A stretch of DNA of 64,000 nt from the sequence record MN850584.1; one strand, written 5' to 3'. The notes under the pieces are model-generated. The model ran no database searches, was not told the origin of the DNA, and worked only from the letters and a program-made list of their open reading frames with translations. This document shows, piece after piece, positions 1 to 64,000 of the stretch (its first letter is position 1; each line of letters begins with the position of its first letter). Source of the DNA: Escherichia phage arall. The translations under genes were made by a program, and so were the position numbers.

Positions 1-7
1 CGAAGCC

Positions 8-349
8 ATGTCTGAACGTATTTTAGAACTAGAAGATTTGTGTGGAGAGGCTTATCAAGTGGTTGGTGCGCTGGCTTGTGAAGCACAAATGTTTGAAACT
101 TCAGAACAAGTTTCACATATGTTAGATAATTTGAGTGAATGTAAAATGATTCATGATGATGTATTGCCATTTTGTTGCAATGTTAACAAAACAGAGCAAA
201 CACAAGATTCAGAAACAGTTTATGTTCCGCTAATGTGTGTTCCAGATCATCTAAAAGGTGTATTCTCTTGTAAATGGTCGCTGTTGAGCGTTACTAATTG
301 TGGTGAAAACTATTCTGCCAACATTGAATTGCTAAAACACGTTAAATAA
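8..349 (+). CDS. hypothetical early protein
   Basis: ORF track, 113 aa; first gene of + early block; no recognisable motif. Confidence 0.5.
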   Translation: MSERILELEDLCGEAYQVVGALACEAQMFETSEQVSHMLDNLSECKMIHDDVLPFCCNVNKTEQTQDSETVYVPLMCVPDHLKGVFSCKWSLLSVTNCGENYSANIELLKHVK

Positions 350-359
350 GGAGAGTAAT

Positions 360-764
360 ATGTGGTCTGTTAAAATCAAATATAATGCGCAGTATTATGG
401 TGGAAAGCCTTACGAAGTTGTTATTTGTGACTGTATCTCTAAAGAAGTTGCACAGCTTTGTGGCGCTGGTGTTAGTGAAGCTATGAACAAAATGCATAAC
501 TCTACTGTGCGTTACCTGGATCAAGATATTCCAGAAGATGTAAATGACTATGCTTACGAAATTATTTACAGTGAAGGTAAAAAGCTCTCTATTGAAGATG
601 CACTTAAAGCACTACCTGCTATGTGCAACCCGACACCAGAAGCAGTTAAAGAGATTTTACCAGAATCCAACCCCGATGAATATGCCTCTATGGTTGCTTC
701 AGATATGTGGAATCTCTGTCGAGAAACTATGATTAAAAATCTGGTGGAAATGGCGCATGAGTAA
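360..764 (+). CDS. hypothetical early protein
   Basis: 134 aa ORF; RBS GGAGAG 6 nt upstream of ATG. Confidence 0.6.
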   Translation: MWSVKIKYNAQYYGGKPYEVVICDCISKEVAQLCGAGVSEAMNKMHNSTVRYLDQDIPEDVNDYAYEIIYSEGKKLSIEDALKALPAMCNPTPEAVKEILPESNPDEYASMVASDMWNLCRETMIKNLVEMAHE

Positions 765-975
765 AACGCACTTTATACATCCGTTTGATCCAAAGAACAA
801 GGCGGTTATACACCGCCGTTGGACTGAAACGCGCATTACAAAATGTCCTGTGCCAGCAGCACAGGAATATAACAAAACATATAAAGCAGAATTTGTGGAG
901 TACACCTTTGTAAATAACAAAGGGAAGGAGGTTTATGTTCCAGAATACTGCCTTTGGATAAAATGGGAGGAATAA
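757..975 (+). CDS. hypothetical protein
   Basis: 72 aa ORF, start overlaps upstream stop (operon-style coupling). Confidence 0.5.
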   Translation: MSKTHFIHPFDPKNKAVIHRRWTETRITKCPVPAAQEYNKTYKAEFVEYTFVNNKGKEVYVPEYCLWIKWEE

Positions 976-1142
976 TGCAAACATTTTTTATCGACAAGTT
1001 TAATAAAAATATGAACACGTGGATGGCAACATTCACTATGCAATTTGCGTCATTTAAAGAGGCTCAAGAATGGTGCGATCAGCACAAGGATTTTGATTTT
1101 TACTATCAAATTAATACAAATCTTTCTCCAGAGGATAAATAA
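954..1142 (+). CDS. hypothetical protein
   Basis: 62 aa ORF; RBS GGGAGGAA upstream. Confidence 0.5.
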   Translation: MDKMGGIMQTFFIDKFNKNMNTWMATFTMQFASFKEAQEWCDQHKDFDFYYQINTNLSPEDK

Positions 1143-1143
1143 T

Positions 1144-1488
1144 ATGTTGGCTGATATTGAAATCCTTATGTACCGCCAAGGTATGATCAAAATGTGGCTG
1201 GATTCTTTTAGCAACATATACTGCACAGTGCGATCAGCAGAGGAGCGTAAAACGCTTATTTTATCTGCTATTGTTGATAAACAACGTTTCTTCAAAGAAG
1301 TTTTGCAAACAGGCTTCTCCGATGCAGGAGTAGAGATTGCAACTCTTAGTCTTGGGGTGCTGTCTTACTTGGAATCCGTTGTTTTATATGTCTTCTCTTT
1401 AGAAGAACACTTGCAATTTGAAGCATTAAAACTTATCTTAGACGCTGCAATTGACATAGAACAAAATCGAATTGATTCTTTTGAATAA
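1144..1488 (+). CDS. hypothetical protein
   Basis: ORF track 1045..1488 trimmed to in-frame ATG 1144 directly after upstream stop. Confidence 0.5.
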   Translation: MLADIEILMYRQGMIKMWLDSFSNIYCTVRSAEERKTLILSAIVDKQRFFKEVLQTGFSDAGVEIATLSLGVLSYLESVVLYVFSLEEHLQFEALKLILDAAIDIEQNRIDSFE

Positions 1489-1504
1489 AAATAAGGAGAA
1501 AACC

Positions 1505-1963
1505 ATGCAAGAGGTTAAACATTATCCACATGGTCGTAGTTTTGTAGCTGTATGGCATGTTCCTGCTCGTAATGAACTGTTTTGTGCATCTTTTCATTAC
1601 AAAGATGGACAATATTTCACCTATGACGAGACGATGGATGATTTTATCCCAGAGTGCGATCATGGGTATACACCAATGTTCTTTAAACGTATGAAAGCTC
1701 GTTTCTTCGTTACAGATGTTGATGGTGAACCTACTTGGCACATCGAAGAAGATTGGCAAGATTCTGTGGATATTAAAGAAGCCCCAGAATGGGCTACACT
1801 ACTGGTACACGTGAAAACCCCTACCCTTGACATTATGGCGTGGGTTAATCATGATGATACCCATTACCAATACATAAACAGTAGCACAGAGATTTCTGGT
1901 GAGATTATTGGTCGTTGGAAGCCTACGAATCAGGTTGCTATTGTCGGATATAAGACAGTATAA
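1505..1963 (+). CDS. hypothetical protein
   Basis: ORF track 1472..1963 trimmed to ATG 1505 preceded by AAGGAGAA. Confidence 0.6.
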   Translation: MQEVKHYPHGRSFVAVWHVPARNELFCASFHYKDGQYFTYDETMDDFIPECDHGYTPMFFKRMKARFFVTDVDGEPTWHIEEDWQDSVDIKEAPEWATLLVHVKTPTLDIMAWVNHDDTHYQYINSSTEISGEIIGRWKPTNQVAIVGYKTV

Positions 1964-1964
1964 T

Positions 1965-2159
1965 ATGAAAAGTAGCGTAGATTGGGATGATTTATCCGCT
2001 TTTGAAAAATGGTTCTTAGGTAGTGGTTGTTATGCAGATGGGGATCTCGAAAGAGATCCTTCTGGAAACTACATTATGCCATTAACCCAAGGTTTTTATG
2101 AGTGCTGGTGCGCAGCACAAAACAACGTACTGAATAAGGAGACAACACAATGCAATTAA
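1965..2159 (+). CDS. hypothetical protein
   Basis: ORF track 1899..2159 trimmed to ATG 1965 after upstream stop. Confidence 0.45.
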   Translation: MKSSVDWDDLSAFEKWFLGSGCYADGDLERDPSGNYIMPLTQGFYECWCAAQNNVLNKETTQCN

Positions 2160-2389
2160 ACATCGGACAACCAATTTTTGATGCAGATACTGGTCAATAT
2201 GCAGTGATTGTTGCTCGTATGAGCGGTGATGACTTTATTGTTTCAGAACTACTGGAATCAGATCCGCAACTGCGTGTGGTTTGTGACCTATATCTTCGAG
2301 ACGAAAGTGATCGCATTGCACTGAAAGAAGATGGTATGCTTTACTACACCTGGACTAGAGATCCTGGTGTAAAGGAGGTAGAGGTATAA
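2150..2389 (+). CDS. hypothetical protein
   Basis: 79 aa; RBS AAGGAGA upstream. Confidence 0.55.
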   Translation: MQLNIGQPIFDADTGQYAVIVARMSGDDFIVSELLESDPQLRVVCDLYLRDESDRIALKEDGMLYYTWTRDPGVKEVEV

Positions 2390-2688
2390 TGGTAAGGAAT
2401 AGGGGTTTACATAAAAGAAGACACCTTACTTACTGGCATCGCAAAGTACATGAACCTGTATCAAAGAAAGAATGGCAATACCTTCCTTATGGAAAGGAGC
2501 GAAGGAAGTATTTGTTAGCTCATTTAAGGGTACATGGTTCGCTTCCTGTTAACAGTAAGTGGCAATTGCAAACAGCTTATGACGAAGATATGAAATATCT
2601 GTTAAAGAGAGGCATTATTTGCCTTGTTAAGATAGGACGATGGAAATCTCGTCAATCTTATATCGTACTTAAACAGGAGAAACGATGA
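2389..2688 (+). CDS. hypothetical basic protein
   Basis: 99 aa, K/R-rich; RBS AAGGAGGTAGAGG upstream. Confidence 0.55.
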   Translation: MVRNRGLHKRRHLTYWHRKVHEPVSKKEWQYLPYGKERRKYLLAHLRVHGSLPVNSKWQLQTAYDEDMKYLLKRGIICLVKIGRWKSRQSYIVLKQEKR

Positions 2689-2936
2689 ATATCAAAGATG
2701 TTGTAGCATACGTAGAAGATGAAGTTAAAAACCATACAAGTTTACTGAAAGTAATGGTTGTGGTTAAAGATGGTATTGGACAAGTAAACGTACAACATGT
2801 CTTATCTGACACTGTATATAATGTGTTTGAATGTAAAGAAACACCTCATGGAGTACGTGTGGTTTATATTGATAACAATTTCAAAGAATGTGTGAGACAT
2901 ACCTTAGAAAATGAACTAAGGATCACAATCTTATGA
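2685..2936 (+). CDS. hypothetical protein
   Basis: 83 aa; RBS AGGAGAA upstream; start overlaps upstream stop. Confidence 0.55.
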   Translation: MNIKDVVAYVEDEVKNHTSLLKVMVVVKDGIGQVNVQHVLSDTVYNVFECKETPHGVRVVYIDNNFKECVRHTLENELRITIL

Positions 2937-3106
2937 GTTATTATGTTGTACCTTATGCCAATAAGTGGAGAGTAAGAGAAACTTGTTTTCTGTTCTCCTG
3001 GTGGGCTACATTCGGAGATGGCTGTGGAAATGATACAGGGAAGCCTGTAGAGTATGACACAAAAGAAGAATGTGAACAGTGGATAAAATTAACACAAAGA
3101 TGTTGA
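2933..3106 (+). CDS. small Cys/Trp-rich protein (57 aa)
   Basis: ATG overlaps stop of upstream gene (ATGA); below ORF-track size cut-off; translated by eye. Confidence 0.35.
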   Translation: MSYYVVPYANKWRVRETCFLFSWWATFGDGCGNDTGKPVEYDTKEECEQWIKLTQRC

Positions 3107-3159
3107 CACGATCTTAACTTCTTGTTAGTATCAATGTGTACTAACGATAAGGAGGGTTT

Positions 3160-3384
3160 ATGAAGTCTGTAAACAAGTTGCAACAATTTTTGTTATCAAC
3201 AGCAATCTTTTTGCTTTTGTTAATTGGTATTCTGTATGGTGCATCTAACTTATACAATCTACATAATGATGTAGAACAGAATAAAGAGAAGTGCATCATT
3301 CTAAAACACAAGAAACAAGCAGAAGATTTCTTAAAGAATAAGTGTTACAACTACATTGATTATGAGGAGACAAACAATGATTAA
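3160..3384 (+). CDS. small membrane protein
   Basis: 74 aa; hydrophobic segment LLSTAIFLLLLIGILYG; RBS AAGGAGGG upstream. Confidence 0.55.
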   Translation: MKSVNKLQQFLLSTAIFLLLLIGILYGASNLYNLHNDVEQNKEKCIILKHKKQAEDFLKNKCYNYIDYEETNND

Positions 3385-3619
3385 AGAATTAGGTATGCGA
3401 GTATACAGTGAGTGGACTCCAAGCAATGGCCCAGGAGTTGTTGCAGCTAAATGTATCAATGGTCGTATTGAGTACCTGGAAGGGTATGAAGATAATGAAG
3501 AATTAGTAGATTATGCTAAATCTTTTATTGAAGATGATACAGACTTTATTGTATTATATGATACAGGAGAGTTAGAGTATGGATATGATGGAGATGGGGA
3601 TATCTTTGAACTTCAATAA
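3377..3619 (+). CDS. hypothetical acidic protein
   Basis: ORF track 3356..3619 trimmed to ATG 3377 after GAGGAGACAAACA. Confidence 0.55.
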   Translation: MIKELGMRVYSEWTPSNGPGVVAAKCINGRIEYLEGYEDNEELVDYAKSFIEDDTDFIVLYDTGELEYGYDGDGDIFELQ

Positions 3620-3826
3620 GAGTAGTAAGTAAGGTATAAAGAGTATATAGTTAGTTATAGAGTTAGTAACATTACATATACTCTTTCCATGTATAACATG
3701 GAATATTCTCTACCTCGCTATCGCTCGGTATATAAGATTAGGGTAGCATGTTTTTTACGAAAAGTAAAACTGTTTATACCGATTGATAGCAGGTTTTTAA
3801 TAGATTCTATCTGTGAGGAGTAGAAA

Positions 3827-4045
3827 GTGTACAAATTATATAAAGGAAAAGATAAGTTTACGGGTAATACATCTGGTTTCTATGTAACACCACGCGGCGT
3901 TGCCGTATTTGATTGGATTCCTGGTACTCCAGATCGTGAAATGATCTCTCTTGTAAAACTGTCGGAACAAGAGTACACTTACGGTGACATTACAACATTC
4001 TATTCTCGTGCAGAAAATCCAAAACTGATTGCGGAGTGGGAATAA
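3827..4045 (+). CDS. hypothetical protein
   Basis: 72 aa; GTG start after GAGGAG; follows 200-bp promoter-like intergenic region. Confidence 0.5.
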   Translation: MYKLYKGKDKFTGNTSGFYVTPRGVAVFDWIPGTPDREMISLVKLSEQEYTYGDITTFYSRAENPKLIAEWE

Positions 4046-4308
4046 TGGTTACACGATATGATTTAGAGGTGTACAGCCAAGGTGCTGCTGGTCAATGTGA
4101 TATTGTACCAGATCCAGAAGGAGACTATGTTCTTCTTGCTGATTACAACAAGCTAGAAGAAAGACTTCTGGCTGTGTATGCTAAAGAGAACAAAACAATC
4201 TGTCCTTATTGCAATGGAATGGGTTGGGTGGTTGCAGATGTTGGACAAATGTATGAGTGTGTACCTTGTAAAACCACAGGCTTTATTGAAAAGGATACTG
4301 ACAAATGA
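4036..4308 (+). CDS. zinc-ribbon protein
   Basis: 90 aa; CPYCNG...CVPC two CxxC pairs. Confidence 0.55.
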   Translation: MGIMVTRYDLEVYSQGAAGQCDIVPDPEGDYVLLADYNKLEERLLAVYAKENKTICPYCNGMGWVVADVGQMYECVPCKTTGFIEKDTDK

Positions 4309-4553
4309 CTGTAGCAGATAAAATGAGAGAACTGGCAGAAAACGCAGAACTTAACAAAGCAAAGGAGAGTTTACAAAACATCTACGCGTATATTGAAAGA
4401 GCAGCTAAAGATGGAGACAGAGAAGCCGCTATATACACGCTTTATCCAACTTTTGTAAAAGTTAGTTTGGATGCTGAAGGTTTTTCAACTTTTATTGATA
4501 CAGAAACATCTCATTACGATGAAAACTTTACTCGAATAGTTATTCGATGGTAA
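4305..4553 (+). CDS. hypothetical protein
   Basis: 82 aa; start overlaps upstream stop. Confidence 0.5.
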   Translation: MTVADKMRELAENAELNKAKESLQNIYAYIERAAKDGDREAAIYTLYPTFVKVSLDAEGFSTFIDTETSHYDENFTRIVIRW

Positions 4554-4658
4554 ATTTCTGATATTTATGCGCCCTGGCTACCTGGGCGTAATAAATTCAG
4601 CTTATATTTGATCCGCGCCTTCGGCGCTTAGGCAAAGCCACGCCACATAGGAGAGTTT

Positions 4659-5069
4659 ATGTTCAAATGGTTAAAAGAGTTTCTAACATCTTTGGCAGAA
4701 CCTAAGCAAGATGTTATTAAAAGCTCTATCACAGGAAAACCGCTTGTTATAGTTACAGGCGTCTTTGGTCATGGGTTTTCTCTTAAACAAACAGACATAG
4801 GTTTACAGGGATGTTTGATTAGTTTTAGAATCACTCAATTAGGAGATAATAGACAAACAATCTTAGACCTTTTCAATGGGGAGTTTGATGATTATTTATC
4901 TAAGAGTGGTAAAGAACGTCTGATCGAACATATAAAACACCGCTATGAGCATGGTGGTTACTACTTAGATACAAAACGTAATGCACAAGGTGATCTTGAC
5001 ATAGTTCGTATAGCGTGGGATAATGAATTTAAAACTAAACTTGGTAAACTTCTGGAGGAGTTGTGGTAA
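4659..5069 (+). CDS. hypothetical protein
   Basis: 136 aa; RBS AGGAGAG upstream. Confidence 0.55.
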   Translation: MFKWLKEFLTSLAEPKQDVIKSSITGKPLVIVTGVFGHGFSLKQTDIGLQGCLISFRITQLGDNRQTILDLFNGEFDDYLSKSGKERLIEHIKHRYEHGGYYLDTKRNAQGDLDIVRIAWDNEFKTKLGKLLEELW

Positions 5070-5245
5070 ATATTAAAACAGGTGATATTGTACGTCTTGC
5101 CAGTGAAGAAATGTTAATGACTGTAATGGTATCTACCTATGATACTTGCGAAGTGGTATGGTTTGATGTTAATGAACAACTACAGAAAGCTACATTTGAT
5201 AAACGTATGCTTCGTAAAGTTGAAGAAGTGAAGGAGGAAGAATAA
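5063..5245 (+). CDS. hypothetical protein
   Basis: 60 aa; RBS GGAGGAG upstream. Confidence 0.45.
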   Translation: MVNIKTGDIVRLASEEMLMTVMVSTYDTCEVVWFDVNEQLQKATFDKRMLRKVEEVKEEE

Positions 5246-5246
5246 T

Positions 5247-5459
5247 ATGACAATGTTGCTTCGTATGTTTGTGTTTCTTATGTTCTGGATTATCGTTGGT
5301 AACGGTATTGTGTTTTTGATTTTTCCTGAAGTAATGACAGGTAATGAAAATAAGGCAGTGCCTTACATTATGCTTATCGGTTACGGTATTGGTACACTCG
5401 GATTACTGTTTGCTGACTGGTTAGTCAATACTTTGTTCTCTAAGTACAGGAACAACTAA
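5247..5459 (+). CDS. small membrane protein (two hydrophobic helices)
   Basis: 70 aa; FVFLMFWIIVGNGIVFLIF and LIGYGIGTLGLLFADWLV; RBS AAGGAGGAAGAA. Confidence 0.55.
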   Translation: MTMLLRMFVFLMFWIIVGNGIVFLIFPEVMTGNENKAVPYIMLIGYGIGTLGLLFADWLVNTLFSKYRNN

Positions 5460-5460
5460 T

Positions 5461-5733
5461 ATGTCGGAAAAATTACCTAATGTTTTCTTTTGTTTTGTAG
5501 ATTGTGTTACACAAGAAATTATAGTTGACGAAGAAGGTATGTTTACTTATTTTGCATCTGAAGAAGAGGCAAAACTGTCAGCTATGAAATGTATAAGCCA
5601 ATTGTCAGTACCTGCTGTCAACAGGTTCGGTATTGCACAGGTGTATAAAACAGTAACAGAGTTTACACCAGATCGAAAACTAACTTTTCTTAACGTTCAC
5701 TTTGTTTGTAAGTTTAGTGAACTACGACATTAA
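5461..5733 (+). CDS. hypothetical protein
   Basis: 90 aa ORF. Confidence 0.5.
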   Translation: MSEKLPNVFFCFVDCVTQEIIVDEEGMFTYFASEEEAKLSAMKCISQLSVPAVNRFGIAQVYKTVTEFTPDRKLTFLNVHFVCKFSELRH

Positions 5734-5746
5734 ATCAGGAGTGAAA

Positions 5747-6346
5747 ATGAAAGAATATTGGAGTGGTGAGAAGGGCTTACTAAAGCCAGGAATGCTTTTG
5801 CGAGTAAAGAACATGTTGATCACACAGGATTACATAATGCCTAATCCTGGGGCATTAGTAGAATTCCTTACTGCACGAGATCAACCTGGGGTTGGTGAAA
5901 TGTGGATTGTAACGTGGATATCTCTTGATGGTAAGTTGCGCGTTGCTCCTATCGACCCAAAACATTTGGAATCTCCTTACGCCAGCATTGATTCTCGGAT
6001 CATAGATTTGGCTAGAGTTTATAAGGCTAGGACTGGTGTAGAATTAGATGTAGAAATTTTAAATCAATGTATTGACTTCTTACCTGAAAAAGTGCATAAT
6101 GCACAACAAGAAGATAGCGGTTTAGAAGTTATTCTTCTGAATGATGGGATGTTCTCTGGTTTGGCATCTGTAGATTTTCCAATAACATTAAGATTGTTAC
6201 CTGGGGAATACGTACTGGATGAAACAACTATTGCTATATCCTCTAAAATTTTAGAACTCATTCCAGGTGCAAGGTGTGTTGGTGATACCTCTTCCTTGCT
6301 GTTTACTCTGAATGAAGAAGCCATTATAGTTAAAAAGGAGAAGTAA
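5747..6346 (+). CDS. hypothetical protein
   Basis: ORF track 5702..6346 trimmed to ATG 5747 after AGGAGTGAAA. Confidence 0.55.
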   Translation: MKEYWSGEKGLLKPGMLLRVKNMLITQDYIMPNPGALVEFLTARDQPGVGEMWIVTWISLDGKLRVAPIDPKHLESPYASIDSRIIDLARVYKARTGVELDVEILNQCIDFLPEKVHNAQQEDSGLEVILLNDGMFSGLASVDFPITLRLLPGEYVLDETTIAISSKILELIPGARCVGDTSSLLFTLNEEAIIVKKEK

Positions 6347-6502
6347 ATGATGACGTTTATTGTTGGTGTTGTTGTTGGTTATTTTGGTCACAAGTACCAG
6401 GATGTTATCATCGCTAAAGTTGACGAAGTAATCGAAAAATTTAAACACTAATTTTCTAAAAGGCTGTACTATTGTGCAGCCTATCTTTCAAAGGAGAGTA
6501 AA

Positions 6503-6676
6503 ATGTTCAAAGATACCAATTATAAATGTGTACATTGTGGTAAATCTTTTGGTGATCACCAAGCTAAAACATTCAATTGTCCACGAAAAGGGCGAGGTAG
6601 CTTTAAAGGTTTTAATCCATCCCACGTTTATTCTCCCAACTACGAGAAACCAGAAGAAGAAAAATTTGTAATCTGA
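6503..6676 (+). CDS. small zinc-finger-like protein (57 aa)
   Basis: ATG after AAGGAGAG; CxxC...C pattern (KCVHCGK...NCPRKG); replaces track ORF 6474..6671, which is in another frame. Confidence 0.45.
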   Translation: MFKDTNYKCVHCGKSFGDHQAKTFNCPRKGRGSFKGFNPSHVYSPNYEKPEEEKFVI

Positions 6677-6685
6677 GGAGGCAAT

Positions 6686-6973
6686 ATGGAACTAGTACAA
6701 GAAGTTTATGAAAAACTAAAAGAAGAGAATCTTGATTGGCCTGAACATGCTCTTATTGTCGTCAAAGATACTAATGGTGAAATAAAATTCTCAAGTGTAA
6801 GTGAAGACGATGTTGTTTTAAGTCCTACAGGATATTATATGAGAGGTGTTACGTGCCTATTCAACACCAAAGTGTATCCTGAAGTTAAACTTAGTTACGG
6901 TGAACCTGATCATCCAGAAATCGTTACACGTAATGAATATGAAAATTATTATTTTGCTCGTGAAAGCAAATAA
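6686..6973 (+). CDS. hypothetical protein
   Basis: 95 aa; RBS GAGGAGG upstream. Confidence 0.6.
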   Translation: MELVQEVYEKLKEENLDWPEHALIVVKDTNGEIKFSSVSEDDVVLSPTGYYMRGVTCLFNTKVYPEVKLSYGEPDHPEIVTRNEYENYYFARESK

Positions 6974-6981
6974 GGAAAGCT

Positions 6982-7305
6982 ATGCAAAAAATAAACACTG
7001 GTTCTCGTCCTAAACAGAAGCAAACAAAAGCAAGGGTATCTTATGTTGACAACTCTTGTTATAATTTCAAAAATGTTAAAGAAGTTATCATTGATGAAAA
7101 AGAAGGTTTGATTCACATTTCATCTGAACGTTTGAAAGGTAGTGTTACTCTTCGTGAGAATGTATCTATACCTATGAAAGTTGTGGCTACACTCTGTGTT
7201 GATAAACCAGATGTTGTTAACTACTATGTGTTCCGTGATAGTTGTATTTCATTACATAATAAGATTTTTAAATCTTCGCACGTTAAAACAAAACACATTG
7301 TATAA
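6982..7305 (+). CDS. hypothetical protein
   Basis: 107 aa; followed by terminator hairpin. Confidence 0.55.
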   Translation: MQKINTGSRPKQKQTKARVSYVDNSCYNFKNVKEVIIDEKEGLIHISSERLKGSVTLRENVSIPMKVVATLCVDKPDVVNYYVFRDSCISLHNKIFKSSHVKTKHIV

Positions 7306-7310
7306 CACAT

Positions 7311-7334
7311 AAACCCGCTTCGGCGGGTTTTCTT
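7311..7334 (+). terminator. rho-independent terminator
   Basis: hairpin CCCGCTTCGGCGGG followed by TTTTCTTG. Confidence 0.6.
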
Positions 7335-7379
7335 GTATGTGTGTTTTTATTTGTCTTAGCATAAACAATAGGAGGTATT

Positions 7380-7601
7380 ATGTCTGTAGTTGTAGAAGGT
7401 AGTATTGGTTTCTTAGTAGATAACCCTCACCCTTTCGTGGTTAAGGTTCATATTCAAGAAAAGGTAAGCAACAATACGTGGTTGTGCTTGTTAGATAGTA
7501 AGATACACTCTTATACAGAGGTTTATCTTCACACTTGGCAAATTGGTACGATAACAGCAGAGGATGAATTGATAATTGAACTATATGAACGAGATCTGTA
7601 G
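7380..7601 (+). CDS. hypothetical protein
   Basis: 73 aa; RBS AGGAGGT upstream. Confidence 0.55.
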   Translation: MSVVVEGSIGFLVDNPHPFVVKVHIQEKVSNNTWLCLLDSKIHSYTEVYLHTWQIGTITAEDELIIELYERDL

Positions 7602-7679
7602 ATGACTTTATTAGAGAGTATCGTAGTGTTAATCATCTTTATCATTGTTGTCATAGGATATTTTACAGAAGACTAAAAT

Positions 7680-7716
7680 AAAGCCCCTAGAATCGCTTCT
7701 AGGGGCTTTTGTTTGC
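7680..7716. terminator. bidirectional terminator between convergent + and - blocks
   Basis: hairpin GCCCCTAGAATCGCTTCTAGGGGC flanked by A-run and T-run. Confidence 0.6.
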
Positions 7717-7776
7717 ATTAGATAGGGAAACGTATTACTAAAATAAAAAGTGCGTTAGAATGCGTTACAGGAGGTT

Positions 7777-8034
7777 TTAAGAATGCATAAAATCTTCTTC
7801 AGGGCAGGTTGAGAGATAAGAGATGCACGTTGGGACAACAACAACATTATCTTTAAGGTTTGCAACCAAGCCTTTTGTGATTCCAGCCACTGCCCCGTTA
7901 ATATCTGCTTGACGGATACCAAAACCTTGTTGTGCGGATAGATAACAAAATCCCTCACCTTTCTGTTGATTATTATTGAAGTAATAAACGTAGTGCATCA
8001 TAAAATGGTCTTTAACGATTTGTTCTGTGGTCAT
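7777..8034 (-). CDS. hypothetical protein (last gene of - block)
   Basis: 85 aa; RBS AGGAG upstream on - strand. Confidence 0.5.
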   Translation of the reverse strand: MTTEQIVKDHFMMHYVYYFNNNQQKGEGFCYLSAQQGFGIRQADINGAVAGITKGLVANLKDNVVVVPTCISYLSTCPEEDFMHS

Positions 8035-8047
8035 AATATTCTCCTAT

Positions 8048-8068
8048 AAGAAAAGGGGCTTTCGCCCC
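8048..8068 (-). terminator. rho-independent terminator
   Basis: GGGGCTTTCGCCCC hairpin with U-tract on - strand; same hairpin recurs at 19344 and 32435. Confidence 0.55.
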
Positions 8069-8077
8069 TTGGTCAAG

Positions 8078-8890
8078 TTACTTAGTCAAATGATCTTCTA
8101 TCATTTTTATGAAAGCAGGATTGCTAAAAGCATCTGCTGCCTTTTCTCTGTAAACAAAGACTCCTCTATCTTCGTAAAGAAGAGTTTCTTCGTAATTAAT
8201 TCCTGGGTTAACAACAATCATTTTTGTACCCATATTAAGTGCAGGGAATAATTCCCAATTAAAATTGATAACTTGGTTTGAACATCCTACTACAACAACC
8301 AAATCTTGCATGGTCAAAGTATCAAACAAGTGAGCCATATCTGCATACAAAGGTGCAGCCTCACCAAAAAATACAACATTAGGCTTCACCCAGTTATAAT
8401 CATCTATGTTTATACTATTGTAACCAATATCTACCAGTGTTTTGTAATCTCCAGGATGCATACGGTAAACTACTTCAGGAAGATACCCGTGCACGTGAAT
8501 AACAGAATCCCTGTCCACACCTGCTCGCTCTAGTAGATCATCAACGTTTGTTGTCAAGTTTACTACTTGGTTAGGATATTCCTTAAACCACTTTGCTATT
8601 TGAATATGTGCAGCATTAGGTTGTACATCTTTAAGCTCAACACGTCTTTTGTTATAAAATTCGTGTGTTTTGGCATACAAGTCCATACCGTTCTCGTCTA
8701 CACCACCGACCACTGGAAGATCTGGAGATGTTCTCACACGATAACCTGCTTGGAAAGCTCCAATATCGCAGACCTCTTCTAAGTCATATTCTTCCCATAA
8801 GGCACGACCACTATCTGTGTCTGTTCGGAACGTTCGAATCCCACTGTCTGCACTTAAACCTGCGCCACTAACAAAAATTACTCTTCGCAT
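8078..8890 (-). CDS. Sir2-family (sirtuin-like) NAD-binding protein, no zinc-ribbon
   Basis: 270 aa; GAGLSADSGIRTFR (GAGIS/GIPxFR), TTNVDDLLERAG (TQNID-like), VIHVHG (catalytic His), VVVGCS; no CxxC pairs. Confidence 0.8.
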   Translation of the reverse strand: MRRVIFVSGAGLSADSGIRTFRTDTDSGRALWEEYDLEEVCDIGAFQAGYRVRTSPDLPVVGGVDENGMDLYAKTHEFYNKRRVELKDVQPNAAHIQIAKWFKEYPNQVVNLTTNVDDLLERAGVDRDSVIHVHGYLPEVVYRMHPGDYKTLVDIGYNSINIDDYNWVKPNVVFFGEAAPLYADMAHLFDTLTMQDLVVVVGCSNQVINFNWELFPALNMGTKMIVVNPGINYEETLLYEDRGVFVYREKAADAFSNPAFIKMIEDHLTK

Positions 8891-8901
8891 TCAATATCCT
8901 C

Positions 8902-9447
8902 TTAGTAATCATCATCCCAAGAAGATGCGTCGTAACGCTCTTCCTCTTCGAAATCCCAATTAATTTCTACTCCAAAATCTAAAAACAATTTAACAATGTT
9001 TTCTGTAGAGTAGTATTTATCATAAGCATTAGCTAGTTCCCAATACTTGTCACTCAATTTTTTATATTTAGGATCATTATAGTCATAATCTACTTTATAA
9101 CCATAATCATACATCTCTTGTTTAGCTTTAAGCATAGCTTCTGGTGTAAGAAGATTAGGGAACGGACGATTTCTTTCTTTTAACTTAGAAGCAATCCAGT
9201 TTGCAACATTCGCCACTTCACCATCTCGATTATCACCTAAACAACTTGCATAATCTCCATCTTCGTAAGTGCCTAAATCCCCACAGACCACATGTACAAT
9301 ACTTGAATACGATCCACACGTTTCACAATCTGAAAAAGTGTCTACTGTTGTAATATCAATAGATAAAACTGGTAAAGCCATAGCTTCTTTCACACAAGCC
9401 TCCTCATATAATAACATATCATCAAAACCCATATATCCTCCACACAA
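8902..9447 (-). CDS. hypothetical protein, acidic C-terminus
   Basis: 181 aa ORF. Confidence 0.55.
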   Translation of the reverse strand: MCGGYMGFDDMLLYEEACVKEAMALPVLSIDITTVDTFSDCETCGSYSSIVHVVCGDLGTYEDGDYASCLGDNRDGEVANVANWIASKLKERNRPFPNLLTPEAMLKAKQEMYDYGYKVDYDYNDPKYKKLSDKYWELANAYDKYYSTENIVKLFLDFGVEINWDFEEEERYDASSWDDDY

Positions 9448-9449
9448 AT

Positions 9450-9473
9450 AAAGCCCCTGATTGGGGCTTTGGT
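9450..9473 (-). terminator. rho-independent terminator
   Basis: hairpin AGCCCCTGATTGGGGCT with U-tract on - strand. Confidence 0.5.
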
Positions 9474-9486
9474 TAAGTTTTATGGA

Positions 9487-10098
9487 TTATACCAGACTTT
9501 TAAGGTACTTGTCAAGGGCTTCTTGATCACCTTGACAAACATAGCAACGGAAGTCTTGAGCAGAAGGTTCTTTGTCCTCGTCCCAATCCCAATAAACAGT
9601 ACCTTTATAACGTGAACCTGGGAACTCGAAATATGCCACATGAGTAATATGGTGTGGGCCACCCCAAAATTCTGTAAAAGTAAATTGAGGATACGCTGCT
9701 TTAACTGTATTCTCAAACCAAGTTTTACGATCTAATGCTTCGTTTATAAAATAAGCATGGCGTTCCATTTCATCCCAATCTTTCCAAACGCATTTTTCAT
9801 CCAGAGAAAAAACAAAATCTTCACTGTTAAAATCGTCTGTATCTGATTCCAAAATATCATAATCATGTGCACTAGGTATCCACCATCCAGCTTCTAATAG
9901 TGCTTTTGCAGGTACAAAACCTTTTTCAGCATATTGATCAAATTCTTTTACTCTACGTACAGTGCAGTATTCATCTTCACCACCAATGTCCAGCAGACAA
10001 GCACCTTTGCGTCTTGCTGCAAGACCATGTGTATCAAAAACTACAACACTACCTTCACCATCTTCACGATCTACTTGATATGCAACTTTTTGAGTCAT
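9487..10098 (-). CDS. hypothetical protein
   Basis: 203 aa ORF. Confidence 0.55.
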   Translation of the reverse strand: MTQKVAYQVDREDGEGSVVVFDTHGLAARRKGACLLDIGGEDEYCTVRRVKEFDQYAEKGFVPAKALLEAGWWIPSAHDYDILESDTDDFNSEDFVFSLDEKCVWKDWDEMERHAYFINEALDRKTWFENTVKAAYPQFTFTEFWGGPHHITHVAYFEFPGSRYKGTVYWDWDEDKEPSAQDFRCYVCQGDQEALDKYLKSLV

Positions 10099-10221
10099 AT
10101 TACCCCCAATGTATATGGGAAATTAACCAAAAGATAAATTCCCAAAAACACCAACCAAGAAAAGTTAATGGAATTATAAAAGCTATCAGAGCAGTCTTCC
10201 AGCCTTTCCACAATGTTTCCA

Positions 10222-11211
10222 CTATTCCTCCATACATTTAAGAATATGTGCAATGACAGGTATAGTCCAACCGTTGCCTAACATCTTATATGCTTGTGTG
10301 TTACTACTCACTTTAAAGTAATCATCTGGAACACCTTGTAAGCGGCAACACTCTTTAACCGTTAACTTTCTGTAATGTACGCCTTCACTCAATTTTTCAA
10401 AGGCATCTAGATATCTTCCAGGTGGAATGTAAGCTAATAGTACGTCTTTCGGCACAGTCGTGAGGCAACGAGTTTTTTCACTGTCCTGAACTTCCAAACA
10501 ATGTACCAAACGATCAGTTTTAGATGTACTACGTTTGCCATTCTCATTAATTCTACGCCCATATATTGCTGCCGGATAAAAAACCAGTTGTCTGCGACTC
10601 TTTTCAAAATACTGTTCTATATTACCACCTTTGGCATAATTTGCATCTATGCAATAAGCCTTATCTCTGTCTACAATACTATCATCTTCAATAATATCTT
10701 GCAACACTTCATTGGTAATCTCCCAGGGTTTTATTTCCCAGTTGCACCAGTATAAACGTTGTCTATTCTGTGCCGTGAAATCTGCGGAGTTAATGAATAC
10801 GGGATCAACACCTAAGTAACTTGTGATCACGTTTTCCCACTCCACTTTCATCTTAACGTTTTCAAGCATGAACTTAACATTAGGATTAAACTTTTTAATA
10901 TGTTCAAGAATTTCAACATATTCGAAGAATAGCTTAGATCGCGGATCTTGAAAGTTCAAACCCTTACCAGAAGAAGAGAAGCCTTGACACGGACTACCAC
11001 CTAACAAAAGATCAATTTCTCCCCACGGGATATCCCATTCTCTCCATTTTGTAACATCACCTAACTGAATAATATCTGGAAAATTTGCTTGGCTTTCAGC
11101 TATGGCAAATTTGTCTAATTCTGAAGCATAATATGTATCTACTTCAATACCTGCACTTTTTAGCGCAAGCATTCCTCCTGACATACCATCAAAAAGACTT
11201 AAAACTTTCAT
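10222..11211 (-). CDS. DNA (cytosine-5)-methyltransferase
   Basis: 329 aa; LFDGMSGG (motif I), GGSPCQGFS (catalytic PCQ), MLENVK (ENV). Confidence 0.85.
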   Translation of the reverse strand: MKVLSLFDGMSGGMLALKSAGIEVDTYYASELDKFAIAESQANFPDIIQLGDVTKWREWDIPWGEIDLLLGGSPCQGFSSSGKGLNFQDPRSKLFFEYVEILEHIKKFNPNVKFMLENVKMKVEWENVITSYLGVDPVFINSADFTAQNRQRLYWCNWEIKPWEITNEVLQDIIEDDSIVDRDKAYCIDANYAKGGNIEQYFEKSRRQLVFYPAAIYGRRINENGKRSTSKTDRLVHCLEVQDSEKTRCLTTVPKDVLLAYIPPGRYLDAFEKLSEGVHYRKLTVKECCRLQGVPDDYFKVSSNTQAYKMLGNGWTIPVIAHILKCMEE

Positions 11212-11213
11212 TA

Positions 11214-11624
11214 TTACTTCTTCTCCTTAACACTAGCTGGTAATTCTGCCTTGAGGCAGAAGTTTAAACGGTAAGCCTCATTCTCATTTAAAAGTACAGA
11301 TTCACACGATAACCAGAACAAGAGATCCTCAATACCAGGGCTGTTAAGCCAACAGTGCAGAAGAGAATGTTGTTCTATATCAATGTAATTTAGTAACAAG
11401 GCTTGTAAGGCGTAACTAGTTCCTGTCGTTTTTGCTTTTTCAAGGATGATATTGTGTTTACTAACAACTTTCTTCTTAAGACCAAACCATTTATTAACAA
11501 CAACAGTCTCTTCTTGTAGTTGTTTTCTTATTTTCTCACATTCTTTAACTACAATCTGCATCTTATCCACTGCTGATTGAAGTTGTTCTTTTGTTGGGTT
11601 TACAAAATAGTCACTATAGTACAT
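11214..11624 (-). CDS. hypothetical protein
   Basis: 136 aa ORF. Confidence 0.55.
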   Translation of the reverse strand: MYYSDYFVNPTKEQLQSAVDKMQIVVKECEKIRKQLQEETVVVNKWFGLKKKVVSKHNIILEKAKTTGTSYALQALLLNYIDIEQHSLLHCWLNSPGIEDLLFWLSCESVLLNENEAYRLNFCLKAELPASVKEKK

Positions 11625-11682
11625 GCTAATCTTCTCCTCTTCTGTTTTTCTGTAGTTTATTCGAAAAAACTGGTGTTGTCAA

Positions 11683-11708
11683 CAAAAAACCCGCCGAAGC
11701 GGGTTTAT
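11683..11708. terminator. terminator hairpin
   Basis: CCCGCCGAAGCGGG hairpin flanked by A-run and T-rich run. Confidence 0.5.
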
Positions 11709-11709
11709 A

Positions 11710-11967
11710 TTATTCTACAGGAACTTCTTCACCAAGAGAAACTTCTAAACGGAATGCTTTACTTTCAATACACTCACTACCTTTTAGAAAATCAAATTGC
11801 ACTATAGACTGACTTAATAGGATAGATAGAATCACATCACAATCTTCACTAGGAGCTAGATGTTTGTATTCTTCCTTCAAGGTAACATCATAAAAACATA
11901 AATCCCCTACTCCTAGTTCATCCCATCCTTCCCACGCATCTACAAAGTTAAACTCTAAACCTTTCAT
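11710..11967 (-). CDS. hypothetical protein
   Basis: 85 aa ORF. Confidence 0.5.
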   Translation of the reverse strand: MKGLEFNFVDAWEGWDELGVGDLCFYDVTLKEEYKHLAPSEDCDVILSILLSQSIVQFDFLKGSECIESKAFRLEVSLGEEVPVE

Positions 11968-12488
11968 ACAACCTCCTCGTAGTTGTTATTGTGTTTTACT
12001 GTCTCAACATACAATAAAGATTCCATCTGTAATACATTACCAGAAATAATAAACCCGTAAGCCATTTCAGATGTGTCTATATCATATGCCCCGTCTTCCG
12101 GTTTAGCAAAGTGTAAAACTATTTCATCTGGGTTTTCTTCATCCCATAGTTTAGAAATTTTCCGAACCAGAATGTTAGCTAAAATAGTTGACATTCGGGA
12201 TAAAGCTGTATCCTCGTATCTTTTAAAACCTAACCAATAGAGGTTAAGAATTTCTACTTCTTCTTGTGTTAAGTTTTTGTCTAAAGTAATCAGATCTGTA
12301 GGATACATCGTTTTTGTTGAACCTACTGTTACAAAACCTGGAGTGTTATGAAAAACAATCTTAACTTTATCACGTATAAAGTTTAAACCTTGTGCCTCAA
12401 CTATATATTGTATTGTAGGTACAATATCGTTTGTTACATCAATAAAACTATCTTTAATGACGCTTATATTATTTCTGGACAAGACCAT
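11964..12488 (-). CDS. hypothetical protein
   Basis: 174 aa ORF. Confidence 0.55.
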   Translation of the reverse strand: MVLSRNNISVIKDSFIDVTNDIVPTIQYIVEAQGLNFIRDKVKIVFHNTPGFVTVGSTKTMYPTDLITLDKNLTQEEVEILNLYWLGFKRYEDTALSRMSTILANILVRKISKLWDEENPDEIVLHFAKPEDGAYDIDTSEMAYGFIISGNVLQMESLLYVETVKHNNNYEEVV

Positions 12489-13050
12489 TCTCCTCTAAAA
12501 TAGGCTTAATAAATTCGAAAATTTGTTTTTTACTTTTATCTCGAATATTAAAACAAGGAACATTAAACTTTTTAGCCAACATCCAAGCTGTTCTTGTACC
12601 ACCTAAAGGATCTCCATTTTTATCTGTATTTGCACAAGCTAAAAGAAAACAAGATGGTTTTGGATTCTCAAGATCTCTTCCAAGAACTTGGTGGATATTT
12701 CTTTGATGTAATTTTTTAGCACCTTGAGATAATCTGTCCCAAGCTGGATGCAATTCTTTTGCATATTGCAAGGTTAGAGCATAGTTTACACTATCTGGTC
12801 TGTCAAGAACAATAACCTCTCCCTCTATTTCATTACCTTTAAACGAGAGCCAAGGGATGTATATTTCTTTCTTTGTATTGTTCCCACTATCATATACCCC
12901 GCATTCAAATGCGGAATCTGCACCTTCTGCTTTACCAGATCGCAAAATGAACCATGTAGATAACCATTTTGCAACAGATACCATAGTATCCCATTCTTCG
13001 TCTGTAATATCTCTGCTACCAACACCTGTGTAGAATAAATCGCTCATGGT
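12469..13050 (-). CDS. Rossmann-fold SLOG/DprA-like nucleotide-binding protein
   Basis: ORF track trimmed to M28 (RBS AAGGAGAA); YTGVGSR...RSGKAEGADSAF resembles the GxGxR...G(A)xGxD signature of Smf/DprA/LOG folds. Confidence 0.45.
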   Translation of the reverse strand, partial: TMSDLFYTGVGSRDITDEEWDTMVSVAKWLSTWFILRSGKAEGADSAFECGVYDSGNNTKKEIYIPWLSFKGNEIEGEVIVLDRPDSVNYALTLQYAKELHPAWDRLSQGAKKLHQRNIHQVLGRDLENPKPSCFLLACANTDKNGDPLGGTRTAWMLAKKFNVPCFNIRDKSKKQIFEFIKPILEENGLVQK

Positions 13051-13057
13051 TTTCTCC

Positions 13058-13378
13058 TTAACAAGTAATATTGGGAGTAACAATTGGATTAACAATTGGA
13101 GTAATAGGGTACGTAAACCAAGGGCTTCCAATTTCCCAAGGATAATAAGGTCTACGAGGATCGTATGGAGGAGTTACTTCAGGCTTTTTCCAAATCTCCG
13201 CTAATTGTTTCTTCCATTTATCCCTTGCTGTCTCATTATCTTCATCCAACTGTTCATCATTATCTTTTATTTCTGGTTTTGGAAATAAAAGCTCTTTGAC
13301 TAATTCAACATCTTCCGTCTCAATAGTAGTTTCTTTCGTAAGTTCTCCTACTGTTTCTTTAATTGTGATTTTATACAT
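13058..13378 (-). CDS. hypothetical Pro/Glu-rich protein
   Basis: 106 aa ORF. Confidence 0.5.
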   Translation of the reverse strand: MYKITIKETVGELTKETTIETEDVELVKELLFPKPEIKDNDEQLDEDNETARDKWKKQLAEIWKKPEVTPPYDPRRPYYPWEIGSPWFTYPITPIVNPIVTPNITC

Positions 13379-14124
13379 TAGTCCTCCTCTAAAGTAGAAT
13401 AAAATTGTAACGTATTTGAATCATCAAAATATGCAAAGGTTAAATTACCATTGAAGCAAGATCCTGTGTCCATATATACCCTATTACTGCTAATCACAGG
13501 TTTAGGAACATAAGAATGCCCGTGAAATACATAATCTACTCCTGAAACCCTAGGAAGAAGAATCCCTTCAAGTGCGCAATCTATCATATCACGATCCCAC
13601 ATTAAAGATTCTGTGAATTGAGAAACTTGCTCTTTATTCATATTCAAACAAAATGGCAAAACTTCTGTCACTGGTAAATGTTCCAAAACTGAAGGATACC
13701 CACCGTGAATAAAGCCTAGTTTCATATTACGATAATTGACAACAAGTACAACAGGTAAATCTTCTAGCATCAAAGCAAGAGCAGTTGCACCCTCTTCTCC
13801 ACACTCGTCTAGAACTGTATGGCCTCCGTTCTGAAACCAACATTCGTAATATCGTCTATCACCTTCTAACAACCCTTTAATCATCATATCTTCATGATTT
13901 CCACGAATACCATAACGATTTAGCTTTCTGGTGAATTCAACAACACAACGAAAATTCTGCTTGCCGCGATCTGTAAGATCTCCTAAAGATACAACAACAT
14001 CTTGATCTCGGATACCTAAAGTATTAACACCTTTCTGGTACAAATCAAAGCAACCATGTAAATCACCAATAATAAACAGGTCTTGATCATCTTTTACACT
14101 AATTTCTTGATATACTAACATCAA
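13378..14124 (-). CDS. Ser/Thr protein phosphatase (calcineurin-like metallophosphoesterase)
   Basis: 248 aa; GDLHGC, GDLTDRG, GNHEDM motifs. Confidence 0.85.
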   Translation of the reverse strand: MMLVYQEISVKDDQDLFIIGDLHGCFDLYQKGVNTLGIRDQDVVVSLGDLTDRGKQNFRCVVEFTRKLNRYGIRGNHEDMMIKGLLEGDRRYYECWFQNGGHTVLDECGEEGATALALMLEDLPVVLVVNYRNMKLGFIHGGYPSVLEHLPVTEVLPFCLNMNKEQVSQFTESLMWDRDMIDCALEGILLPRVSGVDYVFHGHSYVPKPVISSNRVYMDTGSCFNGNLTFAYFDDSNTLQFYSTLEED

Positions 14125-14447
14125 CTCTCCTCAAAATCCATAAGTATAAAGATATTAACTTTACCTTCTATATTATGTTCTACAACAAGATCTGCAAATT
14201 CTTTGTAGGCTTTTTCTTCTATTTGTTCAATGTGAGACGCTACATCTTTGTATATAGCGTCACCATCTACTTTAACAAGGAGGAATAGAGATCTTACTTC
14301 AATCTCTTTATTTTTACGGGGTAGAAAATCGACGGCTTCTTGTATACGCCAGCCGAGATACCCTGGAGTCCTTTGAATATCCTCCAAATGACTTTCTAAG
14401 ATTTCCCTTCCTTTGTCTATTAAAGCCTGTTCTGTCGTTATTTTCAT
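14121..14447 (-). CDS. hypothetical protein
   Basis: 108 aa ORF. Confidence 0.5.
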   Translation of the reverse strand: MKITTEQALIDKGREILESHLEDIQRTPGYLGWRIQEAVDFLPRKNKEIEVRSLFLLVKVDGDAIYKDVASHIEQIEEKAYKEFADLVVEHNIEGKVNIFILMDFEES

Positions 14448-14457
14448 CCCCTTCTCC

Positions 14458-15030
14458 TTAATGTGTTAATGAAACTGCGTAGCTAAACACAGGTTCAGAT
14501 ATTACATCGGCTACAGTAATAAAAACGTCTTCGTCTTGAGTTGTTTCTACACGACATACAGTTACACCATTCACCACGAATTCAACGCAATGTGGAATAT
14601 CTTCACAAACGAAGGTAGTGTAAGTAACACCCAAAGCATCATACAAAGATTTAACAGTGTTTGCAAGTGCCGCAGTTTCTTCTTTTTCTGAGACAATGAA
14701 TGCTGTAACAACAAGATTGTTTGCATAGTTTAGACTGTCCTCTATAGCCAATGATTTACAAGGTAGTAATGCAAAATATTTACCTGGTTTAATCAGACCT
14801 GCTTCCCATTGATTCAAAATTGCCTGGGATGGTTTAGTAATATAAAACAGATTTTCACTTGGGTTATCAATATTACTTCTGGCGATACAACGTGAAGGAT
14901 TATTATTATCAAATACATGATCAAAATCTACACAAACAGGTAAACTGAAAGGTGTGAATTTTTTACCTAATAATCCTATGGCTGATAATATGTTTGCTGT
15001 GCTTATCTTCCCGTTAAAAGCTAAACGCAT
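14458..15030 (-). CDS. hypothetical protein
   Basis: 190 aa ORF. Confidence 0.55.
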   Translation of the reverse strand: MRLAFNGKISTANILSAIGLLGKKFTPFSLPVCVDFDHVFDNNNPSRCIARSNIDNPSENLFYITKPSQAILNQWEAGLIKPGKYFALLPCKSLAIEDSLNYANNLVVTAFIVSEKEETAALANTVKSLYDALGVTYTTFVCEDIPHCVEFVVNGVTVCRVETTQDEDVFITVADVISEPVFSYAVSLTH

Positions 15031-15041
15031 ATTTAACTCCT

Positions 15042-15245
15042 TTAACTAGCAACCGTAACTTCCGAACTTTCTTCTTTCGTACTGTCTACGATATGCCTGG
15101 TGGCAATATACGAGACTTGCCAGTTACCATCTGGTGTAGTCTCAATAAGTACCCTATCTACTTCGAGAAAATGCAAAAATTCAACCATCGCTCGCTTCGA
15201 TAGGAATTGTTTTTTAACAGTCTCCTCAAAAGATTGAACTGCCAT
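15042..15245 (-). CDS. hypothetical protein
   Basis: 67 aa ORF. Confidence 0.45.
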   Translation of the reverse strand: MAVQSFEETVKKQFLSKRAMVEFLHFLEVDRVLIETTPDGNWQVSYIATRHIVDSTKEESSEVTVAS

Positions 15246-15254
15246 GTTTCCTCC

Positions 15255-15917
15255 TTATTTAATATTCAATTTTGCACAAAGACGTTGTACCGCTTTGGCA
15301 TCGAACAAACTCCCACGAATAGTTCTCTTTCCTGATTCATTCAGATGTTTTGCAATCGTCATATATGGCGTTTTACAAGCTCTGTATGCAACTAAAGAAT
15401 CTTTTAAAGAAAGCGCAAACTCTTTTGAGCGTTTTGCTTCTTCCGTTTTCGTATAATCTGTTCTTTTGTATTTAGGGTTTGCTGCACCAAGAAGCGTTCC
15501 CTTCGCTTTTGCTACTTTAAGGCTCTTCTTAACACGATCAGATATTGCACGAGCCTCTTCTTCTGCCAGAACTGCTAAAATATTTATTATCATATTTTCA
15601 GCGGAGGGCATAGTTGCTATTCGTACATTAATCATCTCTAACAAGGTTGCAACAGAAGCTGTGTTACGTCCAAGACGGTCAACCTTAGCAACAACAAGTG
15701 TAGCACCTGTTTCTTTGCAAAGATTAACAGCTTTTACAAGCTCTCTACGTTGCTTCCAATCGCCTTTACCCGAATAAAACTCTGCAAAGCTACCTACAAT
15801 AGTATAATTTTCTTGTGAATCCAGGAAGCGTTGGATATCTGCTTCCTGTGATTCTATACCATACTGGTTGCCTTGTTGTTTCTTCTTAGAAAGTCGATGA
15901 TACAGTACAAACTTCAT
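15255..15917 (-). CDS. serine recombinase (resolvase/invertase family)
   Basis: 220 aa; N-terminal YHRLSKKKQ (catalytic Ser), LVVAKVDRLGRN, ISDRVKKSLKVAKAKG; C-terminal HTH-like region. Confidence 0.75.
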   Translation of the reverse strand: MKFVLYHRLSKKKQQGNQYGIESQEADIQRFLDSQENYTIVGSFAEFYSGKGDWKQRRELVKAVNLCKETGATLVVAKVDRLGRNTASVATLLEMINVRIATMPSAENMIINILAVLAEEEARAISDRVKKSLKVAKAKGTLLGAANPKYKRTDYTKTEEAKRSKEFALSLKDSLVAYRACKTPYMTIAKHLNESGKRTIRGSLFDAKAVQRLCAKLNIK

Positions 15918-15974
15918 AATACCCTCCTGTTCTGTTACAGGAAGTATGCACTACCTTAACGTTAAAGTCAACAG

Positions 15975-16190
15975 TTAAGTAGTGGTAATATCATCTTCTT
16001 GAATATCAGGATCAACTTCTGCAAAGATAGCTTCTACAGGAATTTCTTCACCTGCTATTCTAGAAAGAAGCACTGAACCAATAGCTTTTGCGTGTTCTTC
16101 GGATTCCGCATAAACATTAGTCCCTGTGTCTTTTTTCTTAGTTTCGTTAAAATATACCAGATAGTAATTGTATGCCATTATTCTTCCCAA
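15975..16190 (-). CDS. hypothetical protein
   Basis: 71 aa ORF. Confidence 0.45.
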   Translation of the reverse strand: MGRIMAYNYYLVYFNETKKKDTGTNVYAESEEHAKAIGSVLLSRIAGEEIPVEAIFAEVDPDIQEDDITTT

Positions 16191-16429
16191 TCGTTGTTAC
16201 GAGCATTTTCAAGAACCTTGACAACTTCTGCATACTCTACAGCTAAACCAGCACACACTTCAGCTTGTTTTGCAATTGCTTGTTTAAAGAACATAGCGAT
16301 TGCAACACTCTGTGTTGTGTGAATGTTATCTGCTTTAGTTGATACGTGAAGATCAAAATCTTCTTCATCAAAGGTGAGTTCCATAGTAACAATAAATTTC
16401 TCGGTCATAAAAATGCTCCTCTTAAACAA
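16178..16429 (-). CDS. hypothetical protein
   Basis: 83 aa ORF. Confidence 0.45.
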   Translation of the reverse strand: MFKRSIFMTEKFIVTMELTFDEEDFDLHVSTKADNIHTTQSVAIAMFFKQAIAKQAEVCAGLAVEYAEVVKVLENARNNDWEE

Positions 16430-16931
16430 AATAGAAAGGTTGAGTTAAACCCAGCCTGTTTTTTGGGTCGTAGACGTACCAAGCATATGCTGTCTTATCA
16501 GTACCACCTGCAACAAAAGATGGTCGTTCAGAAAGAACAATCAAATTTGTTGGTGGATTCTGTTTATGGAATTCCCTTCGTTTAATAGACTCTAGGAAAC
16601 CAAGACGCAACAAGTATATGCAAACGTCTGCTTCTTTTAAGCTCTTTTGCAAGAACTCAAGTGCAAGTTTGAATGGGGGATTTGTGATTATAATATCCGG
16701 CTTAGTATACCATTCATGGTTAAAATAATCTTTCCCTTCTTCTAACTCACAATATTCTGATCCTTCTGGAAAATGTTGATAAATTGCAGCAGCAGCGCCT
16801 TTACACGGTTCTGCAAAAATAAAACCTTCTTCTTTAAGGTTATTAAAATCTATTACACTAAATAATGCATTTATACATTTTTGTGGAGTAGGATAGTAAT
16901 CAGTTGGTGGACGATCATACTTATTTGCCAC
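16422..16931 (-). CDS. small DNA N6-adenine methyltransferase-like protein
   Basis: 169 aa; DYYPTP and TNPPF (motif IV of amino-methyltransferases). Confidence 0.65.
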   Translation of the reverse strand: MANKYDRPPTDYYPTPQKCINALFSVIDFNNLKEEGFIFAEPCKGAAAAIYQHFPEGSEYCELEEGKDYFNHEWYTKPDIIITNPPFKLALEFLQKSLKEADVCIYLLRLGFLESIKRREFHKQNPPTNLIVLSERPSFVAGGTDKTAYAWYVYDPKNRLGLTQPFYFV

Positions 16932-17349
16932 TACTTAAAATCTCCTCTTTTGTGATTTCAGGGTCTTCTTCAAAAACCATAATATCTCTTAAGAACGTTA
17001 ATTCTTCCATAGATACTGGTATTGTATCTTCTTCTGTTTTTCGTTTACATAAATCGTCAAGAAAGTTTTTAAAGTTTTCTGACAAATCGTAAAATTTCAA
17101 CAGTTGATAATCACAGGAGGAGATCCTATCTAGTTCTAACATTCTTTCTAAGATATTTTCTGTGTTGCCATACAGCACACGAACTTCTCCGAAAGGGTTG
17201 ACTGAATATTGTGAAGTTCTGAACCATCCCTTTTTAGATACAGTGTAACGCTGTTCTGCTAAACTTTCAATAAAATTTTTAGCTCTTTTACAGTTTTGTT
17301 CTAAAGAGTAGTAGGCTTTTTCTACAAAGGTTACAGGTACTGGTAACAT
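16921..17349 (-). CDS. hypothetical protein
   Basis: 142 aa ORF. Confidence 0.5.
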   Translation of the reverse strand: MLPVPVTFVEKAYYSLEQNCKRAKNFIESLAEQRYTVSKKGWFRTSQYSVNPFGEVRVLYGNTENILERMLELDRISSCDYQLLKFYDLSENFKNFLDDLCKRKTEEDTIPVSMEELTFLRDIMVFEEDPEITKEEILSSGK

Positions 17350-17359
17350 ATCTCCTCCT

Positions 17360-17380
17360 AATAAACCCCCTTGAGGGGGT
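17360..17380 (-). terminator. rho-independent terminator
   Basis: hairpin CCCCCTTGAGGGGG with U-tract on - strand. Confidence 0.5.
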
Positions 17381-17390
17381 TTGTGTTAGA

Positions 17391-18044
17391 TTAATTATCA
17401 GAGGATACTTTATCAAGTTTTTCAGAGACTGTCAATACTTTTTCTTGTGATTCTTTCATTTCTGCTAAAATACTTTCAGCTTCATCACTATCAGGATCAC
17501 CAGTCAACAGCATACTAATTAGTTGCTCCTTGCTGAAGTTCAGAATATCTTCCGCTGTTAGTTCCAGTTGTTCTTCGATCTCTTCAATAAAAGTTTCACC
17601 ACCGGAAAAAGCATCTCGTAGTTTTGCAACTTCCATCGCTTCTTCTGGAGTTGCCCCTGCATCTAAAGCTGCTAAAGCAAAATCTGCCCCACTACCAACA
17701 GCATAATAATCTTCAGTTAAAGGATATGCTCGCGTTGGATTATTACCCTCGTGCATATAAATTTTACCGTCTGGGTGAACAACCAATGCCACAAACTCTT
17801 CATCTTCTTTATCAGGATCTGACTGGATCACCAAACCTGGGATTGTCTCTTGTGCTGCTTGGCATTGTAAGTTTTGTTCGAACCAAGAAAAGAAAGTCAG
17901 GATAGAAGACAGACGTCCTGCACCACCAACAAGGTAATCCCCAATTTTACGCACTTTCTTGAAATTTAAAGTGTCTACACGACTACCTACTGTTACTTTA
18001 CCATCAGATAGAATTTTGTTATGTGTTGCAATAATTGTTGTCAT
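17391..18044 (-). CDS. HslV-like (proteasome beta-type Ntn-hydrolase) peptidase with acidic C-terminal extension
   Basis: 217 aa; N-terminal MTTII (Thr nucleophile), KKVRKIGDYLVGGAG, GSGADFALAA parallel E. coli HslV MTTIV...KKVRR...GFAGG...GSGG. Confidence 0.6.
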   Translation of the reverse strand: MTTIIATHNKILSDGKVTVGSRVDTLNFKKVRKIGDYLVGGAGRLSSILTFFSWFEQNLQCQAAQETIPGLVIQSDPDKEDEEFVALVVHPDGKIYMHEGNNPTRAYPLTEDYYAVGSGADFALAALDAGATPEEAMEVAKLRDAFSGGETFIEEIEEQLELTAEDILNFSKEQLISMLLTGDPDSDEAESILAEMKESQEKVLTVSEKLDKVSSDN

Positions 18045-18535
18045 TGTACTTCCTCCTGTAGTGTTTTAAGGACTGCTTTACCACCGCTTACATATTTACG
18101 GAGGTAATCAATAGCTCTTAGTGTTTCTTTATCCACAAGAATTTTATTAGTTCTTGTCAATGGATGATTCAGTAAGTCACTGCAATTTCTTACTAACATA
18201 GATTTCTTGTGAAAGATACTGCTAAGAAAAAGAAGTTTAGAATCTTCTTCATCAATCAGGAGTAATTCTGAATTAGACCCAGCTACATTTATTATACACT
18301 CAAACAAGCCTTCTTGACTATCAGATAATTCCTGGTAATATTTAGTTAGCCAATCCTCTCCTTTTAACCAACTAAAAAACATCTGAACTTTTTGCAAAGT
18401 TGTCATGTTCTCTAAACGAAGAGATATTTCTTTTTCAATCTTGTCAATATAAATCTGTCTAAACTCATTCGGCTTAACTAAGCCAGCTTGATAGCATTCA
18501 TCAATACCATTGCGATCAATCTCAATTAGCGTCAT
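18041..18535 (-). CDS. hypothetical protein
   Basis: 164 aa ORF. Confidence 0.55.
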   Translation of the reverse strand: MTLIEIDRNGIDECYQAGLVKPNEFRQIYIDKIEKEISLRLENMTTLQKVQMFFSWLKGEDWLTKYYQELSDSQEGLFECIINVAGSNSELLLIDEEDSKLLFLSSIFHKKSMLVRNCSDLLNHPLTRTNKILVDKETLRAIDYLRKYVSGGKAVLKTLQEEVQ

Positions 18536-18571
18536 TTAACCTCCATAATAGGCATCCTTGCCTTGTAATTA

Positions 18572-19324
18572 TTAATATACTTCCGTGATGAACTGAGACA
18601 AACGGGAACGTTGGTTATCAGCAGTTGTCATTTCAACATAACCAATAAAATCTACAATAGCTTCCCTTTCTCCTTCTTCGTTAATAGGAACAACACGATC
18701 TAACAAATCACCTAACCCGTTAGCTCTTCGTTTAATTGCATATGTTTGATTAACATCGCCCATAATGACAATACGTGTATTAAGACCTGCTCGCTCAAGG
18801 AGAAGTTTTACTGTATTTGGTGACATAAGTTGAACTTCATCAATAAGAATAATACTGTTATCCCACGTAGCACCTAGTGCATAGTTTGGAATATTAAGTT
18901 CAATTTTGCCACTTGCAATATCGTTTTCCAATTTATTTGCAGTCATAAACTGTTGGAAAATTCTTTTAGTTGATTCGTAGTGTGCTGCTAGTTTATCAGT
19001 CTTATCTCCAGATAAGAAACCAATTTGATCATCACCTACTTCTGTCGGGTTTTTAAGGAAAATCAACTTTCTGAAATCACCAGCTTTAAGCATTTGCAAT
19101 GCTTTCCATAGTGCTGTTGTCGTTTTTCCTGTTCCTGCTGGGGCATTAACAATGGTTAAATCATTCCAAACCATGCTTCTTACAATAGCTTCTTGATTCC
19201 CAACAGGGGTAAATTCATCAAGACGGTAATCATCATTTCCTACTGCTTTAGCCGCATAACGACTGGCACGTTTGTCATCATTGGCTGCTGATTGACGACG
19301 AGCCTTTGCGGTTTTATTTCCCAT
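18572..19324 (-). CDS. phoH: PhoH-like ATPase
   Basis: 250 aa; Walker A NAPAGTGKTT; PhoH-like organisation. Confidence 0.85.
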   Translation of the reverse strand: MGNKTAKARRQSAANDDKRASRYAAKAVGNDDYRLDEFTPVGNQEAIVRSMVWNDLTIVNAPAGTGKTTTALWKALQMLKAGDFRKLIFLKNPTEVGDDQIGFLSGDKTDKLAAHYESTKRIFQQFMTANKLENDIASGKIELNIPNYALGATWDNSIILIDEVQLMSPNTVKLLLERAGLNTRIVIMGDVNQTYAIKRRANGLGDLLDRVVPINEEGEREAIVDFIGYVEMTTADNQRSRLSQFITEVY

Positions 19325-19337
19325 GTTTGCACTCCTT

Positions 19338-19358
19338 ATAAAAGGGGCTTTCGCCCCT
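19338..19358 (-). terminator. rho-independent terminator
   Basis: GGGGCTTTCGCCCC hairpin with U-tract on - strand. Confidence 0.55.
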
Positions 19359-19362
19359 TTGT

Positions 19363-19863
19363 TTAGTTATAAGCGTCTAATGTTCCAGTTTTAAGTACCT
19401 GAATTACACGCTCTGCGCGATTAGGCGTTTGGCGATACCATTTACTTTTACGTAAATTTATAGAGGCTTGAGTATAATATGAATTACTCACTAAAGTCAA
19501 GCTATTTTTGAAAGATTCTGCACCTTTCAATCCCATTTGAAATACCATATTGATAATAGCCATTTTACGATTAGGACTTACTTTATCGTAAATAGGAGAT
19601 AATATGGTACTTGAATGGATTTGTTGTATCGCTTTCTTTACGTCACTTTCAAAGATTCTTCTAGCTTCCGCTTCAGTAATAACTCCATTGGTTTTTCTAC
19701 CTACTAAGTTATCAAGAATGCGTATAGCTTCTGCTTTATCTTTGCGTTTTGTCAGAAGGTGTCCAATACCAACTGTCCAATACCCTTCGGTATCAGGATA
19801 TACAGTTAGCTTTAGTCCTTCATCAAAACGTAACATATCAAACACATCAACTACTTTAGCCAT
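19363..19863 (-). CDS. T4-type lysozyme (endolysin)
   Basis: 166 aa; MLRFDEGLKLTVYPDTEGYWTVGIGHLL parallels T4 e lysozyme N-terminus. Confidence 0.9.
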   Translation of the reverse strand: MAKVVDVFDMLRFDEGLKLTVYPDTEGYWTVGIGHLLTKRKDKAEAIRILDNLVGRKTNGVITEAEARRIFESDVKKAIQQIHSSTILSPIYDKVSPNRKMAIINMVFQMGLKGAESFKNSLTLVSNSYYTQASINLRKSKWYRQTPNRAERVIQVLKTGTLDAYN

Positions 19864-19875
19864 GTTTTCCTTATA

Positions 19876-20019
19876 TCAGTCGCCCTCCCCATGATCTAGC
19901 TCTTGAAACAGTAGGTGTTCAGGAGACATTTCACGTTTAGGCTTCGTCTTTTTAGTTTGGGACTTAAGCTCTGTTGCCAAAGCACGAGAAAAGATCTTAC
20001 GTTTCTGTTTACCTTTCAT
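19876..20019 (-). CDS. small basic protein (47 aa)
   Basis: ATG with GGAG upstream; below track cut-off; translated by eye. Confidence 0.3.
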   Translation of the reverse strand: MKGKQKRKIFSRALATELKSQTKKTKPKREMSPEHLLFQELDHGEGD

Positions 20020-20023
20020 ATTG

Positions 20024-20290
20024 TTACTCCGCAATCTGAGCCATGAATTCACGTAGTTCAGAAAAACCTCCTACGTGGGTTAGCTGTTCACCATCTTCCA
20101 CAAAAATCTGAGGAAATGTGCGTGGTAGAACACCTGTTTTCTCTAAAACCAGATTCTGAATCTGATCTAAAGAATAGTCTTCATCTAAGGTAAGATATTT
20201 AAAATCCTGTTCACGCTGTTCTAGTAGAATCTTAGCGTTAGTGCAGAAAGGACAATTTGGTTTACCGTAGATAATAAAATTCATTTTCAC
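20024..20290 (-). CDS. glutaredoxin/NrdH-like redoxin
   Basis: 88 aa; CPFC active site. Confidence 0.8.
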   Translation of the reverse strand: MKMNFIIYGKPNCPFCTNAKILLEQREQDFKYLTLDEDYSLDQIQNLVLEKTGVLPRTFPQIFVEDGEQLTHVGGFSELREFMAQIAE

Positions 20291-21117
20291 TCCTTGTTTA
20301 AAAGTATAGTTAAAGTTCTTACAATACCGCTATCAACACTTCGCGGATTTAAAGTAGGATCTGTTTTTAAATAAGATGTTGCTGGTCTGACTGCTTTGGA
20401 ATTATAGGTTGAAGCAGATACAGGATTAACTGTAACAGATAAATCTATAACAAGAAATATCTTTCGTGCAAAATCATACCAAGAAATATAATCTGCACCT
20501 GCATAGTGTACAACTTTACTATTTACACCATCTTTTACAAGTTTAAAAATTGTTTCTGCAAGATCAGGTGCATAAGTAGGACATGACAAATGATCACATA
20601 CTACATTAAATTCTTTTTGACCACCGTTGTAGCGTTCCAACATAGTTTTCAAAAAGTTATGTCCAAATTCACTATAAACAGAAGCTGTTCTGATAATAAG
20701 TGCTGTAGGACAAACTGTTTGTACTAAAGTTTCACCTAATTGTTTACTGTAACCGTAGGTGTTCAAGGGGTTTGTTTTACTATCTTCTGTGCCAGCAACA
20801 TGCCCATCAAAAACATAGTCTGTTGAAATATGTACAAACTGTATCAGTAAATCATTACATGCTTTGGCAATGTTTGTTGCACCGTATGCATTAACATTTA
20901 TACAGGTGTTAACATCTTCTTCAGCTTTATCTACTGCCGTGTAAGCCGCACAATTCACAACAACATCAGGCACGTGCTGTACAAGACTATTCATAACATC
21001 TTTAAAGTTGGTAATGTCTATATCACTTGCTTCAATCAAAATAACATCTTCGGGCGCAACTTTTGCCAAAGACTGTCCTAATTGACCTTTTGAACCAAAG
21101 ATTAAAAATTTTGTCAA
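20287..21117 (-). CDS. rmlD: dTDP-4-dehydrorhamnose reductase
   Basis: 276 aa; N-terminal Rossmann GSKGQLG; position in rml cluster. Confidence 0.75.
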   Translation of the reverse strand: MTKFLIFGSKGQLGQSLAKVAPEDVILIEASDIDITNFKDVMNSLVQHVPDVVVNCAAYTAVDKAEEDVNTCINVNAYGATNIAKACNDLLIQFVHISTDYVFDGHVAGTEDSKTNPLNTYGYSKQLGETLVQTVCPTALIIRTASVYSEFGHNFLKTMLERYNGGQKEFNVVCDHLSCPTYAPDLAETIFKLVKDGVNSKVVHYAGADYISWYDFARKIFLVIDLSVTVNPVSASTYNSKAVRPATSYLKTDPTLNPRSVDSGIVRTLTILLNKE

Positions 21118-21668
21118 AATATGATCTCCTTTAGTGTTTTGGCTTGCTGATCTTTTTGTGACAAGATAGGTTTAAAATTAATATCATTAAAGATTAAATC
21201 AAAACCCCAATCAATATTGATATCTGGATCATTCCACGCAAGACTACACTCTGAAGTCGGATCGTAATATTCTGTACATTTATATTCAAAATCAGCAATG
21301 TCACTAATCACAACAAAGCCATGAGCGAAACCAGGAGGAATCCAAAATTGTGTTTTATTCTTTTCAGATAAGAGAACACCTACCCATTCTCCAAATGTTG
21401 GACTACCAACCCTAATATCTACAGCAACATCATAAACTTCACCACGAACACAACGTACTAACTTCCCTTGTGGGTTTTTCTTTTGAAAATGAAGCCCACG
21501 TAGAACTCCTCGAATAGAACGTGAATGGTTATCTTGGACAAAGTTTTGTTTACCTATGTATTGATCATATAAAGCCTGATTAAAACTTTCTAAGAAAAAA
21601 CCACGTTCATCTCCGTAAACGTCAGGTTGAATGATCAACAAATCTTCGATTTTTGTTGCTTGAATCAT
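21114..21668 (-). CDS. rmlC: dTDP-4-dehydrorhamnose 3,5-epimerase
   Basis: 184 aa; cupin-type YGDERGFFLESF. Confidence 0.75.
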   Translation of the reverse strand: MIQATKIEDLLIIQPDVYGDERGFFLESFNQALYDQYIGKQNFVQDNHSRSIRGVLRGLHFQKKNPQGKLVRCVRGEVYDVAVDIRVGSPTFGEWVGVLLSEKNKTQFWIPPGFAHGFVVISDIADFEYKCTEYYDPTSECSLAWNDPDINIDWGFDLIFNDINFKPILSQKDQQAKTLKEIIF

Positions 21669-21680
21669 TTAATTTCCCCT

Positions 21681-22550
21681 TTATTTTAATTTAAGTAAAT
21701 ACTTACCGTAGTCTGTTTTACTTAAAACCTCTCCAGAACTTTTTACAGAGTCTAAAGTAATCCATTCATTTTTAAAAGCAATCTCTTCCAGGCATGCAAC
21801 CTTCATACCTTGTTGCTTTTCTATTGCATGAACAAATTGAGATGCTTCCATAAGACTTTCATGTGTTCCTGTATCCAGCCAAGTGAAACCTCTTCCTAGT
21901 TTACAGACACGTAAAGCCTTTTCTTTCCAGTACATCTCATTTATATCTGTAATCTCTAACTCCCCTCTAGCAGAAGGTTTAACGCTTTTAGCTTTCTGTA
22001 CAACAGAATTATCGTAAAAGTACAAGCCTGTGATTGCATAGTTGCTTTTTGGTGCTTTTGGTTTTTCTTCAATACTCACCACTGTACCTTCAGAATCAAA
22101 CTCAACAACACCAAATCTTTCAGGATCATTTACGTGATACCCAAAAATATTAGCTCCACCATTCTTTTCAATATGTTCTTTAGCAGAATCTAAAATGCTA
22201 CCAAAACTCTGACCAAAGAATAAATTATCACCTAGCACAAGTGCTACAGAATCTTCACCAATAAAGTTCTCACCAATAATAAACGCTTCTGCTAAACCTC
22301 TTGGGCTATCCTGTATTGCATACTGTAAGGAAATACCAAAAGAAGAACCATCACCTAGAAGATTTACAAAATTAATTTGATCTTCTGGTGTTGTAATTAT
22401 TAGTATTTCCCTAATTCCAGAAAGCATTAGGACAGAGAGTGGATAATAAATCATAGGCTTATCATAAATTGGTAATAGTTGTTTACTAACCCCTTTAGTA
22501 ACTGGGTAAAGTCTTGTTCCACTACCACCTGCTAAGATAATACCTTTCAT
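21681..22550 (-). CDS. rmlA: glucose-1-phosphate thymidylyltransferase
   Basis: 289 aa; [18 protein letters not shown] signature. Confidence 0.9.
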
Positions 22551-22558
22551 ACTCCTCC

Positions 22559-23548
22559 TTAAACTTTATTTTCCCACCACTCTTTGTTATCTACATACCA
22601 ATCAATGGTTGAATAAAGTTTTTCTTCAAATGTGCCTTTAGCTTTCCACCCTAATTCCTTTTCAATCTTATAAGGATTCACTTCGTATCTTAAATCATGT
22701 CCAGGTCTATCTGTAACCATTTCAATGAGGCTACAAGCATCTGTTTCAGATGGATACACCGCATCCATATAATCACAAATCATATAGATTACATCAATAT
22801 TAGTTCTAGGGTTTCTGCTCCCAATATTATATGTTTCTCCAGATTTGCCTTTAGTTACTACTAGGTGTAATGCTTCTGCGTGATCGTCAACGTATAACCA
22901 ATCTCTTACTTGAAGACCATTGCCATAAACAGGGATTGGTTTATGCATCAAGATATTTGTTATCGTTTTAGGTATTAGTTTTTCTGGATGATGATATGCT
23001 CCAAAATTATTTGAACAATTTGTTATAACTGTCGGAATACCATAAGTACGATGCCATGCTCTTACCAAATGATCGCTTGCAGCTTTAGATGCAGCATATG
23101 GACTACTTGGTTTATAAGGATTCTGTTCTGTAAACGGATAATCCCCTTCTTCCATATCACCATACACTTCATCTGTTGAAATATGATGGAACATTTTAAG
23201 ATTTGATTTATCTCCCATTAAACGAACAGCTTCTAGAAGATTAAATGTTCCAACAATATTTGAATTTATAAAAACACTCGGTGATGCTATTGAATTATCT
23301 ACGTGACTCTCTGCTGCAAGATGCATTATATAATCTGGATTAACATCTGCCACAATCTTAGCAGTTAACTGCGCATTTGTCAAGTCAACACGACAAAACT
23401 TTACATTAGGTGTTTCTGATAAATTTCTAGGGTCTGAAGCGTAACCCCATTTATCTATAACGTAAATATCATTCTTAGTATTTTTAGCCAGGAAACGAAC
23501 TACTGCACTTCCAATAAAGCCTAAACCACCTGTTACTAAGTATTTCAT
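22559..23548 (-). CDS. rmlB: dTDP-glucose 4,6-dehydratase
   Basis: 329 aa; TGGLGFIGS Rossmann, YAASKAASD (YxxxK). Confidence 0.9.
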
Positions 23549-23742
23549 TTAGTCTCCTTCCAATTATTCCCTTCAGTAAAAATAATACCTTCATAAAACA
23601 ACCATCTGGAACCTTTTTCAACAGGAACAGGAATCTCTTCTTCAGTAAAGTTATAAACCTCTCTAGCATCTTCTAAAAGTGATGCAAATGTTTTTGGACT
23701 TACTGTTACGCGAGGAGCATTGATCAGTTGATCTAGCATCAT
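23545..23742 (-). CDS. hypothetical protein
   Basis: ORF track 23545..23835 trimmed to ATGATG 23742 after GGAGGA. Confidence 0.45.
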   Translation of the reverse strand: MMLDQLINAPRVTVSPKTFASLLEDAREVYNFTEEEIPVPVEKGSRWLFYEGIIFTEGNNWKETK

Positions 23743-23755
23743 TCTACTATCCTCC

Positions 23756-24082
23756 TTACCAAACGTGTTGAGAAATAATAGTTTCCGTTTCAATGTTATA
23801 TTTTTCAAGAAGTTGTGCGTAGGCTTCTTTTGCATTCTTATTTAGTTGCTCAAGATCTACAGCTATACTTCCTTCGCCACCTTCTAAATAAATGCCATAT
23901 ATGCAATAAGATTCATCAGCATCATAGAAAGGAGAGATACGGCTTAAATCAAGACCTTCTTGTAAGAACCAATTAAAATCTCCATCAAATTCTTCTTCAA
24001 TTCTAGGATCTTCTCCTACAGCCTCTTCCCATTTATTAAAAGGTGCACCCTGTAACATACGCCATGCAATATCAACCCCCAC
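23756..24082 (-). CDS. hypothetical protein
   Basis: 108 aa; GTG start. Confidence 0.5.
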   Translation of the reverse strand: MGVDIAWRMLQGAPFNKWEEAVGEDPRIEEEFDGDFNWFLQEGLDLSRISPFYDADESYCIYGIYLEGGEGSIAVDLEQLNKNAKEAYAQLLEKYNIETETIISQHVW

Positions 24083-24218
24083 TATCTTCCTCCTCTTCTT
24101 TTTCTTCTGTATGAACGAAACCTAAGCCGTTACAATTCCAACAAGGAATAAATTGTTCCATACTAACAATAAAATTCCCAGTGCCGCCGCAGATAGGACA
24201 AATACTTACATCGTCCAT
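24072..24218 (-). CDS. small zinc-ribbon protein (48 aa)
   Basis: CPICGG...CWNCNG; below track cut-off. Confidence 0.35.
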   Translation of the reverse strand: MDDVSICPICGGTGNFIVSMEQFIPCWNCNGLGFVHTEEKEEEEDSGG

Positions 24219-24220
24219 TA

Positions 24221-24427
24221 TTAAAGCTCCTCAATCTTTTCTAACATCTGTTTTAACTCATTCTCTGTTAACAGAATTTCTGTGATACCATCATAAGTTT
24301 CTACCATCAGAGTAAAACATTTCTCTCCATCTGAACATACAAAAGCACCACCTTCATCTTCTGTTAAGTCAGAATTAATATCTACATCAACAAAATCAAT
24401 CATCTTTTTCTCCTTTGATAATTTCAA
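24221..24427 (-). CDS. hypothetical acidic protein
   Basis: 68 aa ORF. Confidence 0.45.
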   Translation of the reverse strand: MKLSKEKKMIDFVDVDINSDLTEDEGGAFVCSDGEKCFTLMVETYDGITEILLTENELKQMLEKIEEL

Positions 24428-24614
24428 ACTTGGCTACACCATTAACTATAATATGACCGCAAGACAGAACTCCTAGCCAATGATCACCATTCTTTTTTAA
24501 ACGTTTACCGTAAACATCACAGAAACCATTCTGTAATTCGGAAGCCTCGTAAGAGGCTCCCTTTTCGAAAACGTCTTTGAAGTCAGAAATTAATCCAACA
24601 CAAAGTAGTTTCAT
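24396..24614 (-). CDS. hypothetical protein
   Basis: 72 aa ORF. Confidence 0.45.
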   Translation of the reverse strand: MKLLCVGLISDFKDVFEKGASYEASELQNGFCDVYGKRLKKNGDHWLGVLSCGHIIVNGVAKFEIIKGEKDD

Positions 24615-25699
24615 TAAAAGTCTAACTCCTCGTCATCACTTACATCTTTATTTGCTGAATTCAGTTTGTAAGCTGTAATTTGGATCTCTTGTGCTGCTGC
24701 TTGAATTTGATCTGGATTTAACCAAACATCCATCCAAGGCAGTGGACTTTTCTTCGGTGCACGGAATTTGTGTTTCATTTTCAGTCTGCGATAGATAGGC
24801 GCGGCATTGAAGTAAACCCAAAGTTTGAACAACTCTGCGTTACCACCAACGATAACCCTTCCTTCACTAAACAGATAGTCACACCAATCTTCCTCTTGTC
24901 CAACTACCGTATCAAGAATTTCTGTCAGAACGTCGATATTGTCTTCGTATACTTTTCTCCAAACAGGATCTTTCAGCAGTGCATCAATAATAGCATAATC
25001 CATTTTAACGTGCAATAGTTCATCCAACATAATTTTTTGAATGAGTTTAGCTGCACCTACAAACAATTGCTGCTCTGCTAAGGCAAATGTTGCAGCAAAA
25101 GAGGAGATGAACTGAATACCTTCCAGACCGATAAGTGCAATCATTCCTTTCAGGATCAGTAGACGAAGGTTATCATCCTTCTCAATCAGACCTAGAGCAT
25201 ATTTATGTCCTGCCTCTGCCAGATCACTCATTATCTCTTCAACTATACCCATCCTCTGGAAGATTCTTTCATTCTCCATGATCTGATCGATAACTTCATT
25301 CGGATTAGGGATACACTGACGAATAATTTCAGAATATGTCAAAGCGTGTAAAACTTCCATTTCTGATTGCTTCATCATCATTGCACATGCTTCGTTGTTG
25401 CTTAAAAATGGTGCAAACAAAGTGATGATTGATTTAGCAAGTGAATCATTTTCCCATTGGAAAGATAGGTTTTTGATCATAACATCATAGTTGCTTTTAG
25501 AACAAGCTACGAAATCTTTTCGTGTCTGATCTAAGTTTACTTCGTTTTCATCCCAATCTTGCTGTTTTTGTAGTTTGTACAGACGATGCATTTCTGGGTA
25601 TGTTACGTTAATAGAATCAAAAATACCTAACTGTTCTCCCAAAAATACAGGGTAGAAACCTTCTTTGTAAGTGTCGTTGTATAAATTAATTGCTGCCAT
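24614..25699 (-). CDS. nrdB: ribonucleotide reductase small (beta) subunit
   Basis: 361 aa; class Ia R2-like, adjacent to nrdA. Confidence 0.85.
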   Translation of the reverse strand: MAAINLYNDTYKEGFYPVFLGEQLGIFDSINVTYPEMHRLYKLQKQQDWDENEVNLDQTRKDFVACSKSNYDVMIKNLSFQWENDSLAKSIITLFAPFLSNNEACAMMMKQSEMEVLHALTYSEIIRQCIPNPNEVIDQIMENERIFQRMGIVEEIMSDLAEAGHKYALGLIEKDDNLRLLILKGMIALIGLEGIQFISSFAATFALAEQQLFVGAAKLIQKIMLDELLHVKMDYAIIDALLKDPVWRKVYEDNIDVLTEILDTVVGQEEDWCDYLFSEGRVIVGGNAELFKLWVYFNAAPIYRRLKMKHKFRAPKKSPLPWMDVWLNPDQIQAAAQEIQITAYKLNSANKDVSDDEELDF

Positions 25700-26021
25700 T
25701 TAAATCCTCCACAATATCACACATTGCTTTTATTGTATCAATGTGTTCTCTCTCCATACCATTCTCTATGTAAGCCTTCTCTAATGCGTTCCATACACTC
25801 TTTGTGAGTAGTACAGTAACTTCTCCCTCATATCTTGCCCTGGTTAAAGCATACCAGGTAGCTATGGGATCATTGGAAGCCCATATTTCAACACTGGAAA
25901 ATTGAAAACCTGCAATATAATGACAACACCAATCGAATGTAAAATCTTTACTCTCTACCAGTGTATAATTTCCCCAGCGTCTTTGTGGTGTTGCCCCAGG
26001 TAATACAACTAATGTAGGCAT
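25686..26021 (-). CDS. hypothetical protein between nrdA and nrdB
   Basis: 111 aa ORF. Confidence 0.5.
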   Translation of the reverse strand: MPTLVVLPGATPQRRWGNYTLVESKDFTFDWCCHYIAGFQFSSVEIWASNDPIATWYALTRARYEGEVTVLLTKSVWNALEKAYIENGMEREHIDTIKAMCDIVEDLNGSN

Positions 26022-26029
26022 ATTCCTCC

Positions 26030-26055
26030 TTAAGAAAGGGGGACAAAGCCCCCTA
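26030..26055 (-). terminator. rho-independent terminator
   Basis: hairpin AGGGGGACAAAGCCCCCT with U-tract on - strand. Confidence 0.5.
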
Positions 26056-26061
26056 GTTTCA

Positions 26062-28326
26062 TTACATTTTACAGGCGCTACACCCCTCGTCTTCAGAATC
26101 TTCTTGAGCGAGTGAGGATGCCGATTTTGTTCTGCTATTTAGATAGTACAAAGACTTACCACCAAGTTTTGCAAACTGAAGAATATATTGCATTTCTGAT
26201 TTAATGGATAAACGACCACCTTCCATCTTAGAATAGTCAATCCACTTATCACATGATGCACCTTGATCTAAGAATTTAGTCAACAGTCCATATGCTTCAG
26301 CCATATCTTTATCTGGTGTATCCCAAGCCGATTGGTAAATATCTTTTAGTTTATCGTAGTCTGGCACAATAAACAGAACATTACCCTTTTGGCTTTGTTT
26401 ATAAACTATAGTATCACGTACAGGATACACAGAGTTAGTCGTATTACTTACAAGACTACTGGACTCATTCGGAGCAATAGCTGCTAATACACTATTTCGG
26501 ATACCACCTTGTGCAATTATATCTTGTCGTAAACCTTCCCAATCCATTTTAAGTTTAAAATTGCCAATATCGTCTACAGCTTTAGCGTAGGTATCAATAG
26601 GCAACCATCCTTCAGGCCATTTGGTTTTATGCATCCATTCTGCATTACCTTTCTCTTTTGCCAAACGAAGAGAAGCTCTTGCTAACCAATAATAATGTCT
26701 TTCTGCTAATTCGTGAATTAGTTTTTTGCCGTAAGGATCTGAATAAGTAACAAAATTACTTGCCAGATAATGTGCAAGGTTTGTAATACCTACACCGATA
26801 GACCTACGTGCTTTAGCAGTGATTTCGTTATGTTTAAACGGATACTTCATTGTTTCAATAACATTATCAATAGTCAGAACGGTATAATATGCAACATCTT
26901 CATATTCTTCTGGTGTAACACGACCAGCTACAATAGAAGACAGGAAGCATAATGCCAATTCTTGATCTTCTGTATTCTCACCTGTGAAAAGATCAGTCAT
27001 ATTGTGAAATGCTTTCGTAGGTAAGAAAATTTCTTGGCACAAGTTTGACTGGTAAATAACATCCTTAAACGGAGTATGCTTATTAGCATTATCCGCAAAG
27101 AACATATAAATACGTCCTGTCTCTGCTCTTTGTGTAATAATTTCTGCCAGAAGATCTCGTGCTTTTACAAACTTCTTCTTAATTCGTTTGCGACTAACTT
27201 TTTCATATACTTCTTCAAACTCTTCCTCGCTTTTATAAAGCGCCTCATAGAGTTCTGGTGCTTCGTCATAACTGACTAGCATCCAATCTTTACCTTTTGC
27301 TGCACGGCGCAGGAAAGCATTGTTTACTACAATAGAGTAATCAAGTTTATCTACTCGTTTTTCACTAACAGTAGTTGGATTTTTCAAACGTACCAGATCT
27401 TCAAAATCAGGTTCTAGTATTGTAAACGTTACTGTTGCACTTCCACCACGACTTGCTTGTTTTGATGCTCCAACACTTGTCTCCATCCATTTCAGATATG
27501 GTAAAAGACCACCGTGAACGATACGGTTGTTCTTAACACCTTGTCCTGTGGCACGGGTTTGAAGGTTAACACCAATACCTGCATTATTCAATGTATATTC
27601 ATGCGCAAGATAGTTAGCAATTGCTAAAGATTCTGCTGTATCGTCTGCTCTAAACAGACAACAAGAAGCACTACCTTTAATCTTAGTACGCAAAGTTGTT
27701 AAATAAGGCGATGGTAAATTAATCTTAAGATCACTTACGTAGGTATATAGACGTTTAATGTCTTCTACTCTGCGATCTTTTGGTTGAATTTCCATTACCT
27801 TCATTGCTACACCAATGAATAAAAACTGTGGTGATTCAAAAACAACATCATTGATCGCATCTTTCACAAGATACTTATCAACCATCTGGCGCAGTACGGA
27901 ATAACCATAAGTTAGGTTTTTATCGTGATTGACAATTTTACCAATCTCAATAATTTCTTCTTCTGTATAATCCATTTTTCCCCAATAGCCTTTACTTACA
28001 GACATATTGTAGAAATCCAGGAGGGAGGGGATATTGTGATATCCCCCATGAGCCTGTTTATAAATCATACCAAGAAGTAACCGACCTGCCATATCACTAT
28101 ATGCCTGATCTTTCTTATCAATACATGCTGCTATCATAGCTTTATGTAAATCACGAGTAGGCACACCGTCGTAACAACGTTTAACAGCTTCGAGTTCAAT
28201 TTCAGACCAATTTAATTTACCAGCAGCAAACTCTGACCATTTACGAAGTTTTTCTGGATTAAATTCTTCTTTCTTGCCGTTTGTTTTTGTTACATAACGG
28301 ATAGATTTGCTTAGATACTGAGTCAC
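26062..28326 (-). CDS. nrdA: ribonucleotide reductase large (alpha) subunit
   Basis: 754 aa; ATP-cone N-terminus, C-terminal Cys pair (CSACKM). Confidence 0.9.
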   Translation of the reverse strand: MTQYLSKSIRYVTKTNGKKEEFNPEKLRKWSEFAAGKLNWSEIELEAVKRCYDGVPTRDLHKAMIAACIDKKDQAYSDMAGRLLLGMIYKQAHGGYHNIPSLLDFYNMSVSKGYWGKMDYTEEEIIEIGKIVNHDKNLTYGYSVLRQMVDKYLVKDAINDVVFESPQFLFIGVAMKVMEIQPKDRRVEDIKRLYTYVSDLKINLPSPYLTTLRTKIKGSASCCLFRADDTAESLAIANYLAHEYTLNNAGIGVNLQTRATGQGVKNNRIVHGGLLPYLKWMETSVGASKQASRGGSATVTFTILEPDFEDLVRLKNPTTVSEKRVDKLDYSIVVNNAFLRRAAKGKDWMLVSYDEAPELYEALYKSEEEFEEVYEKVSRKRIKKKFVKARDLLAEIITQRAETGRIYMFFADNANKHTPFKDVIYQSNLCQEIFLPTKAFHNMTDLFTGENTEDQELALCFLSSIVAGRVTPEEYEDVAYYTVLTIDNVIETMKYPFKHNEITAKARRSIGVGITNLAHYLASNFVTYSDPYGKKLIHELAERHYYWLARASLRLAKEKGNAEWMHKTKWPEGWLPIDTYAKAVDDIGNFKLKMDWEGLRQDIIAQGGIRNSVLAAIAPNESSSLVSNTTNSVYPVRDTIVYKQSQKGNVLFIVPDYDKLKDIYQSAWDTPDKDMAEAYGLLTKFLDQGASCDKWIDYSKMEGGRLSIKSEMQYILQFAKLGGKSLYYLNSRTKSASSLAQEDSEDEGCSACKM

Positions 28327-28337
28327 TTCCTCTCCTA

Positions 28338-28598
28338 TTAATTATGCATATTTAGAACATCTACATCATAACCGCCACGCATCTCATTATATAAGCCATT
28401 TGCGTATAGAAAACCTTCAAAATGATCTATACCTTCAAAACCTTTTGCCTTTGCTTTGCGGTCTGCTTCTTGTCTTTTTGGGGATAATCTTTTAGATGTA
28501 TCAAGGATAACTGTTACATTGCAACCTAATGTTTCATCAAAATAGACTTCAATTTCACAGCCTTCATATTTATTACTTTCTGTCATTTGGCCTCTCAA
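28338..28598 (-). CDS. hypothetical protein
   Basis: 86 aa ORF. Confidence 0.5.
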   Translation of the reverse strand: MRGQMTESNKYEGCEIEVYFDETLGCNVTVILDTSKRLSPKRQEADRKAKAKGFEGIDHFEGFLYANGLYNEMRGGYDVDVLNMHN

Positions 28599-29009
28599 TT
28601 AGAATTCAGAATCATCATCTCGTGATGGATCATGTTCATTTCCGAAGTCTTCCATTTTGATATGAGAGCTACCCCAACCTGTAAAATCTTCTTCTCCAAA
28701 GTGCAAAATATCTACACCTTGATAGATTCGCTTATATTTATAGTCTTGTCGAACTGGGAAAGTATACAATGTAGTATTTGCAAACACCACACGTCGATTG
28801 TTGTTACTACGAATATTAACACCACGTTCTACTGTATAATGTCCATCGGTAGACATACCAAGCATTACTAATGCTGCTCGCAATGTAGTGTTATGATACT
28901 CGTGAGGAATTTTTCCTCCGTGTTTTTTAGCCATTTCTTTCCAGATCGGTGTAGCCTTAATGGTAGACATACTTACGGTCGCCCAAACGGTTGTATTAAT
29001 TAGTGACAT
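28599..29009 (-). CDS. hypothetical protein
   Basis: 136 aa ORF. Confidence 0.5.
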   Translation of the reverse strand: MSLINTTVWATVSMSTIKATPIWKEMAKKHGGKIPHEYHNTTLRAALVMLGMSTDGHYTVERGVNIRSNNNRRVVFANTTLYTFPVRQDYKYKRIYQGVDILHFGEEDFTGWGSSHIKMEDFGNEHDPSRDDDSEF

Positions 29010-29107
29010 AAATTCTCCTTCTCTCTTTTTAAGGAGAGCTACGCTCTCCTAACGTTAGCCTATACTACACGAATCTCAATTAAAAGTCAACTATAATTTT
29101 AAGTTGA

Positions 29108-30079
29108 TCACCATTTTGTATGGTTAGTCAAAAGTTGACGATGTTGAATCCAAGCGCAGAAGTTTCCACTCCACAAACGATGTTTACGATCCATATGTGT
29201 AATACCTTCTTCCCAAGAAGTAGGGAACGGAGGAATATTAATACCACCTTTCTGTTGTTTTAATCCTGACAAATCCATTTCTTTCATTGGCGTTGCCTGG
29301 TGTTCAAACGGAGATGCATGTACCTTTTGTCCAGACAGCAAACGAGAATAGATATCCAATGCTTTATCTTTAGTATCATTCAACTTACGATAACTTACCT
29401 GAGCGCAACAAGAAGCTGAAATAGCTTTTGCTTCCTCTTCTGTCAACATTTTCTCGTTGGAGAAGGTTTCACCCAAGAAATAACGGATCATACCAGTTTC
29501 TGGATCTCGATCACGATTAACGTAAGGTGTATGCCATTCCCCTGGGAAAAGAAGATATGGTTCAGAAGATTCATACAGTTTTTTAATTTCTTTAGCAAGA
29601 GCCTCAATAGTAGGATCTGCATCAGCATCTACACGCAACCACAAGAAGTTTTCTAGCTCTGTAGTGGTTACTACAGTCTTCATACGCTGGAATGGTTCTA
29701 GTAGGCGGTTTGCAACCTGTTTATGATAACCAGCAAGGGCAAACTCTTCTGCAAAACGTGCAGCACTTAGTGCAGCCAAGTCCCACCATTCTTTTGCAGT
29801 GTAACCTGCATCAATCAGGGCATCGTGATCTGTGCCTTTATCTTGCATACCTGGTTGGTTAGCACCAAAACGATAAGGACGTGCTGGAGATTGCCGTACC
29901 ATTTCAATTAGAGTTTTAACAGGGATAGCTCGACTTGATGCAGCATTACGAGAAAACAAACGATGCGTCATCAATTCAGAGTGAATGATTCGAGGATATT
30001 CAAGTTCAAAGGTAACAATATCCTTACCTTCAGATGTTTGAGAGTGTGCAATAATTTTTGCTGAAATAGAATCTGTCAT
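29108..30079 (-). CDS. thyX: ThyX-like flavin-dependent thymidylate synthase (divergent)
   Basis: 323 aa; THRLFSRNAASSR in place of canonical RHRx7S; FLWLRVDADA. Confidence 0.65.
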   Translation of the reverse strand: MTDSISAKIIAHSQTSEGKDIVTFELEYPRIIHSELMTHRLFSRNAASSRAIPVKTLIEMVRQSPARPYRFGANQPGMQDKGTDHDALIDAGYTAKEWWDLAALSAARFAEEFALAGYHKQVANRLLEPFQRMKTVVTTTELENFLWLRVDADADPTIEALAKEIKKLYESSEPYLLFPGEWHTPYVNRDRDPETGMIRYFLGETFSNEKMLTEEEAKAISASCCAQVSYRKLNDTKDKALDIYSRLLSGQKVHASPFEHQATPMKEMDLSGLKQQKGGINIPPFPTSWEEGITHMDRKHRLWSGNFCAWIQHRQLLTNHTKW

Positions 30080-30088
30080 TATTTCTCC

Positions 30089-30679
30089 TTAAGGTAGTAA
30101 AATACTTTCAATTTCTTCCCACTGATTATCTAAACCAGTGATAATTACATTAGGAAGTTTCTTTAACTCTTCCAAGTACGGATCTTCATAAATAGTGTTG
30201 AAATATATTTTCAACGTTTCATCTGGGAATAGGACAAGATTTTCAGCCCTATCATCAATAGTTACGTCGCAAGGCAATAAGTATTTTTCTTTTGTTGCGA
30301 AAAAACCATTACCAGATGTTCTACTAAAATCCACTTTATCTAAAGATCGTGTTACGTGTCTATATTTAGAACTAAGGTGTCCACCCTTAGTGTGGCTTGC
30401 TATAGATATATTAGCTCCATTTGCAATTATACGATGAACAACATCTGTACTATTAGGTACTACTCCCATAGTATCATATAGATGTTGGTTATCCCAAAAA
30501 GAGTAAGGATCTACACCAAATTGCTTTTTAAAATCAGGAAAATATTTCGTAATATCATAATGCACAGTCTTTTGTGTCTTATCAAACTTGATATTAGATC
30601 TACTTACCGCATTTAACCAACTCAACCATTCTATATCGGCAGGAGCTATTACTAAATCCCAATCACATACTAGACGCAT
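30089..30679 (-). CDS. HAD-family 5'(3')-deoxyribonucleotidase-like
   Basis: ORF track trimmed to M39 (RBS AGGAG); DWDLV motif I, DVTIDDRAENL. Confidence 0.5.
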   Translation of the reverse strand: MRLVCDWDLVIAPADIEWLSWLNAVSRSNIKFDKTQKTVHYDITKYFPDFKKQFGVDPYSFWDNQHLYDTMGVVPNSTDVVHRIIANGANISIASHTKGGHLSSKYRHVTRSLDKVDFSRTSGNGFFATKEKYLLPCDVTIDDRAENLVLFPDETLKIYFNTIYEDPYLEELKKLPNVIITGLDNQWEEIESILLP

Positions 30680-31226
30680 TATTTCTCCTGTTATAACATT
30701 TTCTACACATTGTTTCGTAAATGTCTTCTCCTCCAATAACAATCTGTTCTTTAGAGTCGATAAGTCTAGCATTGAAAATAGCTTTTCTTCCACATTTACA
30801 AATGCTTTTCAATTCTGTAATTGAATCTGCTATGGCTAATAACCGTTCAGAACCTTCAAACAATTCTGTAGCAAAATCTGTTTTAAGTCCATAGCAGAAT
30901 ACAGGAATATCGTAATTATCTACCACATCTCCAAGAATGTCAACCATATCTTTAGTTAGGAATTGTGATTCGTCCACAAATACTGCATCTACTGGATTTT
31001 CTTTAAGCTGTGTATAAATTTCCAGCATATCTTCTTTTGTTTTAACTGGTTTTGCTTCCTCTTTAATACCTATCCTAGAAGCAATAGCACAACCAGATCT
31101 GGTATCTAAAGCTGAAGTTAAAAGAAGAACTTTCATATTTCTTTCTTTATAGTTCCAAGCTGTTTGTAGCAGATGTGTGCTTTTACCACTGTTCATTGGA
31201 CTATATCGGAAATAAAGTTTAGCCAT
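30663..31226 (-). CDS. tdk: thymidine kinase
   Basis: 187 aa; P-loop SPMNSGKST; C-terminal Cys pairs. Confidence 0.9.
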   Translation of the reverse strand: MAKLYFRYSPMNSGKSTHLLQTAWNYKERNMKVLLLTSALDTRSGCAIASRIGIKEEAKPVKTKEDMLEIYTQLKENPVDAVFVDESQFLTKDMVDILGDVVDNYDIPVFCYGLKTDFATELFEGSERLLAIADSITELKSICKCGRKAIFNARLIDSKEQIVIGGEDIYETMCRKCYNRRNNASSM

Positions 31227-31268
31227 ATTTTCTCCTCTAACGCTCCCATTTGTGGGAGCGATAATACT

Positions 31269-31847
31269 TTATTTTTTCTCTTCGTCAAGAAGAATTTTTA
31301 CTATTTGTTTTCTTCGCTTACTTACTGTACTTTCTGGTGAAATTCCGCGCTTCGTTAGCCAATTTTTATCCTTTTTAGACTGGCATAAAGCTATCGCTTC
31401 TTTCTCCGCTTTTGCTTCCCTGAATGTCATATCGTGCTTGTCAGCATAAGCCAGGATAGCGTTACACTGCTTACAAACTACACGCAGGTCGTCTTCTGTT
31501 ACGTACAATAGGCGTGAAACAAAACTTGGGATATCTTCATAACAGGTTAATGTACCTGCTGCATTAATATGGTCTACTTGAAAGTCTTTCATACCTCCTG
31601 TATGTCCACACAATTCACATTTACAATTCCAAACCTGTTTCGGTTTGCCTGTTTTCTTATCTAAAACTATATTTCCATCTTTATCCAACCTATCCGCTTT
31701 AAATCGTACAGATTGGATCTTTTTTATCTTATTCGGGTGTCTCACCCATGCTTTCCTTAAGCAACCCCTTAAATATGTATAAAAGGCTGCTTGAGTTTTC
31801 CAAGGTGTTCCATCTCCCCAAATAACTTTAGGTTCTTTATTTTCCAA
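31269..31847 (-). CDS. HNH endonuclease-like protein
   Basis: 192 aa; CKCELCGH...DFQVDHI...CKQCN. Confidence 0.55.
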   Translation of the reverse strand: MENKEPKVIWGDGTPWKTQAAFYTYLRGCLRKAWVRHPNKIKKIQSVRFKADRLDKDGNIVLDKKTGKPKQVWNCKCELCGHTGGMKDFQVDHINAAGTLTCYEDIPSFVSRLLYVTEDDLRVVCKQCNAILAYADKHDMTFREAKAEKEAIALCQSKKDKNWLTKRGISPESTVSKRRKQIVKILLDEEKK

Positions 31848-32031
31848 TAGTGCTCACCTTTTTAGCTACATAATCTCCAGGTGGAATGTTATATTTAAAG
31901 AAAAGCATACGGTCTAAACCAGCTTTACACATGTTTTCTGGGATTGTGATTGTATATAGGAGTTTATCTCCACGTTTATTGTATATTTTATATACTTCAC
32001 CCTCTCCGTATTGTTTACCGTGAGAAGCCAT
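31837..32031 (-). CDS. hypothetical protein
   Basis: 64 aa ORF. Confidence 0.45.
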   Translation of the reverse strand: MASHGKQYGEGEVYKIYNKRGDKLLYTITIPENMCKAGLDRMLFFKYNIPPGDYVAKKVSTIGK

Positions 32032-32416
32032 CTACGCTCTCCTTCAATGTTTCAATAGCATCTGCTGCTTCAATATACTTACCTTTGTACATTGCTTTTA
32101 AAGCCTTACGAACAAGATCATCGTCTGTGTATAAATCAATTAGCTGATTAGCTAACTCAATTTTTACAGGATTTTTTAAGTTAGGGTAGGCTTCATACAA
32201 CATATTGTAATACTTATCACTTAATTCTTTTTCAATATGAATAACGTGAATCGCTTTGTTTAGGTTGATCACACGATCACCTTTGTTTCGACAAGCATAC
32301 TTAGCTAACTTAGTGAAACAAGGAGTTGCACCAATTAGATATGCAAGTTCCAAAGGTTGCATACGCATACGTTTGTAGTGATCACCATCAATTTGAATAT
32401 CCAGTGCTGTAGTCAT
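32015..32416 (-). CDS. hypothetical protein
   Basis: 133 aa ORF. Confidence 0.5.
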   Translation of the reverse strand: MTTALDIQIDGDHYKRMRMQPLELAYLIGATPCFTKLAKYACRNKGDRVINLNKAIHVIHIEKELSDKYYNMLYEAYPNLKNPVKIELANQLIDLYTDDDLVRKALKAMYKGKYIEAADAIETLKESVDGFSR

Positions 32417-32425
32417 AAATCCTCC

Positions 32426-32454
32426 AAAAATAAAGGGGCTTTCGCCCCTTTTTA
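32426..32454. terminator. terminator hairpin
   Basis: GGGGCTTTCGCCCC flanked by A-run and T-run. Confidence 0.55.
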
Positions 32455-33417
32455 TTAAATTCCAATAACAGTGTTTACACGCTTCTCTTTGCTACGCAAA
32501 TTAACACGTCCACGAGACAGGCTATTACATGATGTGCATCTTAGCACTTGGAATGTACTAACCGCTGTTGTGTAAACCTTACCAGGAACAACTTCAAGGT
32601 GCTCTTTACCGCAACGAGGACAACGAAGTTTTTCATCGTCATAGAATGCAGATACGTTAGGATGTTGTGGAATCCATGCACGAAGTTTGATGTAAAGATC
32701 TCTAAGAGAAACAACATCACCATCATTGTATGTTTGCATACGGAAGAAGGCATGTCTATCTCCTTCACAACATGCTTTCCACAAAGGAAAACCTTCATTA
32801 TCAAGTTTAAAGTTTTCTGTATCAAAATACAAACACATTTCTTTAAGCGCATTAGAAGGTAGTGCAAACTGCTTCTTAGCTGCCTTGAGTGTATCAATTA
32901 CAACATAATGTGATGGTGGCTCCATACCGTGAAAAGCAAAACGTTGGTTAATATAAGCCTTATCAAACTTAATACCATTGTGCGCGATCACAATATCTGC
33001 ATCGTCAAGTAAGTGCCAGAGATCTTGACATAATTCCCAATCATCTGTATGATCTATGTCAAACAAAGGGTAATTGCTAAGGTTCTTACCTTCTACTTCC
33101 CCTGTTTCTAAATCAGCAGATGAATAGGAAAGCAAGTAACCTCGACGAATAACTTGTTCAGGTGCAATAAAGGCTTTGAAACGTGAGAAGCTATACACAA
33201 TCTCCGGTGCTGTCTCTACGTCAATAATTTTAATTACTGGCCCACCTTTATCTTGCGGAGCACCGCGATGTGGTGAATTTACACGAGCTAAGTAATCATT
33301 TACTGTGCTCTTCTTAGTAGAACTTCCCAACACCTCTTGTGCAATCTTACGCGAAGAATAACCTTGTGCTTTCATAGATACAATCAAGGCTTTCTGTTCG
33401 TCTGTTAATTTACTCAA
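32455..33417 (-). CDS. DEDD-type 3'-5' exonuclease with N-terminal HTH and C-terminal zinc finger
   Basis: 320 aa; IKIIDVETAP (Exo I DxE), HNGIKFDKAY (Exo III), CPRCG...CTSC. Confidence 0.6.
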   Translation of the reverse strand: MSKLTDEQKALIVSMKAQGYSSRKIAQEVLGSSTKKSTVNDYLARVNSPHRGAPQDKGGPVIKIIDVETAPEIVYSFSRFKAFIAPEQVIRRGYLLSYSSADLETGEVEGKNLSNYPLFDIDHTDDWELCQDLWHLLDDADIVIAHNGIKFDKAYINQRFAFHGMEPPSHYVVIDTLKAAKKQFALPSNALKEMCLYFDTENFKLDNEGFPLWKACCEGDRHAFFRMQTYNDGDVVSLRDLYIKLRAWIPQHPNVSAFYDDEKLRCPRCGKEHLEVVPGKVYTTAVSTFQVLRCTSCNSLSRGRVNLRSKEKRVNTVIGI

Positions 33418-34448
33418 TGTTCCTCCTGCTCTGAAATATATGCTTGTAGCATACTTTCAAAAGTTGTTTCATCATTCGCCCAACGTTTCATATATACCAA
33501 CTGAAAAATTGTCTCTATCCATTCGTCAGTTGTCATCTCTACTTCTTCACCATCCCAAGAAGTAAATTTAACGCCATCTGGGAACCATTCATAATACTGA
33601 TCTTTAACTGTCTGAAAAAGTTCAGCCTGTGTTTTACATTTGGAAATAAGATTAAAGCAAGTAATATCTCCAAACTTAACATCGAAATCTTGGTAAGGTC
33701 GAATACTATCTGTCTTATCGCCCATTAGCATTTGATAAGCTAACCAGTAACTACCCCAACCCTTAACTTCTTTTTTCTTACCTTTTTCTACGATCCAGAT
33801 ATCACCAATAGATTCATCAATCAGAATAACACAAGGATTTTTATAAACACCATCCTCTTTATAAAAGTTAAAGAGTAAACTTGGTGTGTGTAAGCTATCT
33901 TTGTCGATAGATGCTACAATATGAGAAAACTTACCAGTTTCCTTGTAGGCTTTATACCCTGCATATCCATAGATTTCTAAAGCATCATCTGCCTCAATAC
34001 CAGTAACAACGTCACCGTTATGTTTTTCAACTAGATAATCTTTAGTATCTGATAATTGGATTGGTCTTAAATCTGATCGCTCTGATTTATATTCTTTTGG
34101 CATTTTGAAAGAATGCCGGAAGGTTTTTCCTACCCCGATGACACCGCAATACTTTTGAAGTTTTAGGTGATCCACCATCTGGGTTATTTTTGTCTTTGCA
34201 GCTTGAAACGTAAAAGAAATATTCTCTGGGACTATTTGAACATCTTTTATTTCAAAATCTTCTTTGGAGAACAACTTCTTACCAGCAGCTTCGCGTTGCG
34301 CGTTAAGTGCTCCTAACCATCCTCCAATATTTTTTGAAGATTTACCCCAAAAATCTGTTCTTGTTTCAAACTCTTTTACATTACCGGAAGCCTTGTGTAC
34401 AGCGTGGATTTTTCTTTGTTCTAAAGCTGAAGACGCTTGGAACGCCAC
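33414..34448 (-). CDS. 5'-3' exonuclease / flap endonuclease-like
   Basis: 344 aa; LMGDKTDSIRPY resembles H3TH LxGDxxDNIPG of FEN/5'-exonucleases. Confidence 0.55.
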   Translation of the reverse strand: MAFQASSALEQRKIHAVHKASGNVKEFETRTDFWGKSSKNIGGWLGALNAQREAAGKKLFSKEDFEIKDVQIVPENISFTFQAAKTKITQMVDHLKLQKYCGVIGVGKTFRHSFKMPKEYKSERSDLRPIQLSDTKDYLVEKHNGDVVTGIEADDALEIYGYAGYKAYKETGKFSHIVASIDKDSLHTPSLLFNFYKEDGVYKNPCVILIDESIGDIWIVEKGKKKEVKGWGSYWLAYQMLMGDKTDSIRPYQDFDVKFGDITCFNLISKCKTQAELFQTVKDQYYEWFPDGVKFTSWDGEEVEMTTDEWIETIFQLVYMKRWANDETTFESMLQAYISEQEEH

Positions 34449-34540
34449 TTGATCGTAGTCTATTGCAAGAATTGTGTTCTCGTCAACATATTTGTGCAGG
34501 TCTTCCGGTTGGATTAAAATGTAACCGCTAATATTACCTC

Positions 34541-34753
34541 CTATTCATCATCTGAACTCTCTGTTGAGAATGTTCGTGTGTAGGGACACTGACGACTTGC
34601 AGAAACCTCTATAACCTTGTCGTACATACCGTTAGAGTAAAAACAGTATTTTGTACTTCCAGAAACTTGTTCTCCAGAATTAATTAAAGTTATTTGACCA
34701 GCATAAGAATAAGAACTGATTACTAAAAGTAAACCGACAAGAAGTTTTTTCAT
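34541..34753 (-). CDS. small secreted/lipoprotein-like protein
   Basis: 70 aa; N-terminal signal-like MKKLLVGLLLVISSYSYA. Confidence 0.5.
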   Translation of the reverse strand: MKKLLVGLLLVISSYSYAGQITLINSGEQVSGSTKYCFYSNGMYDKVIEVSASRQCPYTRTFSTESSDDE

Positions 34754-34828
34754 TGGTGTGTCTCCTTAAAAGCCCACCTAACTAAGTAGGTAGGCATATT
34801 AACACATATTAAATTAGTAAGTCAAGTA

Positions 34829-35713
34829 TTATTTTTGAATAGTTGACTTAATAAGGTCTTGCATAATACCACGGATTTCATTAAAGCACAGAAGGACAGA
34901 TGCTTCAAAAGATCCTTCTTCATCGTTAAAGTATTTAGGGAATTTAATACCACTCAACTTAAATTCTTTATCAACAATAAAGTTAACGAAACCGTCATAT
35001 TCCAGGCCAATGGCAACAACGTGCTTACCATCTTCCATAAGTTCTACTGCACGAGATTCATAAAGGGATTCTTTACTCCATACAACCACACCTTCAGAAT
35101 CTTCAAGTTTAATATAATTACCAAGGGTCAGTCGTTCAGCCTCATGTTCTTCTAAGATGGTATCAAAACCTTTAATAATGGCTTCTTCGTGTACACTAAA
35201 CGGCAGAACTGGGAAAGTACCCAACACCTCACGAAGAAACACAGCAATATCTTCACTAATTTTCTTAGTACCATTAAGAACGTAGGTAATACTGTTCTCA
35301 GTGTCTACAACAACATAGTTATAGAAATCATCTGCCTCTGTTTCTGGGAGCAGAGAAAACACGATATCAGCCTCAATTGCTTTTTTACTTTCTTTATCCA
35401 AGAAGAATTCTTTAGTAGGATTTGCAGCAATAAACTCTTGTTCCATCTCTTGGAGTTTTTCATTAAGAATGCGTTTAACTTTTTTCTTGTTAACTTTCTT
35501 AACAGATTGCCCTACTTTAATAACCTCTAAACCAGAGAACACTTTTACATAGGAACCATCATCTTCAAAACGAACAAGACCAATGGTATGTGCTTGTTGA
35601 CCCTGTGCCACAACAAAATCCAGCGGTTTGTCTGTTACTGTGTTCAGTGCGGAAATAGACAGACCATCACCAGAAATCAGGGTTACGCAAGATTTGAAAT
35701 TTTTAGCAAACAT
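34829..35713 (-). CDS. hypothetical protein
   Basis: 294 aa ORF. Confidence 0.55.
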   Translation of the reverse strand: MFAKNFKSCVTLISGDGLSISALNTVTDKPLDFVVAQGQQAHTIGLVRFEDDGSYVKVFSGLEVIKVGQSVKKVNKKKVKRILNEKLQEMEQEFIAANPTKEFFLDKESKKAIEADIVFSLLPETEADDFYNYVVVDTENSITYVLNGTKKISEDIAVFLREVLGTFPVLPFSVHEEAIIKGFDTILEEHEAERLTLGNYIKLEDSEGVVVWSKESLYESRAVELMEDGKHVVAIGLEYDGFVNFIVDKEFKLSGIKFPKYFNDEEGSFEASVLLCFNEIRGIMQDLIKSTIQK

Positions 35714-35723
35714 AGTTTTCTCC

Positions 35724-36002
35724 TCAAATAATAACTACAAAATATTTTACACCATCATATTCGACAATATGATCAGGATATTTAAATCCTTTATAAGATT
35801 TACCAAACAGACTAACAGCCTCATTAGCTTTGTTTTGCGGATTACTCAGCCACTGTTCTTCTGTGTAAAACTTAAACTCTGTTCTCTTACCTTCTTTTTC
35901 TAAACCAACAATTTCCTGTGTGATATCTTCAATACCTGCATTCTTCAAGGATTTGATTACCTGACGCAAACCGTGTTTAAAGATATCTTCTGCTGTTAAC
36001 AT
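35724..36002 (-). CDS. hypothetical protein
   Basis: 92 aa ORF. Confidence 0.5.
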   Translation of the reverse strand: MLTAEDIFKHGLRQVIKSLKNAGIEDITQEIVGLEKEGKRTEFKFYTEEQWLSNPQNKANEAVSLFGKSYKGFKYPDHIVEYDGVKYFVVII

Positions 36003-36009
36003 AATACCT

Positions 36010-36034
36010 CCAATAAGCCCCCGAAGGGGCTTTA
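36010..36034. terminator. terminator hairpin
   Basis: AGCCCCCGAAGGGGCT followed by TTATTT. Confidence 0.45.
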
Positions 36035-36038
36035 TTTC

Positions 36039-36761
36039 TTAAGCAATGATTGCTGCGATATTAGGTTTAACAAAGGTAGATGGTTTCATAATTTTACCTT
36101 TGTCATCAAAGAATACGTACACCTTTTGAACTTCGTTATATACAGCATGTACCCCAGTATAAGAACCTTCTGCACGATCTTTGCTTCGCATCTCGATAGC
36201 ATCGCACTCTTTTTCAAGAGCTTCAATAATATCCTTAGTTTCCCAAATAGCCAGGAGTTGCTTCTTGGTAGGATACTTGGACTCATTGCTATTCAACACT
36301 TCACGCATAACCTTCTTCTCGTTATAAACAGAACGCACCAAAGTATCTCGTGCCATACGGGTAAGTGTAAGAGACATTAAGGCAAATTGCAAGTCATTTT
36401 CTACCATTTTATCAAATTCAATGATAACATCGTAAATGTTTTCTGCCAGAACATCTCCTGTCGGCATTTCCAGAGCTTTATCAACACCTTCTTTACCAAA
36501 GAACATAAATGCCAGGTAGGATGCTACCACAAAAATATCTGCTGCTGCATCAAGTAATTCAACGTGATCATTTTCCTGTGCTGCTGCTTGAAACTCTTTA
36601 AGTTCTTCTCGTACAAAAGAAAGTTGAGCTTCAAACATCTCTTGAGTAAATTCTGGAGTTACTCCACCGCGTGCCTTAGCATTCCAAGCAACAATTTGAT
36701 CGGCAGCTTTGATAAAGAAGCTATTGTCCACTTTTACTTGTTTGAAAAAATTCTCGATCAT
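36039..36761 (-). CDS. hypothetical protein (possibly all-alpha NTP pyrophosphohydrolase-like)
   Basis: 240 aa; EELKEF...ELLDAAADIF acidic helices. Confidence 0.4.
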   Translation of the reverse strand: MIENFFKQVKVDNSFFIKAADQIVAWNAKARGGVTPEFTQEMFEAQLSFVREELKEFQAAAQENDHVELLDAAADIFVVASYLAFMFFGKEGVDKALEMPTGDVLAENIYDVIIEFDKMVENDLQFALMSLTLTRMARDTLVRSVYNEKKVMREVLNSNESKYPTKKQLLAIWETKDIIEALEKECDAIEMRSKDRAEGSYTGVHAVYNEVQKVYVFFDDKGKIMKPSTFVKPNIAAIIA

Positions 36762-36770
36762 TGTTTCTCC

Positions 36771-36977
36771 TTATTTAAAATATTGTTCTAACAAAACACT
36801 AATGCGAACTACCGATTCGCCCATATACGCCCCAGCACAGAGGAAAACAACAAATCTACAAAAATTGCAGTACCATTTGTCCACTGGAAACGAGGCTAAC
36901 ATTATAATTGCAATAGCAATTAACATCATAAGAACTGTTACTAATACCATATTACCTCTTACTCTGCTGGTTCCCAA
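36771..36977 (-). CDS. small membrane protein
   Basis: 68 aa; hydrophobic MVLVTVLMMLIAIAIIMLASF. Confidence 0.45.
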   Translation of the reverse strand: MGTSRVRGNMVLVTVLMMLIAIAIIMLASFPVDKWYCNFCRFVVFLCAGAYMGESVVRISVLLEQYFK

Positions 36978-38074
36978 GTACCTGGAATCATCTTACGTAA
37001 ACGGACACCTGTTGGTTTCGTAGGTATTCCACCATCGGAAAACTCTTCATACTCAATCTCAACAAATTTACCAATTAACATTTCAGCATTTTCTGCTTTA
37101 CGATAGTTAATAGTTTCGTCTGAATCCTTACGCATCAGGAATTCGACTACTTTACCATTTTCCATCTCTCCTGTCAATACCCCGTCACCATTTTTATCAC
37201 GCTTTGCACTTACCACTTTAACTTCAAGCGTCTGGCGTGGTTTACGTTTAATAACATCATAAGAACGTTTATCAAATTCGTAAACACCTTTTGCATTACG
37301 ATACACCACACCTTCCGCTTTCTCACGTAGAGCTTTTGCATAGAAAGCATCAAACTGTTCTTGGTTTTCAATGTACTCTGTATGTACTACACAAATAAGT
37401 TCATCTAAACCTTTGTCTTCAACAACTTCTTTTAGAGCAGCCAAAACTTGAACCCTCTTCTCAAATGGTACAGATGCCACAGGAACATCATATACATAGT
37501 ATTTAAGAAGTGGTGTGTTAGCATTATGCTTTTTCCACGCACTATTAATTTGTTGAAGGCTAAGAACACCCAAGCCAGCAAAAACTTCACCGTCAAGAGG
37601 ATGACCAACTACTTCTTTAATAAAGGTTGGAATTTCTTCCCAGTGAGGTGGAAGTTTATATACCTCCCCAGCTTTAGATAAACATTCACCTTGCATGTTA
37701 ATCATTGAACGTAGACCATTCAATTTATATTGTGCATAACCTGGGAACAAAACACGGTCAGCATAATCTTTATAATCCTGACATTTCATGGGTGTGGAAG
37801 GAACATGGTTTTCAGCTTCCTCTTTTGTTTTATAGTACCCATTCTTAAGTTGCTTTGTCCATTTGGCAAGAGCTTCTATTTCAGCTTGTTCTTCTGCTGT
37901 TGTTTCATTTGAGCGACCAATATTTTTAGGTTCTGCCGTATAAGATTTGCTAGTGATCTTTCCACCTAATTGACCATGAGCAACAGTTACAACACTACCT
38001 TCGGTATAGACTGACCACTGTCTAATTTTACCTGTAGAAGTTTTACCATATAATGTAGGATTAGTTTGTTTCAT
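36959..38074 (-). CDS. ATP-dependent polynucleotide ligase (probable DNA ligase)
   Basis: ORF track trimmed to ATG 38074 (RBS GGAGG); motif I KLNGLR, DGEV, EGVVYR, KRKP. Confidence 0.65.
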   Translation of the reverse strand: MKQTNPTLYGKTSTGKIRQWSVYTEGSVVTVAHGQLGGKITSKSYTAEPKNIGRSNETTAEEQAEIEALAKWTKQLKNGYYKTKEEAENHVPSTPMKCQDYKDYADRVLFPGYAQYKLNGLRSMINMQGECLSKAGEVYKLPPHWEEIPTFIKEVVGHPLDGEVFAGLGVLSLQQINSAWKKHNANTPLLKYYVYDVPVASVPFEKRVQVLAALKEVVEDKGLDELICVVHTEYIENQEQFDAFYAKALREKAEGVVYRNAKGVYEFDKRSYDVIKRKPRQTLEVKVVSAKRDKNGDGVLTGEMENGKVVEFLMRKDSDETINYRKAENAEMLIGKFVEIEYEEFSDGGIPTKPTGVRLRKMIPGTWEPAE

Positions 38075-38264
38075 CTTTAACCTCCAGTTGCGAAAGAACC
38101 CATTTAGCCATTTCAATTTCACCGTGTAGTCTGCCTAGTTCATAGGCATCATCAATATTACCACCAGTGTAATCATCCACCATAAAGTAAGGATCTTCAC
38201 TACTGTTAGGCGCGTTTGCAATTCTCGTTAGTTCTTCAATAAATGTCATAGTTAACCTTACCAA
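38061..38264 (-). CDS. hypothetical protein
   Basis: 67 aa ORF. Confidence 0.45.
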   Translation of the reverse strand: MVRLTMTFIEELTRIANAPNSSEDPYFMVDDYTGGNIDDAYELGRLHGEIEMAKWVLSQLEVKDETN

Positions 38265-38482
38265 TTATACACAAGAGTTTGAATTTGTTCCATCAAATCT
38301 TCAAGATCTGTATCAACATATTCAGAAGATGTTGCCATAAAGTATGTAATCATTGTGAACCCTTCCGAAGAAAGGGCATCAAGGATATCATTAAACATAT
38401 CTTCCATTTCAGTATTCTCACCAAATGAGAATAACATTTGTTGATCTTCGCTTACACCTTTAACATAGATAGCTGTACTCAT
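38258..38482 (-). CDS. hypothetical acidic protein
   Basis: 74 aa ORF. Confidence 0.45.
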   Translation of the reverse strand: MSTAIYVKGVSEDQQMLFSFGENTEMEDMFNDILDALSSEGFTMITYFMATSSEYVDTDLEDLMEQIQTLVYNW

Positions 38483-38485
38483 ATA

Positions 38486-38806
38486 TTAATCCTTAAGACG
38501 TTCATTTAAATCTGCAATAACATCACCTAAATCTTCACATTCCAGCGTTAACTCTGAAACTTGTCCACTCAAATAAGAAACTTCTTCGTTTAGATCTGAA
38601 ATAATGTTTTCTAATGAATCTACTTGGTCATCATATGCACGTTTTGTTTCTTCAAGTTCTTCCGTAAGATCATTAATCAAACGGAGCAAAGATAAGATAT
38701 AGCCGTCTCCTGTCTCGTTCCTCCACTCACTTCCATAGCGATAAATAATAATTTTACCATCATCGACTACTGTAAAATACTTACCTTTACCAGAATAAAT
38801 TTCCAT
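38486..38806 (-). CDS. coiled-coil protein
   Basis: 106 aa; heptad-like acidic helix. Confidence 0.5.
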   Translation of the reverse strand: MEIYSGKGKYFTVVDDGKIIIYRYGSEWRNETGDGYILSLLRLINDLTEELEETKRAYDDQVDSLENIISDLNEEVSYLSGQVSELTLECEDLGDVIADLNERLKD

Positions 38807-38815
38807 AAATTCTCC

Positions 38816-39220
38816 TTATTGTAGCTTAAGTGAACTGCGAAGACGTTTCTCTTGCTGATCACGAATATGTTGTGGAACCTCATGAATTGAGTCGTTACCG
38901 TGCCTATTTTCAACAACTAAAGAGATAACTTGATAACCAAACTCTTCAGCAAGAGTTAAATAAGGTTTAAGTTCTTTCTCTGTGGTTGAAGTGTTAGAGA
39001 CAATAATCTTTTTAATATTAGATGCCATAGCATCACGAACAATACTCTGACACCATGCGTGGGCTTTACCTACATTTTCTGGCTTCCAATCGTAAACACC
39101 CCTTTCTGTGTAATGGTATTGATCTGCCTCACAGATAGGCCAATAACCTTCAGAAATAATTTCTGCTACTGTAGATTTACCTGCACCTGAAACACCACGT
39201 AAAATGATAAGTTGTTTCAT
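38816..39220 (-). CDS. polynucleotide 5'-kinase (T4 Pnk kinase-domain-like)
   Basis: 134 aa; ILRGVSGAGKST P-loop, IIVSNTSTT, EFGYQV parallel T4 Pnk ILTIGCPGSGKST/VIISDTN/EYGWKV. Confidence 0.7.
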   Translation of the reverse strand: MKQLIILRGVSGAGKSTVAEIISEGYWPICEADQYHYTERGVYDWKPENVGKAHAWCQSIVRDAMASNIKKIIVSNTSTTEKELKPYLTLAEEFGYQVISLVVENRHGNDSIHEVPQHIRDQQEKRLRSSLKLQ

Positions 39221-40153
39221 TTAGCCTCCAAAGAAGTTTTCTATTTCTTTACGTCGCTCTTGTGGAGCTAGAGCAGCCCATTGAACCTTCGTAAAATTAT
39301 TTCGAAGCCATTCTATCAAAGTATAATATTCTTCGTCAACAATTTGTTTAGCATTATTTGGGTTGTCCCAAATCATATCCCACTTCTTATTACCACCACG
39401 CATAAGGAACTTCTTAGCAAGATAGTATGGTGACTTAATTTTTAAGAGTAAGTTAAACGGGTAGTTTGTTTCACGAACAACAAAGCCTTCGTGTCTACAA
39501 TGTTTAGACATTTCAACAACATCTGAAAATTTAATCATCGGATAAACTTCAGGACGTTTAAATTTTGTAATAGATGCAATCCCATCAAGAACACCTTCAG
39601 GTAACATGAAACTTGTCCCATCAAGATTTTGAATTCTTGCTCCAATTAAGTATGCGCCTGGTTCTTCTTCGACAATATGTGGATCAGAAGGATCACAGAT
39701 TTCAAAAAGGAAAGTTGCTTTTGCACTTTCTGTCCACTTAATGAAATACTCTATGTCATCACACTCGGAAACAATACGGTTCTTGGCAATAGTTGCAAAG
39801 TCTGACTCTAGGCTCCCTGTTGTTGATACAACAAGTTTCCCTTTGTACACACCTACAGATGCCATAAAACCGTTTACTTTACGGACAGCATCTACAAATT
39901 CATCTCCTGGAAGATCTGTACCATTCTCAAAACGATTAAAGATTTTAGTAAAAGGCCAAATAACAATATTATCTTCTGAGTCAACAACCAACCCACGACA
40001 ATCTAAAAGTCGTTTGTCAACGTTCCACAAGTTATCCCAGAATACATTGTTTTTGTATTTAAGTACAGCAAGACCAGCATACTCTCCAGATTTAACTTCT
40101 TTTTTATGCACTAAACCTTTTGCAATCAGGTCATCACAATTGAACTTAGCCAC
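39221..40153 (-). CDS. RNA ligase-like nucleotidyltransferase
   Basis: 310 aa; motif I RKVNGF (KxNG), HEGFVVRE, LLKIKSP. Confidence 0.6.
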   Translation of the reverse strand: MAKFNCDDLIAKGLVHKKEVKSGEYAGLAVLKYKNNVFWDNLWNVDKRLLDCRGLVVDSEDNIVIWPFTKIFNRFENGTDLPGDEFVDAVRKVNGFMASVGVYKGKLVVSTTGSLESDFATIAKNRIVSECDDIEYFIKWTESAKATFLFEICDPSDPHIVEEEPGAYLIGARIQNLDGTSFMLPEGVLDGIASITKFKRPEVYPMIKFSDVVEMSKHCRHEGFVVRETNYPFNLLLKIKSPYYLAKKFLMRGGNKKWDMIWDNPNNAKQIVDEEYYTLIEWLRNNFTKVQWAALAPQERRKEIENFFGG

Positions 40154-40154
40154 C

Positions 40155-40706
40155 TTAATCTCCTTTGATTATCTTATGATGGTCTACAACAATAATATCA
40201 CGCTTATCCATAATAGAGATGATTTCGTCAAAATGCAAGATTTTCCCGTGTGCATCCCAACCAACATCCAACATTTTCCCATACAAATGATCAGGGAATG
40301 ATCCGTGAGAGTGTCCGTGTAGCATGATTGATCCATGCCCTTGTTTATTCCAGGCAGCCATAGGGTAATGACTTAAGACGAAGAACAATTTCTGATATTT
40401 CACTTCGTCATAATACACAACTTCTCCATACTCTGCAAGCACTTTTCTGTGTTTACTGTAATCATGGTTCCCAACACAGTAAGTAATATCCCCTTGGAGA
40501 CGGGAAGCAATCTTACGGGTATCTTCTTCAGTCCCGAAACAGAAGTCCCCAAGATGGTACATCTTTACTCCTGGTGTTGTGGCACATTTATTCCATGCTT
40601 CGATCAGTGCTTCTGTCATATGCTCCATATCTTCCCACGGGCGATATTCAGGAGCAAACTCTCGGATACGTTTGTGCATAAAATGCAAATCACTTGTAAT
40701 AAACAT
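40155..40706 (-). CDS. calcineurin-like metallophosphoesterase
   Basis: 183 aa; SDLHFMH, GDFCFG, GNHDY, GHSHG. Confidence 0.8.
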   Translation of the reverse strand: MFITSDLHFMHKRIREFAPEYRPWEDMEHMTEALIEAWNKCATTPGVKMYHLGDFCFGTEEDTRKIASRLQGDITYCVGNHDYSKHRKVLAEYGEVVYYDEVKYQKLFFVLSHYPMAAWNKQGHGSIMLHGHSHGSFPDHLYGKMLDVGWDAHGKILHFDEIISIMDKRDIIVVDHHKIIKGD

Positions 40707-41065
40707 TAGTATAATCCCTCGCTGAATAGTTCACTGTTGTGACCATTTCTTTCGTAGTTAATTTGTTTGGCGTTATCTGCAATGACATAAGCATCTTTGC
40801 GACTCCACCAGTTATAATACTGATCAATAAACCCTTGATTATCAGGTAAGCAAAACAGTTTATCGATCAATCCTGCATCTTTTAAAACATTAAGTTGTGC
40901 AGATAGTACAGGATTTGCATGCCTAACACAAGGAATAATTAACTCTTCACCATTGTTAAGAATATACTTGTTCGCAGCGCAGACTATAACACGTTGAGCA
41001 TAGTGATCCTCACCAATCCAAGTGAGAGGTTGGTAACAAATATCATGTTGATTAGTAGCGCACAT
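40706..41065 (-). CDS. hypothetical protein
   Basis: ORF track start (TTG 41068) moved to adjacent ATG. Confidence 0.5.
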   Translation of the reverse strand: MCATNQHDICYQPLTWIGEDHYAQRVIVCAANKYILNNGEELIIPCVRHANPVLSAQLNVLKDAGLIDKLFCLPDNQGFIDQYYNWWSRKDAYVIADNAKQINYERNGHNSELFSEGLY

Positions 41066-41214
41066 CAATTTTCTCCATACTCTTTTAGTCTATCAGCTAA
41101 AAAACTGTAATCAGGAAGTAAAAGATCATTACTCGTATCGCTCCAATTTTCTTCCTCTCTATAGATAAAATGCCCTTCATCCTCTTCTTGCTCTGACCAG
41201 ACTGAGTAATGCAT
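41065..41214 (-). CDS. small acidic protein (49 aa)
   Basis: ATGA overlap with downstream gene; below track cut-off. Confidence 0.3.
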   Translation of the reverse strand: MHYSVWSEQEEDEGHFIYREEENWSDTSNDLLLPDYSFLADRLKEYGEN

Positions 41215-41223
41215 AACACCTAC

Positions 41224-41598
41224 TTAATAGTTAACACGTTTAATTTCAACACCATAGGATGCAATAAAATTTTCCTTAGCTAACATATATTTACCAGCAG
41301 CAGAAGGATTTGATGTATGAACATAGATAGTTTTAAGAGCATCCCATTCACCTGCGTACAACATACATTCTACGTCTAAGAACGCATGATATCCTTCTTG
41401 ATCTTCTCCAAGATCATTATCGAAGTGTATCTCTGAAATATTATTGAAATTATCTTCATCTGAAACAAAAGATGACCAATCCCCAAAAGATTTTAACCAA
41501 ATGGCATCCTCATAACCATAATCTTTAGGATCTCTTAAATCGTCTAACCAAAGAATTTTAGCCACTATCAACCCCCTTCCTGTTTCTCTTCTTTCCAA
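41224..41598 (-). CDS. hypothetical protein
   Basis: 124 aa ORF. Confidence 0.55.
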   Translation of the reverse strand: MERRETGRGLIVAKILWLDDLRDPKDYGYEDAIWLKSFGDWSSFVSDEDNFNNISEIHFDNDLGEDQEGYHAFLDVECMLYAGEWDALKTIYVHTSNPSAAGKYMLAKENFIASYGVEIKRVNY

Positions 41599-41759
41599 GT
41601 TTTACCTTTATCTACCAATTGCTTAGAAACAGCAAATCTTTCTCCATTGACATAAAACAGATAAAGAATAAAGGATTTTCCTATAGTTACAGTATCTACT
41701 ACTTCTGCACGCTTTACACCTTGCATGTATTTGGCTTTACCTGAATAAATAAGGAACAT
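41568..41759 (-). CDS. hypothetical protein
   Basis: 63 aa ORF. Confidence 0.4.
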   Translation of the reverse strand: MFLIYSGKAKYMQGVKRAEVVDTVTIGKSFILYLFYVNGERFAVSKQLVDKGKTWKEEKQEGG

Positions 41760-42037
41760 TATTTATTCCTTTTGTTGTTGATCACATCTAAAGCTGTGTA
41801 AGGTTTGTTTGTACCACTGTATTCAAGAATAATTGGTGCATGTTCATAGACAAACTCAAAAGTACCATACACAGAATCTGCAACTGAAATAAGCATTTCA
41901 GTGCCTTCATCGTTCTTAATTAATGAAAACCTTGCCCCTGGTTTATTGAGCACTTCATATTTCTTACCTACTGTCAGCAAACCTGAATACCATTCATTTT
42001 GCACAACAGACAAACACTTCAGGTAGGTTTTTCTCAT
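41759..42037 (-). CDS. hypothetical protein
   Basis: 92 aa ORF. Confidence 0.5.
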   Translation of the reverse strand: MRKTYLKCLSVVQNEWYSGLLTVGKKYEVLNKPGARFSLIKNDEGTEMLISVADSVYGTFEFVYEHAPIILEYSGTNKPYTALDVINNKRNK

Positions 42038-42375
42038 TTCTTTTTGCTCCTTCTTTTAGGCTTCTCATATAAACCTAACACAGCCGACTCTTTTGCACAA
42101 ATAGGAACTGATTTCATTCCTCGTTTTTTAGCTTCTGGTAGATTCAAAACCCACCAGCCAAACCAATACAATTCATCTTCTGTGAAAGGATCTGCCATAG
42201 GATCTGCTTCACGTTCTTCAAATTTAGCAAGAGCTTCTTCTATCTTTTCTATTGGAGTATCAAAGACAAAAGCCTCTGTGTCAAATTTTTGTTTCTTAGG
42301 AGCGGCCTTTGCCGCCCCATCTTTAGATGCGTGCTTTGTTACGGATCGCTTCTTCGGTGTTTTCGCCATCAACAA
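42034..42375 (-). CDS. lysine-rich basic protein (possible DNA-binding)
   Basis: 113 aa; KKRSVTKHASKDGAAKAAPKKQK and KPKRRSKKK tails. Confidence 0.5.
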   Translation of the reverse strand: MLMAKTPKKRSVTKHASKDGAAKAAPKKQKFDTEAFVFDTPIEKIEEALAKFEEREADPMADPFTEDELYWFGWWVLNLPEAKKRGMKSVPICAKESAVLGLYEKPKRRSKKK

Positions 42376-42562
42376 CCTCCATACGGTGTAAGAAATCTTG
42401 CTGGAATCGCCAATACTGTTGACCAGTCCTTACATCTTCGTAGATCACAACAGGATCAAATACTTTAGATACACCCGCTGGTTTAGGAAAGCCAACTACA
42501 CGATATAAACCACCTTTGCTAATACAAGAATATGTTACATCAGTTAAAATTTCTTTTTTCAT
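42323..42562 (-). CDS. hypothetical protein
   Basis: 79 aa ORF; 3' end overlaps next gene. Confidence 0.4.
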   Translation of the reverse strand: MKKEILTDVTYSCISKGGLYRVVGFPKPAGVSKVFDPVVIYEDVRTGQQYWRFQQDFLHRMEVVDGENTEEAIRNKARI

Positions 42563-42756
42563 TTTTTAATAAACTCCAAAACAGGTACGTGATCAGCAGT
42601 CAAAGTTACACAATTGTAACTTACCTTTTCAACTTCAGAGAATGCTTCAACCCAAAGTAAGAAATTCTCTTTAGCTTCTTCATAATTCAATGTTGACTTA
42701 ACAACATGGAACTCACCAAGAATTACTCTATAGATTGTTTGCATAGTTTGATTCAT
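42559..42756 (-). CDS. hypothetical protein
   Basis: 65 aa ORF. Confidence 0.45.
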   Translation of the reverse strand: MNQTMQTIYRVILGEFHVVKSTLNYEEAKENFLLWVEAFSEVEKVSYNCVTLTADHVPVLEFIKK

Positions 42757-42822
42757 TTATTTTTCCTTTGTTTAGAATGTGTTAAACAATCGCAAATGCT
42801 TGTGACGCACTTTGTGATCCCA

Positions 42823-43191
42823 CTAATTAACGTCAGCACTATGATTGTTGAGAGTATAGGATACTCCATCGCCCAAGTCAACATGAATCTCAACTCCTAA
42901 CTGTCTTTCTAATGGTAAACGTTTTGAGAATTGATAATTACAAAGTTTGCAATCTAAGTCAAGCAACTCATGTTTGCTTAAGCCTGGAATGATAACTTTG
43001 CTTCCCACTGTCCACTCAATACCTTCAAAGTTATCTCTTCTTTTCAAAATGTCAAGTAAGAAGATGATTTGTTGCCATTCCGTAGACAAGTCTTCTTCAT
43101 AGAACGCAGAACAAAAAGTTTTATCATCGTAGAAAGCATACATTATGCTTCCATCTATTGTTTCACTTCTAACGTAGCGTGTGACCCTCAT
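42823..43191 (-). CDS. hypothetical protein (first gene of - block)
   Basis: 122 aa; RBS AGGAGGG upstream. Confidence 0.55.
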   Translation of the reverse strand: MRVTRYVRSETIDGSIMYAFYDDKTFCSAFYEEDLSTEWQQIIFLLDILKRRDNFEGIEWTVGSKVIIPGLSKHELLDLDCKLCNYQFSKRLPLERQLGVEIHVDLGDGVSYTLNNHSADVN

Positions 43192-43532
43192 TATTCCCTC
43201 CTATACGGCTCTGTAACGAGCTAATGGCCTTTAAGATATGCAATCACCTTACCTCACAGTAAAACTCGTTACAATCGTTTTTAGGAGGTTTAGGTTGTAC
43301 TTAAAAATAATCTAAAAAGGTGTTGACAAACGCAAAAAAGTATGCTACCCTAACCCCCGAAAAACGCCGAGCGCAGCGAGGGGGTGTTATCTAATCTTGT
43401 GATACATGATCTAACAGACAACTGAGTAGTCTACATATAGCACTATGTTATGTCTATAATACTAACATACATGCTCTATACTAACAATAGATTCTTTATT
43501 AATTTTATTATTAATTAAATAATAAATATCTA

Positions 43533-43561
43533 TTGACTTTAGATCTATCTGTATGTAGAGT
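43533..43561 (+). promoter_or_regulatory. sigma70-like promoter (TTGACT-N17-TAGAGT)
   Basis: -35/-10 hexamers with 17-nt spacer downstream of AT-rich UP-like region. Confidence 0.45.
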
Positions 43562-43600
43562 AGAAAACATAAAGTCCGAACTCAACTAAGGAGATAAACA

Positions 43601-44494
43601 ATGAAAGTTAGTATTCTACATGGTGTTGACTGTTATGTTACTGATGTAGACGTTAAAGTCTTTACATTCTCTGGTGGAGAACAACATGTTCAACTAGATA
43701 CGAATCTATCAGGTTTCAATCATGCTACAGACAGAATCTTACTCTCTTTAGAAGTAAGATCTGCTAAAGACTTGATGACTTTGGTTATGACTAAGAATGC
43801 ATTGGACAATATGCTATATCATAAACCATATTGTGTTGATTTGCTCATGTTGTATGTGCCATATGCACGACAAGACAGAGTGTGTGAACCTGGGGAAGCA
43901 TTCGGAGTTAAAGCATTTGCTTCTATAATTAATTCATTAAATTTCTCACGTGTTATCGTTGCTGATCCACATAGTGATGTTACTCCAGCGGTGTTTGACA
44001 GACTCTGTGTAATACCTCAAGAAGAGATTGCTTACGAAACTTTAAAGTGGAAGTTACGTATGGAGAATTTTGCTCTTGTTAGTCCTGATGGTGGTGCTCT
44101 TAAGAAAATATTTAAATTATCTAAGAAAATGTCTTTAGATGTGTTCTGTGCAGAGAAGGTTAGAGATACTGCAACAGGTGCTATTGTTCGTACAGACATT
44201 TCTGTACAGGATTTCAATAAGCGTAACCTGATGATCGTAGATGATATCTGTGACGGCGGTAGAACTTTTATTGAATTGGCTAAAGTGCTACGTGCTCGTA
44301 ACGCAGGTAAGATTGAGTTATATGTTACACACGGTATCTTTTCTAAAGGTCTTAAAGAGTTAAGTGAGCACTTTGACTGCATTCATTCTCTTAATGTGTG
44401 GGAAGATAACATCCAAGAAGATTCCGGTGTTCTTGTTAAGAATCAGTCAGATTTGCAACAACAAATTGTATCTCCATACGTGTGGAATTTTTAA
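43601..44494 (+). CDS. PRPP-synthetase-like phosphoribosyl pyrophosphokinase (candidate ADP-ribose pyrophosphokinase, Adps-like)
   Basis: 297 aa; VPYARQDR, VSPDGGALKK, IVDDICDGGRT motifs; RBS AAGGAGA. Confidence 0.8.
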   Translation: MKVSILHGVDCYVTDVDVKVFTFSGGEQHVQLDTNLSGFNHATDRILLSLEVRSAKDLMTLVMTKNALDNMLYHKPYCVDLLMLYVPYARQDRVCEPGEAFGVKAFASIINSLNFSRVIVADPHSDVTPAVFDRLCVIPQEEIAYETLKWKLRMENFALVSPDGGALKKIFKLSKKMSLDVFCAEKVRDTATGAIVRTDISVQDFNKRNLMIVDDICDGGRTFIELAKVLRARNAGKIELYVTHGIFSKGLKELSEHFDCIHSLNVWEDNIQEDSGVLVKNQSDLQQQIVSPYVWNF

Positions 44495-44504
44495 ATAATA
44501 AGTG

Positions 44505-44533
44505 TTGACAATAGGGAGTATGCTTAGTAAGAT
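44505..44533 (+). promoter_or_regulatory. sigma70-like promoter (TTGACA-N17-TAAGAT)
   Basis: consensus -35 with 17-nt spacer. Confidence 0.45.
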
Positions 44534-44565
44534 ACTCCCACACTAACAAACAAGGAGACATAACT

Positions 44566-46299
44566 ATGAATATTTTTGCACCTTTTGCTACTGATTGGTA
44601 TAAACCTGGTCACAAGCAGATGTACAACCAAAATACAAAACTCATTTTCTCTAATTTAACTCCTCGTAATGATAAAAACTTTGCACACTATGCAGATCGT
44701 GAAGCACGTGGTGTAATTGTTTTAGGTATTCGTCGAGCAGTTACTGATGCTCTTGTAACTATGTGGGATAGCTTCTTTAAAATGTCTCGTAGTGCAGCAG
44801 TAAATAAGTTTTATCGTATGTCTAAAAATGCATTAGGTGCTTCTTCTCCTTCTGCTGAATGTTGGGGAGAATTGCACGATTTAGGTTATCTTCCGCTGGA
44901 AGTTCGATCTCTGCCAGAAGGTGTTTTGTGTCCTATTGGTGTTCCTGTGTTTACTGTGCATAATACTTTAGAAAAATTCTTTTGGTTAACTAACTATGTG
45001 GAAACACTATTGTCAGATGAAACTTGGAAGACAATGACTAATGCTACAGCAGCTTTTCAGTATAAGCGTATTGCTATGGCATATGCGATGGCAACGTGTG
45101 ATAATATTGATCACGTTAACTTCCAGTGTCATGATTTTAGCCTACGTGGTTTAAGTAATATTGAAGATGGTTATAAGAGTGGTATCGCTCATTTGGCATC
45201 GTTCACAGGCACAGATAATATTCTGGCTATTGAAACTGTGCATGATTATTATGGTATTGATTATGATCAGTTTGTTGCAGGTTCTATTCCGGCAACAGAA
45301 CATTCAGTAGCAACGACTAACATTGGAGCTATTGTTGAAGATCTGAAGAAACATTTCCCACATCTTAAAGATGATGTTGATGGGCTTCGTTATGTAGCAG
45401 AGAAAGAGTTTCTTCGCCGCTATATTGAAGAAATTGTTCCAGAAGGTTTTTGTTCATATGTAGCAGATTCTTATGATTACTGGGCTGTCTTGACTCGCAT
45501 TCTGGTAGAATTGAAAGAGTCCATTATGTCACGAAATGGTCGTCTTGTTATTCGTCCAGATTCAGGAGATCCGGTTAAAGTTGTTGCAGGATACAATGTT
45601 GAATCTTTTGCTAACTATGAAGACCTTTTAAATAATGGTATTGCTACAGCCACTGAAGTAGTTCATTTGGCTGATGTTAATAAGTATTACAATGTTCTTC
45701 AGGATTGCAGTGTTGCTGATTGTATTGATGAAACTTATGAGATTCCTTATTGTGAAGCAGTAGGTTCTATTCAAATCCTTTGGGAAGTGTTTGGTGGTAC
45801 TATCAACCGAAAAGGCTACAAGGTTCTTGATCAGCACATCGGTATGATTTATGGTGATTCTATTACTGTTGAACGAGAACACGAGATCTTACGCCGACTG
45901 AAGAAGAAAGGTTTTGCAGCTTCCAATATTGTATTTGGTGTTGGTAGTTATACTTATCAGTTCAATACACGAGATACTTTTGGTTTTGCTGTTAAAGCAA
46001 CAGGTAGTATCATCGGTGAACACGAAATTTTGGTAAGTAAGGAGCCTAAAACTGATCCTGGTAAACGCTCTGCAAAAGGTTTTATTAAGGTTGTTAAGGA
46101 TACAAATGGTAAACTTTCTCTTGTGGATAATCTTTCTTTTAAAGATATTCAAGATGAAGACAATGAGTTAAAAGTTATCTTCAGGGATGGTACGGTTATT
46201 ACACCACAAGTAGAAGGACGTGATGAAACATTTACTGATATCCGCAACCGTGTTGATGTAGAGGTTCTTCGTACTATGGGAACCATCCAGGTTGACTAA
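44566..46299 (+). CDS. nicotinamide phosphoribosyltransferase-like (NadV/NAMPT family; candidate Namat)
   Basis: 577 aa; N-terminal FATDWYKPGHKQMY and overall NAMPT-like organisation; RBS AAGGAGA. Confidence 0.8.
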   Translation: MNIFAPFATDWYKPGHKQMYNQNTKLIFSNLTPRNDKNFAHYADREARGVIVLGIRRAVTDALVTMWDSFFKMSRSAAVNKFYRMSKNALGASSPSAECWGELHDLGYLPLEVRSLPEGVLCPIGVPVFTVHNTLEKFFWLTNYVETLLSDETWKTMTNATAAFQYKRIAMAYAMATCDNIDHVNFQCHDFSLRGLSNIEDGYKSGIAHLASFTGTDNILAIETVHDYYGIDYDQFVAGSIPATEHSVATTNIGAIVEDLKKHFPHLKDDVDGLRYVAEKEFLRRYIEEIVPEGFCSYVADSYDYWAVLTRILVELKESIMSRNGRLVIRPDSGDPVKVVAGYNVESFANYEDLLNNGIATATEVVHLADVNKYYNVLQDCSVADCIDETYEIPYCEAVGSIQILWEVFGGTINRKGYKVLDQHIGMIYGDSITVEREHEILRRLKKKGFAASNIVFGVGSYTYQFNTRDTFGFAVKATGSIIGEHEILVSKEPKTDPGKRSAKGFIKVVKDTNGKLSLVDNLSFKDIQDEDNELKVIFRDGTVITPQVEGRDETFTDIRNRVDVEVLRTMGTIQVD

Positions 46300-46370
46300 A
46301 TAAAAACTTCGTGATAAGATTAAGGTAAGGAGAGCCTGCAACTGCCCTGGATGGGCTTCACGAAGGATTT

Positions 46371-46592
46371 ATGAAACAACATAATTTTTATTTTCGTTGC
46401 CGAGCCTGTAACAGACACTTGACTAATCATTCCCGTAGAGACAGGAATGGTAATATTCAAGAGTCGGATCTATGCTCGATTTGTACAAGTTTGGCATTCG
46501 ACGACAGTCCCGAAAGGGTTTATCAACATCAAAGTGTAACTGATCTTCTTCTAAATTACACAGCACCAGAGGAGGAATTAGATTTCACATAA
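46371..46592 (+). CDS. zinc-ribbon protein
   Basis: 73 aa; CRACN...CSIC. Confidence 0.5.
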   Translation: MKQHNFYFRCRACNRHLTNHSRRDRNGNIQESDLCSICTSLAFDDSPERVYQHQSVTDLLLNYTAPEEELDFT

Positions 46593-46605
46593 TTAAGGAA
46601 ACAGT

Positions 46606-46716
46606 ATGTCTACAGAAATTATTTTTGGCTTATCTGTTTTTATTGCTATTGTATCTTTTGTATGCGGTTATACATTAGGGTACAGATCAAGAAAAAATAT
46701 TGTAAAAACTAGTTGA
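46606..46716 (+). CDS. small membrane protein (36 aa)
   Basis: RBS AAGGAAACAG; hydrophobic IIFGLSVFIAIVSFVCGY; below track cut-off. Confidence 0.3.
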   Translation: MSTEIIFGLSVFIAIVSFVCGYTLGYRSRKNIVKTS

Positions 46717-46742
46717 CAACATAGCTAGTTATTTGCTAAGAT
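46713..46742 (+). promoter_or_regulatory. sigma70-like promoter (TTGACA-N18-TAAGAT)
   Basis: hexamers upstream of gene at 46772. Confidence 0.4.
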
Positions 46743-46771
46743 AAGCACAAGTTAAACAAAAGGAGAAAACT

Positions 46772-47038
46772 ATGACAGAAAAGACTTATGGTAAAGAATT
46801 GATTGAGAAGCACGTATTGATTGATAATAAAGGTGGAGCAATCTTTATTTTTGAACCTGAATCAGTTCTTACTGAAAACGAAAATGGTAGCGTTAGCCTT
46901 AAAACAGAAAGTTTGGTAATTGACTTCCTTGCTCTTCTGGATGAAATGGGGCTTCCTCACGAAGAAGAAGCAGCTATTGCTTTGATTGCAGTTCTTCTGG
47001 AGAAACGCGAAGCTGGTGAAATGACCCAGTATGCTTAA
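46772..47038 (+). CDS. hypothetical protein
   Basis: 88 aa; RBS AAGGAGAAAA. Confidence 0.55.
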   Translation: MTEKTYGKELIEKHVLIDNKGGAIFIFEPESVLTENENGSVSLKTESLVIDFLALLDEMGLPHEEEAAIALIAVLLEKREAGEMTQYA

Positions 47039-47045
47039 TATTCAA

Positions 47046-47121
47046 GGTTCCATAGCTCACTGACGAGAGCGCACACCTCATAAGTGTCGAGGGCAGGGAT
47101 TGTAACCCTGGGGAACCACCA
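47046..47121 (+). tRNA. tRNA-Met/Ile2 (anticodon CAT), non-canonical T-loop ATTGTAA
   Basis: hand-folded cloverleaf: acceptor GGTTCCA/GGGAACC (one A.G), D-arm GCTC-ACTGACGA-GAGC, anticodon loop CTCATAA, T-stem CAGGG/CCCTG, CCA encoded. Confidence 0.55.
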
Positions 47122-47152
47122 TTTAAAAGGAGGTGCTATGCATCTCCTATAT

Positions 47153-47238
47153 GCAAGTGTGGTGGAATTGGTGATACACATTGTGCTTAAAACGCAACGC
47201 TTAAATGCTTGAGGGTTCGAATCCCTCCACTTGCACCA
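47153..47238 (+). tRNA. tRNA-Leu (anticodon TAA)
   Basis: acceptor GCAAGTG/CACTTGC, anticodon loop CTTAAAA, long variable arm, T-loop TTCGAAT, CCA encoded. Confidence 0.75.
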
Positions 47239-47240
47239 AC

Positions 47241-47346
47241 GCCTAGTAGGGTATTTGGTAATTCCGAGGCCATCAAAGCCTGAAAAATATGTTAGACCGC
47301 TTTGTCTAACTAAATACGAAATATGGTTCGATTCCATAACTAGGCT
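47241..47346 (+). other. atypical over-long tRNA-like gene (106 nt)
   Basis: perfect 7-bp acceptor GCCTAGT/ACTAGGC and canonical T-arm TATGG-TTCGATT-CCATA, but about 30 nt too much between them, including a 7-bp hairpin GTTAGAC-CGCTTT-GTCTAAC. Confidence 0.35.
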
Positions 47347-47379
47347 TCAATTTAAATAGTAATTTTAGTAAAAAATATC

Positions 47380-47408
47380 TTGACATTTACTTAGTTTTTT
47401 GTTATAGT
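47380..47408 (+). promoter_or_regulatory. sigma70 consensus promoter (TTGACA-N17-TATAGT)
   Basis: near-consensus hexamers ending 12 nt upstream of tRNA-like gene at 47420. Confidence 0.55.
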
Positions 47409-47419
47409 CGTTATGAAAA

Positions 47420-47501
47420 CGGGGTGTATCTCACCTGACTTCTAATCAGGCGTTAACCGAGTAATTGGAGTATGCAGGTTCGAATCCTGTCACCCCGGCC
47501 A
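47420..47501 (+). other. atypical tRNA-like gene with anticodon hairpin TCT (Arg-type) and no recognisable D-arm
   Basis: perfect acceptor CGGGGTG/CACCCCG + CCA, T-arm GCAGG-TTCGAAT-CCTGT, anticodon arm CCTGA-CTTCTAA-TCAGG; only 7 nt (TATCTCA) where D-arm should be; 23-nt variable region with GNRA-capped stem. Confidence 0.4.
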
Positions 47502-47519
47502 AAAAGTTTTAAAAACTAC

Positions 47520-47549
47520 TTGACAAGCAAGATAGTTTTATGTTAGATT
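47520..47549 (+). promoter_or_regulatory. sigma70-like promoter (TTGACA-N17/18-TTAGAT)
   Basis: hexamers upstream of tRNA-Ser. Confidence 0.4.
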
Positions 47550-47564
47550 TAAAGTATGATAACT

Positions 47565-47654
47565 GGAAGGTAGGGCGCAGCGGTGCGCAACCAGGTTTGA
47601 ACCCTGGCCCATTGTAGCGATACGGTGATGGTTCGACTCCATTATCTTCCTCCA
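47565..47654 (+). tRNA. tRNA-Ser (anticodon TGA)
   Basis: acceptor GGAAGGT/ATCTTCC, anticodon arm CCAGG-TTTGAAC-CCTGG, long variable arm, T-loop TTCGACT, CCA. Confidence 0.7.
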
Positions 47655-47660
47655 AATTCA

Positions 47661-47825
47661 ATGAGTGATTTTATGAATTATAAAACTATTGGACAGGTTG
47701 TTACCGGAGTTAAGATTGTAAATAATAAAGTTGTTTATGAGTATTCTAATCTTCAACAATCTGAAGATGGTAAGAATATTCGTATGGTAAAAGCAGAACA
47801 AAAAGATTCCGGTTGTTTTGAATAA
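47661..47825 (+). CDS. small hypothetical protein inside tRNA cluster
   Basis: ORF track 47625..47825 trimmed to first ATG after tRNA-Ser 3' end; no clear RBS. Confidence 0.3.
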   Translation: MSDFMNYKTIGQVVTGVKIVNNKVVYEYSNLQQSEDGKNIRMVKAEQKDSGCFE

Positions 47826-47833
47826 TTAAGAAC

Positions 47834-47919
47834 GGTAGATTGGTGAAATGGTAGCCACAACAGTTTGCTAAACTGTCGTCGGAAACGGCGTGTAGGTTCA
47901 AGTCCTACATCTACCGCCA
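47834..47919 (+). tRNA. tRNA-Ser (anticodon GCT)
   Basis: acceptor GGTAGAT/ATCTACC, anticodon loop TTGCTAA, long variable arm, T-loop TTCAAGT, CCA. Confidence 0.7.
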
Positions 47920-48054
47920 AGTTATCTTTAATGTAGCTTGTAATCTTACTTTAGCAGAGTAAATCTTCGGCAAGTGGCGGTAACCACTTTACCGATACCC
48001 CAATACTTCATAGCTAAGTGCCGCAAACACTGGCTATTTTAAAGATAATTTTAT

Positions 48055-48129
48055 ACATCGTTAGCCAAGCGGTAAGGCACTTGACTTTTAATCAAGGGAG
48101 CGAAGGTTCGAATCCTTCACGATGTACCA
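48055..48129 (+). tRNA. tRNA-Lys (anticodon TTT)
   Basis: acceptor ACATCGT/ACGATGT, D-arm GCC-AAGCGGTAA-GGC, anticodon loop CTTTTAA, T-loop TTCGAAT, CCA. Confidence 0.75.
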
Positions 48130-48134
48130 AACAC

Positions 48135-48221
48135 GTAGGTATCGCATAGCGGCAATTGCTGGAGACTGTAAATCTCCTGCCCTTCTGGGCTTCGTTGGTT
48201 CGAGTCCAACTACCTGCACCA
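48135..48221 (+). tRNA. tRNA-Tyr (anticodon GTA)
   Basis: acceptor GTAGGTA/TACCTGC (U2.G71), anticodon arm GGAGA-CTGTAAA-TCTCC, long variable arm, T-loop TTCGAGT, CCA. Confidence 0.7.
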
Positions 48222-48228
48222 AATTAAA

Positions 48229-48313
48229 GATGGATTGGCCTAGTGGTTGGGCGACGGACTGTTAATCCGTGAACGAAAGTTCTAGCAAGGTTCAAATCCT
48301 TGATCCATCGCCA
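48229..48313 (+). tRNA. class-II (long variable arm) tRNA with anticodon GTT (Asn codons) in a Ser/Tyr-like body
   Basis: acceptor GATGGAT/ATCCATC, 3-bp D-stem GCC/GGC, anticodon arm ACGGA-CTGTTAA-TCCGT, 15-nt variable arm GAACGAAAGTTCTAG, T-loop TTCAAAT, CCA. Confidence 0.5.
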
Positions 48314-48320
48314 GAATTAT

Positions 48321-48397
48321 GGACTTGTAGAGTTAAGGTAAAACCCCAGTCGCCAAGAGGCTTCTGGAATTGCAGGTATCGAATCCTGTCGAGTCCA
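48321..48397 (+). pseudogene. degenerate tRNA-like element (possible tRNA pseudogene)
   Basis: acceptor-like GGACTTG/CGAGTCC and T-arm-like GCAGG-TATCGAAT-CCTGT (8-nt loop); no D-arm or anticodon arm found. Confidence 0.3.
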
Positions 48398-48403
48398 AGT
48401 ATT

Positions 48404-48478
48404 GCTCCTATCGTATAACGGCTATTACGGTTGCCTTGTAAGCAACTTATCAGGGTTCGAGTCCTTGTGGGAGCACCA
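48404..48478 (+). tRNA. tRNA-Thr (anticodon TGT)
   Basis: acceptor GCTCCTA/TGGGAGC, anticodon arm GTTGC-CTTGTAA-GCAAC, T-loop TTCGAGT, CCA. Confidence 0.75.
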
Positions 48479-48495
48479 ATTTTAACTCTAAAGGA

Positions 48496-48825
48496 GTGTA
48501 TGTGACAGAAAAAGAGTTAGAGAAATATTTTAATATCAATGTTTTCGATGGTTTTGATGATATTGAAGATGTTGAAAGATATTATGAAGTAGAGTTAGAT
48601 AAGGATAACATTGTAATTCTTTCTGCCACTTATGATTGTGCATATTATGAAGGTGAATCTCACGTTTATTTTTATGATATGAAAACATCTTTGTTTTATG
48701 AAGTACACGCATATCATTGTTCTTGTTATGGTTTAGAAGGTCAGTGGGAACCTGAAGAAATAGGTGATTTGGATTTTACTATTGCATATCTAAACAGACG
48801 TGGTGCATCTACTATTTTAAAATAA
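48496..48825 (+). CDS. hypothetical acidic protein inside tRNA cluster
   Basis: 109 aa; GTG start at RBS AAGGAG (alternative GTG 48502). Confidence 0.5.
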   Translation: MYVTEKELEKYFNINVFDGFDDIEDVERYYEVELDKDNIVILSATYDCAYYEGESHVYFYDMKTSLFYEVHAYHCSCYGLEGQWEPEEIGDLDFTIAYLNRRGASTILK

Positions 48826-48839
48826 ATATCAAAAGCCTC

Positions 48840-48869
48840 TTGACAAAGTGGCTAATAATATGTTAGAGT
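48840..48869 (+). promoter_or_regulatory. sigma70-like promoter (TTGACA-N18-TAGAGT)
   Basis: hexamers upstream of tRNA-Gly. Confidence 0.4.
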
Positions 48870-48880
48870 AATATTGTTAA

Positions 48881-48955
48881 GCGGGTATAGTGTTAATTGT
48901 AGCATATGAGGTTTCCACCCTCCAGGTGCAGGTTCAAGTCCTGTTACTCGCTCCA
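48881..48955 (+). tRNA. tRNA-Gly (anticodon TCC)
   Basis: acceptor GCGGGTA/TACTCGC, anticodon loop TTTCCAC, T-loop TTCAAGT, CCA. Confidence 0.65.
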
Positions 48956-49302
48956 AGATTATTTAAATGGAATCGCTAGAGAAAATTTCTCTTTTCGCTC
49001 ATGGTTTTCTCCTTCAAACTCTAGCGGTTCTTTTTAAGTGATTTTTAGTTTATTGGAGATTCACTGCCTTAGTATGAGCTAAAATCGAGGAGCCATCGAA
49101 CTGTCTGATTAATGATTTGCGAATCATTATAGTTTTAAGACCCCGGCAGTTTTATGGTGTACCTCTTGAATGTGAATGATGACGGGTTTATGGTTATCCT
49201 GGTCGTTAAATATCCAAAAACCTATGTTCCCCTTGATGGCTTGCGCAGGCAATGCCAATAAGTCCTGCATTTTCATTTAAAAGAGAATTTATAATGGAAA
49301 AA

Positions 49303-49380
49303 GATGAACTTAAGTATGCTAAGCCTCTGGCTTCTGCTGCACGAAAAGCAGTTCGTCACTTTGTGGTAACACTGAAGTAA
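49303..49380 (+). CDS. very small ORF (25 aa) in structured noncoding stretch
   Basis: ATG 9 nt after AAGAGAA; MEKDELKYAKPLASAARKAVRHFVVTLK; speculative. Confidence 0.2.
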   Translation, partial: DELKYAKPLASAARKAVRHFVVTLK

Positions 49381-49385
49381 TTTAT

Positions 49386-49460
49386 TGGAGATTAGCCTAG
49401 TGGGAAGGCAACGGCCTTTGAAGTCGTGATGACTAGGTTCGATTCCTAGATCTCCAGCCA
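49386..49460 (+). tRNA. tRNA-Gln (anticodon TTG)
   Basis: acceptor TGGAGAT/ATCTCCA (U1-A72), anticodon arm ACGGC-CTTTGAA-GTCGT, T-loop TTCGATT, CCA. Confidence 0.75.
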
Positions 49461-49467
49461 AGATTTA

Positions 49468-49543
49468 CAGTGCGTAGCGCAGTTGGTAGCGTGGGAGCTT
49501 TGGATGCTTCGGGTCGCAGGTTCGAGTCCTGCCGCACTGACCA
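49468..49543 (+). tRNA. tRNA-Pro (anticodon TGG)
   Basis: acceptor CAGTGCG/CGCACTG (C1-G72), anticodon loop TTTGGAT, T-loop TTCGAGT, CCA. Confidence 0.75.
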
Positions 49544-49548
49544 AATTT

Positions 49549-49623
49549 GCAGAGATAGCTGAGACGGATTAGTGCTACCCTGAAAAGGTAGAAAGGATGG
49601 ATCGTTACCATCTCTCTGCACCA
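49549..49623 (+). tRNA. tRNA-Phe (anticodon GAA), non-canonical T-loop ATCGTTA
   Basis: acceptor GCAGAGA/TCTCTGC, anticodon arm CTACC-CTGAAAA-GGTAG, T-stem GATGG/CCATC, CCA. Confidence 0.6.
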
Positions 49624-49700
49624 AATAACACCATCCAAGGAGTAGACTTGGTTAACTGTCAATAGCACATTGAGGCTTCTTACAGTGGTGTACTTATTAT

Positions 49701-49785
49701 GGCTAAGTGGTGGAATGGTATACACGATACGCTTAGAACGTATTGCCCCAAGGGATTGTGAGTTCGAGTCTCACCTTAGCTACCA
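49701..49785 (+). tRNA. tRNA-Leu (anticodon TAG)
   Basis: acceptor GGCTAAG/CTTAGCT, anticodon arm ATACG-CTTAGAA-CGTAT, long variable arm, T-loop TTCGAGT, CCA. Confidence 0.7.
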
Positions 49786-49800
49786 AATTATTACAGATTG

Positions 49801-49879
49801 TGCGGGATAGAGGAGTCTGGTCGTCCTCGCCAGTTTCATATGCTGGAGATCATCGGTTCAAATCCGATTCCCGCCTCCA
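49801..49879 (+). tRNA. tRNA-Met/Ile2 (anticodon CAT)
   Basis: acceptor TGCGGGA/TCCCGCC (1-72 mismatch), D-arm GAGG/CCTC, anticodon arm CCAGT-TTCATAT-GCTGG, T-loop TTCAAAT, CCA. Confidence 0.6.
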
Positions 49880-49956
49880 ATAAATACCTCCCTTCTGGTG
49901 TAATGATTAAATTGCATTGACACTTCAAGGAACTCATAGCCGGGTAGATTTAAAAG

Positions 49957-50020
49957 AGTATGGTACTCAATATGGCTCCAAACCATAGATCAAGGGGTTC
50001 GATTCCTCACCTTGCTGCCA
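49957..50020 (+). other. short (64 nt) tRNA-like gene with anticodon hairpin CCA (Trp-type), no D-arm
   Basis: anticodon arm TATGG-CTCCAAA-CCATA, T-arm AGGGG-TTCGATT-CCTCA, 3' CCTTGCT-G-CCA pairs with AGTATGG (6/7); only 7 nt (TACTCAA) in D-arm position. Confidence 0.35.
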
Positions 50021-50025
50021 ATTAT

Positions 50026-50101
50026 TGTGGTATCGTACAGATGGTTAGTACACTCGACCGATAATCGAGAAACAACGGTTCGACTCCGTTTACCACGACC
50101 A
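50026..50101 (+). tRNA. tRNA-Ile (anticodon GAT)
   Basis: acceptor TGTGGTA/TACCACG, D-arm GTAC/GTAC, anticodon arm CTCGA-CCGATAA-TCGAG (C33), T-loop TTCGACT, CCA. Confidence 0.65.
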
Positions 50102-50213
50102 AACTCCGTGCCAGCGGTGTCTTCGAAGAACAAGCCTAGTTCCTTCTGAGATGGAGGGGTGCGACTCCTTAACGCACATACCACTACTACTAAATACTTA
50201 TCAGGAGATATTA

Positions 50214-50482
50214 TGTATACTTTAAAAGTAATTCGCAAGTTTCCTCAAGAAGAGGAAGTAAGAATTTATAACACCGTACCCTTCGTAGTAAATGAAGAAG
50301 AATTCTTTTATTGCTTAGAAGATGAAGTAATTATTCAATATCATTGGGAAGGTTACGACAGACAAGATGGTGTTGTAGCTTCTGTGCTTGCTGGTGATAG
50401 AGTGTTATTCATTCACAAGACTGAATCAGCATATCTAATGAATGATAAAGGACAAACTGTTAAAGTAATTAACAGACTATAA
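50214..50482 (+). CDS. hypothetical protein
   Basis: ORF track 50159..50482 trimmed to ATG 50214 after AGGAG. Confidence 0.55.
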
Positions 50483-50494
50483 AGAATTTTATAA

Positions 50495-50520
50495 AAGCCT
50501 CCTTTTTGGAGGTTTTTATT
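50495..50520 (+). terminator. rho-independent terminator
   Basis: hairpin GCCTCC-TTTTT-GGAGGT followed by TTTTTATT. Confidence 0.65.
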
Positions 50521-50587
50521 ATCTATAAAATAAAGATCTTTACAAAACGTATAAAATATGTTATCCTTAAGTAAGGAGGTGCATATT

Positions 50588-50878
50588 ATGCCTAAATTGA
50601 AAAGAGGTCGAGGTAGACCTACAGCCGAAATGCAACAGATTTATGCTATGGATGCTGCACAGGCGCAAGTAAAAGAAATTTTTGCTGGTCGTTATTTAGA
50701 TGCTATGCGTTACATTGCAGATCTTGTTGTAGATGAAAAGGCTTCTGCTAATATTAAGTTGACTGCTTCTAAGATCATCAAAGAACAAGTAGAAGAATGG
50801 CTGGAAGAACATTATGAATCTATGGAAGAAGAAGATATTCTTCCAGAAAATTCTCCCCCTCAAAAAATCGTTATCTAA
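50588..50878 (+). CDS. hypothetical DNA-binding-like protein (KRGRGRP motif)
   Basis: ORF track 50558..50878 trimmed to ATG 50588 after GGAGGTG; AT-hook-like PKLKRGRGRPT. Confidence 0.5.
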   Translation: MPKLKRGRGRPTAEMQQIYAMDAAQAQVKEIFAGRYLDAMRYIADLVVDEKASANIKLTASKIIKEQVEEWLEEHYESMEEEDILPENSPPQKIVI

Positions 50879-50924
50879 TTCTCCTCTCTTGGGAACTTTG
50901 TTCCCCCTCTCCTTGTTAATTAAC

Positions 50925-50957
50925 ACCCCTCTCCGAAAGGTTAGGGGGTTTTTTATT
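50925..50957 (+). terminator. rho-independent terminator
   Basis: hairpin CCCCTCT...AGGGGG followed by TTTTTTATTTT. Confidence 0.55.
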
Positions 50958-51016
50958 TTATACCTATTGCTTTTATATGTGTTTTTATGATATGATTAAT
51001 ACAGGAGGACTATAAA

Positions 51017-51190
51017 ATGAGAAACTATGTAGCTAAACACGATTTTAATAGGGCTTCTTATCACAGAGATAAGAAGAACAGTTATTCGCGTAAATGGGAT
51101 CTGGAGGAAGAGTTAGACTATGATTACAGAAGAACAATGGAAGGAGATTTTGGAGAATGCACAACCGATGGTAGTGAAGAAGATAGTTAA
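51017..51190 (+). CDS. small hypothetical protein (57 aa)
   Basis: ATG after CAGGAGG; below track cut-off; alternative overlapping ORF at 51119. Confidence 0.3.
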   Translation: MRNYVAKHDFNRASYHRDKKNSYSRKWDLEEELDYDYRRTMEGDFGECTTDGSEEDS

Positions 51191-51225
51191 TAATTCACCA
51201 AATCTGCCTAAAGTAAAATTTAAAG

Positions 51226-51657
51226 ATGATGATACTGACTATGTTAATAAACCTACTGAAGAATAAATGGGTTAGGTATTTTGTTCTTATTATAGCACTG
51301 TTTGGTGGTTTGTATGTTGGTTTAAACAAATTACACGATGACGTGTATGCACAAGGCTACAACGCAGGTGTTGCTAAACAAGAACAAATATTACAACAAA
51401 ACCAAATTAAAGCAAAACAGCAATTCGATATCTTACAAGCAAAAGCAGATTCAGAAAGATCTAAATTGAATGAAAAAATTCATTCATTAACGAAAGAAAG
51501 AAATGATCTTCTTACACAACTGGATAAGAAGAGTAATAACATAACACAAGAGAGAATAGATTATGCGAAAACATCTTCTGGCGCTATGTCTTGTTTTAGC
51601 CCTAATGATGACGGGTTGCGCATCATCAACAACAGCTTCCCAGCCTCTACTGATTGA
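51226..51657 (+). CDS. i-spanin (Rz-like) candidate
   Basis: 143 aa; N-terminal TM WVRYFVLIIALFGGLYVGL then coiled-coil; overlapped by lipoprotein ORF. Confidence 0.55.
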   Translation: MMILTMLINLLKNKWVRYFVLIIALFGGLYVGLNKLHDDVYAQGYNAGVAKQEQILQQNQIKAKQQFDILQAKADSERSKLNEKIHSLTKERNDLLTQLDKKSNNITQERIDYAKTSSGAMSCFSPNDDGLRIINNSFPASTD

Positions 51658-51892
51658 GCAGTGTAAAGCTGTAGCAACACAACAAATAAAAGCCCCTGAT
51701 TCTGTCAGTATGGAAAAACCATCTACCCCTGTTTTATATACCCCTAATCAAATAAAGAAAGGAGTTACAAGATCAGAGGTAGTTGATAATCAAACTTTAA
51801 ACAACACTTTGTGGGAAAAAGATAGGATAAAACTTATCAGTTTACAAAACTATATTAAAACATTACAAAGCGAAGGAATAATTTCTAATTAG
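51563..51892 (+). CDS. o-spanin (Rz1-like) lipoprotein candidate
   Basis: 109 aa; signal/lipobox-like LALMMTGC; starts inside Rz-like ORF in another frame. Confidence 0.5.
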   Translation: MRKHLLALCLVLALMMTGCASSTTASQPLLIEQCKAVATQQIKAPDSVSMEKPSTPVLYTPNQIKKGVTRSEVVDNQTLNNTLWEKDRIKLISLQNYIKTLQSEGIISN

Positions 51893-51900
51893 GAGGAGAT

Positions 51901-64000: not shown

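What the first reader, a model, noticed from the sequence alone, without database searches (positions are those of the whole stretch)
43601..46299. Adjacent Prs-like and NAMPT-like genes: candidate NARP1-type NAD+ reconstitution (anti-defense) pair
A 297-aa PRPP-synthetase-fold protein (YARQDR, VSPDGG, IVDDICDGGRT) is followed by a 577-aa NAMPT/NadV-fold protein, each with its own sigma70-like promoter. This two-gene arrangement matches the reported phage NAD+ reconstitution pathway 1 (ADP-ribose pyrophosphokinase plus nicotinamide ADPR transferase), which rebuilds NAD+ from the ADPR and nicotinamide left by NAD-depleting defenses (Thoeris, DSR, SIR2-HerA, SEFIR). Sequence alone cannot separate this from plain PRPP plus NAMPT salvage.
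Basis: partly seen in the sequence, partly recalled or inferred. Interest (0 to 1): 0.8.

Follow-up and report, generated by a model that had tools for sequence, protein, structure and literature searches.

The report
Phage NAD+ rebuilding gene pair (NARP1)

Summary
Intact ORFs lie at 43601-44494 (297 aa, Prs fold) and 44566-46299 (577 aa, NAMPT fold), 71 bp apart, each behind a promoter-like site and an AAGGAG ribosome-binding site. The window is a phi92-like coliphage (Justusliebigvirus). Its proteins are 100% and 99.3% identical to those of BASEL phage Bas60.

The NARP1 interpretation is supported.
- Protein 2 carries the published Namat adenine-clamp signature (GSYTYQFNTRD). KVP40 and RB43 NadV, Xanthomonas Nampt and H. 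ducreyi NadV all lack it.
- Protein 2's catalytic residues are conserved, and its model best matches the solved SPbetaL1 Namat.
- Protein 1 scores like reference Adps (119 bits against 82-139) and unlike true Prs (423 bits) on the curated Prs model.
- Protein 1 keeps the catalytic Lys and shares an Adps-only motif.
- No NMN adenylyltransferase, Macro or RyR partner sits beside the pair, so this is the minimal two-gene form.

It is not new. The phi92 and Bas60 orthologues appear in Supplementary Table S1 of Osterman et al. No enzymology or deletion test exists for this lineage, which is only 31-40% identical to validated pairs.

One side lead: relatives encode an unlinked Adpp-like Macro protein, and the window holds a CobB-like sirtuin.

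The parts
43533..43561 (+). Promoter-like site upstream of the Adps gene (TTGACT-17 nt-TAGAGT, 9 of 12)
   Evidence: Consensus scan; sequence. This is a consensus match only. It lies in the 410-bp divergent intergenic region where gene orientation switches from the - strand to the + strand.
43588..43593 (+). Shine-Dalgarno sequence AAGGAG, 7 nt before the ATG of the Adps gene
   Evidence: Read directly from the sequence.
43601..44494 (+). adps: ADP-ribose pyrophosphokinase (ADPR-PP synthetase) candidate, 297 aa. Carries catalytic Lys186, the K-V-R-D-T-A-T-G-A-I motif, DPHS at aa 122 and DDICDGGRT at aa 214.
   Evidence: ORF. Scores 118.8 bits on TIGR01251, against 423 for E. coli Prs and 82-139 for reference Adps. 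Scores 205 bits on an HMM built from four reference Adps, against 107 for E. coli Prs. Alignment. AF2 model with a Prs fold. 100% identical to Bas60 QXV83989. The phi92 orthologue is in Osterman Table S1.
44505..44533 (+). Promoter-like site upstream of the Namat gene (TTGACA-17 nt-TAAGAT, 10 of 12); member of a recurring TTGACW-N16-18-TAAGAT family
   Evidence: 4 matches in the window against 0.16 expected, with none of 100 shuffles reaching 4.
44514..44539 (+). Inverted repeat GGGAGTAT(10 nt)ATACTCCC overlapping the spacer and -10 of that promoter. It could be an operator or an inter-genic RNA hairpin; its function is unknown.
   Evidence: Sequence. RNA fold of the 71-nt spacer gives -15.3 kcal/mol, z = -2.8, with 1 of 200 shuffles folding as well.
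44552..44557 (+). Shine-Dalgarno sequence AAGGAG, 8 nt before the ATG of the Namat gene
   Evidence: Read directly from the sequence.
44566..46299 (+). namat: nicotinamide ADPR-transferase candidate, 577 aa ('long form'). Catalytic residues D10, Y12, F191, R194, D217, H246, R330 and D332.
   Evidence: ORF. Best PDB sequence match is SPbetaL1 Namat 9W5X/9W5W (E 6e-118), against 3e-48 for human NAMPT. Scores 566 bits on an HMM built from four reference Namat, against 225-260 for NARP2-type NadV. AF2 model has TM 0.93 to 9W5X. The phi92 and Bas60 orthologues are labelled 'Adps-associated' in Osterman's Namat table.
44668..44688 (+). Codons for the clamp loop (SCL), aa 35-41: N-D-K-N-F-A-H
   Evidence: Alignment. 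K37 and H41 are invariant and F39 is at least 90% conserved among 32 long-form homologues. The published rule asks for Arg, Lys or Tyr at the third residue.
45322..45411 (+). Insertion 1 relative to SPbetaL1 Namat (about aa 253-282), predicted helical; present in shorter form in Bas63 Namat
   Evidence: Alignment. AF2 secondary structure and pLDDT of 85-95.
45592..45762 (+). Insertion 2 relative to SPbetaL1 Namat (about aa 343-399), predicted as a small beta-rich subdomain; shared with Bas63 Namat and Ackermannviridae homologues
   Evidence: Alignment. AF2 gives strands at 345-348, 365-368, 373-377 and 387-393, with pLDDT about 70-94. The phage Ag3 sequence has a similar insertion.
45943..45975 (+). 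Codons for the clamp helix (SCH) signature, aa 460-470: G-S-Y-T-Y-Q-F-N-T-R-D
   Evidence: [quoted passage not shown] Compared.

Best explanation
The two genes are the minimal two-gene form of NAD+ reconstitution pathway 1 (NARP1) of a phi92-like coliphage.

Inferred mechanism, by homology to the SPbetaL1, Bas63 and DyoEdafos enzymes: an NAD-depleting defence (SIR2-HerA/Nezha, DSR1/2, type I Thoeris, SEFIR, Kongming, SPARSA-type effectors) cleaves NAD+ into ADP-ribose and nicotinamide. Protein 1 (Adps, a Prs-fold pyrophosphokinase, catalytic Lys186) then transfers pyrophosphate from ATP to the ribose C1'' of ADPR, giving ADPR-PP. Protein 2 (Namat, a NAMPT-fold transferase) replaces that pyrophosphate with nicotinamide and regenerates NAD+ directly, with no NMN intermediate and no host NadR or PncC. 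Namat's preference for ADPR-PP over PRPP is expected to come from an adenine-binding clamp. The clamp helix is G460-S-Y462-T-Y-Q-F466-N-T-R-D470, and the clamp loop of the partner protomer contributes K37 and F39.

Shown here: gene integrity, adjacency, folds, conserved catalytic and clamp residues, and class-level scores. Inferred: substrates, products and the anti-defence phenotype. Both genes appear to be driven by host-type promoters at the head of a rightward block that runs on into the phage's tRNA cluster.
For: (1) Published cataloguing. phi92 FR775895_00103 differs from window protein 1 by one residue and is in Osterman et al. Table S1 with 'Namat within 10 genes = Yes'. FR775895_00104 and MZ501100_00240 are labelled 'Adps-associated' Namat. 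The window proteins are 100% and 99.3% identical to Bas60's.

(2) Namat clamp helix. The window has GSYTYQFNTRD. SPbetaL1 has GSFTYQYNTRD, Bas63 GSYTYQYMTRD, DyoEdafos GSFTYQHNTRD and ICP1 GSYTYQYVTRD. In contrast KVP40 NadV has GGGLLQQLDRD, RB43 GGGLLQEVTRD, Xcc Nampt GGALLQKVDRD and HdNadV GAQTYQRNTRD. Of 120 closest homologues, 119 keep Phe or Tyr at position 3, and 116 of them Phe or Tyr at position 7 (Met in three).

(3) All Namat catalytic residues named in PMC12774641 are conserved.

(4) Fold. The best PDB match is Namat 9W5X (E 2e-50, TM 0.93).

(5) Adps class. TIGR01251 gives the window protein 118.8 bits, reference Adps 82-139 and E. coli Prs 423. The window protein is far below every Prs equivalog cut-off. 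On the reference-Adps HMM it scores 205 against 107 for Prs. The catalytic Lys is conserved. The Adps-only motif K-x-R-[DN]-x-x-T-G-x-I and the DPHS motif are shared by all five Adps aligned (the window's included) and absent from E. coli Prs; DDICDGG is shared by four of the five (SPbetaL1 has DDLSSFGG) and is also absent from Prs.

(6) Context. The genes are 71 bp apart. No NMNAT is annotated anywhere in the 98-99%-identical genome of phage alia, and its one 'nucleotidyltransferase' is PolyA_pol-like. This argues against a NARP2 or NMN route.

(7) Conservation. The 3-kb locus is conserved at 95% identity or more in 55 phi92-like records.
Against: No enzyme assay or deletion phenotype exists for any phi92-like pair in the searched literature. 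Identity to validated proteins is only 31-40% for Adps and 35-40% for Namat.

A genuine NMN-forming NadV (H. ducreyi, 9KE8) is almost as similar overall (35% identity, TM 0.92). The call therefore rests on a handful of clamp residues plus gene context.

The clamp loop deviates from the published pattern. The fourth residue is Asn rather than an aromatic, with Phe one position later, and the loop is longer than in SPbetaL1.

Protein 1 keeps the Prs-like YARQDR motif and just passes the generic Prs subfamily cut-off (118.8 against 113), although Bas63 Adps passes it too.

No Adps structure exists, so its ADPR specificity determinants are unknown.
Confidence: 0.87

Rival explanations
1. Plain salvage. 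Protein 1 is a phage PRPP synthetase and protein 2 is an ordinary NadV/NAMPT. Together they boost NMN, which host NadR or PncC/NadD converts to NAD+, to support phage metabolism (ribonucleotide reduction and similar) rather than to counter defence.
For: Both proteins hit the generic Prs and NadV models above cut-off (TIGR01251 118.8 against 113; NF006629 460 against 405). Protein 1 keeps YARQDR. SPbetaL1 Namat retains NMN-forming activity with PRPP in vitro. HdNadV, a true NadV, is 35% identical. All public annotations use these names.
Against: Reference Adps and Namat hit the same generic models equally well, so those hits do not discriminate. Protein 1 scores 3.5-fold below E. coli Prs and within the Adps range. 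Protein 2 has the adenine clamp that NadV enzymes lack. In the published phylogeny, Prs-like genes next to Namat-like genes form the phage-specific Adps clade, with 97% linkage. The homologous Bas63 pair works without host pncC or nadR, and SPbetaL1 Adps made no detectable product in the PRPP-synthetase control assay.
Confidence: 0.06
2. The chemistry is that of NARP1, but the main role is housekeeping for the phage itself. The pair would recycle ADPR-type products and nicotinamide released by the phage's own NAD-consuming enzymes, such as the CobB-like sirtuin at 8078-8890, possibly through the unlinked Macro-domain protein. Countering host defences would be secondary.
For: The same genome encodes a sirtuin with a GAGxS...GIRTFR motif and a conserved catalytic-His region (Pfam SIR2 1.6e-22; best PDB match E. 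coli CobB 1S5P). Relatives encode a Poa1p-like Macro protein 39% identical to the operon-encoded Macro of the Vibrio phage River4 NARP1-AP locus. From established knowledge, Macro domains convert O-acetyl-ADPR and ADPR-1''-phosphate to ADPR.
Against: The phage sirtuin occurs in 983 phage records, including T5-like phages, and the Macro family in about 2,970 records, including T4-like phages without NARP1. There is therefore no specific co-inheritance. The three genes are 35-80 kb apart. In Bas63, ADPR-PP appeared only when a defence system was present.
Confidence: 0.05
3. A decayed or non-functional remnant of NARP1, retained by linkage.
For: None found, beyond the absence of direct functional data.
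Against: Both ORFs are intact. All catalytic and clamp-helix residues are conserved. The locus is 95% or more identical and full-length in 55 related phage genomes. Homologues at 50-75% identity keep the same invariant residues.
Confidence: 0.02

Closest known systems
NARP1 of coliphage Bas63 (JohannRWettstein) genes 79-80 (Osterman et al., bioRxiv 10.1101/2024.02.11.579819)
   Same: Same two-gene order (Adps then Namat) with a short spacer. Both have a long-form Namat (593 against 577 aa) sharing both insertions, the same clamp helix and a Lys at the third clamp-loop residue. Same host species. The reference pair was validated in vivo by deletion on SIR2-HerA, independently of host pncC and nadR.
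   Different: Only 35% (Adps) and 39.5% (Namat) identical. The phage lineage differs (Felixounavirus against Justusliebigvirus). The Bas63 clamp loop reads SDKWF, with Trp at the stacking position, where the window reads NDKNF. The window pair has separate promoter-like sites and an inter-genic hairpin. The window pair itself is untested.
NARP1 of Bacillus phage SPbetaL1 (biochemistry in Osterman et al.; Namat crystal structures 9W5X and 9W5W, PMC12774641)
   Same: Catalytic residues match: K162 to K186 in Adps; R306 to R330, D215 to D217 and F189 to F191 in Namat. The clamp helix is GSFTYQYNTRD against GSYTYQFNTRD. It is the best structural match to the window model (TM 0.93).
   Different: SPbetaL1 Namat is the short form (491 aa), without the roughly 30-aa and 57-aa insertions. 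Its clamp loop uses Arg40 directly, and its genes overlap. Identity is 35% and 38.5%.
Extended forms: NARP1-AP (Adps-Adpp-Namat, Vibrio phage Gary; 10.64898/2026.01.28.702374) and NARP1 + RyDEP (mycobacteriophage DyoEdafos; PMC13232231)
   Same: The core Adps and Namat are homologous. River4, with the same Adps-Macro-Namat layout described for Gary, and DyoEdafos both align with the window proteins.
   Different: The window locus has no Macro or RyR gene between or beside the pair. A Macro-domain protein exists in close relatives, but about 80 kb away and outside this window.
NARP2 (Nampt/NadV + Nmnat, for example vibriophage KVP40) and cellular NadV/NAMPT and Prs
   Same: Same folds and same catalytic cores. 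The same curated HMM (NF006629) captures both Namat and NadV.
   Different: KVP40 and RB43 NadV are 27-33% identical and lack the clamp aromatics. No Nmnat partner is found in the phi92-like genome. E. coli Prs is 28% identical and scores 423 against 119 bits on TIGR01251.

Membership tests
NARP1 (Adps + Namat) | A Prs-fold protein of the phage Adps clade rather than a housekeeping Prs | tested here: met
   TIGR01251: window 118.8 bits, five reference or operon-verified Adps 82-139, E. coli Prs 422.7. All Prs equivalog cut-offs are missed by a wide margin. The reference-Adps HMM gives 205 bits against 107 for Prs. The phi92 orthologue is listed in Osterman Table S1. No independent full phylogeny with diverse cellular Prs was built here.
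NARP1 (Adps + Namat) | Adps catalytic lysine (SPbetaL1 K162, equivalent to B. subtilis Prs K197) | tested here: met
   Lys186 aligns with SPbetaL1 K162 and E. coli K194. It is invariant in 33 homologues.
NARP1 (Adps + Namat) | Adps and Namat genes adjacent (within 10 genes in the published definition) | tested here: met
   Same strand, 71-bp spacer.
NARP1 (Adps + Namat) | Namat catalytic core (F189, R192, D215, catalytic His, R306 and D308 in SPbetaL1 numbering) | tested here: met
   F191, R194, D217, H246, R330 and D332 are conserved and invariant in 32 homologues.
NARP1 (Adps + Namat) | [quoted passage not shown] | tested here: met
   G460-S-Y-T-Y-Q-F-N-T-R-D470. The signature is absent from KVP40 and RB43 NadV, Xcc Nampt and HdNadV.
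NARP1 (Adps + Namat) | Clamp loop: third residue Arg, Lys or Tyr, with that residue or the fourth stacking on adenine | tested here: inconclusive
   The third residue is Lys37, which fits the rule; HdNadV has Glu there. The fourth residue is Asn38. The conserved aromatic is Phe39, one position later, and the loop is longer than in SPbetaL1. No ligand-bound model could be made.
NARP1 (Adps + Namat) | Enzymology: ADPR + ATP gives ADPR-PP; ADPR-PP + nicotinamide gives NAD+, with preference over PRPP | not testable with these tools
   Shown only for the SPbetaL1, DyoEdafos and Paenibacillus homologues.
NARP1 (Adps + Namat) | Rescue of the phage from NAD-depleting defence systems | not testable with these tools
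   Shown for Bas63, FADO, ICP1 (NrsAB) and cloned operons. No phi92-like data were found.
NARP1-AP (with Adpp phosphatase) | Macro-domain ADPR-1''-phosphate phosphatase encoded in the NARP1 operon | tested here: not met
   No Macro domain in the ten flanking ORFs and no tblastn match anywhere in the window. An unlinked homologue exists in relatives: alia gp066, 39% identical to River4 gp177.
NARP1 + RyDEP | RyR-domain glycosidase within the locus | tested here: not met
   No RyR-domain hit among the flanking ORFs.
NARP2 (Nampt + Nmnat) | NMN adenylyltransferase partner, and a Nampt without the adenine clamp | tested here: not met
   No Nmnat is annotated in the 98-99%-identical alia genome, and its one 'nucleotidyltransferase' is PolyA_pol-like. 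The window protein has the clamp.
Housekeeping Prs (class I ribose-phosphate diphosphokinase) | Scores above the curated equivalog cut-offs and has the DxHA and DTGGT-type ribose-5-phosphate loops | tested here: not met
   The best curated model below the generic TIGR01251 gives 99.6 bits against a cut-off of 297 (NF002320, a subfamily model); the best equivalog gives 98 against 296. The protein has DPHS and DDICDGGRT where E. coli Prs has DLHA and DDMIDTGGT.

The most novel reading that the evidence does not exclude
phi92-like phages may run an extended NARP1 'in trans'. An unlinked, N-terminally extended Poa1p-like Macro protein (alia gp066, outside this window) would convert ADPR-1''-phosphate (the aRES product) or O-acyl-ADPR (the product of the phage's own CobB-like sirtuin at window 8078-8890) into ADPR. 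That ADPR would feed the Adps-Namat pair. This would broaden the range of NAD-cleaving chemistries the phage can reverse without an operon-linked Adpp. Separately, the two ordered insertions of the long-form Namat, for which no structure is solved, could add a function absent from the crystallised short form.
Probability: 0.12. Interest if true: 0.45.

Novelty: already known. Interest (0 to 1): 0.17.

Why it matters
NARP1 lets phages undo NAD+ depletion, the effector logic shared by many defence systems (Thoeris I, DSR, SIR2-HerA, SEFIR and others). Knowing which therapeutic or model phages carry it helps predict host range.

For this window the practical points are modest.
- phi92-like phages, including BASEL Bas60, carry the minimal two-gene form. 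They should resist ADPR-producing NADases but, by the published logic, not aRES.
- Public annotation ('ribose-phosphate pyrophosphokinase', 'nicotinate/nicotinamide phosphoribosyltransferase') and the curated NadV HMM cannot tell Namat from Nampt. The clamp motif can.
- The long-form Namat and every Adps still lack solved structures.

Tried and rejected
(1) A structured RNA in the 410-bp upstream intergenic region. There was a sub-threshold Rfam hit (GA-cis, 21.3 against 34.7 bits, E 0.36) and a 20-nt inverted repeat. Neither strand folds better than shuffles (z -0.5 and -0.1), so I treated it as chance.

(2) Operon-linked accessory genes (Macro/Adpp, RyR/RyDEP). None is present among the ten flanking ORFs. 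The flanking small ORFs have no counterparts in the Bas63, SPbetaL1, DyoEdafos, ICP1 or River4 loci.

(3) A phage Nmnat that would indicate NARP2. The only 'nucleotidyltransferase' in a close relative is a weak PolyA_pol-head match.

(4) A specific sirtuin-NARP1 linkage. The sirtuin is widespread, including in T5-like phages, so this was demoted to a low-probability aside.

(5) Curated HMMs as a way to discriminate Namat from Nampt. NF006629 scores all of them at 443-594 bits, so it is not useful for this.

(6) Literature search for experiments on Bas60 or phi92 NARP1. Bas60 was used only for CBASS/Acb5 and DarTG/NADAR work.

(7) I did not build a full Prs/Adps phylogeny, because only one cellular Prs (E. 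coli) was retrievable. I relied on profile-score calibration and on the published tree.
Full report
**What is there**

The quoted motifs (YARQDR, VSPDGG, IVDDICDGGRT) are present.

Pfam, NCBIfam and PHROGs place protein 1 in the ribose-phosphate pyrophosphokinase (Prs) superfamily and protein 2 in the NAMPT/NadV family. AlphaFold2 models built on 32-33 homologues are confident (pLDDT 92.9 and 89.9). Each superposes over its full length, on Prs and on Namat/NAMPT structures respectively.

**Which genome it is**

The 3-kb locus is 98-99% identical to phi92-like coliphages (genus Justusliebigvirus: alia, phi92, PaulScherrer = BASEL Bas60, and others) and is complete in 55 records. The whole window maps to alia 93,550-147,009 and continues at 1-9,660. 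Protein 1 is 100% identical and protein 2 is 99.3% identical to the Bas60 proteins.

**What the literature already says**

NARP1 was defined by Osterman et al. (bioRxiv 10.1101/2024.02.11.579819).
- Deleting genes 79-80 of coliphage Bas63 sensitises it to SIR2-HerA, independently of host pncC and nadR.
- ADPR-PP accumulates only when the defence system is present.
- Purified SPbetaL1 enzymes convert ADPR + ATP to ADPR-PP (Adps), and ADPR-PP + nicotinamide to NAD+ (Namat).

That paper's Supplementary Table S1 lists the phi92 protein FR775895_00103, which differs from window protein 1 by one residue, with 'Namat within 10 genes: Yes'. It also lists FR775895_00104 and MZ501100_00240 (Bas60) as 'Adps-associated' Namat. 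The window's pair is therefore already catalogued, though only computationally. I found no enzymology or deletion experiment on any phi92-like phage. Bas60 has been used only in CBASS/Acb5 and DarTG/NADAR studies.

**Independent test of protein 2 (Namat or Nampt?)**

The 2026 structural study (PMC12774641; PDB 9W5X and 9W5W) showed that Namat keeps the NAMPT catalytic core. It gains ADPR-PP specificity through an adenine 'selectivity clamp'. The clamp has a helix with the signature GS-X-Phi-X-Phi-X-Phi-TRD, aromatic at positions 3 and 7. It also has a variable loop whose third residue is Arg, Lys or Tyr.

Clamp helix compared:

| Protein | Class | Clamp-helix sequence |
|---|---|---|
| Window | candidate | GSYTYQFNTRD (aa 460-470) |
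| SPbetaL1 | Namat | GSFTYQYNTRD |
| Bas63 | Namat | GSYTYQYMTRD |
| DyoEdafos | Namat | GSFTYQHNTRD |
| ICP1 | Namat | GSYTYQYVTRD |
| KVP40 NadV | NARP2-type NadV | GGGLLQQLDRD |
| RB43 NadV | phage NadV (no Adps nearby) | GGGLLQEVTRD |
| Xanthomonas Nampt | cellular | GGALLQKVDRD |
| H. ducreyi NadV | cellular | GAQTYQRNTRD |

Of the 120 closest database homologues, 119 keep the pattern with Phe or Tyr at position 3. All catalytic residues are conserved and invariant across 32 long-form homologues: D10, Y12, F191, R194, D217, H246, R330 and D332.

Other comparisons:
- An HMM built from four reference Namats scores the window protein at 566 bits, against 225-260 for KVP40 and RB43 NadV.
- The closest solved structure to the model is SPbetaL1 Namat (TM 0.93, E 2e-50).

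Two caveats apply.
- A genuine NMN-forming NadV (HdNadV, 9KE8) is nearly as close overall (35% identity, TM 0.92), so overall similarity is not decisive.
- The clamp loop reads N-D-K37-N-F39. Lys at the third position fits the rule (HdNadV has Glu there), but the fourth residue is Asn, and the conserved aromatic, Phe39, lies one position later.

I score the loop feature as inconclusive.

**Independent test of protein 1 (Adps or Prs?)**

No Adps structure is in the PDB. The best sequence and fold matches are Prs enzymes, at E about 1e-15 and 18-24% identity.

Calibration on the curated Prs model TIGR01251 is informative:

| Protein | TIGR01251 score (bits) |
|---|---|
| E. coli Prs | 422.7 |
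| Adps of Bas63 | 138.5 |
| Adps of SPbetaL1 | 106 |
| Adps of DyoEdafos | 81.7 |
| Adps of ICP1 | 98 |
| Adps of River4 | 98 |
| Window protein 1 | 118.8 |

The window protein also misses every Prs equivalog cut-off by a wide margin. An HMM built from four reference Adps gives it 205 bits, against 107 for E. coli Prs.

The catalytic Lys (SPbetaL1 K162) is Lys186. My alignment also shows Adps-only features that the window protein shares and E. coli Prs lacks: K-x-R-[DN]-x-x-T-G-x-I after the catalytic Lys, DPHS where Prs has DLHA, and DDICDGG where Prs has DDMIDTGG (SPbetaL1 Adps, with DDLSSFGG, is the one Adps that departs from this last motif).

**Context**

- Ten flanking ORFs contain no Macro (Adpp) or RyR (RyDEP) domain, so this is the minimal two-gene form.
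- The 98-99%-identical alia genome has no annotated NMN adenylyltransferase. Its single 'nucleotidyltransferase' is a weak PolyA_pol-head match. This argues against a NARP2 or NMN route.
- Each gene is preceded by a promoter-like site and AAGGAG.
- The Namat-proximal site belongs to a TTGACW-N16-18-TAAGAT family found 4 times against 0.16 expected. Three of the four sit at 44505, 46292 and 46713.
- An 8-bp inverted repeat (44514-44539) overlaps that promoter's -10 region.
- No terminator-like site follows Namat. Two small ORFs and a 15-tRNA cluster lie downstream.

**Most likely mechanism**

By homology, not shown for this lineage: host NADase effectors produce ADPR and nicotinamide. Adps pyrophosphorylates ADPR using ATP. 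Namat then couples ADPR-PP to nicotinamide and restores NAD+ directly. I put this at about 0.87.

The rivals are weaker:
- Ordinary Prs + NadV salvage, about 0.06. It is disfavoured by the clamp, the Adps-range scores and the absence of Nmnat.
- The same chemistry used mainly to recycle products of the phage's own NAD-consuming enzymes, about 0.05. It is disfavoured because the sirtuin and the Macro protein are widespread and unlinked.
- A decayed, non-functional remnant, about 0.02.

**Differences from the characterised examples**

- Identity is 31-40% for Adps and 35-40% for Namat.
- Namat is the long form. It has a helical insertion (about aa 253-282) and a beta-rich insertion (about aa 343-399), both predicted ordered. 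Both are present in the in-vivo-validated Bas63 protein (the first in shorter form) and absent from the crystallised SPbetaL1 enzyme.
- The clamp loop is a variant.
- The two genes have separate promoter-like sites.

**Side observations**

- The window also encodes a CobB-like sirtuin at 8078-8890, on the minus strand.
- Close relatives encode, outside this window, a Macro-domain protein (alia gp066). Its C-terminal domain is 39% identical to the Macro protein that sits between Adps and Namat in Vibrio phage River4, a NARP1-AP layout.
- This allows a speculative in-trans extension of NARP1. However, both families are widespread in phages that lack NARP1.

**Verdict**

The finding is already known, as a catalogued member of a published anti-defence pathway. 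Interest is low, at about 0.17. What remains of value is the untested status of this lineage, the systematic mis-annotation of these genes, and the small side lead about the unlinked Macro protein.

Noticed in passing
window 8078-8890 (- strand): A phage-encoded CobB-like sirtuin of 270 aa. Pfam SIR2 gives 1.6e-22 and the best PDB match is E. coli CobB 1S5P; the GAGxS...GIRTFR motif and the catalytic-His region are conserved. So an NAD-consuming enzyme sits in the same genome as the NAD-rebuilding pair. Homologues occur in 983 phage records, including T5-like and KVP40-like phages.
   Followed up: partly
Outside the window: L013:5853-6569 (- strand) = alia NC_052655 55853-56569 (gp066): A 238-aa 'phosphatase' with a C-terminal Macro domain (PF01661, 2.1e-7). 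It is 39% identical (blastp E 1e-33) to River4 gp177, which lies between Adps and Namat in a NARP1-AP-type operon. In phi92-like phages it is about 80 kb from the NARP1 pair and carries an extra N-terminal region of about 87 aa. The same Macro family is in about 2,970 phage records.
   Followed up: partly
window 41224-41598 (- strand), with neighbours at about 38.8-40.7 kb: A 124-aa protein with a cREC_REC 'cyclic-phosphate processing receiver' domain (PF20274, 3.9e-13). Going by the Bas60 annotation, it sits just beside a polynucleotide kinase / RNA ligase / phosphoesterase cluster, which is probably a tRNA/RNA-repair module.
   Followed up: no
window 23355-23383 (-), 44505-44533 (+), 46292-46320 (+), 46713-46742 (+): A recurring promoter-like motif, TTGACW-N16-18-TAAGAT, found 4 times against 0.16 expected by chance. 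Three copies precede the Namat gene and the two small ORFs after it, suggesting a family of host-type (probably early) promoters.
   Followed up: partly
window 44514-44539 (+ strand): A perfect 8-bp inverted repeat, GGGAGTAT(10 nt)ATACTCCC, lies in the 71-bp spacer between the two genes and overlaps the -10 region of the Namat promoter-like site. The spacer folds at -15.3 kcal/mol (z = -2.8). It could be an operator or an RNA hairpin.
   Followed up: partly
window 47046-50101 (+ strand): A cluster of 15 tRNA genes (Met, Leu, Ser x2, Lys, Tyr, Asn, Thr, Gly, Gln, Pro, Phe, Leu, Met, Ile) starts about 750 bp downstream of Namat. No terminator-like site lies in between.
   Followed up: no
window 46371-46592 (+ strand): A 73-aa ORF with two CxxC pairs (weak RecR Cys4 zinc-finger match, E 0.004). 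It has its own TAAGAT-type promoter-like site, which overlaps the end of the Namat gene. It is annotated in Bas60 but not in alia and has no counterpart in other NARP1 loci.
   Followed up: partly
Protein level: The curated NadV model NF006629 scores Namat and true NadV alike (443-594 bits). All public records call these genes nicotinate/nicotinamide phosphoribosyltransferase and ribose-phosphate pyrophosphokinase. This looks like systematic mis-annotation across roughly 1,600-2,000 phage records.
   Followed up: partly
Proteins P0061, P0062, P0087 and P0103: Adps-like homologues at 43-46% identity, encoded by the bacteria Geminocystis spp. (two on 3.9-4.2 Mb contigs) and Thorsellia anophelis. 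This is consistent with the reported existence of bacterial NARP1 homologues. Their gene neighbourhoods were not examined.
   Followed up: no
window 43280-43395 (+ strand): A sub-threshold Rfam match to the GA-cis sRNA motif (21.3 against 34.7 bits, E 0.36) in the divergent intergenic region. Folding energy is no better than shuffles on either strand, so it is probably chance.
   Followed up: yes

Follow-up and report, generated by a model that had tools for sequence, protein, structure and literature searches.

In canonical tRNAs, the T-loop reads T54-Psi55-C56-R57-A58-N59-Y60, and bases 54 and 58, paired in trans Watson-Crick/Hoogsteen fashion, are stacked on G53-C61. The T54-A58 pair is treated as a near-universal tertiary pair of tRNA and is built into gene finders, and recognition by TruB depends on conserved T-loop bases. 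The closest described departures are eukaryotic: in the eukaryotic initiator tRNA and metazoan tRNA-Ala(AGC), A54/A58 and R15/A48 always occur together, along with purine-60, and neither bacterial nor archaeal tRNAs have such pairs (Westhof et al. 2020, PMC7566577). According to the same authors, purine-60 and 15-48 accommodate A54.A58 in tRNA-Ala and the initiator tRNA (PMC7566577). Cases of escape from defence by phage tRNAs have been described by van den Berg 2023 (PMC10264068), for PARIS and T5 tRNA-Lys (PMC11464382), and for retron Eco7 and T5 tRNA-Tyr (PMC11555353). No description of a tRNA T-loop with A54:U58 was found in the literature searched, most subscription journals lying outside its coverage.

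The window analysed here is the whole 64,000-nucleotide stretch of Escherichia phage arall (sequence record MN850584.1). The first-pass annotation had reported the T-loops ATTGTAA and ATCGTTA, with A54/U58 in place of T54/A58, in two tRNA genes of this window, and both the sequence and ARAGORN agree with it exactly. The cluster, the two genes (hereafter the CAU and Phe genes), and their loops are as follows:

47046..50101, plus strand: tRNA cluster, 15 tRNAs by ARAGORN, both swapped-loop genes included
47046..47121, plus strand: tRNA with anticodon CAT (47079-47081) and encoded CCA end (ARAGORN tRNA-Met(cat), sequence, MFE cloverleaf)
47099..47105, plus strand: CAU T-loop ATTGTAA, with A54 (47099), U55, U56 (47101), G57, U58 (47103), A59, A60 (sequence)
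49549..49623, plus strand: tRNA-Phe with anticodon GAA (49582-49584) and encoded CCA end (ARAGORN; Rfam tRNA, 49.2 bits)
49601..49607, plus strand: Phe T-loop ATCGTTA, with A54 (49601), U55, C56, G57, U58 (49605), U59, A60 (sequence)

Element by element, the CAU gene reads GGTTCCA TA GCTC ACTGACGA GAGC G CACAC CTCATAA GTGTC GAGGG CAGGG ATTGTAA CCCTG GGGAACC A CCA. The acceptor stem (GGTTCCA/GGGAACC) contains an A7.G66 mismatch, the copy is also unpaired at 27:43, and the T-stem (CAGGG/CCCTG) occupies 47094-98 and 47106-10. Within the D-loop ACTGACGA, C15, G18, and A19 are located at 47060, 47062, and 47063, respectively, G48 is at 47093, and the Levitt pair is C15-G48. As for the docking pairs, G18-U55 is present, and 19-56 is A19-U56 where relatives have G19-C56. 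The MFE fold is a cloverleaf with a 7-nt T-loop (z = -2.3). In a 106-nt search, the gene gave no match to Rfam tRNA (RF00005) even at E <= 10. A minus-strand reading, in which TTACAAT would supply T54/A58, was rejected, with its arms misordered, its anticodon ATG, and its fold no better. With cmscan, a plastid UTR family gave a weak alignment to the minus strand at 19.8 bits.

The Phe gene reads GCAGAGA TA GCTG AGACGGAT TAGT G CTACC CTGAAAA GGTAG AAAG GATGG ATCGTTA CCATC TCTCTGC A CCA. Its D-arm (GCTG-AGACGGAT-TAGT) includes G13.U22, U21, and G15; the variable loop is 4 nt long with G48 as its last base, and 15-48 is G15.G48. The T-stem (GATGG/CCATC) occupies 49596-600 and 49608-12. G18, G19, U55, and C56 are all present, leaving the docking-pair partners intact. 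The MFE fold is again a cloverleaf with a 7-nt T-loop (z = -2.9), and the Rfam tRNA score of 49.2 bits falls inside the 47-74 range of the neighbouring tRNAs. Both genes have a 7-bp acceptor stem, a 4-bp D-stem, 5-bp anticodon and T-stems, a 7-nt anticodon loop with U33, and an encoded discriminator A73 and CCA. The TTCRA motif is absent from both, so no register shift yields a canonical T-loop, neither gene has an alternative fold with such a loop, and the minus strand yields no credible tRNA.

The 3.3 kb surrounding both tRNAs showed 99.7% identity to Escherichia phage AV123 and 97% to phi92 (Justusliebigvirus, Stephanstirmvirinae). The remaining 13 tRNAs of the cluster are canonical T54/A58, and the tally per locus for the phi92-type loci is 13 TA and 2 AT. 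A second CAU gene (49801-49879) has the loop TTCAAAT and is the likelier Met or fMet tRNA. The cluster also contains several truly degenerate tRNA-like elements. A host origin of both tRNAs was rejected, since no match was found in 5,426 complete E. coli genomes. The phage has a G+C content of 37%, and its codon use includes AUA at 8.0 per 1000 and Phe codons at 47 per 1000.

A consensus scan gave the cluster several promoter-like sites that read TTGACA-N17/18-TAnnnT and have a TG upstream. Two of them, from the consensus scan alone, are the following:

46713..46742, plus strand: promoter-like site TTGACA, 18 nt, TAAGAT, with TG, 5' of ORF 46772-47038
48840..48869, plus strand: promoter-like site TTGACA, 18 nt, TAGAGT, with TG

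The CAU tRNA starts 8 nt past the stop codon of ORF 46772-47038, with which it may be co-transcribed; a hairpin lies 3' of the CAU element, and one record has a terminator annotated there. The site at 48840..48869 could head the block Gly ... Gln-Pro-Phe-Leu-Met-Ile. When the neighbouring ORF (46772-47035) was used to fetch relatives, only three near-identical loci were obtained, which are uninformative on conservation.

Across about 55 Justusliebigvirus genomes, hardly any change is seen in either gene, while the flanks vary. The 75-nt Phe gene was found by BLAST at >= 99% identity in 54 phage records, and the CAU gene shows 100% identity in 49 Justusliebigvirus records and an identity of 98.9% or more in 55. 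Two of the six one-mismatch CAU records were examined; one differs in the flank and the other at position 27, which is unpaired in any case. Diverged Phe copies were detected by BLAST in the T5 relatives Epseptimavirus and Novosibvirus, in Acinetobacter phage Mithridates, and in Bacillus phage Bc431v3 (Herelleviridae), and BLAST and the fetched loci also showed the gene in T4-like EcS1, Citrobacter phage Tr1, and others, including Straboviridae and other Stephanstirmvirinae. Eight relatives were fetched; among them, compensatory changes separate the acceptor and anticodon stems, and the D-arm TAGCTGAGAYGGATTAG is constant. The T-arm GGWTGG-ATCGTTA-CCAWC is retained in seven of them; the eighth, from a Klebsiella Mydovirus, has the acceptor stem and D-arm of the window copy but the loop TTCGATA, with 54 and 58 both changed.

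The IMG/VR database was then scanned with the Phe D-arm alone, a search blind to the T-loop, and well-formed tRNAs were kept. This yielded 84 distinct viral Phe-family tRNAs, mostly with GAA and a few with GAT, GCA, or TTT anticodons. At 54/58 they carry A/U (38), U/A (27), C/A (13), A/A (3), G/C (2), and G/A (1), and neither U/U nor A/C occurs among the 84. ATCGTTA is the commonest T-loop of the family (37/84 distinct viral members). A gap-free alignment of 86 sequences has pairing in 96.5% of cells, compared with 64% after shuffling and 30-48% for slid partners, and none of 500 shuffles reached as high a value. Both sides were changed in 625 cells against 184 expected, a count without correction for phylogeny; the acceptor, anticodon, and T-stem pairs all covary, save the invariant G53-C61. 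The 54:58 pair in these 86 members is AU in 45, UA in 23, GC in 2, and other in 16. Near-identical tRNAs are separated by a double change of 54 and 58 in at least four lineages (loci L010 and L022 vs L065, L030 vs L045/L116, L066 vs L069, and L056 vs L077), which indicates repeated switching. A60 is present in all 41 A54:U58 members of the family vs 33 of the 101 U54:A58 members. The A54:A58 members adjoin both the U:A and the A:U states, which suggests the route U:A to A:A to A:U.

Salmonella phage SSBI34 and Erwinia phage FBB1 carry homologues of the CAU gene, each with the loop ATCGTAA; at 44.6 and 42.5 bits, they pass the Rfam tRNA gathering threshold of 29 bits. Covariance-model scoring thus recognises the Phe gene and these homologues but misses the CAU copy in the window, which could have weakened relative to the rest of its family. 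A D-arm pattern for this family gave just 14 viral matches, mostly unrelated, and was replaced by the anticodon-loop plus T-arm pattern CTCATAA-N12-13-GGATYGTAACC, which matched 93 viral stretches (63 distinct sequences). Several of these have a D-loop of the type ACTGGYGA, as in the window CAU tRNA, and T at position 56 is limited to the phi92 lineage among the 93. As the pattern favours A54/U58/A59/A60, its matches were left out of the statistics. Covariation of the stems is seen in a nine-member CAU alignment, where 94.4% is paired and 12 pairs have both sides changed (uncorrected for phylogeny). A54:U58 is found in 9/9 members, as is a purine-purine mismatch at 7:66. The 19:56 pair is G-C in eight and A-U in the window copy, both A19 and U56 being confined to the phi92 lineage. 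The compensation from G19-C56 to A19-U56, together with invariance in about 55 genomes, argues for continued selection of the low-scoring CAU copy as a folded tRNA. Across each of the two families, the anticodon is unchanged, and the anticodon loops are tRNA-like (C32/U33, A37, A38).

The identity of the CAU gene was considered separately. The bacterial initiator tRNA-fMet has an unpaired 1:72 and three G-C pairs at 29-31:39-41, the 5' side supplying the Gs. In the CAU gene, G1-C72 is paired and the anticodon stem (CACAC/GTGTC) is without GGG/CCC, so the gene is not an initiator. The elements A37, A38, A73, U12-A23, and C29-G41, which we take to be recognised by IleRS in tRNA-Ile2 (CAU), are all present in the window copy and its relatives. 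C4-G69 and C5-G68 presumably serve TilS in discriminating against tRNA-Met; C4-G69 is found in eight of the nine members, whereas the window copy has T4-A69, along with C5-G68. Given the IleRS-type elements and C4-G69 in the relatives, the gene looks Ile2-like and is most probably of the Ile2 type, reading AUA after lysidine formation. The first-pass label "tRNA-Met" therefore probably needs correcting. A vibriophage tRNA(CAU) has been reported with k2C34 (lysidine) (PMC13191261).

To place the two families in a wider class, ARAGORN was run over all fetched loci (2.1 Mb viral and 0.86 Mb cellular), and removal of the search targets left 3,416 distinct bystander tRNAs. At 54/58 they have T/A in 3,285, A/T in 72, A/A in 25, C/A in 14, and other combinations in 20. 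Among the 73 bystanders with T58, base 54 is A in 72, C in one, and T in none; since T54/T58 is easier for ARAGORN to detect than A54/T58, its absence is not a detection effect. The 72 A54:U58 bystanders cover more than 20 anticodons, foremost Lys(UUU), His, Ile(GAU), Asp, and CAU, and have the loop consensus A54-U55-C56-G57-U58-N59-R60. A purine at 60 occurs in 60 of the 72 (83%) vs 77 of the 3,285 canonical bystander loops (2.3%), an odds ratio of about 200 (Fisher 2e-77, with no correction for phylogeny). An earlier run, which included pattern-selected CAU tRNAs with A60 fixed by the pattern, gave a purine at 60 in 80/92 clusters at 80% identity. A Levitt pair other than R15-Y48 is found in 31/72 A54:U58 vs 549/3,285 canonical bystanders (2e-7, likewise uncorrected for phylogeny). 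In 74 A54:U58 loops, U55 is present in 71, C56 in 73, G57 in 70, and the D-loop GG in 70. Both window genes match this class pattern, the Phe gene with A60 and G15.G48 and the CAU gene with A60, C15-G48, and A19-U56. The first-pass account needs correcting in that the exchange does not stand alone: it is coupled to purine-60, often to an odd 15-48, and in the CAU gene to A19-U56.

The variant is always a minority of its cluster, with one to five tRNAs (at most 5/12) and 2/15 in the window. It is about six times commoner in viral-contig bystanders (61/1,701, 3.6%) than in genome-locus bystanders (11/1,738, 0.6%), neither sample being unbiased; the genome loci are large tRNA arrays of Acidobacteriota and Planctomycetes. 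The loci were selected for holding the Phe or CAU families, and the 2-4% of A54:U58 is not an unbiased phage rate. With default settings, ARAGORN missed the Phe gene in 5 of 10 named loci with an A54:U58 Phe, so it under-calls the class, and the class frequencies are rough. In many GenBank phage records, the tRNA-Phe is unannotated, called a pseudogene, or mislabelled. The A54:U58 loop recurs in hundreds of phage tRNAs and is overlooked by gene finders. It is a genuine and conserved feature that makes structural sense and is spread widely among phage tRNAs. Neither gene looks like a strain artefact, and the first-pass view of a real structural variant rather than random decay was supported by the invariance of the genes, A54/U58 as the commonest state of the Phe family and its fixation in the CAU family, the repeated double switches, and the coupling in 72 of 73 bystanders, and the proposed alignment of orthologues showed A54/U58 kept in about 55 Justusliebigvirus genomes and fixed in the nine CAU members. 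Its statement that the same swap occurs twice is right in that both genes have A54/U58; these are not two independent swaps, each having been inherited with its family.

From these results, both genes are likely to be functional phage tRNAs with an alternative, internally compensated elbow. The pair closing the T-loop under G53-C61 would be retained with its bases exchanged, A54 facing U58, and accompanied by a purine at 60; the CAU tRNA has its docking pair exchanged too, from G19-C56 to A19-U56. The conservation of U55, C56, G57, and the D-loop GG implies that the T-loop still docks on the D-loop and that the L-shape is kept. The geometry of 54-58 may be that of a flipped reverse-Hoogsteen pair, in which the strands have traded roles, or of a Watson-Crick-type pair. 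The Watson-Crick type is favoured by the rare G54/C58 members; A/C, G/G, and C/A combinations at 54/58 also occur, so plain Watson-Crick complementarity does not account for everything. Purine-60 and an altered 15-48 would accommodate the exchanged pair. The change may have proceeded from U54:A58 with A60 through A54:A58 to A54:U58, all three of which exist in the Phe family. Since A54 is not a uridine, no m5U54 (ribothymidine) is possible, in which the first-pass annotation was sound, and recognition of these tRNAs by TruB is probably impaired. As ordinary decoders, the predicted Phe tRNA would read UUY and the CAU tRNA AUA (most probably) or AUG, and both would top up the pool for an AT-rich phage. 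As to whether the exchanged loop would be equivalent or advantageous in relation to the canonical one, near-equivalence fits better than a strong sweep, given both Phe states in closely related phages and canonical neighbours in every cluster.

A less favoured explanation is a "stealth" elbow, in which A54:U58/R60 has been selected as a poor substrate for host or competitor proteins that read the T-loop (a tRNase of a defence system or toxin, or TrmA or TruB of the host). We regard it as unlikely, and similarly doubtful is its broader form, in which A54:U58/R60, often with an altered 15-48, would be a distinct, positively selected elbow of mobile elements, orthogonal to the T-loop readers of the host (unmethylated by TrmA and a poor substrate of TruB) and perhaps resistant to a hitherto undescribed defence or competitor tRNase that recognises the canonical elbow. 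The sixfold excess in viral contigs over genome loci, from samples that are not unbiased, is consistent with such selection, as are the recurrence of the variant in Phe(GAA), CAU, Lys(UUU), and Ile(GAU) tRNAs and the unusual conservation of the T-arm sequence in unrelated phages. A bacterial Schlafen tRNase reportedly cuts a similar set of tRNAs, namely Lys(UUU), Met(CAU), Val(UAC), Phe(GAA), and Ile(CAU), but it cleaves at 30/31 (PMC13056530), and Cas12a3 touches the T-arm but contacts its backbone alone (PMC12851939). Mutated phage tRNAs are known to evade anticodon nucleases (PMC10264068, PMC11464382, PMC11555353); in the anti-phage tRNase papers examined, however, the cuts fall in the loop or arm of the anticodon, in the variable loop, or in the CCA tail, no defence nuclease reading bases 54/58 is described, and the words "T-loop", "T-arm", and "elbow" are absent from the main text of the eLife paper on phage tRNA escape. 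Experimental support by way of T5 tRNA-Lys or tRNA-Tyr was sought and rejected, as both have canonical T-loops in the fetched T5-like loci. Moreover, most tRNAs of every cluster keep the canonical loop (the 5/12 noted above being the maximum for the variant), relatives on the same host differ in Phe state (Stitch vs the T5-like L065 and L092) in what looks like a near-neutral manner, and the isoacceptors involved are the A/U-rich decoders commonest in AT-rich phages. A genome-wide loop replacement by phages that destroy canonical host tRNAs was likewise rejected, the variant always being in the minority within a cluster. The first-pass suggestion that these tRNAs might escape T-loop-recognising nucleases accordingly found no support: few tRNAs per cluster carry the variant, their neighbours keep TTCRANY, and the described tRNases cut elsewhere.

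Decay of one or both genes into pseudogenes is more improbable still. The phi92 record flags the Phe gene as a pseudogene and labels the CAU gene "hypothetical tRNA"; the CAU gene is missed by Rfam tRNA, has two unpaired stem positions, and lacks G19, and truly degenerate tRNA-like elements do exist in the cluster. Against this, the Phe gene scores 49.2 bits and belongs to a family with textbook compensatory evolution across phage families whose hosts are Gram-negative or Gram-positive. In 49 genomes with changing flanks, the CAU gene does not vary, one further genome differing at unpaired position 27; its loss of G19 is matched by the change from C56 to U56, and its 7:66 mismatch is a trait of the family (9/9), not damage. 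A non-decoding role of tRNA-shaped RNAs, as processing punctuation in the operon transcript, as a terminator or stabiliser after ORF 46772-47038, or as a decoy of some tRNA-binding protein, agrees with the poor tRNA score of the CAU element and its place between a stop codon 8 nt upstream and a hairpin annotated once as a terminator, but is the least credible of the explanations in view of the tRNA-like anticodon loops with an invariant anticodon per family, the encoded A73 and CCA, and the position of the CAU homologues mid-array among tRNAs, not behind ORFs.

For functional tRNAs with a compensated elbow, the inverted-pair class, the coupled changes at 60 and 15-48, and the A19-U56 lineage would together amount to a second viable solution of the tRNA elbow. 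The natural series U:A, A:A, A:U, and G:C may be used for structural work, and tRNAs unable to carry m5U54 may serve as a tool for the in vivo roles of T-loop modification and recognition and for immune nucleases that read the elbow. As the A54:U58 genes are under-called or mislabelled, phage tRNA repertoires and codon-compensation analyses are biased. If selection for stealth were true after all, it would add an elbow route beside the known anticodon-loop route of phage tRNA escape.

In comparison with the canonical T-loop, the variant has the same 5-bp T-stem closed by G53-C61, the 7-nt loop, U55/C56/G57, and the partners G18/G19, and 54 and 58 still covary as a pair. It differs in A54/U58, in the lack of U54, and in a purine at 60 in 83-100% of cases, where about 98% of canonical loops have a pyrimidine; in the window CAU tRNA, 19-56 is in addition A-U. 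With the eukaryote-type A54.A58 loops it shares A54, purine-60, and an unusual 15-48, but it has U58, not (m1)A, and G15.G48 (Phe) or C15-G48 (CAU), not R15/A48. Because 54-58 is again a purine-pyrimidine pair, it should lack the long C1'-C1' distance of A.A (12.5 Å). The trio described for eukaryotes (PMC7566577) recurs in the 25 phage or array tRNAs with A54/A58, of which 16 have an R.R Levitt pair and 23 have R60. Like the defence-escaping phage tRNAs (PMC10264068, PMC11464382, PMC11555353), the variant tRNAs depart from the host consensus at conserved positions and lie in clusters of large lytic phages, but the changes in those escapers are in the anticodon loop or stem, at nuclease cut sites, and no nuclease is tied to 54/58. 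The tRNA arrays of bacteria (Pyrinomonadaceae/Blastocatellia and Planctomycetes) share the D-arm of the Phe family and have A54:U58 as a minority; most Phe-family members there are canonical (T/A in 87 of 111, A/T in 9), whereas in viral contigs A/T is the commonest state (38/84).

In the alignment of the phage tRNA-Phe family (86 sequences; window 49549-49623), an unusual core consisting of G13.U22, U21, A46, and G15.G48 was invariant, and it was identical regardless of the T-loop that a member carries. The usual tRNA carries A21 and an R15-Y48 pair; the core of the phage family recalls that of bacterial tRNA-Cys. In the nine-member tRNA(CAU) family alignment, the Levitt pair was swapped to C15-G48, and a purine-purine mismatch (A.G or G.A) at 7:66, corresponding to window positions 47052/47111, was kept in all nine members.

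The plus-strand tRNA cluster of the window is a mixture of good, variant, and decaying tRNAs, and the following further features were found in it:

47241-47346, tRNA-like element without annotation (called by ARAGORN only if introns are permitted, as Asn(gtt) with an 18-nt intron)
47420-47498, tRNA match (Rfam tRNA, 38.6 bits)
48320-48398, degenerate tRNA-like gene, Leu(caa) (ARAGORN, only at the 80% threshold)
49801-49879, second tRNA with a CAT anticodon
49943-50020, degenerate tRNA-like gene, weak Trp(cca) (Rfam, 22.9 bits)

In the element at 47241-47346, the acceptor arms are GCCTAGT/ACTAGGC and the T-arm is canonical (ATGG-TTCGATT-CCAT); a GTTAGAC...GTCTAAC hairpin lies within an insert of about 35 nt. 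No Rfam match was obtained for this element. The locus at 47420-47498 was not called by default ARAGORN; it contains an extra stretch 5' of the T-arm, its D-arm region appears truncated, and a near-consensus promoter (TTGACA-17-TATAGT, 47380-47408) is located directly upstream. The T-loop of the Leu(caa) gene, TATCGAAT, is 8 nt long. The second tRNA with a CAT anticodon contains a 5-bp D-stem (GAGGA/TCCTC), its T-loop is TTCAAAT, and it terminates in ...GCCTCCA, with an ambiguous CCA register and an ambiguous boundary between the acceptor stem and the T-stem.

The A54:U58 tRNA-Phe received no default ARAGORN call in five of the ten named loci (L008, L010, L012, L013, and L022 among the fetched loci). 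In many GenBank phage records, the feature at this site is absent or wrong (e.g., 'tRNA-Leu' in VEcB, 'HNH endonuclease' in SUT_E1620), and the phi92 record flags the tRNA-Phe as a pseudogene. Four records (MG065639, MG065645, MG065656, and MG065689) are labelled 'Campylobacter phage' with the host C. jejuni. They share 96.6% identity over 3.2 kb with the tRNA cluster of the window, which comes from a phi92-like phage of E. coli; this host label looks doubtful.

The D-arm scan revealed very large tRNA arrays in GTDB genome contigs (loci L149-L268; 858 kb with 1,835 distinct tRNAs), mainly from Pyrinomonadaceae/Blastocatellia (Acidobacteriota) and Planctomycetes. The tRNA-Phe family was also present in these arrays, mostly with canonical T-loops. 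Among the bystander tRNAs of all fetched loci, which no search had targeted, A54.A58 was observed in 25 distinct phage or array tRNAs, accompanied by purine-60 in 23 and by a purine-purine 15-48 combination in 16 of them. For initiator tRNA and tRNA-Ala of eukaryotes, Westhof et al. (2020, PMC7566577) described the trio of A54.A58, purine-60, and an unusual 15-48 pair, which they reported to be lacking in bacteria and archaea; here it is seen among phage and array tRNAs too.

What the first reader, a model, noticed from the sequence alone, without database searches (positions are those of the whole stretch)
47046..50101. Large tRNA cluster with its own promoters, interleaved with small ORFs
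About 15 canonical tRNAs (Met, Leu x2, Ser x2, Lys, Tyr, Thr, Gly, Gln, Pro, Phe, Met/Ile, Ile) plus atypical ones lie in 3 kb, served by several TTGACA-N17-TAnAnT promoters, with two protein ORFs between them. Large phage tRNA sets can compensate codon usage or replace host tRNAs cleaved by anticodon-nuclease defenses. The kinase/ligase/phosphatase module elsewhere in the window favours the second reading.
Basis: partly seen in the sequence, partly recalled or inferred. Interest (0 to 1): 0.5.

Follow-up and report, generated by a model that had tools for sequence, protein, structure and literature searches.

The report
Phage tRNA array with rearranged tRNA-Arg
The region is the known tRNA gene cluster of a phi92-like E. 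coli phage, mostly supplying decoders for codons the host reads poorly, but it also holds an unannotated arginine tRNA whose D-arm parts sit in the wrong order, a fold conserved in many phages and not reported for bacterial translation in the papers I could search.

Summary
The window comes from a phi92-like myovirus (Justusliebigvirus; 99.5% identical to phage AV123). Fifteen tRNA genes lie on the + strand at 47046-50101. Strong sigma-70-type promoters sit at 46713, 47380, 47520 and 48840, and two small ORFs lie between the tRNAs. The cluster itself is already annotated and published.

All U34 phage tRNAs read A-ending codons that the phage uses 1.5 to 8.5 times more often than E. coli does, so codon supply explains most of the set. 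Lys, Tyr, Asn and an initiator-like tRNA duplicate abundant host tRNAs. The tRNA-Lys core is a local hot spot of allele replacement. A cREC/phosphoesterase/Rnl1-ligase/kinase RNA-repair module lies about 6-8 kb away. Protection against tRNA damage is therefore plausible for that subset, but it is not shown.

The most interesting item is an unannotated element at 47420-47501. It is a tRNA-Arg(UCU) with normal acceptor, anticodon and T arms. Its 3-bp D-stem encloses the anticodon arm, and a D-loop-like segment follows it. Sixty-six distinct homologues covary perfectly, and every anticodon in the family is an arginine anticodon. Outside isolated-phage records and viral contigs the fold appeared only on 4 metagenome-bin contigs that carry tRNA arrays.

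The parts
46713..46742 (+). Promoter-like site TTGACA-18-TAAGAT with TG, upstream of ORF 46772-47038 and the first two tRNAs
47046..47121 (+). tRNA-like gene with anticodon CAT and CCA end. The T loop is non-canonical (ATTGTAA). It is called by ARAGORN only.
   Evidence: no Rfam hit; phi92 labels it 'hypothetical tRNA'
47153..47238 (+). tRNA-Leu(UAA)
47243..47345 (+). Element A: a probable decayed type-II tRNA remnant with a perfect 7-bp closing stem. It is an indel absent from phi92.
   Evidence: z = -1.3; no Rfam hit; 102 of 103 nt missing in phi92
47380..47408 (+). Best promoter match of the region (TTGACA-17-TATAGT, 11 of 12, with TG), ending 11 nt before element B
47420..47501 (+). Element B: a non-cloverleaf tRNA-Arg(UCU). 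Acceptor stem 47420-26 with 47491-97. U8 A9 at 47427-28. D-stem-like helix 47430-32 with 47459-61, which encloses the anticodon arm 47434-47450 (loop CUUCUAA). Linker CGTTAACC. D-loop-like TAATTGGAGTAT at 47462-73. T arm 47474-90. Discriminator G followed by CCA.
47520..47549 (+). Promoter-like site before tRNA-Ser(UGA)
47565..47654 (+). tRNA-Ser(UGA), atypical: U73 discriminator, 3-bp D stem, 86% identical to the T5 homologue
47673..47825 (+). ORF of 50 aa, phage family of unknown function (phrog_22441)
47834..47919 (+). tRNA-Ser(GCU)
47920..48054 (+). Element C: a conserved structured RNA of about 120-135 nt, closed by an 11-bp stem and unannotated
   Evidence: (z = -4.3)
48055..48313 (+). 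Contiguous tRNA-Lys(UUU), tRNA-Tyr(GUA) and tRNA-Asn(GUU). The Asn tRNA has a long variable arm.
48320..48398 (+). Element D: a tRNA-shaped RNA without an anticodon loop. It exists as two alleles whose acceptor and T stems differ by compensatory changes.
   Evidence: (z = -3.5)
48404..48478 (+). tRNA-Thr(UGU)
48502..48825 (+). ORF of 107 aa (phi92 gp112 homologue; phrog_8792, unknown function)
48840..48869 (+). Promoter-like site before tRNA-Gly
48881..48955 (+). tRNA-Gly(UCC)
49046..49393 (+). Segment 96-98% identical to the rIII region of T4-like phages. It carries a disrupted rIII; only the C-terminal 32 aa are in frame. The direct repeat TTTATTGGAGATT occurs at about 49053 and 49381.
49386..49623 (+). 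tRNA-Gln(UUG), tRNA-Pro(UGG) and tRNA-Phe(GAA)
49701..49879 (+). tRNA-Leu(UAG) and a CAT tRNA with a 1-72 mismatch. The latter is most similar to the E. coli initiator (71%) and to the T5 CAT tRNA at 32281-32358; the PARIS paper lists a tRNA-fMet in the same T5 fragment.
   Evidence: PMC11464382
49938..50020 (+). Element G: a tRNA-Trp(CCA)-like gene with an 11-nt linker between the acceptor and D stems and a CCA end
   Evidence: (22.9 bits)
50026..50101 (+). tRNA-Ile(GAU), with C33 in the anticodon loop
38816..41598 (-). RNA-repair-like module. cREC_REC protein at 41224-41598, phosphoesterase at 40155-40706, Rnl1-family RNA ligase at 39221-40153 and AAA_33 / polynucleotide-kinase-like P-loop protein at 38816-39220. 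An uncharacterised 120-aa ORF lies at 40706-41068.

Best explanation
This is the early tRNA gene array of a phi92-type virulent myovirus. It is transcribed by host RNA polymerase from several strong sigma-70-type promoters and cut into individual tRNAs by host processing enzymes. The transcription and processing steps are inferred.

Its main job is supply. The AT-rich phage (37% GC) uses A- and U-ending codons heavily, and E. coli reads many of these with single-copy minor tRNAs. The array provides those decoders.

The decoder for AGA, the most phage-enriched codon, is not missing as published lists imply. It is element B at 47420-47501, a tRNA-Arg(UCU) with a rearranged core. Its 3-bp D-stem is formed by the strand after U8-A9 and a strand that lies 3' of the anticodon arm. 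The D-stem and anticodon stem therefore form one continuous hairpin. The D-loop-like segment (A-A-n-U-G-G-A-G-U-A-U) runs from that stem straight into the T stem. The model predicts a normal L shape with altered backbone connectivity, with counterparts of U8, A14, R15, G18-G19, A20 (the Arg identity base), A21 and Y48. This part is inferred, not shown.

A minority of the array (Lys, Tyr, Asn, the initiator-like CAT tRNA) duplicates abundant host tRNAs. This subset is best read as insurance against loss or cleavage of host tRNAs during infection, working alongside the nearby RNA-repair module.
For: Identity and prior annotation: and PMC12210895.

tRNAs and promoters.

Codon supply: AGA is 11.1 per 1000 in the phage against 1.2 in the host. 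All U34 cognate codons are enriched. Mean log2 RSCU ratio is +0.58 for cognate codons and -0.26 for the others, p=0.02.

Element B structure: in 66 distinct homologues the acceptor, anticodon and T stems are 95-99% paired, with many double changes. In the D-stem-like helix, pair 12-41 is UA 40, GC 13, AU 12, CG 1, and pair 13-40 is CG 53, GC 7, UA 6. Neither is ever unpaired. Sliding the 3' partners drops pairing to 33-46%. A rival local hairpin fails.

Element B identity: anticodons are UCU in 64, UCG in 1 and CCU in 1, all arginine. A related copy carries ACG. The discriminator is a purine in 61 of 66, and CCA is encoded in 47 of 66. The acceptor stem and T arm are almost identical to T5's canonical tRNA-Arg(UCU).

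Element B context: in 53 viral loci it lies on the same strand as the tRNA array. A canonical Arg-UCU was called in only 3 of them. One of those calls is B itself, and another is a locus where B is degenerate. A covariance model separates the family (86-102 bits) from canonical tRNAs (35 bits or less).

Insurance subset: the tRNA-Lys core differs at 17 of 75 positions between the window and phi92, whereas other tRNAs differ at 0-3. Two alleles exist. The repair module is documented.
Against: There are no expression, aminoacylation or decoding data for any of these RNAs.

ARAGORN does not call B even at relaxed thresholds. RNAalifold does not predict the 3-bp helix on energy grounds. The homologues were retrieved with sequence patterns that fixed parts of the core, so some of the apparent invariance is by construction.

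[quoted passage not shown] Stability of an unusual fold is therefore a real concern.

For the G34 tRNAs (Phe, Ile, Asn, Ser-GCU), the Watson-Crick cognate C-ending codons are depleted in the phage; only Tyr's TAC is slightly up (1.2x). Supply holds for them only through wobble reading of U-ending codons.

The E. coli codon table comes from only 42 genes. The phage ORFs were chosen heuristically.

The window's tRNA-Lys anticodon arm is host-like at the AriB site.
Confidence: 0.6

Rival explanations
1. The array is primarily a counter-defence device. The phage tRNAs replace host tRNAs that are cleaved or depleted by anticodon nucleases (PrrC, PARIS AriB, retron-Eco7 PtuAB, colicin-like enzymes), and the repair module mends what is cut.
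For: Published cases show that T5 tRNA-Lys neutralises PARIS, and that T5-group (T5/SP15) tRNA-Tyr and supplied tRNA-Lys rescue phages from retron-Eco7 and PrrC170 (PMC11464382; PMC11555353). In the window, Lys, Tyr and Asn are contiguous. They duplicate multi-copy host tRNAs. tRNA-Lys shows allele replacement confined to the D and anticodon arms, and the type-2 allele carries point variants at stem positions 30 and 31. The RNA-repair module is present.
Against: Most members read exactly the A-ending codons expected from composition, as does the classic eight-tRNA set of T4 (my own knowledge). The anticodon loops of Lys, Tyr, Asn and Thr are identical to the host's, and the window's tRNA-Lys keeps C40/A41. 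No defence assay exists for this genus in the papers I searched.
Confidence: 0.2
2. Element B and the other odd elements are not working tRNAs. They are decaying pseudogenes, processing punctuation for the polycistronic transcripts, or tRNA-shaped decoys that bind a host or phage factor.
For: Elements A and D lack a usable anticodon loop. Element A is an indel. ARAGORN rejects B. tRNA-shaped RNAs without decoding function exist elsewhere (my own knowledge).
Against: For B, purifying selection is extreme: 66 variants from unrelated phage groups keep every helix through compensatory changes. The only anticodons seen are arginine ones, including switches to UCG, CCU and ACG. This is what decoding predicts, not what a decoy or punctuation role predicts. 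B also fills the one obvious gap in otherwise near-complete phage tRNA sets.
Confidence: 0.12
3. The array is mainly an evolutionary by-product. tRNA genes are hot spots for homing endonucleases and recombination and are carried along with little selective value.
For: Relatives carry HNH endonuclease genes inside the array. A fragment of T4-type rIII sits in it. Indels and allele swaps are frequent.
Against: Twelve of the fifteen tRNAs differ at 0-3 positions between the window and phi92. Gene order is kept across about 55 genomes. The set matches phage codon demand.
Confidence: 0.05

Closest known systems
tRNA gene clusters of large virulent coliphages (T4's eight-tRNA cluster, the T5 tRNA-rich region, phi92/rV5-type arrays)
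   Same: They share a dense same-strand array and host-type promoters. They carry mostly decoders of A-ending codons that are rare in E. coli. Small ORFs, homing endonucleases and non-tRNA stable RNAs are interspersed. Several members resemble T5 tRNAs at 65-86% identity.
   Different: This array contains no canonical tRNA-Arg(UCU), which both T4 and T5 have. The AGA decoder is the rearranged element B. The array also holds an Asn tRNA with a long variable arm and several tRNA-shaped RNAs without anticodon loops.
Canonical bacterial tRNA-Arg(UCU) (E. coli argU; T5 tRNA-Arg)
   Same: Same anticodon loop CUUCUAA, 7-bp acceptor stem, 5-bp T stem with a UUCGAAU loop, purine discriminator and CCA end. 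The acceptor and T arms are nearly identical to T5 tRNA-Arg.
   Different: The order of core elements differs. The canonical order is D-stem 5' strand, D loop, D-stem 3' strand, anticodon arm, variable loop. In B the order is D-stem strand, anticodon arm, linker, complementary strand, D-loop-like segment. B has no separate D hairpin and no ordinary variable loop.
D-arm-lacking mitochondrial tRNAs (for example mammalian and nematode mt-tRNA-Ser) and the engineered 'mini HisT' of E. coli (PMC7609411, PMC11551756)
   Same: Both are three-helix secondary structures in which the anticodon helix is effectively lengthened and no D hairpin is present.
   Different: B keeps a covarying D-stem equivalent and an invariant GG-containing segment that could still dock on the T loop. 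It would act in a bacterial cytoplasm with unmodified host factors. It is phage-encoded and widely conserved.
T4 Pnkp + Rnl1 tRNA repair pathway that counters PrrC
   Same: An Rnl1-family ligase (PF09511, phrog_562) lies next to a P-loop kinase and an end-healing phosphoesterase.
   Different: The kinase and phosphatase are separate proteins. The phosphatase is a metallophosphoesterase, not the HAD-type domain of T4 Pnkp. A cREC domain protein is added. No target is known.

Membership tests
Phage tRNA gene array | Many tRNA genes packed on one strand in a few kb of a phage genome | tested here: met
   15 ARAGORN calls in 3.06 kb, all on the + strand. The window is 99.5% identical to phage AV123 and 97.6% to phi92, where the array is annotated.
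Phage tRNA gene array | The individual genes fit the tRNA covariance model | tested here: met
   13 of 15 score above the Rfam RF00005 gathering score. Ser-UGA and the first CAT gene do not.
tRNA (Rfam RF00005), applied to element B | Score above the curated gathering threshold | tested here: met
   38.6 bits against 29. The model skips the D arm (15 model positions against 4 sequence positions) and inserts 20 nt after the anticodon arm.
tRNA (cloverleaf), applied to element B | A D hairpin between position 9 and the anticodon arm | tested here: not met
   Only 5 nt lie between U8-A9 and the anticodon stem. Three of them pair with a strand 3' of the anticodon arm.
tRNA (cloverleaf), applied to element B | Acceptor stem of 7 bp, anticodon stem of 5 bp with a 7-nt loop, T stem of 5 bp with a UUCRANY loop, all maintained by covariation | tested here: met
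   99.4%, 94.8% and 98.8% of cells are paired, and 16 of the 17 pairs show double changes.
tRNA-Arg identity, applied to element B | C35, U36 or G36, a purine at 73, and A20 in the D loop (E. coli ArgRS identity set, from my own knowledge) | tested here: inconclusive
   C35 is present in 66 of 66. Position 36 is U in 65 and G in 1. A purine is at 73 in 61 of 66. An invariant A follows the GG, but whether it occupies the A20 position in three dimensions cannot be tested here.
tRNA-Arg identity, applied to element B | Aminoacylation with arginine | not testable with these tools
   This needs ArgRS charging assays or acid-gel Northern blots.
D-armless (mitochondrial-type) tRNA | No D-stem equivalent and no D-loop to T-loop contact | tested here: not met
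   A covarying 3-bp D-stem equivalent and an invariant UGGAGUAU segment are present.
Nuclease-resistant phage tRNA-Lys (T5 type, anti-PARIS) | Changes in the anticodon stem at or around the AriB cut site (positions 40/41) relative to E. coli tRNA-Lys | tested here: not met
   Positions 39-43 read TCAAG in the window, TCAAT in E. coli and ACCAT in T5 (PMC11464382). The alternative allele in phi92-type genomes reads CTCCA.
Nuclease-resistant phage tRNA-Lys (T5 type, anti-PARIS) | Rescue of infection on PARIS-positive hosts | not testable with these tools
   No assay on this genus was found in the papers searched.
T4-type Pnkp/Rnl1 tRNA repair | An Rnl1-family RNA ligase | tested here: met
   PF09511 with E 4.5e-14 and phrog_562 with E 1.1e-66. 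No sequence match among solved structures.
T4-type Pnkp/Rnl1 tRNA repair | A bifunctional Pnkp combining a P-loop 5' kinase with a HAD-type 3' phosphatase | tested here: not met
   The kinase is a stand-alone 134-aa AAA_33 protein. The phosphatase is a separate metallophosphoesterase.

The most novel reading that the evidence does not exclude
Virulent phages of many lineages (Justusliebigvirus, Felixounavirus, Asteriusvirus, Mydovirus, Streptomyces Karimacvirus and many uncultured contigs) encode a class of topologically rearranged tRNAs. The D-stem is completed by a strand 3' of the anticodon arm, and the D loop runs directly into the T stem. These RNAs are charged and used by the unmodified bacterial translation apparatus. 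They are mostly tRNA-Arg, with single examples carrying ACG and the isoleucine anticodon UAU. They would be the first natural non-cloverleaf elongator tRNAs working in a bacterial cytoplasm. The altered core might let them escape host enzymes that recognise the canonical D arm, such as nucleases, modification enzymes or decay pathways.
Probability: 0.45. Interest if true: 0.85.

Novelty: new variant of a known kind. Interest (0 to 1): 0.62.

Why it matters
The cluster as a whole is ordinary and already annotated. Published tRNA lists for this phage genus, made with both tRNAscan-SE and ARAGORN, contain no arginine tRNA (PMC12210895). Yet AGA is the codon most over-used by the phage relative to its host.

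If element B is a working tRNA, two things follow. First, codon-usage and tRNA-complement studies of hundreds of phage genomes miss their most needed decoder. [quoted passage not shown]

The fold would be a natural experiment on which features of the tRNA core ArgRS, EF-Tu, RNase P, the CCA enzyme and the ribosome actually require.

The two-allele tRNA-Lys and the adjacent four-gene repair module also give concrete, testable handles on whether this phage group is under pressure from tRNA-cleaving defences.

Tried and rejected
- A local 4-bp hairpin with a GUAA loop is the single-sequence minimum-free-energy fold of B's long 'variable' region. I rejected it: its closing pair is unpaired in 16 of 32 sequences and it shows no real covariation.

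- My first hand-fold of element G was a 64-nt tRNA-Trp with no D arm. I rejected it. Homologues show that the acceptor stem starts 14-16 nt further upstream, and that a 4-bp D stem is present after an 11-nt linker.

- I considered element A as an opal-suppressor or Sec-like tRNA (loop CAUCAAA). I rejected it: position 33 is A, there is no Rfam hit even at E<=10, the folding z-score is -1.3, and the element is absent from phi92.

- Pfam gave nothing for the ORFs inside the array. PHROGs placed them in families of unknown function.

- A search of solved structures with the RNA ligase gave no hit.

- A strict IMG/VR pattern for element C found only 2 loci. Its covariation therefore rests on four sequences.

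- A pattern scan for further tRNA-Lys alleles found only the three phi92-like contigs I already held.

Full report
**What the window is.** The 4.7 kb around the finding is 99.5% identical to Escherichia phage AV123 and 97.6% identical to phi92. More than 50 other Justusliebigvirus genomes are similar. In those records the region is annotated as a run of tRNA genes with a few hypothetical ORFs. It lies downstream of a ribose-phosphate pyrophosphokinase gene and a nicotinamide phosphoribosyltransferase gene. A 2025 paper on phage BME3 lists 16 tRNAs for the genus, found with tRNAscan-SE and ARAGORN. The list contains no arginine tRNA (PMC12210895).

**Checking the observation.** ARAGORN finds 15 tRNA genes on the + strand between 47046 and 50101.
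- Rfam's tRNA model passes its gathering score for 13 of them. It gives only a sub-threshold tRNA-Sec hit for Ser(UGA) and nothing for the first CAT gene.
- Rfam adds a hit above threshold at 47420-47498 and a weak one at 49957-50017.
- The pattern TTGACA-N16-18-TAnnnT occurs 19 times in the window against 4.9 +/- 2.3 in shuffles. Four sites, all with an extended -10 TG, lie at 46713, 47380, 47520 and 48840 on the + strand.
- The two ORFs between the tRNAs (50 and 107 aa) belong to phage protein families of unknown function.

**Codon supply.** I compared 104 window ORFs (17,556 codons) with 42 annotated MG1655 genes (14,748 codons).
- The cognate codon of every U34 phage tRNA is enriched in the phage: ACA 4.5x, CTA 2.7x, TTA 2.4x, GGA 2.1x, TCA 1.95x, CAA and CCA 1.6x, AAA 1.5x.
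- AGA is the most enriched codon of all, at 11.1 against 1.2 per 1000 (8.5x).
- Cognate codons as a group have a higher phage-to-host RSCU ratio than the rest (mean log2 +0.58 against -0.26; Mann-Whitney p=0.02).
- For the G34 tRNAs, the C-ending cognate codons are depleted (Tyr's TAC is the exception, 1.2x) but the U-ending wobble codons are enriched.
- From my knowledge of the K-12 tRNA gene set, the host counterparts of Leu-UAA, Leu-UAG, Ser-UGA, Ser-GCU, Thr-UGU, Gly-UCC, Pro-UGG, Arg-UCU and Trp-CCA are single-copy genes. This is partly visible.

This is the classic codon-compensation pattern, and it explains most of the array.

**What supply does not explain.** Lys-UUU, Asn-GUU, Tyr-GUA, Ile-GAU and the initiator are multi-copy in the host (my own knowledge).
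- Lys, Tyr and Asn sit side by side at 48055-48313.
- The phage tRNAs are only 57-75% identical to their E. coli counterparts. Even so, the anticodon loops of Lys, Tyr, Asn and Thr are identical to the host's.
- The window's tRNA-Lys keeps C40/A41, where PARIS AriB cuts the E. coli tRNA. T5's resistant tRNA-Lys differs there (PMC11464382).
- tRNA-Lys is a striking local hot spot. Between the window and phi92 it differs at 17 of 75 positions plus one gap, whereas twelve other tRNAs differ at 0-3.
- Only the D arm, anticodon arm and variable loop are replaced. The acceptor and T arms are identical.
- The window's allele is found at 99% identity or more in 10 phage records. The alternative allele (anticodon arm AGGGG CUUUUAA CUCCA) is found at 99% or more in 26 records and at 95-99% in 19. 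The two single-base variants I could read (phi92 G31U and a PD06-like G30U) both fall in the anticodon stem.

This is what selection by an enzyme that reads the tRNA-Lys anticodon stem-loop would produce. It is circumstantial.

**The repair module.** It lies on the minus strand and has four recognised genes:
- a cREC 'cyclic-phosphate processing receiver' domain protein at 41224-41598 (PF20274, E 3.9e-13);
- a phosphoesterase at 40155-40706 (phrog_547, E 8.5e-55);
- a T4 Rnl1-family RNA ligase at 39221-40153 (PF09511, E 4.5e-14; phrog_562, E 1.1e-66);
- a 134-aa P-loop protein at 38816-39220 (AAA_33, E 5e-10; polynucleotide-kinase phrog_505, E 5.5e-9).

An uncharacterised 120-aa ORF (40706-41068) lies between the cREC gene and the phosphoesterase gene. 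The other 'ligase', 'kinase' and 'phosphatase' genes in the window are an ATP-dependent DNA ligase, a thymidine kinase and a calcineurin-like phosphoesterase. The module works like T4 Pnkp plus Rnl1 but is built differently. It indicates pressure from RNA-cleaving systems. It does not tell us what the tRNAs are for.

**Element B: the fold.** The Rfam hit at 47420-47498 skips the D arm and inserts 20 nt after the anticodon arm.
- BLAST showed the same 80-nt element at 80-88% identity in Felix O1-like phages, 121Q-like jumbo phages, Klebsiella Mydovirus and even Streptomyces phage BoomerJR. It is nearly always unannotated.
- Three pattern scans of IMG/VR, together with those isolates, gave 66 distinct sequences.
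- On that alignment the acceptor stem is 99.4% paired, the anticodon stem 94.8% and the T stem 98.8%, with double changes in 16 of the 17 pairs.
- Sliding the partners by one to three columns drops pairing to 33-46%.
- There is no D hairpin. Instead, three bases after U8-A9-U (47430-32) pair with three bases 3' of the anticodon arm (47459-61). The middle pair is UA 40, GC 13, AU 12, CG 1. The inner pair is CG 53, GC 7, UA 6. Neither is ever unpaired, and neither column was fixed in scans two and three.
- The alternative local hairpin predicted for the single sequence is not conserved.
- RNAalifold independently returns the three-arm fold without a D arm.

**Element B: what the fold implies (inference).** In a normal tRNA the D stem stacks on the anticodon stem. 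One strand of that stack is continuous (22-25, 26, 27-31). The other is nicked between 44 and 10.
- In B the nick is closed by a linker (CGUUAAYN), so the D stem and anticodon stem form one long hairpin. In a related Arg-ACG copy the linker is only UCA.
- The chain enters from U8-A9 at the other end of the D stem.
- The segment that follows the stem, U-A-A-n-U-G-G-A-G-U-A-U, is invariant apart from position n (one sequence also has A for the U before the GG). It reads like a D loop: A14, R15, Y16-17, G18, G19, A20, A21. It ends in a U directly before the T stem, where Y48 normally sits.
- B could therefore build an ordinary L shape with a different backbone path.

**Element B: evidence that it decodes arginine.**
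- The anticodons are UCU in 64 sequences, UCG in 1 and CCU in 1. A lower-scoring relative with the same topology carries ACG. All are arginine anticodons, and C35 is invariant.
- The discriminator is a purine in 61 of 66 sequences, and CCA is encoded in 47 of 66.
- The acceptor and T arms of the window's copy are almost identical to T5's canonical tRNA-Arg(UCU).
- In 53 viral loci, B always lies on the strand of the tRNA array. ARAGORN calls a canonical Arg-UCU in only three of them. One call is B itself, one is in a locus where B is degenerate, and one lies adjacent to B.
- Felix O1-type sets with 22-26 tRNAs covering almost all amino acids have no other AGA decoder.
- In the window, B has the best promoter of the region ending 11 nt upstream.
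- phi92 itself carries B, unannotated.

**Element B: distribution.**
- A covariance model built from the family scores members at 86-102 bits and canonical tRNAs at 35 bits or less.
- One intermediate hit has the same topology with the isoleucine anticodon UAU. The fold is therefore not strictly limited to arginine.
- A pattern scan of one genome from each of 185,579 prokaryotic species found only four true copies. All are on metagenome-bin contigs carrying phage-like tRNA arrays.
- 5,426 complete E. coli genomes have no match.

[quoted passage not shown] Three text searches found nothing. That is absence of evidence in one library only.

**Other elements in the gaps.**
- Element C (47920-48054) folds far better than shuffles (z = -4.3). 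It is conserved in 183 phage records from Justusliebigvirus, Phapecoctavirus, Vequintavirus and T5-like phages, and it is unannotated.
- Element D (48320-48398) is tRNA-shaped, has a 4-5-nt loop where the anticodon loop should be, and has an 8-nt T loop. The window and phi92 carry different alleles with compensatory changes in the acceptor and T stems.
- Element G (49938-50020) is a Trp(CCA) tRNA-like gene with an 11-nt linker before the D stem. Homologues occur in Klebsiella phages, and an IMG/VR contig shows compensatory changes.
- Element A is probably a decayed tRNA.
- tRNA-Asn has a long variable arm with a GAAA-capped stem. A few uncultured phages share this feature.
- The segment 49046-49393 is 96-98% identical to the rIII region of T4-like phages and carries a disrupted rIII.

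**Verdict.** The cluster is real, known and mostly explained by codon supply. The defence reading is plausible for the Lys/Tyr/Asn/initiator subset but not demonstrated. The rearranged tRNA-Arg is the part that deserves follow-up.

**Main caveats.**
- All evidence is computational.
- Homologues were retrieved by patterns that fix part of the core.
- The host codon table is from 42 genes.
- The three-dimensional model is inference.

Noticed in passing
window 47920-48054: A structured RNA of about 120-135 nt lies between tRNA-Ser(GCU) and tRNA-Lys. It folds far better than shuffles (z = -4.3). It is conserved in 183 phage records across Justusliebigvirus, Phapecoctavirus, Vequintavirus and T5-like phages, it is unannotated, and it has no Rfam match. 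It may be comparable to T4's stable 'species 1/2' RNAs (that comparison is from my own knowledge).
   Followed up: partly
window 48320-48398: A tRNA-shaped RNA with a 4-5-nt loop in place of the anticodon loop and an 8-nt T loop. The window and phi92 carry divergent alleles (21 mismatches, 9 gaps) that keep the acceptor and T stems through compensatory changes. This suggests a selected function other than decoding.
   Followed up: partly
window 49938-50020: A tRNA-Trp(CCA)-like gene with an 11-nt linker (TAGATTTAAAA) between the acceptor and D stems, a small D loop and a CCA end. It scores below the Rfam threshold (22.9 bits). It is nevertheless conserved, with compensatory changes, in an IMG/VR contig (L051) and at 81% identity in Klebsiella phages.
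   Followed up: partly
window 48055-48129; L002 3131-3206; L056; L069: tRNA-Lys exists as two alleles about 80% identical that differ only in the D arm, anticodon arm and variable loop, in genomes that are otherwise 97-99% identical. The majority allele has point variants at anticodon-stem positions 30 and 31 in phi92 and in a PD06-like contig.
   Followed up: partly
window 48229-48313: tRNA-Asn(GUU) is 85 nt long, with a long variable arm (stem GAAC/GUUC, loop GAAA). Asn tRNAs are normally class I. Similar long-arm Asn, Gln, Lys and Ile tRNAs occur in a few IMG/VR phage contigs.
   Followed up: partly
L076 2689-2763; L078 5506-5582; L090 13348-13426: Lower-scoring relatives of the rearranged fold carry anticodons ACG (Arg, with only a 3-nt linker), UAU (Ile, helix CCC/GGG) and UCU. 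The topology is therefore not confined to one sequence family.
   Followed up: partly
window 49046-49393: A segment 96-98% identical to the rIII region of T4-like phages sits between tRNA-Gly and tRNA-Gln. The rIII reading frame is disrupted. The 13-nt direct repeat TTTATTGGAGATT occurs at both ends, and the right copy overlaps the start of tRNA-Gln. This suggests recent recombination with a T4-like phage.
   Followed up: partly
window 41224-41598 (-): A protein with a cREC 'cyclic-phosphate processing receiver' domain (PF20274) is encoded upstream of the phosphoesterase/Rnl1/kinase genes, with one uncharacterised ORF between. Together they extend the repair module to four recognised genes.
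   Followed up: partly
window 43601-46299 (+) and 8078-8890 (-): Ribose-phosphate pyrophosphokinase and nicotinamide phosphoribosyltransferase genes lie directly upstream of the array, and a Sir2-like deacetylase gene lies further away (by synteny with the phi92 and AV123 annotations). An NAD salvage pair of this kind may counter NAD-depleting defences (that idea is from my own knowledge).
   Followed up: no
window 50026-50101: tRNA-Ile(GAU) has C at position 33 of the anticodon loop (CCGAUAA), where U33 is nearly universal.
   Followed up: no
window 47046-47121: The first 'tRNA-Met' is called by ARAGORN only. Its T loop is AUUGUAA and pair 7-66 is mismatched, yet it is identical in the window, phi92 and AV123.
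   Followed up: no
relatives VEcB, ALITA, PATM, SD2, ZYD: Several close relatives carry an HNH homing endonuclease gene inserted in the array. The array is a hot spot for mobile-element insertion, as in T4 and T5.
   Followed up: no
window 47243-47345: A 103-nt element with a perfect 7-bp closing stem, a TTCGATT T loop and a long hairpin is present in about 30 genomes and is precisely absent from phi92. It is probably a decaying type-II tRNA.
   Followed up: partly

What the first reader, a model, noticed from the sequence alone, without database searches (positions are those of the whole stretch)
47241..47346. Over-long (106 nt) tRNA-like gene and a degenerate tRNA-like remnant (48321..48397)
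At 47241, starting 3 nt after the CCA of tRNA-Leu, a perfect 7-bp acceptor pair and canonical T-arm enclose about 30 extra nucleotides including a 7-bp hairpin and an anticodon-like loop CATCAAA; it could be a tRNA with an insertion, a fused pseudogene, or a distinct small RNA. At 48321 an acceptor-like pair and a T-arm-like hairpin with an 8-nt loop enclose sequence with no anticodon arm.
Basis: seen in the sequence. Interest (0 to 1): 0.45.

Follow-up and report, generated by a model that had tools for sequence, protein, structure and literature searches.

The report
Conserved phage tRNA-shaped RNAs without working anticodons
The over-long "tRNA" is a real gene for a tRNA-shaped RNA with a crippled anticodon arm and a huge extra arm, conserved in many enterobacterial phages and in no RNA family library; its role is unknown, and I guess a tRNA mimic.

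Summary
Both observations are correct as described. The window is a phi92-like Justusliebigvirus, and both elements lie in its tRNA operon.

**Element A (47241-47349, + strand)** belongs to a discrete RNA family.
- It occurs in Vequintavirinae (five genera), in Justusliebigvirus and in one N4-like phage.
- Across 17 distinct sequences a cloverleaf is kept: 99.4% of cells pair, and 9 pairs show compensatory changes.
- The extra-arm hairpin and the D-loop/T-loop contact (G19-C56 to U19-A56) also covary.
- A family model scores members at 95-119 bits and ordinary tRNAs at 27 bits or less.
- The anticodon arm is not canonical: 4 Watson-Crick pairs plus a G.G, and loop CAUCAAA with A33.
- The loop differs in size and sequence between clades.
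- The variable region is 39 nt with conserved single-stranded flanks.
- The encoded 3' tail reads UCA here, not CCA.
- GenBank labels family members tRNA-sup(tca), tRNA-???(atcc), tRNA-Stop(tta), tRNA-Lys or tRNA-OTHER, overlays them with a hypothetical protein, or leaves them unannotated.
- phi92 itself lost A through a 125-bp microhomology deletion, so A is dispensable.

**Element B (48321-48397)** is a tRNA body whose anticodon loop is replaced by a capped helix. Two alleles about 65% identical keep their stems through compensatory changes, so it is not a decaying remnant.

**Function** is inferred only. My best guess is non-decoding tRNA mimics with a counter-defence role. An opal suppressor role for A is less likely.

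The parts
46713..46742 (+). Promoter-like site (TTGACA-18-TAAGAT). It is the likely start of the unit small ORF / tRNA-Met / tRNA-Leu / element A.
   Evidence: 10 of 12 consensus positions. The next strong + strand site (47380-47408, 11 of 12) lies just after element A.
47153..47238 (+). tRNA-Leu(UAA). It ends in CCA two bases before element A and is the inferred co-transcribed neighbour.
   Evidence: Other family members also start 2-5 nt after an upstream tRNA.
47241..47349 (+). Element A: the whole tRNA-shaped RNA gene. It is 106 nt to the discriminator U47346, followed by the tail UCA.
   Evidence: Family model R1 scores it 98 bits. Cloverleaf covariation is shown.
47241..47247 (+). Acceptor stem, 5' strand. 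It pairs with 47339-47345.
   Evidence: 7 of 7 pairs are kept in all 17 sequences, and 3 pairs show compensatory changes.
47250..47265 (+). D arm GGTA-TTTGGTAA-TTCC. The stem can extend to 6 bp with a 4-nt loop, as in tRNA-Sec.
   Evidence: 3 of 4 stem pairs covary. The second G of the loop covaries with the T-loop C (G-C to U-A in 5 sequences).
47266..47282 (+). Anticodon-like arm: G, AGGC, loop CAUCAAA (47271-47277), GCCU, G.
   Evidence: The 4 pairs are always kept and 2 covary. The flanking G and G are invariant. Loop size and sequence differ between clades.
47283..47321 (+). Enlarged 39-nt variable region: A-rich 5' flank (47283-47290), 7-bp hairpin (47291-47310), and a 3' flank carrying the family-invariant AAUAC (47311-47321).
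   Evidence: A hairpin is present in every member with different sequences. It covaries in the Seunavirus/Mydovirus subset. Flank conservation is shown.
47322..47338 (+). T arm TATGG-TTCGATT-CCATA, with a canonical T loop.
   Evidence: G.U pairs in this stem in 9 homologues fix the + strand as the RNA strand.
47339..47349 (+). Acceptor 3' strand, discriminator U47346, and tail UCA in place of CCA.
   Evidence: The tail is UCCA in Seunavirus, Mydovirus, Henunavirus and UTK0002. It is UCCC in a second Justusliebigvirus variant, ACCU or ACAU in rV5-like phages, and UACA or CACA in Avunavirus.
47244..47368 (.). The 125-bp segment absent from phage phi92. The deletion lies between two TAGTA microhomologies.
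48321..48397 (+). Element B: a tRNA-shaped RNA with no anticodon.
   Evidence: Rfam tRNA scores it 27.8 bits against a 29-bit cut-off. MFE fold z = -3.9. Model R2 scores it 115 bits.
48346..48367 (+). Element B central helix (CCAG..GCC-AAGA-GGC..CUGG), standing where an anticodon arm would be.
   Evidence: The phi92-type allele has a different, also fully paired hairpin here.
48372..48396 (+). Element B T arm (8-nt loop TATCGAAT) and acceptor 3' strand.
   Evidence: Compensatory changes between the two alleles are shown.

Best explanation
Element A is a genuine gene for a tRNA-shaped, non-coding RNA of about 106 nt.

**Shown**
- It belongs to a discrete family that has been part of the tRNA operon of rV5-like and phi92-like phages since before those subfamilies split, and it has also moved into an N4-like phage.
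- The family keeps a 7-bp acceptor stem, a D arm, a canonical T arm, the D-loop/T-loop elbow contact, a short anticodon-like arm, and a large variable region made of a hairpin between two conserved single-stranded motifs.

**Inferred, maturation**
- It is transcribed with tRNA-Met and tRNA-Leu.
- It is cut out by RNase P and the host 3' trimming enzymes, as tRNAs are.
- It folds into an L shape.

**Inferred, function (least certain)**
- It does not decode.
- Its anticodon arm is one layer short.
- Its loop carries A33, and in other clades the loop has 6 or 8 nt.
- The 3' CCA and the discriminator are not kept in several clades.
- I therefore think it acts as a tRNA mimic that occupies a tRNA-recognising protein.
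- The most plausible target is a host tRNA-cutting defence enzyme or toxin. The clade-specific loop and the conserved variable-region motifs would be the contact surfaces.

**Element B** is a second such mimic, with the anticodon loop replaced outright by a capped helix.
For: **Real and conserved**
- Homologues exist in Justusliebigvirus (30 records), Henunavirus, Seunavirus, Mydovirus, Avunavirus, Vequintavirus and one member of Schitoviridae.
- On 17 distinct sequences 99.4% of cells pair, against 29-49% when partners are slid. Nine pairs change on both sides.
- RNAalifold finds the same fold independently.
- The variable-arm helix covaries.
- The tertiary G19-C56 pair becomes U19-A56 in 5 sequences.
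- The three substitutions inside the Justusliebigvirus copies are A-U to G.U, C-G to U.G, and one in a hairpin loop.

**Discrete family**
- Model R1 scores members at 95-119 bits and every ordinary tRNA at 27 bits or less.

**Not a standard decoder**
- ARAGORN does not call it, and Rfam tRNA gives no hit.
- The loops are CAUCAAA, CCAUCCAG, CCCUCAAG, CCAGCCAG, UUUUUAA or UUUAUAA by clade. The 3' tails vary too.
- The window holds no long ORF interrupted by TGA.

**Accessory, in a region that behaves like a counter-defence region**
- phi92 lost A cleanly.
- tRNA-Lys and element B are swapped as cassettes among otherwise about 100% identical genomes.
- NAD-salvage genes (Prs-like and NAMPT-like) lie just upstream.
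- Published proposal: phage tRNAs are selected to resist host anticodon nucleases (PMC10264068).

**Element B**
- The alleles keep their stems by compensation, and both cap the anticodon position with a closed helix.
Against: - There are no expression, processing or binding data of any kind.
- Enzymes turn over, so a decoy must bind tightly or be very abundant. Neither is shown.
- The rV5-like and Avunavirus copies have loops that look like working anticodon loops (U33, A37). The rV5 copy combines UUU with discriminator A73, as a lysine tRNA would, and passes the Rfam tRNA cut-off at 35.5 bits.
- Most clades keep U73-CCA and invariant G1-C72 and C2-G71, which hints at aminoacylation.
- The G19-C56 to U19-A56 switch and several compensatory changes may each be a single event inherited by a clade.
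- phi92 is viable without A, so any benefit is conditional.
Confidence: 0.4

Rival explanations
1. Element A is a working but unorthodox elongator tRNA. In this phage it would be an opal (UGA) suppressor or UGA reader, as annotated in Erwinia phage Hena1. It would be charged by a synthetase that ignores the anticodon, or by GlyRS or CysRS through U73.
For: - The loop CAUCAAA differs from the tRNA-Sec loop CUUCAAA only at position 33, and tRNA-Sec is the best Rfam model (29.4 bits here, 39 bits for Hena1).
- Hena1 and pEp_SNUABM_01 annotate it as tRNA-sup(tca).
- U73-CCA and G1-C72/C2-G71 are kept in most clades.
- The rV5 and Avunavirus loops are canonical.
- Sec-like tRNAs with varied anticodons are known as allo-tRNAs (PMC5389517 abstract).
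Against: - A33 replaces the near-universal U33.
- The anticodon stem is 4 pairs plus G.G with no residue 26, so the arm is one layer short.
- Seunavirus and Mydovirus copies have 6- or 8-nt loops.
- The window copy encodes UCA, not CCA.
- No TGA-interrupted long ORF exists in 64 kb, and 9 of 57 long ORFs end in TGA.
- phi92 is nearly identical in the flanks yet lacks A.
- Ordinary Ser, Tyr and Leu tRNAs score as well against the tRNA-Sec model.
Confidence: 0.2
2. Elements A and B act only in cis. They are folded tRNA-like modules that guide RNase P and RNase E processing, or insulate the folding of neighbouring tRNAs in the polycistronic transcript. The released RNAs have no role of their own.
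For: - Both sit tightly between tRNAs.
- The best-conserved parts are those RNase P reads: the acceptor and T arms and the elbow.
- 3' tails are free to vary.
Against: - Neighbouring tRNAs carry their own processing signals, and phi92 processes tRNA-Leu without A.
- This role does not explain the invariant single-stranded motifs of the variable region or the clade-specific conserved loops.
Confidence: 0.12
3. Element A is a tRNA-scaffolded base-pairing small RNA. The stable tRNA body protects it, and the conserved unpaired stretches of the variable region (A-rich 5' flank, AAUAC 3' flank) or the loop pair with a host or phage mRNA.
For: - The flanks of the variable hairpin are conserved in sequence rather than by pairing, and are predicted unpaired in all members.
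Against: - The invariant core is only about 5-9 nt.
- The window copy differs from the others in the 3' flank (ACGAAAUAU against ACAUAG).
- No target was identified.
Confidence: 0.1
4. A and B are tRNA pseudogenes drifting towards loss. The apparent conservation reflects only recent common ancestry.
For: - The window copy has a U.U mismatch in the D stem and a mutated CCA.
- phi92 deleted A.
- Some Phapecoctavirus copies of B carry single pair-breaking changes.
Against: - A is kept across two phage subfamilies, where flanking spacers are not alignable. It shows 9 compensated pairs and 99.4% pairing.
- The B alleles differ at a third of positions yet keep three helices.
Confidence: 0.05

Closest known systems
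Class II (long-arm) tRNAs and bacterial tRNA-Sec (Rfam RF00005, RF01852)
   Same: - 7-bp acceptor stem, 5-bp T stem and canonical T loop.
- GG in the D loop paired to the T loop.
- An extra arm between the anticodon and T arms.
- A possible 6-bp D stem with a 4-nt loop.
- A UCAAA loop core resembling tRNA-Sec.
   Different: - The acceptor/T helix is 7/5, not 8/5.
- The discriminator is U73, not G73.
- A33 stands in place of U33.
- The anticodon stem has 4 pairs plus G.G.
- The variable region is 39 nt, with 8 and 11 unpaired nt around its hairpin.
- Scores lie below both Rfam cut-offs.
allo-tRNAs (Sec-like tRNAs with 8/4 or 9/3 acceptor/T branches and varied anticodons; PMC5389517)
   Same: Both are tRNA-Sec-like RNAs found in bacteria and phages. 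Their anticodons vary between relatives, and they were proposed to be suppressors or regulatory RNAs (abstract shown).
   Different: - The family here has a normal 7/5 branch.
- Most of its loops are not 7-nt anticodon loops.
- Its variable region is far larger.
Phage T4 stable RNAs species 1 and 2 (rnaC, rnaD)
   Same: - They are over-long stable RNA genes of unknown function.
- They sit at the end of a phage tRNA cluster directly next to a tRNA.
- rnaC ends in a tRNA-like T arm.
   Different: There is no homology. Model R1 scores rnaC at 8 bits, below T4's own tRNAs. Their overall architecture is different.
Phage tRNAs that evade or replenish against host anticodon nucleases (PMC10264068)
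   Same: - They occupy the same genomic niche.
- They show anticodon-arm changes relative to host tRNAs.
- They show accessory, cassette-like turnover.
   Different: Those are working tRNAs that still decode. Elements A and B appear unable to decode, and B has no anticodon at all.

Membership tests
Canonical elongator tRNA (RF00005) | 7-bp acceptor stem, 5-bp T stem and a 7-nt T loop UUCRANY | tested here: met
Canonical elongator tRNA (RF00005) | D loop G18 G19 contacting the T loop (G19-C56) | tested here: met
   GG is present. The G-C pair switches to U-A together in 5 homologues.
Canonical elongator tRNA (RF00005) | 5-bp anticodon stem and a 7-nt loop with U33 and purine 37 | tested here: not met
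   The stem has 4 Watson-Crick pairs plus G.G. The loop is CAUCAAA with A33. Other clades have 6- or 8-nt loops.
Canonical elongator tRNA (RF00005) | Variable region of 4-5 nt (class I) or about 10-24 nt (class II) | tested here: not met
   It is 39 nt here and 31-40 nt across the family. The size ranges quoted are from general knowledge.
Canonical elongator tRNA (RF00005) | Called by ARAGORN, or reaches the Rfam gathering score of 29 bits | tested here: not met
   ARAGORN makes no call. Rfam gives no tRNA hit. Only the rV5-like homologue passes, at 35.5 bits.
Canonical elongator tRNA (RF00005) | 3' CCA end and aminoacylation | not testable with these tools
   The encoded tail here is UCA, and it is CCA in four other clades. 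Charging needs an experiment.
Bacterial tRNA-Sec (RF01852) | Anticodon UCA | tested here: met
   The loop is C-A-UCA-A-A, but only in the Justusliebigvirus, Henunavirus and UTK0002 clade.
Bacterial tRNA-Sec (RF01852) | 13-bp acceptor/T helix (8/5) | tested here: not met
   It is 7/5. An eighth acceptor pair would be A.A.
Bacterial tRNA-Sec (RF01852) | 6-bp D stem with a 4-nt loop | tested here: inconclusive
   U14-A21 and U15-A20 could pair, and RNAalifold and the Rfam alignment draw them paired. Both pairs are invariant, so there is no covariation either way.
Bacterial tRNA-Sec (RF01852) | Rfam gathering score of 47 bits | tested here: not met
   The score is 29.4 bits here and 39 bits for Hena1. 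Ordinary Ser and Tyr tRNAs score 28-40 bits.
Suppressor tRNA (as annotated in Hena1) | Genes that need read-through of the matching stop codon | tested here: not met
   The 64-kb window has no TGA flanked by at least 100 and at least 60 open codons. phi92 lacks the element.
tmRNA | tRNA-like domain plus a tag reading frame | tested here: not met
   ARAGORN finds no tmRNA, and Rfam gives no hit.
tRNA with a group I intron | Intron of 200 nt or more in the anticodon loop, matching an intron model | tested here: not met
   The extra sequence is about 30 nt and lies in the variable region. There is no intron hit in Rfam.
T4 species 1/2 stable RNAs | Sequence and structure homology to rnaC or rnaD | tested here: not met
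   Model R1 scores 8 bits on rnaC and gives no hit on rnaD.

The most novel reading that the evidence does not exclude
Elements A and B are the first examples of phage-encoded 'anticodon-disabled' tRNA mimics. They would be abundant, RNase P-processed RNAs that keep the tRNA body but cannot be cut or used. They would act as competitive inhibitors of host tRNA-targeting immune nucleases or toxins. Their loops and extra-arm motifs would evolve clade by clade in an arms race.
Probability: 0.22. Interest if true: 0.8.

Novelty: new variant of a known kind. Interest (0 to 1): 0.55.

Why it matters
- Phage tRNA clusters are now read as counter-defence loci. A conserved tRNA-shaped RNA that probably cannot decode would add an RNA-mimic layer to that picture.
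- The family sits in well-used coliphage, Salmonella and Klebsiella phage groups (rV5, PVP-SE1 and phi92 relatives, including therapy candidates). Natural plus and minus variants exist for testing.
- The family is annotated in public records in at least five contradictory ways or not at all. A covariance model would fix that.
- It also warns against reading 'tRNA-sup(tca)' in these genomes as evidence of stop-codon recoding.

Tried and rejected
- **Rfam.** Searched at gathering score and at permissive thresholds. No family fits. The only hits are sub-threshold, to tRNA-Sec for A and tRNA for B.
- **tmRNA and group I intron.** Rejected.
- **Origin from a neighbouring tRNA.** The halves of A were compared with 60 tRNAs from these clusters. 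No paralogue stood out.
- **Bacterial origin.** Pattern scans of the GTDB genomes gave only chance hits. The metagenome scan found one more Justusliebigvirus contig and otherwise chance hits. BLAST of the rV5-type copy against 5,426 E. coli genomes found nothing.
- **IMG/VR scans.** Five patterns added only copies of isolate-type sequences and chance hits in ordinary tRNAs or coding DNA.
- **T4 rnaC and rnaD.** Not homologous.
- **Programmed UGA read-through.** None found.
- **Protein-coding reading.** Some records annotate a 'hypothetical protein' over the element. This is rejected because family lengths are 100, 108, 109 and 110 nt and changes are pair-compensating.
- **Terminator-like hit.** The variable hairpin scores as a terminator on the minus strand. 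This comes from the A-run next to the hairpin, and the hairpins of other clades are too weak.
- **Literature.** Seven searches found no description of this family.
- **Selection within Justusliebigvirus.** Purifying selection could not be measured, because the flanks are themselves about 100% identical.

Full report
**Where we are**

The window is 99.9% identical over the tested 1.5 kb to Escherichia phage AV123, a phi92-like Justusliebigvirus of the Stephanstirmvirinae.

Positions 47046-50101 form a + strand tRNA cluster. ARAGORN tRNAs there. Rfam, one of which ARAGORN misses.

The T-loop motif GGTTCRANTCC occurs 15 times in the window. All are in this cluster on the + strand, against 0.15 expected by chance. 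Three of those 15 lie in elements ARAGORN does not call, and element A is one of them.

**The observation**

Element A layout:
- It starts two bases after the CCA of tRNA-Leu.
- Acceptor 47241-47247 pairs with 47339-47345 (7 perfect pairs).
- D arm 47250-47265.
- Anticodon-like arm 47266-47282, with loop CAUCAAA.
- 39-nt variable region 47283-47321, including a 7-bp hairpin.
- T arm 47322-47338.
- Discriminator U47346, then UCA where tRNAs have CCA.

The single-sequence fold gives this cloverleaf (z = -2.5).

Standard tools do not recognise A:
- ARAGORN makes no call.
- Rfam gives nothing at gathering score.
- In a narrow search the only hit is to tRNA-Sec at 29.4 bits, against a cut-off of 47.

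**Element A is a member of a conserved family**

BLAST with A finds 30 Justusliebigvirus records at 98-100% identity. It also finds about 71% matches in Erwinia phage Hena1 and in Salmonella phage UTK0002, an N4-like Schitoviridae phage.

Using those as queries brings in more groups:
- Seunavirus: PVP-SE1, SSE121, EspYZU15, 4MG, LNA4, NINP13076.
- Mydovirus: Ro1, DP, KB57.
- Avunavirus: Av-05, 18-1-2.
- rV5-like Vequintavirus.

Members are always inside a tRNA cluster and always a few bases after another tRNA.

The neighbourhood (tRNA-Leu(UAA), A, and an odd tRNA(UCU)) is shared between Mydovirus and this window. A is therefore an old component of the cluster, not a recent accident.

Public annotation of the family is inconsistent:
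- tRNA-TERM / tRNA-sup(tca)
- tRNA-???(atcc)
- tRNA-Stop(tta)
- tRNA-Lys
- tRNA-OTHER
- 'hypothetical protein'
- no annotation at all

**Structure evidence**

On 17 distinct sequences the four core helices form standard pairs in 99.4% of cells. With partners slid by 1-3 columns the figure is 29-49%. Nine of 20 pairs show changes on both sides. RNAalifold recovers the same fold unaided.

Further points:
- G.U pairs in the T stem of nine members fix the + strand as the RNA strand.
- The variable-region hairpin exists in every member with unrelated sequences. It covaries in the Seunavirus/Mydovirus subset, where 4 of 6 pairs change on both sides.
- The second G of the D loop and the C of the T loop change together to U and A in Ro1, DP, KB57, 4MG and LNA4. 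This is the tRNA elbow pair G19-C56, so the L shape is kept. It may be one inherited event.
- The three substitutions seen inside the Justusliebigvirus copies are A-U to G.U, C-G to U.G, and one in a hairpin loop.

A covariance model of the family scores members at 95-119 bits and every ordinary tRNA in about 370 kb of phage tRNA regions at 27 bits or less. The family is discrete.

**What is not tRNA-like**

The anticodon-like stem has four Watson-Crick pairs bracketed by an invariant G and G, with no separate residue 26. The arm is therefore one stacking layer shorter than in a working tRNA. That is my reading of the alignment.

The loop is clade-specific:

| Clade | Loop |
|---|---|
| This window, Hena1, UTK0002 | CAUCAAA |
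| Most Seunavirus and Mydovirus | CCAUCCAG (8 nt, or 6 nt if C-G closes) |
| NINP13076 | CCCUCAAG |
| 4MG | CCAGCCAG |
| rV5-like | UUUUUAA |
| Avunavirus | UUUAUAA |

Only the last two look like real anticodon loops.

The variable region is 31-40 nt. It has conserved unpaired flanks: AAAAUA on the 5' side and an invariant AAUAC on the 3' side.

The 3' tail also varies:

| Clade | 3' tail |
|---|---|
| Four clades | UCCA |
| This window | UUCA |
| A sister Justusliebigvirus variant | UCCC |
| rV5-like | ACCU or ACAU |
| The two Avunavirus copies | UACA and CACA |

**Dispensability and turnover**

phi92 lacks exactly 125 bp (window 47244-47368), between two TAGTA repeats. A was therefore lost by microhomology deletion from a viable phage.

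Among five other Justusliebigvirus genomes nearly all features of the 1.7-kb region are 97-100% identical to the window. The exceptions are three cassettes:
- tRNA-Lys, 77% identical. The other allele has an aberrant anticodon stem.
- A 135-nt spacer.
- Element B.

Just upstream lie a Prs-like and a NAMPT-like gene. From my own knowledge this resembles a phage NAD-restoring counter-defence pair.

**Element B**

Rfam aligns B to tRNA at 27.8 bits (cut-off 29). Acceptor, D and T arms are in place, but the model's anticodon loop and inner stem are replaced by 14 nt that form GCC-AAGA-GGC. The fold has z = -3.9.

B exists as two alleles:
- The window carries the Phapecoctavirus-type allele. It is 94% identical to phAPEC8, although the flanking tRNA-Asn and tRNA-Thr are only about 75% identical to those of phAPEC8.
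- phi92, muut, ALITA and ESCO9 carry a 79-nt allele that is 62-67% identical, between flanking tRNAs that are 99-100% identical.

Between the alleles, four pairs in the acceptor, T and central helices changed on both sides. The phi92 allele also closes the anticodon position with a fully paired hairpin.

A few Phapecoctavirus copies carry single pair-breaking changes.

Model R2 finds B only in Stephanstirmvirinae.

**Interpretation**

That A and B are genes for folded, tRNA-shaped RNAs on the + strand is well supported. I put this at about 0.9 for A and about 0.7 for B.

Co-transcription with neighbouring tRNAs and maturation by RNase P and 3' trimming are inferred from position and from the conserved acceptor/T/elbow module. 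Promoter-like sites are at 46713 and 47380.

Function is not shown by anything here. I favour a non-decoding tRNA mimic for these reasons:
- The anticodon arm is structurally off, and in B the anticodon is absent.
- Loops and 3' tails are free to differ between clades while the body is fixed.
- The elements are accessory and swapped as cassettes.
- The published view is that phage tRNA clusters are shaped by host tRNA nucleases (PMC10264068).

The main rival is an unorthodox decoder, an opal suppressor in this phage. Points for it are the Sec-like loop core, U73-CCA in most clades, and canonical loops in rV5 and Avunavirus. Points against it are A33, the odd loop sizes, the absence of any TGA-interrupted ORF in the window, and the viability of phi92 without A.

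**Comparison with known things**

- The family is not in Rfam 15.
- It is not homologous to T4 rnaC or rnaD, the classic unexplained stable RNAs of a phage tRNA cluster.
- It differs from allo-tRNAs in having a normal 7/5 branch.
- It was not found in bacterial genomes. Apart from one more Justusliebigvirus contig, it was not found in metagenomes, and it was not found in E. coli genomes.
- Seven literature searches found no description of it.

I rate it a new variant of a known kind: a tRNA-derived structured RNA.

Noticed in passing
window 47420-47498 (+): This is a tRNA(UCU) with no D arm: 7 unpaired nt stand in its place. It has a long variable arm capped by a GUAA tetraloop, a canonical anticodon loop CUUCUAA and an encoded CCA, and it has its own strong promoter at 47380-47408. 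Rfam scores it 38.6 bits but ARAGORN misses it. It is 100% conserved in phi92 and 87% identical in Mydovirus phages KB57 and DP.
   Followed up: partly
window 49939-50019 (+): This is a fourth uncalled tRNA-like element, between tRNA-Met and tRNA-Ile. It has the anticodon loop CUCCAAA (Trp, CCA), a canonical T loop, about 8 extra nt before a short D hairpin, and an imperfect acceptor stem. It is also present in phi92, whose annotation skips tRNA number t016 at this spot. The fold is not better than shuffles (z = 0.14), so it may be a pseudogene.
   Followed up: partly
window 48055-48129 (+): tRNA-Lys(UUU) is a swapped cassette. It is only 77% identical to the copy in five other Justusliebigvirus genomes whose flanks are 98-100% identical. 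The other allele has a mispaired anticodon stem, and ARAGORN reads it as a 6-nt loop ('tt').
   Followed up: partly
window 43601-46299 (+): Two adjacent genes carry a phosphoribosyltransferase / PRPP-synthetase-like domain and a NAMPT-like (NAPRTase family) domain. They sit directly upstream of the tRNA cluster. From my own knowledge they resemble a phage NAD-restoring counter-defence pair.
   Followed up: no
window 47920-48054 (+): This 135-nt spacer between tRNA-Ser(GCU) and tRNA-Lys is variable between close relatives (81-93% identity). It holds a 6-bp hairpin, AAGTGG-CGGTAA-CCACTT, that is also present in the phAPEC8 spacer. It could be another small structured element.
   Followed up: no
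window 47291-47310 (- strand reading): The variable-arm hairpin of element A, followed by the complement of its A-run, scores as an intrinsic terminator on the minus strand. No leftward genes are evident nearby, and other clades have weaker hairpins, so this is probably incidental.
   Followed up: partly
L001 (phi92) 658-808: The phi92 record annotates a 151-nt 'hypothetical tRNA' inside the NAMPT-like gene. It also labels tRNA-Met as another 'hypothetical tRNA'. The first is most likely an annotation artefact.
   Followed up: no
L033 2748-2780 (IMG/VR contig 3300009091_000593): An AT-rich viral contig carries a normal-length tRNA-like sequence with the same unusual loop, CAUCAAA, on a 5-bp stem. 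ARAGORN does not call it. It is unrelated in sequence to element A.
   Followed up: no
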